This document shows, in pieces, positions 1 to 25,253 of a stretch of DNA of 25,253 bases (within the stretch, counting starts at the first letter, position 1; every line of letters begins with the position of its first letter). The position numbers were made by a program, and so were the translations under genes. The notes under the pieces are model-generated. The model did not search any database and was not told where the DNA came from. It was given only the letters and a program-made list of their open reading frames with translations. The DNA is from Thermotogota bacterium (lineage in GTDB: Bacteria > Bipolaricaulota > Bipolaricaulia > UBA7950 > UBA9294). The stretch lies in assembly GCA_039679545.1 (NCBI GenBank), contig JBDKUT010000064.1:1-25253 (forward strand), given 5' to 3'.

Positions 1-1000
1 CGGGCTCGCGTGTCATCAGGTCCAGGACTGTCTTCGTGTACTCGTACGTCATCTCGGTCGACGGGTCGCCCGAGTACTCGCCGTAGTTGGCGAGCTCTTT
101 GCCAAACCCGAGGTCGACGACGGTGTCGGTGTAGATGACGCTCGCGCCGCCGCCGGCGACGAGGAGCCACACGCGCCCTTGCGGGTTGAGCACGGTCAGC
201 TTGAGCGAGGCCCCCGTCTTCTCGTCGAGCGACTTCACGTAGGCCTCTTCCTTCGTCATCGTCGTCCCGAACGCCTTCGGGAACTCGACCGGGCCCCACT
301 TCTCGGCGCACTGGAACGCGGCCGTGTCGTCGAGCTTCGCGACGCAGTCGAGGGGTACGAGGGCGCCGTCCTTGGAGAACGTGAACGGGTTGAACTCGAG
401 GTAGGTGAAGTAGTAGTCGGCGAAGACGCGGTACAGAACCTCGATGAACTTCGCGACCTTCTCTTGGTTCGGGATCTTCGGGAGCTTCTTCGCCACGCGG
501 ACGTCTTCGGGCTTGTCGAGCACCGGCACGTCGATGTGGACCACGGAGTCCCACGCCTCTTCGACGTTGATTCCGCCCTGGGTCGAGAAGTGGATCGTGT
601 CGTGGTCGCGGTGCGCGGTGAACGCGAGGTAGTACTCGACCTCGTGCGGGACGAACGGCTCGATCATGAAGTGCGTGAGGACGCCCGTCGTCTTGCCGGT
701 CGTTTGCTCGATCGTCACTTCCTTGTTCATCCGCTCGCCGATCCAGGCCTTGACCTCGTCGAACGTCTTGTCGACGGCGAGGAGGTTGTTCTTGCCGCGC
801 TTGCCGAACAGCTGGTCGGGCTTGGCGACCAACTTGGTCGTCTTGAGCCACGGGTACTGCTTGGGCAGCGCCGCCATGTCGGTCTCCGGCGTCACGAGGA
901 CGAGCCGGTCGTCGAAGGCCAACTCTCCTGCAGAGAGCTGGCTGACCGCCTTGGCAATGATCCGCTTCGCGTCGACTTCGCGAATGCCTTTCTGTGCCAT
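1..1000 (-). CDS. aclB: ATP-citrate lyase beta subunit (ATP-grasp/citrate-binding); runs off the window edge
   Basis: Not in the ORF track; translated by hand from ATG at 1000 (RBS AGGAGAG): MAQKGIREVDAKRII...LVAKPDQLFGKRGKNNL...YLEFNPF...LDCVAKLDDTA...GASLKLTVLNPQGRVWLLVAGGGASVIYTDT...LANYGEYSGDP. These are the hallmark ACL N-half motifs. Confidence 0.93.
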   Translation of the reverse strand, partial: MAQKGIREVDAKRIIAKAVSQLSAGELAFDDRLVLVTPETDMAALPKQYPWLKTTKLVAKPDQLFGKRGKNNLLAVDKTFDEVKAWIGERMNKEVTIEQTTGKTTGVLTHFMIEPFVPHEVEYYLAFTAHRDHDTIHFSTQGGINVEEAWDSVVHIDVPVLDKPEDVRVAKKLPKIPNQEKVAKFIEVLYRVFADYYFTYLEFNPFTFSKDGALVPLDCVAKLDDTAAFQCAEKWGPVEFPKAFGTTMTKEEAYVKSLDEKTGASLKLTVLNPQGRVWLLVAGGGASVIYTDTVVDLGFGKELANYGEYSGDPSTEMTYEYTKTVLDLMTREP

Positions 1001-1008
1001 CGTCTCTC

Positions 1009-2313
<1,305 letters not shown>

Positions 2314-2340
2314 CGCGAGAACGTTCCTCCTTACGCCTTT

Positions 2341-3126
2341 CTAGCCTGCACGAGCTTCTTGTGTCGCCAATCCTTGGGTGATGCGCTTCGCCGCGTCGAC
2401 GACGAGCCGGATCAGCCTCTGCCGGTTGTCCTCTTCGGCGCGTAGCTTGGGAACCGAGACCCCGATCGAGCCCACGACACGTCCCGACGGAGAGAAGACG
2501 GGGGCCGCGATGCCGTGGGTGCCCATGATCGTCTCGCCGTGGCTCTCCGCGTAGCCAAGCTTGCGGATCCTGTCGAGCTCCTTCTTCAAGTCCGCGGGCG
2601 ACGTGATCGTCGTGTCGGTGAACCGCGGCAGCCCGACGTCGCCGATGACCGCCTGCCGCTCTTGAGTCCCGAGGTGGGCGAAGATGGCCTTGCCGGTCGC
2701 GCCGGCGTGAAGCGGGTATGTTTCTCCCAACTCGTAGGAGACACGCAGCGCGTGGGTTCCGTCAACCTTCTCCAAACAGACACCCACGTGCTCGCGGAGT
2801 CCGCAGAGCAAGGCCGTCTCCCCCGTCTCGCGCGCGATCCGTTCCATGTGCGGCAACGCGACCTCACGCAACGGCTTGCGTGCCATCGTCGCCGCAAGCT
2901 CAAGGATCCGGCCGCCGAGCCGATAGCCCGAACCGCCGGGGGCCCCTTCGACAAAGTTGTGGGCCTTAAGAGCCGAGATGTAGCGGTACGCGGTGCTGCG
3001 GGGAAGCTGGAGCCGCTCGGCGATCTCCGCGACCTCGAGAACGGGGGTCGCCTCACTGAACAGAGTCAAGATCCGTACACACTTCTCCAGCGTGTTCAGG
3101 GACTCCTCAACCTCCGGCGATCCCAT
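2341..3126 (-). CDS. IclR-family transcriptional regulator
   Basis: N-terminal HTH (VAEIAERLQLPRSTAYRYISAL) and IclR effector-domain motifs (PLHAGATGKA, FTDTTITSP, IRKLGYA, IAAPVF). Confidence 0.93.
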   Translation of the reverse strand: MGSPEVEESLNTLEKCVRILTLFSEATPVLEVAEIAERLQLPRSTAYRYISALKAHNFVEGAPGGSGYRLGGRILELAATMARKPLREVALPHMERIARETGETALLCGLREHVGVCLEKVDGTHALRVSYELGETYPLHAGATGKAIFAHLGTQERQAVIGDVGLPRFTDTTITSPADLKKELDRIRKLGYAESHGETIMGTHGIAAPVFSPSGRVVGSIGVSVPKLRAEEDNRQRLIRLVVDAAKRITQGLATQEARAG

Positions 3127-3148
3127 CTGCTGAGATCGCGAGTCTCAG
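3119..3148. promoter_or_regulatory. Putative IclR operator overlapping the regulator's own start
   Basis: Imperfect palindrome GATCCCA-TCTGC-TGAGATC (3119-3137) and overlapping CTGAGA-N7-TCTCAG (3130-3148); the first matches the motif at 10802-10818. Confidence 0.55.
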
Positions 3149-3157
3149 GATACGAAG

Positions 3158-3185
3158 ATCCTACCGTTGAGCGGACCGATGTCAA
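3158..3185 (-). promoter_or_regulatory. Sigma70-type promoter for iclR-icd-aclB
   Basis: TTGACA (3185-3180) - 16 nt - TAGGAT (3163-3158) on the minus strand. Confidence 0.65.
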
Positions 3186-3332
3186 GGGGGTGTGGCGCTG
3201 CCGAGCGACCTACCCCGCGGAGCATGTGCAAGAACGACGCGTTCGCCTGCCCCCGTCGCGCCAGGTTCTTGGCTGGGGCGTAGCACTATGACGCTCTTCT
3301 GGAGTCCTGCACACCCGGAAGGATCCGAACGC

Positions 3333-6020
3333 CTAGTGAATGCCGTACTTGCGCTTCCGCGCCACAAGAGCAGCTTCACCGCCATCCAGGACACCGAGCA
3401 CTGCATCCCGAATCGGGCTTTCGGAGCAGGCGAGAAACCCGCTGTTCGTGATCGTGCCGATCGAGCCGTTCGACTCGACATGCATGATGAGCTCTGAGTC
3501 AGTTAGCACAACAAGATTGGCGTTGTGTGACGTCAACACGAACTGCTGGTTCACCTTGCGCGCGACGAACTCTGGCGCCACCACGTCCGCAATGTGTCGG
3601 TTGTCCAGGTTGTCTTCGGGCTGGTCGATGACGAGCGGTCCCTCACTGATCATGACAAGGATCGGGAAGATCGCCGTGCAGCGCTGGCCCGCTGAGACGT
3701 TCTGGATAGGGGCGAGATTGCCGTTGGGCAGGACCATCGAGAGCTCCACGTCGTCGTCATCAAGCACGCTCAGAAACTCTACTACTTCAGCCTTCCAGAG
3801 CAGGCTGTCGATTGCCCATCCGGGCGCTTCGGTATCGAAACGGGAGTAGCCGTCAAACAGGTCGCGAAGGCTCACGTAGCTATCGGCGCTGCCGTACCTT
3901 TCGAGGTACCTGAACAGCTCCGTTGCCGTAGCTCCATAGGATCTCGCGTACCTCTCTCGGCCCGTCCTGTCGGCAGATTTCTTCAGTTTGGCATGGGTAC
4001 CCGCATTCCGCGAGTTGATGCGCTGTACCACATCCTCACGGAGGGCCACAATCCTGGCGCGGTCGGTGCAGATCTCCTCGCACGAGGCGCGAATCGTCGA
4101 CGCCAACTGGCGAATCTCCACCGCTATGCTCTCGCACTCGCGTTCGATCTCCGGCAGCGACTTCGTCTCCTCAATGATCTGGATCTGCCTGGTAAGCACA
4201 TCCCTCTCGGCTGCCGGCAACGCATTCACCTTTGGGTCGTACACGTTCGCACGAAACCCCGAGAAGGCCGCCTTCGCCTCAGCAAGAAGAGCGCCGATCC
4301 TCGCAGCGACGCCAGAGAAGCCCTCTGCAAGTCCGTCGCGGGACCGATCACGAAGCACCCGTAGTGCTTCGTGCTCCGCCTTGGCCTCTGCAACCAGAGG
4401 TTGTATCTCTGCCGGGTAGGATTGCGGAGCCGCTAGGTCATCCGTGAATGCTCCAAAGAGCGTGTCGAGACCAGTTTCGACATCCTGTCCCGCCTTGGCG
4501 GCTGCCTTGCTCAGAGCAGTCAGGCGCTGTTCGCAGGCGAGATGCGCTTCGTAGTCCTTCTGCAGCGCTGCGAGCTTCGCTTCCTCCAACTTCTCGAGGG
4601 TCTTCCTCTTCTCGCGTAGAGCGTCCCGCCTCGTTAGACTCTCGTTCAGGTGCTTCAGCTTCCGCTGGAAGACTGGGAGCTGGTCACGAGCTGCCTCAAC
4701 TTCCTCGTCAATGGCTCCATGGAGCCGGTGTACCTCTTCCTCAATCCCGACTCTATCGAGGAGTGAGATCCGAGCCCGCGCGTCATCTGCGATACCCTCG
4801 ATCTCGTGCCAGCCAAGCACCGACGCTCGGAAGCCGGCTTGCTGAGCATCTTCTACCTCCTCCGGTGGAGCTCCGTCACGGTGCACAACCAGGCGGCCCT
4901 GCGAGTCTGCTCGCCTAGTCAGAAGTAGCTTGCTGCCTGAGGCCGACTCCACAAGGCAGGAAACGAACCCGCTCGATCCGAGGACGTGAGACACATGGCT
5001 TGCGATTTCCTTGGCGCGCTTCTCCGGCAGCGCGGTGCCTAGGACAAACCGCAAGCACTCCAGAATCGCCGTCTTGCCCGAGCCTTTGCAGCCAATAAGG
5101 CAATTCATGCTGGGATTCAGCAGTATCCATTCGTCGCGGATGAACTGACCGCAGATGCGGAGACCGACGATGCGTCCAGTAGGAACAGGGGGTTCTTCTA
5201 GTTGTGTCCGCCCTCGGAATGCCAAGGCCTCCTGAACCTCAAGGAAGGTGCAGTACTCGCACTTGACCCACGTGTAGCGGCTCCGGCTGGCTAGGTGCTC
5301 GTGCGAGTGCGCATCGCTTGAGCGGACGCAGGTTGCGTGGGGAATGGTCAGCCCAGCTGACGTACGCTGGTTCCCCCTGAAGAACCCCGCGGTGCGTTCG
5401 TCGAGCACCTCCAGCGCGCTGAAGATGCCTTCACTGACCCACTGCAGGAACGCAGGGTCATCGTAGATATCATCGATGCTGCGCGACTTCGACGGCTGCC
5501 TAGACTGGTGGAGGTGTGCCGGGATGAAGAGAGCTCCCTCGTCGCGGAAGAACCTCGCGACATCGTCCACACTGGAGGTGTACCCCACGACGCCCGTCTG
5601 ACTCGTTCGGCTCGCCAGTTCCTGATGAGCCTTCTCCAGGATGAAGCTGTAGTCCTGGCGCTGGTTCGGATCGATGATGACGAGGCAGTGGTAGAACTGG
5701 TCCTTCGCAATCTTCTTGTCCACCGCATCAACGAACAGGTTGATCTCTGCGCCAGGAAGGAGAGTGACACCCGGAGATAGCCGCTGCAGTCTCTCGAGCG
5801 TCTCCCTAGGCGTCACGCGGCCATGCTCGACTATGGCGGCGATTGAGTACCCGCCAGTGGCCAGTGCGCTCCCCAGTTTCTCGAATGCGTCCGGCGCCCT
5901 ATACTCGTATCCTGGGTCAGTTGGTGAATGAACGTGCAGATCTAGCTTCCGAAACACACCCCCCAGCGGCCTGGAGTGCCGGACGAGTTCCGCCTCAAAC
6001 TCCGCAACATGGTTCGTCAT
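3333..6020 (-). CDS. PHP phosphoesterase fused to coiled-coil SMC/ABC-type ATPase (Ppl/TrlF-like, probable anti-phage protein)
   Basis: PHP motifs DLHVHS, GAEI, YHCL, PAHL, SSDAHS; Walker A GCKGSGKT; long coiled coil; signature VSAGQR; Walker B/D-loop LVIDQPEDNLDN; H-switch TSHNAN. Codon usage looks less GC3-biased than the flanks. Confidence 0.85.
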   Translation of the reverse strand: MTNHVAEFEAELVRHSRPLGGVFRKLDLHVHSPTDPGYEYRAPDAFEKLGSALATGGYSIAAIVEHGRVTPRETLERLQRLSPGVTLLPGAEINLFVDAVDKKIAKDQFYHCLVIIDPNQRQDYSFILEKAHQELASRTSQTGVVGYTSSVDDVARFFRDEGALFIPAHLHQSRQPSKSRSIDDIYDDPAFLQWVSEGIFSALEVLDERTAGFFRGNQRTSAGLTIPHATCVRSSDAHSHEHLASRSRYTWVKCEYCTFLEVQEALAFRGRTQLEEPPVPTGRIVGLRICGQFIRDEWILLNPSMNCLIGCKGSGKTAILECLRFVLGTALPEKRAKEIASHVSHVLGSSGFVSCLVESASGSKLLLTRRADSQGRLVVHRDGAPPEEVEDAQQAGFRASVLGWHEIEGIADDARARISLLDRVGIEEEVHRLHGAIDEEVEAARDQLPVFQRKLKHLNESLTRRDALREKRKTLEKLEEAKLAALQKDYEAHLACEQRLTALSKAAAKAGQDVETGLDTLFGAFTDDLAAPQSYPAEIQPLVAEAKAEHEALRVLRDRSRDGLAEGFSGVAARIGALLAEAKAAFSGFRANVYDPKVNALPAAERDVLTRQIQIIEETKSLPEIERECESIAVEIRQLASTIRASCEEICTDRARIVALREDVVQRINSRNAGTHAKLKKSADRTGRERYARSYGATATELFRYLERYGSADSYVSLRDLFDGYSRFDTEAPGWAIDSLLWKAEVVEFLSVLDDDDVELSMVLPNGNLAPIQNVSAGQRCTAIFPILVMISEGPLVIDQPEDNLDNRHIADVVAPEFVARKVNQQFVLTSHNANLVVLTDSELIMHVESNGSIGTITNSGFLACSESPIRDAVLGVLDGGEAALVARKRKYGIH

Positions 6021-6034
6021 TTCGCCACGTGCGA

Positions 6035-6064
6035 AGTCTATCGCGATCCCTAGCAGCAGCGCAA
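6035..6064 (-). promoter_or_regulatory. Possible promoter for the PHP-ATPase gene
   Basis: TTGCGC - 18 nt - TAGACT, ending 14 nt upstream of ATG 6020. Confidence 0.35.
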
Positions 6065-6341
6065 TGCTACGCTCTCCTCAGAGAAGTGCACTGCTTGGCC
6101 ATGGCGGGTCGTCGCGGCCCAGTCACCTGTCCAGCGCGCTGCGACTGGTCCGCATTCTGCCTCAGAGTCGCCCGGCGCGAGGGCGGGTTCAGCCCTTCAG
6201 TGGCCCGCCCGCTCGCAGTCCGCGCCTCTTCCTGACGCGTGCGACAGCACTCTCGTCTGCATCTTGATTGCTGCGCCGGAGAGGTTGTATCAATGCCGGA
6301 TGACATGGCATCTCTGGTGTCGTTCCGGACACGCCCGCCGC

Positions 6342-6398
6342 GTGTGCGGCAATAACCCTCCCGCGTTGAGCCTCGCGCCGTCTCTCTGAAGGATCGTG
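6342..6398 (-). pseudogene. Degenerate, frameshifted relic of an aconitase 3' end (att-like repeat)
   Basis: 6342-6365 matches 8852-8875 at 20/24 nt (12-nt exact core). Translation HDPSERRRE-(frameshift)-LNAGGLLPHT parallels the aconitase C-terminus QDLSEREKAMLRAGGLLAYT. Confidence 0.65.
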
Positions 6399-6479
6399 CG
6401 GTGTGGCCCATTCCCTCCAGCGCTGGCACCCCGGGCTCGCAGCGCGTCTCAAAGCAGCACGAGGTACGATCCGCGAAGG

Positions 6480-8228
6480 TCAGTAACAGCAGTAGCCCTT
6501 GTTGTGGCACACCACGCCTTGCGATACAAACCTGTGCGATGGGAAGTCCACAGTCAGGTCAAAGACTTCGAACGCGCCGTGCTCGACGACTATGCGTCGG
6601 ACAACCTTCAGGCTTCCGTCCTCCGCACGAAGCCTCGTCCCTTCCGCGACCTGACCGGCAAGTACAACACCGTTCGACCCAAACAGCGGCTGGCTAGGAG
6701 TAAACCGTGCCGTGTCATCGAGCTTCACGAGCGCACTTGCACGTCTCACCGTGATCGCCCCGATCCGCCCGGGGCTCGGCCGCCAATCTGCGGTACTGCA
6801 CGTGACCTCGTCCCCTTCTGGCACTTCCTCGCCGCGTCGCACACCCCCTGGCACCGGGACCTCCCCCCCCAGCGGTATGCAACCCCCACCTCCCGAGGAG
6901 CGTGACTTGGGCGGAGTACGAGGCAAGGAGTCGCGCAAGCCTGGCGGAAGCAGACTCAGCAGCAGCTGGCGCTCCTCTCCCAACACTAGGCGAAGGTCTC
7001 CATCTTTACCCATCGCATGCACCACGTTCTCCGGCACCAGGCCGGTTGCCGCCCAGTCACCGCCGAGGCCCTGCGTGACACGAATACCGAACTCGCGGGC
7101 TGACGCGCGAAGCAGTTGTCTCCTCCGACTCGGGTCCGCGGTCTCCTCCGCCATGAGGCTGTAGACACACGCGGCGTTGAGATGGAGCCGATCCCGCACA
7201 TCCGGCGGCAAGTCCCGCTCCATGGACGCAAGGCACAGCAACTGGCTTTCGGCTTCAGCGAATGCATCTTTGCTGAGCGCGTGAACGACGGCAGCCATGG
7301 TAGCTCGCGACGGCTGATGGAGCAGCATTGGAAAGACCTCCAGCACTCGCTGAGCTGACACCGCGCCCTGGAAGCCAGCAGTGGTGGCGGCGCCGACGGG
7401 TTCACCTTGGAAACGCACGTGAAGCAGCAGCTTGCGGAAACGCATGGGCTGCGGCAGGTACTTGTTGCAGATGCTCACGACATTGCTGAGGTACTCCATC
7501 CGTCTGGCCAATTCGCCAACCATCGACTTCTGAATGCCACGTACCGAGACGAGGCGGAGTGGGTCTTCCCGATGTAGCACCAGGTTCACGTCAATCTCAT
7601 GTGTGATCCCGTCCGCTGCTATGCCCCGTGTCCGGCTCCGGGCGATCCAGGGCCAGTCGCCAGCCGCGGAGTCCCCGATCCTGATTCGCAGCACACGATC
7701 CGCTCTTCGGCAGTCCTCATCGAGCTCATCTGCAAGGACCACAAGCGCGGCGACCTTCGCCAGGTCTATTTCGTGGCTGCCTGTTCTCTCCATGTTGGCC
7801 AGCTCGCTGAGTCGCTCATCCAGTCTGTCGCCGCACCCGTGGCACCGAACCACAAGGTTCACGTACTCCTTGTCTTCCTCGCCTAGCACGTAGGAGTTCG
7901 TCTCGGCCTGCACGATCTCCCCCGAAACCCGCGGATGGTCCACCGCGCCTCTGAGACGCCCAACGTCGTGATACAGCACGGCGGCAAGCGCCAAGAAGAG
8001 CTCATGCCCGCGAATCCCGTCCTTCCCGATCGGCGTACCCGCAAGGCAACCGTCCAGTTTCTCCAGGACCCTCGTGATGTGCTCTGGGCCGTGCCCCTCT
8101 CCACCAACCGCGGCGTACTCGACGCTGAGCAGCCTGTGCTTCAAGACCTGATAGCAGGAGAAGTACGTGGTATCTGCACGACGTGAGAACTTGCTTAGCT
8201 TGGACTCTATCGCTAGTGCGTCGCACAT
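6480..8228 (-). CDS. HD-domain phosphohydrolase (HD-CE-like) + TPR-like region + C-terminal Hint/intein-like domain
   Basis: Start moved to ATG 8228 (RBS AAGGAGG). HD motifs HGPEHITRV, AAVLYHDVG, DHPRVS, VRCHG, LVVLADELD; TPR-end motifs LNAACVYSL and KDGDLRLV; GGGG|CIPLGGEV ... VFDLTV...HRFVSQGVVCHN|KGYCCY. Confidence 0.8.
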   Translation of the reverse strand: MCDALAIESKLSKFSRRADTTYFSCYQVLKHRLLSVEYAAVGGEGHGPEHITRVLEKLDGCLAGTPIGKDGIRGHELFLALAAVLYHDVGRLRGAVDHPRVSGEIVQAETNSYVLGEEDKEYVNLVVRCHGCGDRLDERLSELANMERTGSHEIDLAKVAALVVLADELDEDCRRADRVLRIRIGDSAAGDWPWIARSRTRGIAADGITHEIDVNLVLHREDPLRLVSVRGIQKSMVGELARRMEYLSNVVSICNKYLPQPMRFRKLLLHVRFQGEPVGAATTAGFQGAVSAQRVLEVFPMLLHQPSRATMAAVVHALSKDAFAEAESQLLCLASMERDLPPDVRDRLHLNAACVYSLMAEETADPSRRRQLLRASAREFGIRVTQGLGGDWAATGLVPENVVHAMGKDGDLRLVLGEERQLLLSLLPPGLRDSLPRTPPKSRSSGGGGCIPLGGEVPVPGGVRRGEEVPEGDEVTCSTADWRPSPGRIGAITVRRASALVKLDDTARFTPSQPLFGSNGVVLAGQVAEGTRLRAEDGSLKVVRRIVVEHGAFEVFDLTVDFPSHRFVSQGVVCHNKGYCCY

Positions 8229-8268
8229 GCGAACTCCTCCTTGTCGGCGATGCTCCACCCGCGAGGTC

Positions 8269-8277
8269 AGCATAGCA
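8269..8277 (-). promoter_or_regulatory. Possible extended -10 promoter for the HD-Hint gene
   Basis: TGcTATGCT about 40 nt upstream of ATG 8228. Confidence 0.35.
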
Positions 8278-8545
8278 TGGAGGCTATCTCCCCGTACTTC
8301 AAGAGCGGAAAGCCTCCACTAACGGCGCTTGTGCGGTCCTGGTTGGGCAGCGCGGACGCGTAGATTCCAGCTGAACCTCCGAGCCTTGATCTCACCAGAC
8401 TTCGAGGCTGCCTGACACATGCGGTTTCGCTCGTCTGGCAAGGGCATCATGCCACTAGCACCAATGTCCGGCGAGCAGCAGAATCCTAGCTCGTCTGTTG
8501 CACGGCAGGGCCATGGGGTCAGATCTTCGCTCTTTTCCTGCCGCG

Positions 8546-8588
8546 CAACGCCCGACCGCGCGGCAGCTGCAGCCGCCGCCAGGCGTTG
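8546..8588. repeat. Imperfect 43-bp inverted repeat
   Basis: CAACGCCCG-accgc-GCGGCAGC-tgca-GCCGCCGC-CAGGCGTTG forms a long bulged hairpin in the island's non-coding arm. Confidence 0.5.
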
Positions 8589-8832
8589 ACCTACGCGGCC
8601 TCCACCGGCGACGTGCCCAGAACGTGATGTGCTGCAGTCACAGGTTCCGCCAAAGAGAGAGCGGACGCCCAGCCCTCCAAGGCCTGCGCCCGCTCCCCAA
8701 GGCTCCGGATGAGTCTACTCTCTACCGGATTGGCATCCCTAACCCGTTCGCGACTCCGCGCGAGCTTTCTCGCACAGGGTCCGGATCAAGGACGGAGGCC
8801 AATCCGCCGTCCCGATGTCCGGCGCCTAACGC

Positions 8833-10725
8833 CTACGCGTTATGAGTGGCAGTATACGCCAACAACCCTCCCGCGCGAAGCATCGCTTTCTCCCGCTCGG
8901 ACAGGTCTTGCTTCGCGGGGATCGTTGTCTTCTTGGTGAGGTTCTTCACGACGAGGTCCGGCTCGAGCTTGGACACATCGATCTCGAGCTGGTCTCCCTG
9001 GTCGATCAGGTCGGTGTTGCAGGTGATCGGCAGGATCCCCATGTTGATCAAGTTCGCGCGGTGGATGCGCGCGAAGCTCTTGGCAAGAACGGCCTTGATG
9101 CCGAGCTTCCACGGCGCGAGGGCCGCGTGCTCGCGCGACGAGCCCTGTCCGTAGTTGTCGCCGCCGACGATGAATCCGCCGGCCTTCTCCACGGCGCGCG
9201 CGGCGAACGTCTTGTCCTCGTAGTGGAACGTGAACTTCGCGATTTCGGGCAGGTTCGACCGCAGGTGCTGCGTGAGCGGTCCGGCCGGAAGGATCGCGTC
9301 GGTCGAAATCCCGTCGCCGACCTTGAGCAGCGCTTCGCCCTTGAGCACGGACGGCAGCGACTTCTGGTTCCCGAGCGGCGCGATGTTGGGCGCGCGGCGG
9401 ATCTCCACCTTCGGACCCTGCGGCTCGAGGATCAAGTAGTCGTCGACGGTGAGCTTCTCGACCTTGATCTTCGGCGCGGGCAGCTCGCGCGGGTCGGCGA
9501 TCGCACCCTTGAGGGCGGAGGCGGCGGCAACTTGCGGGCCGCACAGGGCCAGCTTGCCGTCCTCGTTCCCGCCGCGTCCTTTCCAGTTGCGGTTTACGGT
9601 GCGCAGCGAGAGGTGGTTTGTGCCCGGGACGAAGCCGATGCCGATGCACGCGTTGCAGCCGGGTTCGATCATCCGCACGCCGGCCTTCGTCAGCTCGAGG
9701 AAGCTGCCGTCTTCCATCAGCATCTCCCACGCCTGGCGCGATCCGGGCGACACGATGACGTCGATCGCCGTCGACACCTTCTTGCCCTTCAGCATCTCAG
9801 CGACGATCTTGATGTCCTGGTACGAGCCGTTGGTGCACGAGCCGATGAACACCTGGTCGATCTTCGTCCCGGCGACCTTCTCGATGTCGAAGACGTTGTC
9901 GGGCATTCCGGGCATCGCGACGAGCGGCTTCACCGTCGCGAGGTCGATGTCGATCTGCTTGTCGTAGACGGCGCCCTCGTCGGGCGAGAGCTCGCGCCAA
10001 TCCTTCTCGCGGCCCTGCATCTTGAGGAACTTCTTCGTCACGTCGTCGGACGGGAAGATGGACGACGTCGCGCCGGACTCGGTGCCCATGTTCGTGATGG
10101 TCGCCCGCTCCGGGACCGTCAGGTCCTTCAGGCCCGGCCCGACGAACTCGAGGAAGTAGCCGACGCCGCCCTTGACCGTGATCCGCCGCAGCACCTCGAG
10201 CGCGACGTCCTTCGCGCCGACGTTCGGCGATAGCTTCCCAGCCAGAACGATCTTCATCATCTTCGGGACCGTCAGGTAGAACGGCCCGCCGCCCATGCAG
10301 ACGGCGACGTCCATCCCGCCGGCGCCGATCGCCAGCATGCCGAGGCCGCCGCCCGTGGGGGTGTGGGAGTCCGACCCAATGAGCGTCTTTCCCGGAACAC
10401 CGAACCGCTCGTAGTGGATCTGGTGGCAGACGCCGTTCCCGTTCTTCGAGAACTTGGCGCCGTAGTGCGAGGCGATGGTCTGCAGGAAGATGTGGTCGTC
10501 GGTCGACTCGCCCTTGAACCCGAGCGAGGTGTGGTCGGAGTACGACACGGCGAGCTCGGCACGAACCTTGTCGATCCCGAGCGCCTCGAACTCGAGCCAG
10601 GCCATCGTCCCCGTGGAGTCCTGAGTGAGGCACTGATCCATGCGAATGCCGATCTCGGTCCCGCGCTTCAATTCACCTTCGCGCAAGTGCTGCGCGAGGA
10701 TCTTCTCGGTCATGGTTTGCGGCAC
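8833..10725 (-). CDS. Aconitate hydratase (short, Aquifex-like putative aconitase type)
   Basis: Likely start GTG 10725 (RBS GAGGTG), giving (M)PQTMTEKIL; motifs LTQDSTGTMA, GVCHQIH, GSDSHTPT, GSCTN, PGCNACIG (three cluster Cys), ISTDAILP, NYGQGSSREHAA, SFARIHRANL. Confidence 0.9.
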   Translation of the reverse strand: MPQTMTEKILAQHLREGELKRGTEIGIRMDQCLTQDSTGTMAWLEFEALGIDKVRAELAVSYSDHTSLGFKGESTDDHIFLQTIASHYGAKFSKNGNGVCHQIHYERFGVPGKTLIGSDSHTPTGGGLGMLAIGAGGMDVAVCMGGGPFYLTVPKMMKIVLAGKLSPNVGAKDVALEVLRRITVKGGVGYFLEFVGPGLKDLTVPERATITNMGTESGATSSIFPSDDVTKKFLKMQGREKDWRELSPDEGAVYDKQIDIDLATVKPLVAMPGMPDNVFDIEKVAGTKIDQVFIGSCTNGSYQDIKIVAEMLKGKKVSTAIDVIVSPGSRQAWEMLMEDGSFLELTKAGVRMIEPGCNACIGIGFVPGTNHLSLRTVNRNWKGRGGNEDGKLALCGPQVAAASALKGAIADPRELPAPKIKVEKLTVDDYLILEPQGPKVEIRRAPNIAPLGNQKSLPSVLKGEALLKVGDGISTDAILPAGPLTQHLRSNLPEIAKFTFHYEDKTFAARAVEKAGGFIVGGDNYGQGSSREHAALAPWKLGIKAVLAKSFARIHRANLINMGILPITCNTDLIDQGDQLEIDVSKLEPDLVVKNLTKKTTIPAKQDLSEREKAMLRAGGLLAYTATHNA

Positions 10726-10750
10726 AAGCACCACCTCTTTCGTGACCGGG

Positions 10751-10778
10751 ATTATAGCGCGGCGCGGTCGTCCCGCAA
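10751..10778 (-). promoter_or_regulatory. Sigma70-type promoter of the aconitase gene
   Basis: TTGCGG (10778-10773) - 16 nt - TATAAT (10756-10751). Confidence 0.65.
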
Positions 10779-10801
10779 AGTGCGATTGTCCACGGCGCAA
10801 T

Positions 10802-10818
10802 GTCTCACAATGTGGGAC
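10802..10818. promoter_or_regulatory. Putative IclR operator upstream of the aconitase promoter
   Basis: GTCTCA-CAATG-TGGGAC, the same RTCYCA-N5-TGRGAY pattern as 3120-3136. Confidence 0.55.
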
Positions 10819-10880
10819 TGCTCGCCTCCAGCACGCCGTCCGCGCCCACGCTGAGGTGAGTCCAAAGAAACAACAGACAG

Positions 10881-10906
10881 AAGAAAAACGCATCGGCGAG
10901 GATGCC
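10881..10906 (-). terminator. Possible intrinsic terminator downstream of the 106-aa orphan
   Basis: Minus strand GCATC-CTCGCC-GATGC followed by GTTTTTCTT. Confidence 0.45.
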
Positions 10907-10986
10907 GAGGGCCTAGGCGGCTTCCGTCGTGACGGACCCAACCTGTGGGACGCTGCGCCTCGCTCTCGGCAGGTTGGGACGCGCTG

Positions 10987-11307
10987 TCACCCACTCCCCG
11001 ACTGGAACGACTTGAGCGTCTTGACGTGCGCCGTCCACTCCTCGATGGCCGCTTTGAAATCCGAGCTGATCTCCGGCATGAGCCGGACTATGTTCGCCTT
11101 CGCCCGTTCCGCATTCTGGACATGACCGATTCGTGCTACGGGGGGCGCTGCAAGCGCCTTCTTGATCGACGTCTGGGCGCGTTCTACTTCGACTCGGAGC
11201 TTGCCGGTCTCCTTTGCCAGCTTGGAGAACCATGCTTCCATCGATTTCGCCATGTCGGCATGGGCCGAGAGTGCCGCCTCGAGAGTGCGTACGTCCCTTA
11301 TCTCCAC
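10987..11307 (-). CDS. Hypothetical all-helical protein (106 aa)
   Basis: GTG start with strong RBS GAGGAGG; amphipathic helical composition; no recognisable motif. Confidence 0.7.
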   Translation of the reverse strand: MEIRDVRTLEAALSAHADMAKSMEAWFSKLAKETGKLRVEVERAQTSIKKALAAPPVARIGHVQNAERAKANIVRLMPEISSDFKAAIEEWTAHVKTLKSFQSGSG

Positions 11308-11492
11308 TGTGCGCCTCCTCGCGCTCTAGGGTACGCAGACAGGCGTAGCCGCGGCAAGCAAGTACCGCGTTGGCCGACGCAGCGCTCCTTCCATGAGGAA
11401 CGCGCGACGACCGGCGGCCGCGTGATCGGCTTCGCCGCGGCGTCGGAGGTGCCGCCGCGCCGCGGGCTGCCAGAGATTGCGAGGGCCTTCAT
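11298..11492 (-). pseudogene. Remnant of a flavodoxin-like/NADPH-dependent FMN reductase gene (N-terminus only)
   Basis: ATG overlaps the hpnE stop (ATGA; RBS GAGAGGG). MKALAISGSPRRGG is the classic FMN-binding N-terminus, but similarity is lost after about 20 aa. Confidence 0.6.
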
Positions 11493-12850
11493 TCCCTCTC
11501 GCGCACGCCGCGTGCCGAATCCTCGGTCTCTCCAGGAAGAGCCCACGGTTCGGTCTCCAACTCCGCGCGAGCCGCCGCGCTGATTCCCGACCGGACCGCG
11601 CCTTCGATCGTCGAAGGCCACCCTGTAGCAGTCCAGTCGCCGGCGAGGAAGAGACCGTCGATCGGAGTGCGCGCTGCGGGCCGCAGCGCGTCGGATCCCG
11701 GCGCTGGAACGAACGTCGCCTCGCGGTGCCGGATGACGAGCGAGCGTCGAATCTCCGCATCCCGCACTACGGGAAGGACCTCCCGCAGTGCGGTCGTGAG
11801 GTTGTCGACGACTTCGGCGTCGGCGCGGTCGACCCAGGCGTCGGCCGCGCTCTGCGACAAGACCAAGTGCGTCGATCCGCACTTTTCGTGCAGCTTGCCG
11901 ACGTCGAACACGGCCTGAACGGGCGAGTCGACGGCGATGGCGAACTCGTCGGCGAGTGCCGGGCGATCGAGCCAGAGGTGAACGTTGACGATCGGCGCCC
12001 ACTCGAGACGTCCCGCGGCTTCAAGCACATGCGTGAGCTCAGGGCGACCGCCGGCAAGTCGCTCCAGCGCGTCGGGCGGAACAGCGCTGACCACGGCTTC
12101 GGCGTCGATCGAGCATCCATCGTCGAGTTCGACTCCAACCGCGCGACCTCTGTCAAACAGGACGCGGGAGACGCCAGCGCCGACCTCGGCCAGCCCGCCC
12201 CGCGCTTCGACGTACTTGCGAGCGGCGTCAAAGATCGAGCCGAGGGGCGACGTGAAGAGACCGATGCTCGCGCCGTCGGGCTGGAAGAACCCATCGCGGA
12301 ACACCTTGCGCGCCGCGGCGACGCTGACTCTGTCTGCTGGTGCGTTGAGCGCAGCGATCGAGACGGGGTTCCACAGTCGCCGCACCGTTCGTTCGTTCTG
12401 GCCGTGGCGGGCGAGCCAGGCGCCGAACGTTGCGTCGCCTCGTCGGCCGACCGAAAGGGCCGCGCCGGCACGCAACGCCGCAAGCCGCTCGCCGAACGAA
12501 AGCGGGCGGTAGCGAAGGAGGCTCGGCAGAAGGTGCAAGATTCCGGGTAACGGCGCGGACCGGATCACGGTGCGTTCGCCCTCGCACAGGATGGGAATCG
12601 AGAGGTAGTCCTGGAACGAGACGGTCGGCTCGGCTCCGATTCGCTCAAGGAACCCGGTCGCCGCCGTGCAGCAGCTCATGAGGATGTGCTGGCCGTAGTC
12701 CAGGGTCTCGCCCTCGTGCTCGAACGACGCGCAGCGCCCGCCGAGGCGCGGCGCGCGCTCGAACAGAGCGACATCGACGCCGTCGCCGGCGAGGCGGCAC
12801 GCAGCGGCAAAGCCGGCGAACCCGCCGCCGACCACAACCACACGAGCCAC
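11489..12850 (-). CDS. hpnE: Hydroxysqualene dehydroxylase (squalene-associated FAD-dependent enzyme)
   Basis: VVVVGGGFAG...ERAPRLGGRCASF...DYGQHILM; C-terminal LAGDWTATGWPSTIEGAVRSG; downstream of hpnC/hpnD. Confidence 0.9.
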   Translation of the reverse strand: MARVVVVGGGFAGFAAACRLAGDGVDVALFERAPRLGGRCASFEHEGETLDYGQHILMSCCTAATGFLERIGAEPTVSFQDYLSIPILCEGERTVIRSAPLPGILHLLPSLLRYRPLSFGERLAALRAGAALSVGRRGDATFGAWLARHGQNERTVRRLWNPVSIAALNAPADRVSVAAARKVFRDGFFQPDGASIGLFTSPLGSIFDAARKYVEARGGLAEVGAGVSRVLFDRGRAVGVELDDGCSIDAEAVVSAVPPDALERLAGGRPELTHVLEAAGRLEWAPIVNVHLWLDRPALADEFAIAVDSPVQAVFDVGKLHEKCGSTHLVLSQSAADAWVDRADAEVVDNLTTALREVLPVVRDAEIRRSLVIRHREATFVPAPGSDALRPAARTPIDGLFLAGDWTATGWPSTIEGAVRSGISAAARAELETEPWALPGETEDSARGVRERE

Positions 12851-12851
12851 G

Positions 12852-13856
12852 TCAGAACCTCCTCACGAAGGTCGAGGCAACGAGGACGAGCTTCTCACGC
12901 GTCGAGAGGGAGACGCGGTCAGCGAAGACGTTGAGGCCCAAAGCCTCGATCCGGTCGAGGATTCGGCCGTAGATCTCGGCGAGGAGCCAAAGACACGGTC
13001 TTCCGGCACGGGACACAAGCGGCACAAGGCCAAGCCCGTCATCGAGGAGCGAGCGCGAGCGCTCGGCGTGGGCGCGCAGTAGCTCTCGCAGTGCCGGGGT
13101 CATCGTCCGCGCGCGGAAGGCCGTCTCATCGACGTTATGGCGAACGAACGCCTCGCGGGGAAGGTAGATCCGGCCGCGGCCGAGGTCCTCGTCCACGTCG
13201 CGGAGCACGTTCACGAACTGCATGCCGAGCCCAAGGGAAATCGCCTTCTCCCGCATCGCGTCGGTCGGCGGCACGCCGTCCGTCAGGATCGGCAGCGTCG
13301 CGAGACCGACGGCGGAGGCGACACGGTAGGCGTAGGCTTCGAGCTCGGCGTCCGTCTCCATCCACTCGAGTTCGAGGTCCATCTCCACGCCGTCGAGGAT
13401 CTGGACGACATCATCGGGATCGATGCCGTAGCGAGCGATCGCGTCGGCGAGCGCGACGTCGCGGTTCGTCTCCGGCCGGCCCTCGGCCGCCGCGGCAAGC
13501 CGTCCCCGCAGCGCCGCGATTCCTTCGCGCCTCGAATCGCTGGAACCAACCTGGTCATGGAGAAGCGTGGACTCATCACGCTTCTCCTTAAGTGAACCCG
13601 AAGGGTTCGCGACACGGTCCGAGAGAACCGCGATGGCAGAGCGGTTCTCAGTAAGCGAACGCCGCACGTCGGATGGGGCGGCATTCGCGGCGCTGTCCGC
13701 GACATCATCCAGTTCTCTGCAGAACGCGTAGAGCGCATAGACAGCCAGCCGCTGTCTTCGCGGCAGCGAGAGGAAGGCGAAGTAGAAGTTTCGTGCCTCT
13801 CTTCGCGTGATCTCCGCGCACTCGACGTACGCCGACTTCAGATCCATCGTTTCCAC
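12852..13856 (-). CDS. hpnD: Presqualene diphosphate synthase, with an internal in-frame insertion (alternative start ATG 13847)
   Basis: NFYFAFLSLP, YAFCRELDDVAD, YRVASAVG, QFVNVLRDVDEDLGRGRIYLP. Confidence 0.88.
   Translation of the reverse strand: METMDLKSAYVECAEITRREARNFYFAFLSLPRRQRLAVYALYAFCRELDDVADSAANAAPSDVRRSLTENRSAIAVLSDRVANPSGSLKEKRDESTLLHDQVGSSDSRREGIAALRGRLAAAAEGRPETNRDVALADAIARYGIDPDDVVQILDGVEMDLELEWMETDAELEAYAYRVASAVGLATLPILTDGVPPTDAMREKAISLGLGMQFVNVLRDVDEDLGRGRIYLPREAFVRHNVDETAFRARTMTPALRELLRAHAERSRSLLDDGLGLVPLVSRAGRPCLWLLAEIYGRILDRIEALGLNVFADRVSLSTREKLVLVASTFVRRF
13559..13688 (-). repeat. Four tandem hairpins inserted in frame within hpnD
   Basis: Stems: GGAGAAGCGTG/CACGCTTCTCC (13559-13587), GAACCC/GGGTTC (13594-13608), GAGAACCGC/GCGGTTCTC (13623-13649), GCGAACGCCGC/GCGGCATTCGC (13655-13688). 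Confidence 0.75.
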
Positions 13857-14872
13857 CGCCGTCCGGCAAGCGTGGAGAGGAGAATCCCCACTTTCTCCAT
13901 CTTACTCACGGTCGGCCGCTGGGAGAGCGTGTCGTAGTTCTGGCGCTCGATCTTGTCGAGGATCGCCAGGCCGCCGCGCGAGAAGAGGGCGAGGTCGACG
14001 CGCAGGTGGCCCGAGACTCGATCGAGGAGCGGCAGACCGCGAGCGAAGTAGCCGCGAGCCCGCTCGACCTGAAACCGAAGCAGCCGTCGGACCGATTCCG
14101 ACGCCGTCGCCGTTGCGAGGTCCTCGTCGCGGACGCCGTACTCGGCCATCTCGTCCTGCGGCAGGTAGACGCGGCCCATCTCGTAGTCCCGCTTTACGTC
14201 CTGCCAGAAGTTGGCGAGCTGGAGGCCGATGCACGTCGCGTCGGAGAGAGCGTTTTCTTCTTCGCCGCCGCGTTCGTAGAGGCCGAGGACGAGCCGCCCG
14301 ACGGGGGTCGCCGAGTGCTCGCAGTAGTGGAGAAGGTCGGCGAACGTCGCGTGGCGCTTGTCTCGCTGGTCCATGCGGTTCGCTTCGATGAGGCGGGCGA
14401 ACGGCTCACGGGGAAGGTCGAACCGTTCGATCGTCGGCCGCAACGCCACGAAGATCGGATGCCGCGGGGCGCCGGCGTACGTAAAGTCAAGCTCGGCTTC
14501 GAACTCGTCGAGGAGCGCAATACGGTCCGGTACAGTGCCGTCCGAGGCGCGACGCCCGTCAAGCGCCCAGCCTTCGTCGCCGAGGTTGTCGACTGTACGG
14601 CAATAGGCATAGACAACGGTGAGGTGCTCGCGCATCGCTTTCGGAGCAAGCCACGACACCACAGTGAAGTTCTCGCCCTCCGCTCGGGTGAGAGCGAGGC
14701 ACAGATCTCGCGCCTCCTCGAACGTCGCCACCCGCGCTGCCGGATCCGCGAGCGTGCGACCGACGTCAAGCTCCTGGGCCCGCGCTGCGTAAGGCCTCTC
14801 CCGCCCATCAGATGTTCCTGCGCGGGCGCGAGCCGCGCCAGGTCCCCTGTCCTGTGCGCGGGAACTCACCAT
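13838..14872 (-). CDS. hpnC: Hydroxysqualene synthase (squalene synthase HpnC); start uncertain
   Basis: ENFTVVSWL, YAYCRTVDNLGDEG, YCEHSATPVGRLVL, LQLANFWQDVKRD, GRVYLP; start placed at the ATG/GTG overlapping the upstream stop. Confidence 0.88.
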   Translation of the reverse strand: MVSSRAQDRGPGAARARAGTSDGRERPYAARAQELDVGRTLADPAARVATFEEARDLCLALTRAEGENFTVVSWLAPKAMREHLTVVYAYCRTVDNLGDEGWALDGRRASDGTVPDRIALLDEFEAELDFTYAGAPRHPIFVALRPTIERFDLPREPFARLIEANRMDQRDKRHATFADLLHYCEHSATPVGRLVLGLYERGGEEENALSDATCIGLQLANFWQDVKRDYEMGRVYLPQDEMAEYGVRDEDLATATASESVRRLLRFQVERARGYFARGLPLLDRVSGHLRVDLALFSRGGLAILDKIERQNYDTLSQRPTVSKMEKVGILLSTLAGRRWKRWI

Positions 14873-15357
14873 CCCTGGACCTGGATCACGACTTCGCGCT
14901 CGCGCGGTCGGTCGAGCTCGACGAGGAACACGCTCTGCCAACGCCCAAGGGCAAGCCGCCCACCCATCACCGGGATCGTCTCGCTCGCGCTGAGTAGGAG
15001 GTGCTGGCAGTGCGAGTGTCCGTTCGGACACTCGTCGTCGGTCATGTTCGCCGTGCGGATGACAAAGTCGTTGTGGCGGTACTCCGCCTCCCGCGGCGCG
15101 CTCGTCTCCAGGAATCGAGCCATGTCCCGAAGCAGGAGCGGCTCGTTCTCGTTGATCTTGATCGCCGCCGTCGTGTGGCGCGAGAACACAGTCACCGTCC
15201 CGTCCTGGATCCCTGACGCCTCCACCGCTGCGGCGACCTCGTCCGTGATGTCGATGAATTCGGGCGCCGTCTGCGCGATCCGTTGGATCGCGACACGGTG
15301 CATCTTCATCGCCACGCCGTCTTCGATCGTCGTGCGCATTCCTTCACTCCTCTTCAC
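14866..15357 (-). CDS. yjbQ: YjbQ/UPF0047-family protein
   Basis: FIDITDEV, FSRHTTAAIKINENEP, YRHN, NGHSH, LGRWQSVFLVELDRPREREV; GTGA overlap with ispH (alternative start 15339). Confidence 0.88.
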   Translation of the reverse strand: MKRSEGMRTTIEDGVAMKMHRVAIQRIAQTAPEFIDITDEVAAAVEASGIQDGTVTVFSRHTTAAIKINENEPLLLRDMARFLETSAPREAEYRHNDFVIRTANMTDDECPNGHSHCQHLLLSASETIPVMGGRLALGRWQSVFLVELDRPREREVVIQVQGW

Positions 15358-16223
15358 TTCGCTTCCTCCGAACTTCCCTCGGCGCGGCCGCGCAGCCGCC
15401 GGACGACATCCTCGATGACGTCATCCGGCGTCGACGCTCCCGCCGTCACACCGAACCGCTTCCCAGCCGTCAGCCACTCGTCATCGATCTCGCCCGCGGA
15501 CTCGATGTGGTGTGTCGGCACCCCCGTCGCTCGGCACGTCTCCGCGAGCTTCCGCGTGTTCGCCGAGCTGCGGCTTCCCACGACGAGGAGCGCGTCCACG
15601 TCCGCCGCGAGCTCCGCGGCCGCCTGGTACCGCCGCCCGGTTTCCGGGCATGTCGTGTCGACGATGCGCATCTCGGGCACTCGCCCGGTGTAGCGCTTCA
15701 CCAGTTCCTGAACGAACTCGGCGAACATCGCCGGGCTCTTCGTCGTCTGCGAGATCACCGCGATCCCTTTTTCGCCGATCGGGACGTCGACGTCGGGCGA
15801 CTGCGTGGCGATCCCGCGCCCCCGCGTCCACGAGAGGATTCCGCGCACCTCGGGGTGCTCGGCCTCGCCGTACAGGACGACGCTGTACCCTTCCTCAACC
15901 AGATGCGCCGCCGCCTGCTGCGCTCGGCGGACGATGGGGCACGTCGTGTCGACGAGCCGCAGGTCGCGACGTTCGATCTCGGCGTACACTTCTTCCCCGG
16001 CGCCGTGCGCGGTGATGGCGACCGTTCCGCCCTCCGGAACCTCGTCAAGGCTCCGCGCCATCCGCGCGCCCTTGGCGGCCAGTGCGTCGACGACGTGCGC
16101 GTTGTGCACGATGGCACCGAGGGTGTGGAGCGGGCCGTGCTCGGCAAGCTCGGTCTCGATCCGCTGGACCGCCCGGCGCACGCCGCCGCAGAACCCGAGG
16201 ACCTTCGCCTTGGCGATCGTCAT
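15354..16223 (-). CDS. ispH: 4-hydroxy-3-methylbut-2-enyl diphosphate reductase
   Basis: GFCGGVRRA, IVHN, AHG, DTTCPIV, HPEV, SQTT, DTTCPET, SANTRKL, GVTAGASTP. Confidence 0.95.
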   Translation of the reverse strand: MTIAKAKVLGFCGGVRRAVQRIETELAEHGPLHTLGAIVHNAHVVDALAAKGARMARSLDEVPEGGTVAITAHGAGEEVYAEIERRDLRLVDTTCPIVRRAQQAAAHLVEEGYSVVLYGEAEHPEVRGILSWTRGRGIATQSPDVDVPIGEKGIAVISQTTKSPAMFAEFVQELVKRYTGRVPEMRIVDTTCPETGRRYQAAAELAADVDALLVVGSRSSANTRKLAETCRATGVPTHHIESAGEIDDEWLTAGKRFGVTAGASTPDDVIEDVVRRLRGRAEGSSEEAK

Positions 16224-18262
16224 GCCACACCGTCCTTGGCGACCCGGCCAGCTTGCGCTTCCGCAGCTTCGGCGGGTCTTCCAGCGACGGGCGGAACGCC
16301 TTCCGTCGCCCGTTGCTCGCCGCCCGTTTGGCGGCGCCAGCGCCCCAACGCCATGAGCGGGAAGACGTCGCGGTACAGGTGGTAGCGGATCATGAAGTCG
16401 GTCGGGAACCCGGTCCCCGTGAACGCCTCTTCGTCCCAGCCGCCCTGCGCGTTCTGCGTCTCGACGAGGTAGCGGATTCCCCGCTCAGTGGCCGTGCTGC
16501 GGAGCTCACCTGCGGCGAGCAGACCCAGAAGTGCCCACCCCGTCTGCGACGCCGTGGAGGGACCGCGGCCCCTCCACGCGGGGTCGTAGTACCCCTCGAT
16601 CTTCTCCCCCCATCCGCCGTCGGGATTCTGGTGCGCGAGGAGCCAGTCAACGGCCCGGCGCACGTGCGGCGCCGCCATGTCCTCGCCCACCGCAGCAAGT
16701 CCCGGGAGGACCGCGCCTGTTCCGTAGACGAGGTTCACGCCCCAGCGGCCGTACCACGCGCCGTCCTCTTCTTGCTCGCGGCGCAGGTACTCAAGCGCGC
16801 GACGCACGGTCCGGTCATCCTTCCGCCGACCGATCCGTCCGAGGAACTCGAGGATGTGGCCGGTCACGTCGACCGACGGCGGGTCGATCATCTCCCCGAA
16901 GTCGGCGAACGGGATGTCGCGCGTCCAGGTCTGGGTGTTGTTGCGATCGAACGCGCCCCAGCCACCGCCCCGACTCTGCATTCCGACGAGCCACCGGGTC
17001 CCATGCTCCATCGCGTCCGCCTTGCGCGCCGTGTCGAGATCCATCTTGGTGAGCGCAAGGAGAACGATCGAGCTGTCGTCGGTGTCGGGGTAGACGTCGT
17101 TCTGGAACTCGAACGACCAACCGCCCGGCGCCGCGCTGCAGCGAACAAGCCAGTCGCCGCCGCTCGCGATCTGCTCGTCCATGAGCCAGCTTCCGGCCTT
17201 CACGAGCGCCGGGTGATCGCCCGGCACGCCGGCATCCTCAAGAGCCATCGCCGCGAGCCCGGTGTCCCACACCGGGGACAAGCACGACTGGAGATGAAAT
17301 CGCTCTCCATCGTCGATCGAGAATCCCTGTGGCCCGTAGAACCCGGCGAACCCCTTCGCGAGCGGGCCGTTCCCGTCAAGCCGGTCGCCGAGGAGTTGTA
17401 GGGCGATGAGCGAGTAGACCCACGGCGGCTGGATGCCGCCCCACGCGCCGTCCGCCTCCTGCCGCTCGAGGATCCACCGCTTCGCCTTGCGGATCGCCGT
17501 CTCGCGCAGCGGCTTGTACGGGAGCCTCCCGTAGGCGCGAGAGACCCGGTCGGCGAGGAGGAAGAAGCGGGCGCGTCGCGTGTGCTTCGTCGTCGGGACG
17601 CGGAGGTCGGCGTTCGCGCGCCCGTTCACGAAGAGTTCGTCGATCCTCGCTTCGGAGGGGAGCGGGACGACGGGCTTTCGGTCCATGACGATCGCGAGGG
17701 CGGCGACCGTTTGCCGCGCCCAGCAACCGAACGAGTAGAGGCTGATTGGGAACCACGACGGCAAGAGGACAATCTCGGGCGGAAGCGCGGGGAGACCGCG
17801 CCAATCCCACTCGCCCATCATCGCGAGCCAGATCTTCGTGAAGACGCGGGCCTTCTCGACGCCGCCCTTCGACAGGATGTACGCCCGCGCCCGCGCCATC
17901 TCGGGCCGACCGACCGGGATCCCCGCCATCTTCAGGGCGACGTACGCCTCCGTTGTCGTCGACAGCTCGGCCGGACCGTCGAACCAGTTGGCCCACGTCC
18001 CGTCGGCCCGCTGCTTGGCGAGGATGTACGCGGCCGCACGCGATCGCTCGGCCGCATCGGTGTTCCCGAGGATGTGGCGGAGAAAGACGTGCTCGGCGGT
18101 GATCGTCACGTTCGACTCGAGTTCGGCCCACCAGTAGCCGGCGTTGTACTGGATCTCAAACAGGTGGGCGACGGCGTGGTCGATGGCGCGGCCGACGGCG
18201 CGATCCAGATCGAGCGCGGGAGCGGAGGTCGGGTCCTTCGGGATTCGTGTCGCGCTAGCCAC
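16220..18262 (-). CDS. shc: Squalene-hopene cyclase
   Basis: Start GTG 18262 (RBS AAGGAGG); GYWWAELE, RVFTKIWLA, GGIQPPW, SPVWDT, catalytic YPDTDD, several QW repeats, FTGTGFP. Confidence 0.96.
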   Translation of the reverse strand: MASATRIPKDPTSAPALDLDRAVGRAIDHAVAHLFEIQYNAGYWWAELESNVTITAEHVFLRHILGNTDAAERSRAAAYILAKQRADGTWANWFDGPAELSTTTEAYVALKMAGIPVGRPEMARARAYILSKGGVEKARVFTKIWLAMMGEWDWRGLPALPPEIVLLPSWFPISLYSFGCWARQTVAALAIVMDRKPVVPLPSEARIDELFVNGRANADLRVPTTKHTRRARFFLLADRVSRAYGRLPYKPLRETAIRKAKRWILERQEADGAWGGIQPPWVYSLIALQLLGDRLDGNGPLAKGFAGFYGPQGFSIDDGERFHLQSCLSPVWDTGLAAMALEDAGVPGDHPALVKAGSWLMDEQIASGGDWLVRCSAAPGGWSFEFQNDVYPDTDDSSIVLLALTKMDLDTARKADAMEHGTRWLVGMQSRGGGWGAFDRNNTQTWTRDIPFADFGEMIDPPSVDVTGHILEFLGRIGRRKDDRTVRRALEYLRREQEEDGAWYGRWGVNLVYGTGAVLPGLAAVGEDMAAPHVRRAVDWLLAHQNPDGGWGEKIEGYYDPAWRGRGPSTASQTGWALLGLLAAGELRSTATERGIRYLVETQNAQGGWDEEAFTGTGFPTDFMIRYHLYRDVFPLMALGRWRRQTGGEQRATEGVPPVAGRPAEAAEAQAGRVAKDGVA

Positions 18263-19319
18263 GGGTCCTCCTTTGCTCAACGAATGCGCGCACGGCCGCG
18301 ACGACTTCGCCCACAAGCCGATCCTCCGGAACCGCGGTCGCCGTCGGCTCACCACTCACGTACACGGTCCCCTGGCCGCGGCTTCCGACGATCCCGACGT
18401 CGGCGTCCTTCACTTCGCCGAGCCCGTTCACGGCGCACCCCATCAACGCCACCTTCACCGGCTCGACAACGTCGCTCAGTGACCGGCGGACCTCGTCGGC
18501 GATCCGCGCGAGGTCGATGCCGGTGCGACCGCACGTCGGGCAAACGTGGAGGTCGACGCCGCGTTGCCTGAGGCCGAGCGAGCGCAGGATCTCGTAGGCG
18601 GCACCGACCTCGGCGGTGGGGTCGCCGGCAAGGGAAACCCGAATCGTGTCGCCGATCCCTTCGGCAAGGAGAATGCCGAGTCCGACGGCGGAGCGGATGG
18701 CCCCCTCCCACGCCGTCCCCGCCTCAGTGATCCCGATGTGGAGTGGGTAGTCGATCTCCGTGGCGACGGCGCGGTACGCGTCGACGGTCATGCGCACGTC
18801 GGTCGCCTTGAGCGACACGACAATGTCCTTGACGTCGTGCCGCTCGAGGAGCCGGATCTCGTTGAGGGCACTCTCGACCATGCCGGGGGCCGTCGCGCGT
18901 CCGTGTGCGTCGAGGTACTCCTTCGCCAGCGACCCCGAGTTCGCCCCGACGCGGATGGGGATGCCGGCCTTCTGCGCCGCCTCCGCGACCTCGCCGATTC
19001 GCGCGGGGTCGGTGATGTTGCCCGGGTTGAGGCGCAGTTTGTCGACGCCGGCCTCGATCGAGGCAAGGGCAAGCCGATAGTCGAAGTGGATGTCAGCCAC
19101 GAGGGGGATCGAGATCGACCGCTTGATCTCAGGGAGCGCCTCGGCAGCGGCGAAGTCGGGGACGGCGACGCGGACGATCTCGCAACCGACGGTCTCGAGG
19201 CGCCGGATCTGGGCGATCGTCGCCGCCGCGTCGGCGGTGTTCGTGTTCGTCATCGACTGGACGACGATCGGGACCCCTCCGCCGATCGGAACGCCGCCCA
19301 CGCTCACGCGCTTCGTCAT
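18255..19319 (-). CDS. ispG: (E)-4-hydroxy-3-methylbut-2-enyl-diphosphate synthase
   Basis: Start ATG 19319 (ATGA overlap); VQSMTNT, PLVADIHFDY, RLNPGNI, HIGITEAG, GDTIRVSL, CPTCGR, MGCAVNGLGE. Confidence 0.96.
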   Translation of the reverse strand: MTKRVSVGGVPIGGGVPIVVQSMTNTNTADAAATIAQIRRLETVGCEIVRVAVPDFAAAEALPEIKRSISIPLVADIHFDYRLALASIEAGVDKLRLNPGNITDPARIGEVAEAAQKAGIPIRVGANSGSLAKEYLDAHGRATAPGMVESALNEIRLLERHDVKDIVVSLKATDVRMTVDAYRAVATEIDYPLHIGITEAGTAWEGAIRSAVGLGILLAEGIGDTIRVSLAGDPTAEVGAAYEILRSLGLRQRGVDLHVCPTCGRTGIDLARIADEVRRSLSDVVEPVKVALMGCAVNGLGEVKDADVGIVGSRGQGTVYVSGEPTATAVPEDRLVGEVVAAVRAFVEQRRTRG

Positions 19320-19948
19320 GCCGCCTCCTCCTCGAGGACGCCGACGATTCCGGTCACGGCGCGCCCAAGCTCCCGGCCGGCGAGCGCCGAGCGGCGGGCG
19401 AGGTCGAGGGCGGCACGCGGGTGGCGCAGCGCCGCGAGCCACAGAGGCCCCTGACCGGAGAACGGCAGATCCTCGTCGGCCGAGTCGAGGACCACGCGGC
19501 AGGAGAGAAACGGCACGTCGTGAGCCACCGCCCACCGGGCGAGCGGTCCGCTCTCAAGATCGACGCTTTTCGCCCCCGTCGTTCCGAGCTCTCGCTTCGC
19601 GGCCGCGCCCGCGACGACGCTGACGGACGCGCTGGTCCCCGTCCACACGGAGAACTGGAGCTCGTCGAGCGCGCCGCGTGCCCGCTCAACAAGGGCTTCG
19701 GAGACCGCCAGCGTTTCTCCGCCGTGTACGATCGCCCGCGCGAGGAAGATGTCGCCGGTCCTCATCCCGGCGTCGAGGCCGCCCGAGAATCCGGTTGAGA
19801 GGAGAAGCGACGGATGAGGGCCCCGTCGAACCCGCGCGTCGAGGTCGGTGGCCGACGCCTCGCCCATCCGCGTCCGCACGACGCGAAGGCCGGGGCGTCG
19901 CTCGACCCACCGCGTCTCCCGTCGGAAGCAGCCCGTCACGACGATCAT
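19316..19948 (-). CDS. hpnG: Hopanoid-associated nucleoside phosphorylase-like protein
   Basis: LLSTGFSGGL...GDI, VDLES, FLSCRVVLD (PNP/MTAN fold); coupled directly downstream of hpnH. Confidence 0.8.
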   Translation of the reverse strand: MIVVTGCFRRETRWVERRPGLRVVRTRMGEASATDLDARVRRGPHPSLLLSTGFSGGLDAGMRTGDIFLARAIVHGGETLAVSEALVERARGALDELQFSVWTGTSASVSVVAGAAAKRELGTTGAKSVDLESGPLARWAVAHDVPFLSCRVVLDSADEDLPFSGQGPLWLAALRHPRAALDLARRSALAGRELGRAVTGIVGVLEEEAA

Positions 19949-20946
19949 CCCCACACCCCTCGCGCCACGCGAACGAGGTTCGCCGGCTTGTGCAACGCGT
20001 CGAGGATGCTGGCGCCCTCAAACGACGAGTGCATCATGCAGTTCCCGCACCGCGGGTCGACGCCCGGCCCGTACTTCGTCCACACCTCGGGCGCGAACAA
20101 CTCCGTAACGTCGTCCGTGTGGCGGTCGGCGAGCGCGTAGCACGGAAGCCGCCATCCCTTGACGGTGTACGTCACCGTCGTCCACGCCGCGCACGTGTAC
20201 TCCCGATCCCCGCGCAGGAAGTCGAGATAGAGAGGGTTGTTGTAGAACGGAAAGCCCTTCGCTGGGTCAAGGACGCGCCGGAAGACGGCGACGGACTCCT
20301 GCCGCTCGAGGAAGAGGTTGCGGTTCGAGACGTCGCCGTACGCGTATCCCGGTGACACCATGAGCCCCTCGACGCCGAGGGTCTGAAGCGTCGCGAACAG
20401 CGCGTGCAGGTCTTCCACGTCCGAACCGTGGAAGAGGGTCGTGTTCGTGCAGACGCGATGTCCTCGTGCCACGGCCTCGCGGATCCCGGCGATCGCCGTC
20501 GCGTAGGTGCCCGGCCGTTCGGTGACACGATCGTGCACGACCTCCGTTCCGTCGAGGTGGACGACGAAGGCAAGCTGGCGCGACGGCTCGAACAGGTCGA
20601 GCTTCTCTTGAAGCAGAAGGCCGTTTGTGCAGAAGTACATGTACCGCCCATCGTCCTTCAGCGCGCGGACGATGTCGCCGATCTGAGGGTGAAGGAGCGG
20701 TTCGCCGCCCGAGACGGACACGATCGGCGCGCCCGACGCTCGCACCGCGGCCAGACAAGCGTCGACGCCGAGGCGGTGGTCGACAACGTCGCGGTACTCC
20801 CGGACGCGGCCGCACCCGGTGCACGCCAGGTTGCACAGCTCGAGCGGTTCGAGCATCGTGACGAACGGGAACCGCTTCCGCAGGCGAAGCTTGCTCCCTG
20901 CAATGTGCCGAGCCACCGCCACGTCCAGTGGGAACGGACGACTCAT
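19945..20946 (-). CDS. hpnH: Adenosylhopane synthase, radical SAM
   Basis: Start ATG 20946 (ATGA overlap); MLEPLELCNLACTGCG, VSGGEPLLHP, CTNG, VHLDG, SPGYAY, DPRCGNCMMHS. Confidence 0.92.
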   Translation of the reverse strand: MSRPFPLDVAVARHIAGSKLRLRKRFPFVTMLEPLELCNLACTGCGRVREYRDVVDHRLGVDACLAAVRASGAPIVSVSGGEPLLHPQIGDIVRALKDDGRYMYFCTNGLLLQEKLDLFEPSRQLAFVVHLDGTEVVHDRVTERPGTYATAIAGIREAVARGHRVCTNTTLFHGSDVEDLHALFATLQTLGVEGLMVSPGYAYGDVSNRNLFLERQESVAVFRRVLDPAKGFPFYNNPLYLDFLRGDREYTCAAWTTVTYTVKGWRLPCYALADRHTDDVTELFAPEVWTKYGPGVDPRCGNCMMHSSFEGASILDALHKPANLVRVARGVWG

Positions 20947-21929
20947 TTCTCCCTCCCCGCGAGGTACCCGAACAGCGACCGAGCCTCGCCCTTGCCCTTC
21001 GGAGACAACGGCAGGGATTCGAGTCCCGCGTCGGCCTCCGCCAGGTACTCCCGCACCTTCGCCGCGCCTTCGTCGCGCACGCCAAGCCGCTCCATCGTTT
21101 CGATCACCCAACGCACGTCAACCTCGGACACCGGCTCGCTCGCGTAGATCTTCTCCAAGCGCGTCCGCTCCGGCGCCGCGGCGCGCGAGAACGCGGCCGC
21201 CACGGGGAATGACTTCTTGCGCCGCCGCACGTCGGAACCGCGCGGCTTTCCGACCACGTCTCCGTTTCCCCAGACGCCGAGAAGGTCGTCCTGAATCTGG
21301 AACGCTCGCCCGACCGCGCGTCCGAGCCTCTTGAGGCGCTCGCGCACATCGACGCCCGCCCCGGCGACGATGCCGCCAAGTTCGAACGCACACTCAAGAA
21401 GCGCCCCCGTCTTCTTGTCGACCATCCGCAGGTACTCATCGACGGTCGCGAGCCTCTTCTCAAACGCGAGATCGAGCGACTGTCCCTCGATCATCTCGGC
21501 CGTCGCCGCCGCCAGGGCCGTCGAGGCATCGCCACCGGCCCGCAGGACGACGGCGGTCGCGAGGGAGTGCAGCAAGTCGCCGGCGTTGATCGCTTCCGCG
21601 ACCCCGGTTCTCGCCCACACCGTCGGACGACCACGGCGCGTCTTATCCTGGTCCTGAATGTCGTCGTGGACGAGCGAGAAGTTGTGAATGAGTTCGAGGC
21701 CGACGGCGGCGGGAAGGGCCTTCGCGGTCGGCGCGCCGAGCTCGTTGGCGACGAACAGGACGAGGCTCGGTCGAAGCAGCTTGCCCATCCCGTCGATCGC
21801 TCGACCGTCCTCGCCCTCCAGGCCCGCGTGGATTCGCAGCTCCTTCAGAAGCGGCGTGTCGCCGCGCAGGGCGTCGGCGATCGCGGCCCGGATCTCGTCT
21901 CGGTGTGCGTCCAGAATCTTCGGCGTCAT
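20943..21929 (-). CDS. Short-chain polyprenyl diphosphate synthase (FPP/GGPP synthase)
   Basis: GKLLRP, FARM NFSLVHDDIQD..RRGRPT, GQSLD, KTGAL, FQIQDDLLG; start ATG 21929 (or GTG 21938). Confidence 0.92.
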   Translation of the reverse strand: MTPKILDAHRDEIRAAIADALRGDTPLLKELRIHAGLEGEDGRAIDGMGKLLRPSLVLFVANELGAPTAKALPAAVGLELIHNFSLVHDDIQDQDKTRRGRPTVWARTGVAEAINAGDLLHSLATAVVLRAGGDASTALAAATAEMIEGQSLDLAFEKRLATVDEYLRMVDKKTGALLECAFELGGIVAGAGVDVRERLKRLGRAVGRAFQIQDDLLGVWGNGDVVGKPRGSDVRRRKKSFPVAAAFSRAAAPERTRLEKIYASEPVSEVDVRWVIETMERLGVRDEGAAKVREYLAEADAGLESLPLSPKGKGEARSLFGYLAGREK

Positions 21930-21930
21930 C

Positions 21931-22551
21931 TCATTCACGTCCCGGCTCGGGGAGCGCGACGGCAACCCCCAGTCGCTCCGCCGCGGTGACAAGGTCGGCG
22001 GCCGAGCGCGCGCCGACCTTGCGCATCAGTCGTGCGCGGTGGTTGCGCACCGTGTGGATGCTCCGGTGAAGCAGCTCGGCGATCTCTCCGTTCGTCTTCC
22101 CTTCCACCACGAGCTGGAGAACCTCCCGCTCTCTCGAGGTCAGCGGCTCGTCGAGAGGCTCACCGTCGTCGACGAGGCAGGTCTCGCCCGCGGCCACCCG
22201 GCGAACGACCTCGAGCAGGCGCTCGACGGCCGAATCCTTCACAACGTACGCCCGAGCCCCCGCCCGTCGCGCACGAGCGACGAACGAACGATCGTCGTGC
22301 ATCGTGAGGATGACGACGCCCGTCTGCGGCGACAGCCGTGCAATCCGCCGCGTCGCCTCTATGCCATCCAGGAGTGGCATGGAGACGTCCACAAGCGCCA
22401 CGTCGGGACGATGGGCCCGCACCTCGCGGAGCAAGCTCCTCCCGTCTCCCGCCTCCGCAACCACGTCCACGCCGCTCGAGGCGAGCAAAGCTCGAATCCC
22501 CGAACGAACCAACGCGTGATCGTCGGCCAACACCACCCGAATCAACCCCAT
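21931..22551 (-). CDS. NarL/LuxR-family response regulator
   Basis: Start ATG 22551: MGLIRVVLADDHALVRSG, ALVDVSMP, LTMH, HTH LTSREREVLQLVVEGKTNGEIA. Confidence 0.93.
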   Translation of the reverse strand: MGLIRVVLADDHALVRSGIRALLASSGVDVVAEAGDGRSLLREVRAHRPDVALVDVSMPLLDGIEATRRIARLSPQTGVVILTMHDDRSFVARARRAGARAYVVKDSAVERLLEVVRRVAAGETCLVDDGEPLDEPLTSREREVLQLVVEGKTNGEIAELLHRSIHTVRNHRARLMRKVGARSAADLVTAAERLGVAVALPEPGRE

Positions 22552-22557
22552 GCTTCG

Positions 22558-22616
22558 ATTGTATGCCGCTCCGCCACGGGGCAACACAGGGAAACCGTAC
22601 TCATTGGAACTTCCTA
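22558..22616 (-). promoter_or_regulatory. Probable leaderless promoter with candidate response-regulator boxes
   Basis: TACAAT (22563-22558) lies 6 nt before ATG 22551 and there is no RBS. Upstream are two TAGG-N5-CCTA-like 13-mers (22616-22604 and 22599-22587). Confidence 0.45.
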
Positions 22617-23189
22617 GAACGCGATCCGGCGCCCGTAGGCGACGAGGGCGGCGCGGGTGTGGACATCGAGTTTCTCCATCAGGCGCTCGCAGTGACCGTC
22701 GACAGTCTTCCGTTGGATCCCGAGCTCGCAAGCGACCTCGTCGTTCGACCGGCCGGCCGCCACGAGTGCGAGGATCTCGCGTTCTCGTGGGGAGAGCCGT
22801 TCCTCCGATGGGAGGGTTTCTCCGGCCGCCACGCGACGAATGGCCTCAACGAGCGCTTCCGCCGACGCGGACTTCGCGACCAAACCACGGGCCCCACGCG
22901 CGACGGCGGCGGCAGCGTACTCCGGCTCAGAGTGCATCGACAGCATCAGGACTCGGCTCTCCGGGCTCCGGTCGAGGACCTTCGCGATGAGGTCGAGCCC
23001 ATCGATGTCGGGGAGGGCGATGTCGAGGAGGATGACATCCGGACGGAGGGCGGCCGCAAGCTCAAGCGCTCCCGCCCCGTCGCCACACGAGCCAACCACC
23101 CCAAAGTCCGTCTCGAGCGTCAAGAGCCGCGCCAGCCCGTCGCGCACGAGCGCGTGATCATCGACAATCGCAATCCGCGTCGTCCCCAC
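22614..23189 (-). CDS. NarL/LuxR-family response regulator
   Basis: IAIVDDHALVRDG, ILLDIALP, LSMH, LSPREREIL...GRSNDEVA. Confidence 0.93.
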   Translation of the reverse strand: MGTTRIAIVDDHALVRDGLARLLTLETDFGVVGSCGDGAGALELAAALRPDVILLDIALPDIDGLDLIAKVLDRSPESRVLMLSMHSEPEYAAAAVARGARGLVAKSASAEALVEAIRRVAAGETLPSEERLSPREREILALVAAGRSNDEVACELGIQRKTVDGHCERLMEKLDVHTRAALVAYGRRIAF

Positions 23190-24411
23190 AGGGAACCTCC
23201 ACGGTGACGATCGTGCCGCGCTCGGGGGCCGAGGTGATCGACACGGTCCCGCCGGCGATCGTCACACGCTCCTCGATTCCGCGCAATCCCAGTCCGCGCA
23301 GGCCGTCGGGGGCGATGCCGATCCCGTCGTCCTCGATGGAGAGGCGAACCCACGTGCCCTCACTCGAGATTTGGATCGCGACCCGGCTCGCCTTGGCGTG
23401 CCGGACGACGTTCTCCAGGGCCTCTCGCGCGACGTGGTACAGGAGCCCTTCGGCCTCTCGATCAAGCCGGGCGTCAAGGCCCGACTCGACGCGGGTCGCA
23501 AGCTCGTTCTCCTCTCCGACACTCGCCACCAACCGGTCGAGCGACGGGACAAGGCCGAGGTCGTCGAGCAGCGGCGGCCGGATGGAGTAGGCGAGCGTCC
23601 TCGTCTGACGGATCGCCTCGTCGACGATCCCCGTCACCTCGCGGTACTCCTCCTCGCCGAGCTTGGCCTTCGCGGGGGCCAAATGCAGCTTGATCGCCGC
23701 GAGGGACTGGATAAGCCCGTCGTGAAGGCCGCGGGCGATCCTGCGCCGCTCCTCGTCCTGCGCGCCGAGGAGCCGCTTCGACACCCGCGCCAGCTCCGCC
23801 TCCCGCTCCGCCAACAACCGGTTCTTCTTCGTGCCGATCGCGGCGAACGTCCGCACCGTGAACGCAACCACCGCGTACAGGGCCACCGTCCCCGCGAGGA
23901 TGGTGGCAACGTTGTACGAGAGGCTCTGATACGGATCACCGGTCAATGCGAACAAGGACCGGTGCGGAAGCGTCCCGGCCGCCTCAAGAAGCACGAGCGT
24001 TGCATAGCAGGCGACGACCCAGCCAGTTACGAGGGCTCCGTACAGGCGCGGGAGGAAGTAGTTCGCGTAGAGCACCGTGAAGAGGTAGAAGATGTTGCCG
24101 ATCCAGGTACTCCCTCCCATGAAGTGAACAAGGACCGTGATCAGCACGCCCTCAGCGAGGTAGAACCCTGTGTGCGCCCAGTGGAGGGCCCGCTCGGTCC
24201 GCAGACGCTCGATCAGCGCCTTGAACGGGAACGTGAGCAGAAACCAGAGAACAGGCGAGTAGAAGAGCGGGTTCTTGTAGCTGAGCCGGCTCGTGAACAG
24301 AACGACGAGCGCAACAACGGAAAAGACGCCGAGCGTCAGCCGCCGCACCAGGATTGTGCGGACAACTCCCGCTTTGCGTTCGACGAACCCCGCCCCACTG
24401 TCCATGGGCAA
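23158..24411 (-). CDS. Membrane sensor histidine kinase, HisKA_3 type (alternative start ATG 24405)
   Basis: About six hydrophobic segments with short loops; H-box QDEERRRIARGLHDG; N-box EALENVVRHA; G-boxes DDGIG and GLGL. Confidence 0.92.
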   Translation of the reverse strand: MPMDSGAGFVERKAGVVRTILVRRLTLGVFSVVALVVLFTSRLSYKNPLFYSPVLWFLLTFPFKALIERLRTERALHWAHTGFYLAEGVLITVLVHFMGGSTWIGNIFYLFTVLYANYFLPRLYGALVTGWVVACYATLVLLEAAGTLPHRSLFALTGDPYQSLSYNVATILAGTVALYAVVAFTVRTFAAIGTKKNRLLAEREAELARVSKRLLGAQDEERRRIARGLHDGLIQSLAAIKLHLAPAKAKLGEEEYREVTGIVDEAIRQTRTLAYSIRPPLLDDLGLVPSLDRLVASVGEENELATRVESGLDARLDREAEGLLYHVAREALENVVRHAKASRVAIQISSEGTWVRLSIEDDGIGIAPDGLRGLGLRGIEERVTIAGGTVSITSAPERGTIVTVEVPCGDDADCDCR

Positions 24412-24418
24412 GACGGGT

Positions 24419-24697
24419 CTACGTTAGGGTCGGCGGGAGGGCGATCTTCCCGAAGTTCTTCTCGTAGCGCTGCAGGTTCTCACCGATCGCCTGGTAGAGC
24501 CGCTTCATGTGCACCGGATTCAGGATCATGCGCGACTCGAGGATCGCCTGCCCTTCCTGTGGCGAAGCGGCTTGGGGGTCCACGAACAGGAAGTCGACGA
24601 CGAACTCCTCTTGGCGATGGGAGATCAGGGCGAGGTTGGAGTAGTGACCCCGCCGCGTCTCGTTGTCCGCTGTAATCTGCATCTTGCGCTCGGGCAT
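24419..24697 (-). CDS. DUF3467-like small protein
   Basis: G.YSNLALISH..EEFVVDF ... SRMILNP.HMKRL..A..ENL..YE..FG.I pattern; RBS GAGGTG. Confidence 0.8.
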   Translation of the reverse strand: MPERKMQITADNETRRGHYSNLALISHRQEEFVVDFLFVDPQAASPQEGQAILESRMILNPVHMKRLYQAIGENLQRYEKNFGKIALPPTLT

Positions 24698-24722
24698 GAA
24701 CGCTCACCTCCACCGAGCCCGC

Positions 24723-24751
24723 ATGGTAGCGGCTCGCGCGCATCGACACAA
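24723..24751 (-). promoter_or_regulatory. Possible promoter for the DUF3467-kinase-regulator genes
   Basis: TTGTGT - 17 nt - TACCAT. Confidence 0.45.
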
Positions 24752-24845
24752 GAAACCGCTCGTCGGGATCTGCATCGCAAGGCCGCCGAGCGGCCGAGCC
24801 GCCCACGCTACCGCACCGTCTCCGTGCCTGGGGATAGGAGCGAAA

Positions 24846-25050
24846 TCCACGTCGCCAGGGTGACGGCGGAGTCCCGCTCTGTAGCCAGGTGGCGAGAATA
24901 CAGGCGCGGCTTGGTCTGGCTACCTTACCAGGGGATCGGCGCAACCTCGCAGGGATCTACGTCGCGAGGATAGCGGCGGAACCTAGCGCGGCTACGTGGC
25001 CAGGGTAGCGGCGCAATCTCGCAGCAATCTACGTCGCGAGATAGCGGTCG
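24846..25050. repeat. Degenerate tandem repeat: six ~24-nt cores at 35-38 nt period
   Basis: Cores start at 24846, 24884, 24919, 24956, 24991 and 25028; consensus about KCTACGTSGCSAGGRTAGCGGCGS. Confidence 0.75.
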
Positions 25051-25253
25051 AAGAACCGGCGGATGGTCCCGCCGTGACGGCCGGCGAGGAGGACGTGATG
25101 GTTGCCAAGCGGTGCCGAGAGAAGGTCGTCGACCGGCTCGTCGACGACAACGCGAACCTGCGTCCGGCAGAGGTCGTCGCGGAACGGAGCCTCCTCGATT
25201 CGCCCCTCGCGGAGGAAGAGCTGGTCGAGCCTCTCTCCGCCGAGTCGGAAGAG
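25029..25253 (-). CDS. C-terminal part of an L-fucose/L-arabinose isomerase-like protein (5' end outside the window)
   Basis: Hand translation ...REGRIEEAPFRDDLCRTQVRVVV...LSAPLGNHHVLLAG...RYLAT*; CRTQ and GNHH are typical of this family's C-terminal domain. Confidence 0.65.
   Translation of the reverse strand, partial: LFRLGGERLDQLFLREGRIEEAPFRDDLCRTQVRVVVDEPVDDLLSAPLGNHHVLLAGRHGGTIRRFFDRYLAT

Follow-up and report, generated by a model that had tools for sequence, protein, structure and literature searches.

In Rhs loci, displacement of C-terminal coding sequence has been proposed to proceed by homologous recombination, with no integrase invoked (Jackson et al. 2009, PMC2935791). Insertion with long target duplication has been described mostly in competent species (Furuta, Abe and Kobayashi 2010, PMC2853133), and the type VI secretion (T6SS) effector–immunity arrays of Vibrio cholerae are attributed to homology-facilitated illegitimate recombination (Kirchberger et al. 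2017, PMC5361080). The e14 prophage in Escherichia coli icd leaves a 163-bp icd' copy (PMC6379469), and CIME/IME elements accrete in tandem (PMC5704250). Many defence hotspots lack an integrase, and it is a puzzle how they acquire genes while keeping the old ones. Here we analyse the 3' end of the aconitase gene (acn) in a genome of the uncultured Bipolaricaulota (assembly GCA_039679545.1, contig JBDKUT010000064.1; the window is the whole stretch of 25,253 nucleotides). We read it, with a probability of roughly 0.6, as a hotspot for defence-type genes in which the displaced tail in the window is likely a former acn ending, pushed downstream by homologous recombination with no dedicated integrase.

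acn is the first gene of the usual acn–iclR–icd cluster and adjoins iclR in most relatives. In the window, the interval and its flanks comprise the following features:

8833..10716, minus strand: aconitate hydratase (acn), the live gene (NCBIfam PRK07229, 807 bits against a cut-off of 612)
8833..8910, minus strand: live aconitase tail (QDLSER...GGLLAYT...stop), the part copied downstream
8541..8832, minus strand: structured non-coding stretch 3' of the acn stop, about 190 nt of which fold into several hairpins
8515..8528, minus strand: lone Y1 (IS200-like) transposase end motif, at the left edge of the cargo
6480..8273, minus strand: HD-CE and Hint-domain protein (database product of 582 aa), cargo between live and displaced tails
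6341..6398, minus strand: degenerate, frameshifted sequence, very probably a copy of the aconitase tail
3333..6020, minus strand: PHP-domain and SMC-type ATPase protein, TrlF/Ppl-like, a putative anti-phage protein
3158..3185, minus strand: sigma-70-like promoter 5' of iclR, at the right island edge
2341..3126, minus strand: IclR-family regulator, the downstream flank (Pfam IclR_C and HTH_IclR)

The 8541..8832 stretch has no Rfam match, and an Rfam search of 2900–9100 returned a single chance match and nothing else; no tRNA or tmRNA was found that could serve as a target.

On the minus strand, the 24-nt segments at 6365–6342 and 8875–8852 are identical at 20 positions and differ at four, just as the initial annotation reported, and a repeat search groups both tails as one family (35 nt at 77%). 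The peptide-level similarity it described further upstream is there too: the copy translates as HDPSER (6398–6381) and LNAGGLLPHT (6370–6341), and is frameshifted because 10 nt separate these blocks, against 12 in the gene. Copy and live tail match at 33 of 48 nt, with 4, 2 and 9 mismatches by codon position; the best match of all is the tail of one relative (L122, 34 of 48 nt). The copy is 58 nt long and, with the live tail, brackets a 2.5-kb block; downstream of the copy we found no recognisable stop and no hairpin unit of the kind described below, and the iclR end of the island holds no aconitase tail copy. Taken alone, the repeat is weak evidence for a true copy. Its alignment is modestly significant against shuffled islands, the pairwise score being equalled in 5 and 1 of 500 shuffles under two scoring schemes, but weak genome-wide (blastn E of 0.67). 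A profile of 17 relatives' tails gives the copy 10.8 bits, reached by 2 of 500 shuffles, with a genome-wide E of 0.69 and one unrelated match above it at 10.9; of 399 decoy tails taken from other genes, 15 do equally well against the island and 3 against its non-coding part. The odd codon use of the live tail, remarked on at the outset, is real (GC3 of 0.58 against 0.92 in the gene body) but counts for little, because GC3 also drops in the six empty-site relatives checked (tails 0.64–0.82, bodies 0.81–0.95).

These figures bear on the possibility that the window copy is a chance match beside a real hotspot, the two genes having arrived by ordinary acn–iclR replacement or with Y1 help. Genome-wide E values near 0.7 fit it, as do the Y1 end motif at the cargo's left edge and the frequency with which source-genome tails reach a score of 30 (50 real tails against 31 reverse-strand controls, of 1,978). 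A chance match would, however, have had to fall on the correct strand, from the correct part of the gene and with a third-position bias, directly behind the first cargo gene as in three relatives (L043, L050 and L044), and copies of this kind occur at half of the other close loci. We consider this improbable, and 6341..6398 very probably a real tail copy.

Relatives support the proposal that DNA behind acn is a strain-variable insertion hotspot, mostly for anti-phage genes, because they show both variable cargo and displaced tails. Gene content between acn and iclR is not constant: the gap is ≤400 bp in 62 of the 73 distant loci that reach iclR, but among close loci that do so it exceeds 1 kb in 7 of 10 and is ≤400 bp in 3, and 7 further close loci extend >1 kb without reaching iclR. 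Cargo differs by strain (NYN, XhoI-type RM, AbiE, Dsr1-like and NACHT). About 290 nt 3' of the acn stop are common to the window and one relative (G001, 84%), beyond which G001 cargo differs until similarity picks up again at 3166; the 4.4 kb available from G001 holds no tail copy, so not all exchange at acn goes via tails. No relative has acn directly followed by the PHP-ATPase, a close homologue of which is found in none of 183 other genomes of the phylum; the same 183 hold no close homologue of the HD-Hint protein and one weak partial HD match.

Of the other close loci, 9 of 18 have a displaced aconitase tail, as do about 14 of the 96 distant ones, in keeping with the initial view that a restored gene plus a duplicated end fragment marks insertions here. 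They take two forms: copies of 170–220 bp, 83–91% identical and differing mainly by synonymous changes, or stacked gene-less units of ~100 bp each. The long copies measure 170 nt at 91% (L042/L043), 175 nt at 83% (L050) and 219 nt at 89–91% (L044/L097), and at three loci their mismatches number 6, 10 and 40 by codon position, and 37 of the altered codons are synonymous, 12 non-synonymous; being mostly synonymous, these changes identify the long copies as former working alleles rather than neutrally decayed duplicates. The L050 copy agrees with the L048 live end at 38 of its last 40 nt, and the 681 nt beyond it match the sequence after the L048 stop (91%). L043, L050 and L044 each show a repeat >30 bp, an insert <20 kb and no mobility gene; bracketed cargo, that of the window included, is NYN, AbiE or HD-Hint, with the XhoI-type RM distal to the copies. 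The locus thus offers a family-wide series of empty, one-unit, multi-unit and cargo-bearing states whose order is readable: L046 is the L050 array with one extra unit adjoining the gene, and the same distal DNA is preceded by 0, 1 and 2 units in L051, L047 and L050, respectively. Stacks therefore appear to grow at the gene-proximal end, with newer pieces beside the gene. The PHP-ATPase is distal, probably older cargo. Within-genome replication slippage over hairpins, followed by decay, would produce the near-identical adjacent units of L123 and L063 and a junction at the hairpin foot, but the copies retain codon structure and match the live ends of other strains rather than their own gene, and captured genes are left unexplained. 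As sole route it is largely refuted, contradicted by the synonymous bias, and we hold it to be highly improbable; it may act as a seed of new junctions.

The initial annotation took the aconitase end for an attB at which the HD-Hint and PHP-ATPase modules arrived in tandem on integrase-driven elements. The HD-Hint block is indeed tail-bracketed, but it alone is, and an integrase attB is unsupported because start sites vary, the intervals lack recombinases and other genes carry tail copies. Displaced copies begin at four or five different positions, about −19, −27, −75, −163 and −185 from the stop. The absence of an integrase from the window stands: the source genome has four tyrosine and one serine recombinase matches, all on other contigs. 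In relatives, 15 intervals beside aconitase 3' ends, 7 of them cut short by contig ends, were found to contain neither a tyrosine nor a serine recombinase; the 15 hold only one Y1 (inside an XhoI gene) and one IS110, and no integron integrase lies beside the insertion site. Across the source genome, strong copies lie downstream of 6 among 1,978 ORF tails, one of these a whole paralogue, and reverse-strand controls give 0; at least four other genes carry similar copies, spanning 59–197 nt, so such scars are not aconitase-specific. The Y1 end motif borders all 8 Y1 loci fetched and its 11-nt core has 4 copies genome-wide, making 8515..8528 a probable transposon scar. Two candidate agents were rejected, the Y1 transposase as mover (its 8 loci have no units alongside) and a phage donor (neither unit nor acn end was found in viral contigs). 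No excised or empty-site joint between the two tails was seen in contigs from 2 runs at ~7x depth, a check that is uninformative, since contigs drop rare forms and one run is possibly the source and the second from the same study.

The gene-less units, each ~100 bp, consist of two hairpins and the last 6–10 aconitase codons. Across genera, the tail in short units joins the foot of hairpin 2 within a few bases (about −27 for the distant genera, about −19 for the close clade); only in short units is the start position near-fixed. Covariation is seen in both hairpins: 9 of 19 pairs show compensatory changes, and 94.6% of cells are paired, against ≤46% when slid. Strong unit matches in whole genomes are located only at acn, which accounts for 8 of the 11 matches to the unit model across 74 genomes and for 4 of the 5 to the pattern. 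A dispersed REP/REPIN family was rejected: loose patterns in the source genome are chance-like, whole-genome searches tie units to acn, and a search with the unit model next to 8 Y1 loci gave no convincing match (best E 0.05). attC sites are defined by paired core boxes, which by eye the units lack.

The near-fixed junction leaves room for a dedicated mechanism. An enzyme encoded in trans, either an integrase or one that acts on folded single-stranded DNA, might target the Ala-Tyr-Thr codons near the acn end. The units would be its donor sites or else decayed cis-mobilizable elements; the initial idea is thereby kept, with its enzyme moved in trans. The junction at the foot of hairpin 2, the covariation, the confinement of strong matches to acn and the polar, integron-like growth favour such site-specific accretion, but long copies begin elsewhere (−163, −185), the unrelated genes' tail copies, the unconvincing Y1 loci, the viral contigs and the 15 intervals speak against it, and the hairpins could be plain conserved mRNA 3'-end structures; we judge it unlikely. 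Like e14 in icd, acn has a restored housekeeping 3' end and a diverged copy of similar length, and like CIME/IME accretion its events stack, but those systems need their cognate integrase and a single fixed site, and neither was found at acn. Likewise unlikely is an integron-like array off the aconitase end with no integrase at the site, in which conserved twin hairpins would direct a putative enzyme, or steer transformation-coupled recombination, to the Ala-Tyr-Thr codons, and ~100-bp empty cassettes and defence cassettes would stack behind acn, each bringing a fresh C-terminus. If the junction is enzyme-directed, it would represent a new site-specific system. Hairpin-directed junctions in transformation did not appear among the matches listed in a search of open-access literature.

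Our best reading is instead a homology-anchored displacement of the tail, akin to Rhs C-terminal displacement and to insertion with long target duplication. The incoming DNA, probably acquired by transformation, would stem from a relative and bring that relative's aconitase ending together with the HD-Hint gene, with conserved acn as pairing anchor. In a first event the far end would join the recipient tail through short microhomology, and in later ones through a displaced tail already present in the donor. With both crossovers within one core gene, the gene would stay intact, older cargo would be retained and the layout would propagate itself; the twin-hairpin units would reflect such an event without gene capture. 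The rule suggested is that a displaced tail serves as a reusable second homology arm, one core gene supplying both crossovers. Imperfect homology of 19–28 nt is short for RecA. ComEC and DprA are present in 5 of 5 genomes checked but are widespread (10 of 14 controls over the cut-off) and no proof of competence. The weak window copy, the near-fixed short-unit junction and the G001 swap with no tail sit uneasily with this reading.

On this reading, as in Rhs loci (PMC2935791), incoming DNA replaces the 3' part of a gene and shifts the old part downstream, and fragments of varied length from the same clade are stacked in arrays, at acn with the newest beside the gene. Rhs, however, swaps a variable in-frame toxin tip accompanied by its immunity gene, whereas acn encodes a housekeeping enzyme with a nearly constant tail of 6–10 conserved codons, and what is gained lies beyond the stop codon. 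Insertion with long target duplication (PMC2853133) shares the defence genes, the long variable duplications and the lack of mobile-element genes, but its repeats are near-identical (43–47 of 46–47 in some table rows) and its criterion places R and M genes inside them; acn repeats are diverged coding-tail alleles, acn-bracketed cargo has no R and M genes, and copies pile up repeatedly behind a single gene, with gene-less hairpin units among them. The V. cholerae T6SS arrays (PMC5361080) likewise combine one-sided anchor homology, polar addition, old modules downstream and no integrase shown; there the old effector is lost, whereas acn keeps a copy of its own end. Among the matches listed, again from open-access literature, no paper treats aconitase as an integration target or the acn locus itself.

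The acn 3' region is a place to mine for uncharacterised defence genes. The PHP-ATPase reaches 270 of 350 bits for NCBIfam TrlF and 107 of 1000 for Ppl, with a PADLOC Ppl match at E 3e-25; having missed the curated family score, it is Ppl-like by sequence and not a Ppl family member. The other cargo protein matches Pfam HD-CE (E 5e-16) and, weakly, PT-HINT; no paper on HD-CE–Hint fusions was among the matches listed, within the same literature scope. Twenty-two other proteins resemble it, 21 near full-length at ~30% identity. Gly-Cys and Asn are invariant in 22 of 22 aligned proteins, and the cargo protein carries the residues of a candidate self-cleaving Hint domain (N-terminal Cys, C-terminal Asn).

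In the minus-strand run that also holds iclR and icd, two island genes occupy the gap between aconitase and iclR:

8833–10716, minus strand: aconitase (acn), above the cut-off of NCBIfam PRK07229
6480–8273, minus strand: HD-CE/Hint protein
3333–6020, minus strand: PHP-ATPase

The window makes up contig C64 of genome G000 in its entirety. GC content across the two inserted genes is 0.58–0.64, down from about 0.65. Comparison with relatives bears out the initial annotation's view that the acn 3′ end is an insertion hotspot, with both empty sites and variable cargo found in the acn–iclR interval. The comparison covered the window and 130 loci (L040–L169 and L171; more distant aconitases, L170 onward, were omitted), giving 115 distinct loci once identical ends were merged: 96 distant and 19 close (at least 89% identity, window included). 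Seventy-three of the 96 distant loci reach iclR, across gaps of ≤400 bp in 62, ≤1 kb in 5 and >1 kb in 6, two of the last (L100 and L133) having a seemingly altered gene order. Ten of the 19 close loci reach it, with gaps of ≤400 bp in 3 and >1 kb in 7; of the rest, 7 extend >1 kb but end before iclR, and 2 are short. The cargo includes NYN (PADLOC HEC-09), an XhoI-type restriction–modification pair, AbiEi/AbiEii, a Dsr1-like protein, PDC-M32A, NACHT proteins, a kinase, a GNAT and a radical-SAM gene, in blocks common to several loci and in shifting combinations. A same-genus genome, G001, retains the tail together with some 290 nt beyond it and then carries different cargo; the 4.4 kb available there contain no tail copy. 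Its site is taken up by a radical-SAM/SPASM gene and, after that, a short Cys-rich reading frame, which may form a peptide-maturation pair (L031:450–2045); in the same genome, ~39-nt repeats form a tandem array immediately upstream of the iclR promoter (L039:11590–12030). Two acn loci with different inserts, L124 and L125, share one genome bin, which probably mixes strains.

Long copies of the acn tail are located directly behind the first cargo block: 170 nt at 91% in L042/L043, 175 nt at 83% in L050, and 219 nt at 89–91% in L044/L097, extending into DNA past the stop. Against their own live genes three of these copies differ 6/10/40 by codon position (37 codons synonymous, 12 non-synonymous), and because the mismatches are mostly third-position and synonymous, the copies are displaced working alleles, former ends of the gene. 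The L050 copy together with the next 681 nt aligns with the end of the live L048 gene and the DNA that follows it: L050 is an L048-type locus that has gained another tail, and with it an NYN gene, at its front.

Shorter units of ~100 bp carry no gene, and consist of a spacer, hairpin 1, hairpin 2 and the last 6–10 acn codons with the stop. Their stacking is polar. L063 has four units with a different in-frame tail in each, common distal DNA is preceded by no unit in L051, one in L047 and two in L050, and L046 has one additional unit adjoining the gene. With a strict pattern, 6 tails were recovered from 3 loci, versus 0 on the reverse strand (49 kb). Picked by eye, tail copies occur in 9 of the 18 close loci besides the window and in 14 of the 96 distant loci, counts in which kin are non-independent (L070 is almost the same as L077). 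Both hairpins show covariation, in a structure taken from the same alignment. In 74 family genomes, acn is the site of 8 of the 11 matches to the unit model and of 4 of the 5 to the pattern; the window's own genome, G000, has no such units. The last six acn codons of several distant relatives (L063, L066, L061, L106 and L132) fold into a hairpin of their own, which ends with the stop. An enzyme acting in trans might direct the unit junctions, as these fall within a few bases of the hairpin 2 foot across genera and 19–28 nt is little homology for joining; an inherited junction can nevertheless account for this near-constancy, and we consider such an enzyme unlikely.

The window's copy (6341–6398) is old and decayed. 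The repeat originally described is present, its two 24-mers (6365–6342 and 8875–8852) agreeing at 20 positions. The copy translates as HDPSER, 10 nt (12 in the live gene) and LNAGGLLPHT, and is identical to the live tail (8833–8910) at 33 of 48 positions, with mismatches of 4/2/9 by codon position. Few shuffles reach its pairwise score (5/500 and 1/500) or profile score (2/500), but the profile gives an E of 0.69 genome-wide, and against the island it is equalled by 15 of 399 decoy tails; taken alone the copy is suggestive only. Overall, a chance match seems improbable. The odd last codons of live acn do have low GC3, although relatives without an insert also show the drop, less strongly.

The evidence argues against the attB proposed inside acn. 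Tail copies have several breakpoints, starting at about −19, −27, −75, −163 and −185 from the stop, and none lies at the island's iclR end. Among 35 and 89 reading frames of the close intervals scanned with Pfam (89 of 103 listed, the other 14 overlapping frames of the 35-frame scan) there was one Y1 transposase, inside an XhoI gene, one IS110 and no tyrosine or serine recombinase; tblastn with three G000 tyrosine-recombinase domains matched no interval. The window lacks an integrase, as first reported, the G000 recombinases all being on other contigs.

We favour homology-anchored tail displacement by relatives' DNA, at a probability of roughly 0.6. A relative's DNA would pair with acn and its other end would join the recipient tail, by microhomology the first time and in later rounds via the displaced tail already carried by the incoming DNA; the recipient would acquire another tail along with fresh cargo, while everything behind the old tail is retained. 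The short units are the weak point of this reading. ComEC and DprA occur in 5 of 5 genomes checked. In the window, the PHP-ATPase would have come earlier and the HD-Hint block later, only the latter being bracketed by tails.

The hotspot is real and its scar is of a kind already known, in an unexplained variant form. The acn site works like Rhs C-terminal displacement (PMC2935791), T6SS array growth (PMC5361080) and insertion with long target duplication (PMC2853133). It looks similar to e14/icd (PMC6379469) and CIME accretion (PMC5704250), but testing acn for the integrase and fixed site that define both revealed neither. Among the titles and abstracts listed in literature searches, none dealt with this acn locus or described twin-hairpin tail units that lack a gene.

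The displaced-tail scar is not aconitase-specific. Strong downstream copies follow 6 of 1,978 G000 reading-frame tails versus 0 controls; of the six, one is a complete paralogue and the remaining five (59–197 nt, 80–96%; loci L230–L233) lie on contigs with no recombinase match:

C7, stop at 14637, plus strand: displaced tail
C45, stop at 22022, minus strand: displaced tail
C9, stop at 28559, minus strand: displaced tail
C58, stop at 2511, plus strand: displaced tail
C59, stop at 4527, plus strand: displaced tail

The block between the C45 tails presumably resembles a HigB/HigA toxin–antitoxin pair, and a second, older tail copy lies 2.8 kb further on. C58 may be a paralogue array.

The protein at 6480–8273 represents a conserved family with an HD-CE domain, helical region, Gly-rich linker and a Hint domain that stops a few residues past (His-)Asn. 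The Gly-Cys and the Asn are unchanged in all 22 aligned proteins, and no HD-CE–Hint fusion appears among the papers listed in a literature search. Self-cleavage, if real, would yield an HD part with several terminal glycines or a thioester, an end that could be conjugated to a target. A non-coding, strongly folding stretch at 8650–8860 spans the acn stop and beyond, with no Rfam match; one of its hairpins, which covers the stop codon, carries a compensatory change in G001, and L044 and L041 hold the twin-hairpin module inside the last hairpin's loop, where the window has none. A lone copy of the motif found at the ends of this family's Y1 transposase elements lies at 8515–8528, where G001 similarity stops. 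We take 11489–21992 to be an isoprenoid/hopanoid-type cluster (a squalene synthase-like pair and squalene–hopene cyclase-like, IspH-/IspG-like, radical SAM and polyprenyl synthase genes, judging from their translations). Imperfect short direct repeats of 29–72 nt lie at 24849–25032, upstream of a DUF3467 gene.

Follow-up and report, generated by a model that had tools for sequence, protein, structure and literature searches.

The hopanoid gene hpnD examined here encodes a protein with an additional stretch directly after its first Asp-rich motif, and at the nucleic acid level this stretch forms a series of hairpins. The initial annotation had proposed either a new coding-compatible MITE or palindromic element, or an RNA structure within the gene. 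We therefore asked what this insert is, at which level it is constrained, and how it might have arisen. The DNA analyzed, hereafter the window, is a stretch of 25,253 nucleotides (contig JBDKUT010000064.1 of GenBank assembly GCA_039679545.1, Bipolaricaulota in GTDB), and the genome to which it belongs (G000) is 93.6% complete.

The hpnD gene and its neighborhood

The minus strand of the window carries a hopanoid cluster comprising hpnH, ispG, shc, ispH, yjbQ, hpnC, hpnD, and hpnE, and the nearest named proteins of the window are from Candidatus Bipolaricaulota. The open reading frame with the insert (12852..13856, minus strand, likely ATG start at 13847) is flanked by hpnC and hpnE and lies near shc. 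Its top NCBIfam match was TIGR03465 (HpnD, E 3e-64), with a score of 216.4 bits that is below the curated cut-off of 278.6, and the match is split in two by the insert. Since inserts split the profile matches in this way, real hpnD genes fall below annotation cut-offs. The product contains both Asp-rich motifs and shows a CrtM/HpnC fold (best Foldseek matches CrtM-like, E 1e-15). In its AlphaFold model the CrtM-like core has high confidence and residues 61-97 have pLDDT values below 50. Judging from the profile match and the model, the gene encodes a putative presqualene diphosphate synthase resembling HpnD. The insert is likely a tolerated, floppy loop of this protein, since translation is predicted to continue through it and to yield a disordered segment.

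Several other features of the window are recorded here. At approximately 14500-14580, hpnC in this genus has 12-14 inserted residues in the corresponding loop, which follows its own first Asp-rich motif, with hairpins present in some alleles. At residues 176-200 of hpnD (approximately 13255-13330), close relatives show unusual conservation of silent sites (16-18 of about 20 four-fold sites), and one common fold was not evident in this region. Between aconitase and an IclR-isocitrate dehydrogenase pair, 3333-8273 holds a gene for a TrlF/Ppl-like AAA ATPase and one for an HD-CE domain protein, which are possibly a defence insert.

The insert is a tandem pair of two-hairpin units

The four stems and the roughly 45-50 extra residues initially noticed after DDVAD were both confirmed: the stems lie at 13688-13559, and the gene has 47 more codons than insert-less orthologues. 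All features described below are on the minus strand. The DDVAD codons of the first Asp-rich motif are at 13695..13709, and the in-frame insert of 141 nt begins at the last of them (13557..13697); because both ends fall on an Asp codon, it can be placed equally well at 13554-13694. Alignment with orthologues, which had been suggested for fixing the boundaries, gave this length and also revealed what the initial annotation had missed, namely that the insert consists of two tandem units, that relatives carry 0-5 copies of the unit, and that much of the sequence is derived from the gene's own codons. The DNA of the insert had been described as AT-richer than the gene, which holds in direction (GC 0.617 versus 0.66 for the rest of the gene), but the difference is small.

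Each unit consists of an Asp codon with a degenerate copy of the DDVAD codons, a hairpin A, a short linker, and a hairpin B with a GAGAA...TTCTC base. Unit 1 (13620..13697, 26 codons) is formed by the degenerate codon copy, hairpin A1 (13655..13688; 11 bp including one U-G pair, with a 12-nt loop), a TTACT linker, and hairpin B1 (13623..13649; 9 bp, perfect, with the GAGAA...TTCTC base), and alleles with a single unit, for example L005 and one on a contig of sequencing run X6, lack it. Unit 2 (13557..13619, 21 codons) duplicates, in register, the part of the ancestral host gene that runs from DDxxD up to the next helix, and this copy now forms hairpins A2 (13594..13608; 6 bp, with a loop of 3 nt whose plus-strand reading is cGAAg, a DNA mini-hairpin type) and B2 (13559..13587; 11 bp, perfect, its first arm consisting of Glu-Lys codons). 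The host segment then resumes at 13527..13556 with Asp, seven residues, and Arg-Arg at the ancestral spacing, as judged from 32 of 160 tips of a tree of flanking sequences that have exactly this loop length and no insert. When set against insert-less alleles, unit 2 matches their ancestral segment without any gap, both at Glu-Lys-Arg and at an invariant Leu further on. It scored 20.2 bits (p 5e-5 by shuffling) against a profile built from 28 of these alleles, and p was still 1e-4 when the first five columns were omitted. Because unit 2 is in register with the ancestral segment, its GAGAA corresponds to host Glu-Lys codons. Thus, the loop that follows the first Asp-rich motif contains two units in tandem and in frame, each made of two hairpins.

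Contigs from three DNA runs of three studies (X2, X3, and X6) cover the insert, so an assembly error is unlikely; X2 comes from the study that may also be the source of the window. Among the contigs listed for X2, none spans the entire insert with both flanks, and the break is at 13484-13554. An RNA run (X8) yielded no matching sequence, which speaks neither for nor against expression.

Copy number of the units in relatives

The hpnD gene was present in 54 of 74 genomes of the family. The insert was absent from 11/11 measured genomes of g4, 4/4 of g9, 4/4 of g15, 3/3 of g2, 3/3 of g8, 2/2 of g6, and 2/2 of g5, and was present in those g1 genomes having the gene, in most of g3, and in 2/3 of g14. 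At this one site, orthologues carry between zero and five units, with five reached in metagenome loci. A longer loop was found at 110 of the 160 tips of the flank tree, several tips of exactly ancestral loop length were nested among insert-bearing ones, and at least 22 changes of loop state were required (shuffled mean 42.7, minimum 36). These changes are counted without direction as gain or loss on a tree in which some genes occur twice and from which 15 proteins without the anchor motif and one mis-parsed tip were excluded. The inserts keep the frame and contain no stop codons in all parsed loci, which are in frame by construction; 13 of 20 unparsed loci have both hpnD ends, and in these too the ends lie in one frame. 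When the DNA of 41 relatives was searched, the insert was found solely at the orthologous site in four genomes of the same genus, together with one weak match, and co-conversion of the flanks with the insert was not seen. In locus L053 (genome G052), the same loop contains an unrelated insert of 17 residues built of a 12-nt simple repeat, indicating that the hpnD loop tolerates other inserts.

Folding, conservation and covariation

The region 13525-13695 folds at -85.7 kcal/mol, with z values of -6.9 for the coding strand and -5.8 for the opposite strand (0/200 shuffles each). For the 141-nt insert, comparison with codon-order shuffles, which had been proposed at the outset, bore out an unusual fold (z -5.8, 0/300), as did uniform synonymous recoding (z -6.1, 0/300). 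The value was only -2.2 (3/300) when recoding followed the GC-richer codon usage of the genome. Folding equal to that of the insert occurred in 6 of 126 ordinary coding windows and in 0 of the 39 with GC up to 0.66.

Among loci L001-L003, the insert is equally conserved at all three codon positions (identity 0.81-0.87), and in the flanks identity is 0.61-0.66 at third positions and 0.55-0.60 at four-fold sites. Within the insert, 69-71 of 78 paired and 47-49 of 63 unpaired positions are identical, and paired third positions (23/26) exceed four-fold sites (79/140) with p 0.002. Paired positions are therefore more conserved than a neutral process predicts, so that some selection or a recent exchange of the cassette is needed. 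The covariation analysis suggested at the outset found compensatory changes in the stems: for hairpin B, 95.5% and 93.6% of alignment cells were paired and 9 and 14 cells had changed on both sides (0/500 shuffles), in modules that had been chosen for pairing by a filter that failed in 9 of 33 insert loci. This covariation extends to the outer base pairs, and rare T-ending codons are used in the insert, keeping the stems. The initial view of an in-frame palindromic feature at the nucleic acid level was thus upheld by covariation that is real across orthologues, and these sequence comparisons suggest that the constraint acts on the nucleic acid.

Hairpin A behaves differently from hairpin B in that it differs wholly between lineages. 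Its 3' arm is a perfect reverse complement (at least 6 nt) of the codons ending the DDxxD motif of its own gene in 18 of 32 inserts, compared with 1 of 25 insert-less alleles, and the matching run averages 5.4 nt against the own host and 3.2 nt against other hosts. In the window this run is merely 2 nt, because hairpin A pairs there with the duplicated copy of the motif codons. As the sequences are related, the p-values are overstated. Unit 2 of L001 and L005 is identical at 50 of 51 nt, though their four-fold sites are 61% identical; between L005 and L037 it is identical at 34 of 51 nt, with four-fold sites at 83%. One conserved flank stretch is as alike between L001 and L005 as the insert (59/60 nt), so the discordance among L001, L005, and L037 only suggests an exchange of the cassette.

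Hairpins of DNA or of RNA

The hexamer CUUCGG had been taken as a sign of a stable RNA tetraloop. Although these letters are present, the loop closed by the perfect stem is the 3-nt UUC, and a cUUCGg tetraloop would need a bulge. On the plus strand the same loop reads cGAAg, and close relatives have cGTAg and cGCAg; with a bulge permitted, these can equally be read as UNCG on the sense strand. The loop letters thus vary as TTC, TAC, and TGC, all cGNAg on the other strand, and this, together with the absence of a sense-strand preference for G-U, speaks against an mRNA structure with a UUCG loop. None of four tetraloops was GNRA or cUNCGg. GNA triloops on either strand were found in 8 of 10 hpnD hairpins (7 antisense), 10 of 20 IorA hairpins (7 sense), and 4 of 9 hairpins of the intergenic family described below, compared with 3/35 in coding background and 1/20 after stop codons; this test was devised post hoc and on related sequences. 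Internal stem mismatches were sense G-U in 5 of 27 cases in hpnD, 0 of 8 in IorA, and 16 of 27 in post-stop hairpins (pooled Fisher p 3e-4), and p was 0.05 for G-U against A-C mismatches alone. It has been reported that hairpins of the d(GCGAAGC) type are unusually stable in DNA, melting at 76.5 C, with 39 C quoted for one RNA counterpart (PMC13037366). GNA triloops on either strand and the missing preference for sense G-U point to hairpins of single-stranded DNA rather than to a UUCG loop in mRNA, and the mismatch and triloop patterns together favor such hairpins. An Rfam covariance-model search found nothing in the insert and one chance match (E 0.83) outside it.

Related hairpins elsewhere and the search for a mover

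The genome-wide BLASTn search suggested for finding further copies returned none: at word sizes of 11 and 7, the insert had no other match below E 0.1 in its own genome. Without a sequence copy elsewhere in the genome, it is not an element of the MITE or Rickettsia type. The structural class, in contrast to the sequence, does recur, and calling the insert a coding-compatible palindromic element was fair in that its GAGAA hairpin belongs to a class seen repeatedly in this lineage. Spaced GAGAA pairs in G000 had a paired inner stem in 13 of 93 cases (background 3.65%, p 3.5e-5 uncorrected), compared with 1 of 69 in the reverse orientation and 0 of 59 in the insert-less relative G089 (1.26 Mb), a value not itself below background. 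Short-gap GAGAA palindromes were not enriched in coding DNA (37 versus 37.3 expected). A 9-bp stem identical to that of B1 is found at G000 C48:3054, and intergenic repeats of relatives have it too.

An IorA-like gene (L266, G000 C126:7000-9400; orthologues L392-L417) provides a second, independent example. Its inter-domain linker of 41-147 residues contains in-frame, variable tandem arrays of GAGAA hairpins with copies of the host codons that come next, either duplicated or inverted, and these arrays vary among genera. In operons of the xanthine-dehydrogenase type, hairpin modules were seen clustered at subunit ends and in a fusion linker (G000 C48:3054, C48:3602-3690, C34:1369, C126:9811 and 10496; L309), one of these sites being common to genus g14. 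Several GAGAA hairpins lie directly after stop codons or between cistrons, and other purine-led hairpins resemble ordinary terminators.

Outside genes, the pattern GGAG(AA/TT)...(TT/AA)CTCC-C(T/G)AGC gave 116 matches in 22 of 74 genomes versus 5 control matches. This tagged family is centered on g1 (5/5 genomes) and g12 (8/8), with up to 21 pattern matches per genome; because the pattern was drawn from G000, its 14 matches there are circular. Some intergenic sites are mosaics of alternating GGAG...CTCC and GCTGC/GCGAC hairpins with CTAG or CGAG joints, some of them beside tRNA genes (G000 C9:23000-23290, C21:11200-11500, C45:4670-4760 and 7800-8900, C91:1-460, C133:15060-15500; L429-L458). The intergenic family and the hpnD units share a geometry of two hairpins with a spacer of about 3 nt. 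The GAGAA hairpin is accordingly of the same structural class as the lineage's intergenic REP/BIME-like repeats, either by descent or by convergence from Glu-Lys codons.

A genome-wide flood of in-frame hairpin inserts was considered and rejected. In 567 orthologue pairs from 1.26 of the 1.8 Mb of G089, a survey in which hpnD itself falls below the 45% identity filter, only 1 of 22 in-frame insertions in G000 relative to G089 had a stem of at least 8 bp, not of the GAGAA type (control 0/24). A covariance model of 12 long-loop modules (R1) had strong matches at hpnD alone and weak ones elsewhere, which is not a census because 80 candidates per genome were scored. Viral contigs gave seven pattern matches, none with a paired inner stem, and these were taken as chance.

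Y1 transposase genes occur in 63 of 74 genomes, but none of 70 Y1 loci examined (of 161 matches) is bracketed by hairpin units, and five have one or two nearby. The Y1 loci that were read carry inverted-repeat ends of their own or a separate GTAG-CGTCG repeat. One RAYT-like Y1 class is flanked by GTAG-CGTCG palindromes (L241, L245, L246, L261, L230); such repeats are present in G000 (C8:30360-30600, C32, C97), where this class was not found. Two more Y1 classes, of about 220 and 290 aa, have their own terminal inverted repeats (L228-L265, G000 C150:26470-27310, C7:16877-17404), and those of about 220 aa frequently terminate in GAGTTCC, a sequence similar to the base of the intergenic hairpin. 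As for host repair genes, sbcD exceeded its family cut-off in none of 74 family genomes (five weak matches), xseA was found in 65 of 74, and neither differed between insert-bearing and insert-less lineages. Rho is present.

Comparison with known palindromic elements

MITEs have terminal inverted repeats of 15-30 bp and near-identical multiple copies. Here no terminal inverted repeat encloses the insert, which folds as separate local hairpins, and neither a second copy by blastn of its own genome nor a cognate transposase among the 70 Y1 loci was found. A possible target-site duplication would consist of the Asp codon at both ends, together with the degenerate 15-nt copy of the motif codons in each unit. 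Like Rickettsia palindromic elements (PMC3733652), the insert is palindromic DNA read in frame within an intact, working gene; those elements, however, are described there as multi-copy and recognizable by sequence in many ORFs, whereas blastn found no further copy of the hpnD insert, and hairpin inserts in frame are uncommon across the genome. The insert is thus neither a MITE, as had been proposed, nor a Rickettsia palindromic element.

A close likeness exists to intragenic REPs of the GTAG/CGTC type, for which Di Nocera et al. (2013, PMC3733652) describe stems 5-13 bp long, pairs of units separated by 1-5 nt, clusters in which units and flanking DNA are repeated in tandem, in-frame copies that encode 20-82 residues, and CGTC families without a dedicated transposase. 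The hpnD units share the short paired stems, adjacent dimers, tandem clusters with flanking DNA, and in-frame copies, and no dedicated transposase was found for them among the 70 Y1 loci. Unlike these REPs as described there, they carry neither GTAG (nor GYAG, GYRG, GTRG, or GTMG) nor CGTC as a tag, the plus-strand linkers in the window being GTAA and TTAA; their inner stems are hypervariable; and one hairpin arm equals the host's catalytic-motif codons and follows them between lineages. The intergenic relatives have CTAG or CGAG, again not the REP tag. As a dispersed family, the hairpin class has the 13/93 paired cases and 14 tagged matches, but the unit sequence itself is single-site by blastn, with no near-identical dispersed copy. 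E. coli BIMEs similarly have a two-hairpin unit, a copy number that varies at one locus, and a single-stranded DNA substrate, and TnpA-REP works on such DNA and is able to build tandem arrays of BIMEs (PMC3333891). According to that account, BIMEs differ from the hpnD units in being extragenic, conserved in sequence, and associated with a flanked transposase gene; no RAYT gene flanked by the repeat was found among the 70 Y1 loci. The hpnD units resemble intragenic REP dimers and BIMEs but lack the tag and, among the 70 Y1 loci, a flanked RAYT gene, and are not classed as a member of either.

Template switching can create and maintain hairpins (PMC8794818), acts within coding DNA (PMC8604942), and palindromes overlapping coding sequence have been described (PMC6649704). 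The insert shares with these cases the inverted copies of adjacent sequence, the compensatory changes, and the overlap with coding sequence. The cases described concern RNA genes and yeast or mitochondrial genes, whereas the hpnD hairpins recur as pairs that form one unit, have a fixed GAGAA base, and change in tandem copy number. In titles and abstract openings of the literature on Bipolaricaulota palindromes or hopanoids, such an insert was not described.

Origin and maintenance of the insert

We consider it probable that the hpnD insert is a DNA-level hotspot of duplication and fold-back in a tolerant loop. The observations behind this reading are the kept frame, the 0-5 units, the compensatory pairing, the match to host codons, the register of unit 2, and the GNA triloops. 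Single-stranded DNA at the site would fold into stable GNA-capped hairpins, and fold-back copying by the polymerase (template switching) would write inverted copies of adjacent host codons and re-perfect the stems once those codons change. Slippage or recombination between direct repeats may add or remove whole units, and selection would purge variants that are out of frame or contain a stop codon. The same pattern in the IorA linker, with host codons duplicated and inverted, counts for the hotspot. The absence of sbcD above its cut-off is permissive for the upkeep of hairpins and does not discriminate, as it is also missing in insert-less genera. Against the hotspot stand the excess conservation of paired positions, the host-codon run of only 2 nt in the window, the 9 of 33 insert loci in which hairpin B failed the filter, and the finding that hairpin inserts are not a general property of loops (1/22). 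An origin from host sequence alone also leaves unexplained why GAGAA hairpins turn up in unrelated genes and in arrays between genes. An unlikely, bolder version is a self-rewriting cassette of single-stranded DNA, in which a GNA-capped hairpin pair would recruit its partner arm from host catalytic codons and rewrite it when the codons change. Such a cassette would come and go, multiply, and pass between species at one site in a homing-like manner without an enzyme of its own, and would represent a class of coding DNA elements in tolerant loops by conserved motifs (hpnD, IorA, and xanthine dehydrogenase).

The excess conservation of the stems and the recurrence of GAGAA elsewhere leave room for two other explanations. 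A mobile REP/BIME-like dimer may have been inserted, amplified, and exchanged by an HUH enzyme of the Y1/RAYT type, the likeness to host codons being target microhomology. This fits the intergenic family with its shared geometry and exact 9-bp B1 stem, the wide occurrence of Y1 genes, the near-identity of unit 2 in L001 and L005 despite their diverged four-fold sites, and the activity of TnpA-REP noted above. We regard it as doubtful, given the absence of bracketing hairpins from all 70 Y1 loci examined, window units without a GTAG/CGTC tag or a blastn copy, weak covariance-model matches outside hpnD (among the 80 candidates scored per genome), and a flank stretch shared by L001 and L005 as closely as the unit. 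A selected mRNA structure could instead mask the catalytic-motif codons, pause the ribosome or polymerase, and tune hpnD/hpnE output or mRNA decay. Strong folding, covariation, stems conserved above silent sites, and pairing that follows host codons all speak for it, as do GAGAA hairpins after stops or between cistrons in a genome with Rho. It is nevertheless quite improbable: sense G-U pairs are not preferred, none of the four tetraloops is of a stable RNA type (GNRA or cUNCGg), the antisense strand gives GNA in 7 of 10 triloops, no Rfam family matches, and the structure is repeatedly absent in close relatives, with 0-5 copies.

If the insert were removed or skipped at the RNA level, through excision as in introns or bypass by the ribosome, the loop would regain its ancestral length. 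Intron guide sequences pair with upstream coding sequence, and hairpin A does so too. This is nonetheless very improbable, considering that inserts are in frame and free of stops in all parsed loci (with the 13 of 20 unparsed loci having both ends in one frame), that no catalytic RNA family matches the insert, whose small size and variability are far from what a ribozyme core requires, and that the protein model tolerates the loop. Hardly credible is an ordinary variable protein loop with hairpins by chance. The z value of merely -2.2 against genome-codon-usage recoding and the small insert at the same loop of the paralogue hpnC would suit it, but the stems number four within 135 nt and covary across genera, all codon positions are equally conserved, and rare T-ending codons keep the stems; chance is already contradicted by the covariation, the codon-position conservation, and the tracking of host codons.

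Implications

In-gene palindromic repeats are known, usually as near-identical copies within one genome. The hpnD site can be traced across a family, where it holds 0-5 units, has undergone many gains or losses, and has stems that follow the host's catalytic codons. It is thus a natural test case for how hairpins originate and are kept, by template switching or by selection, for the origin of REP-like repeats, and for how enzyme loops gain 20-120 residues. If the self-rewriting cassette were true, it would be a new way for selfish DNA of a non-coding type to persist beside conserved motifs.
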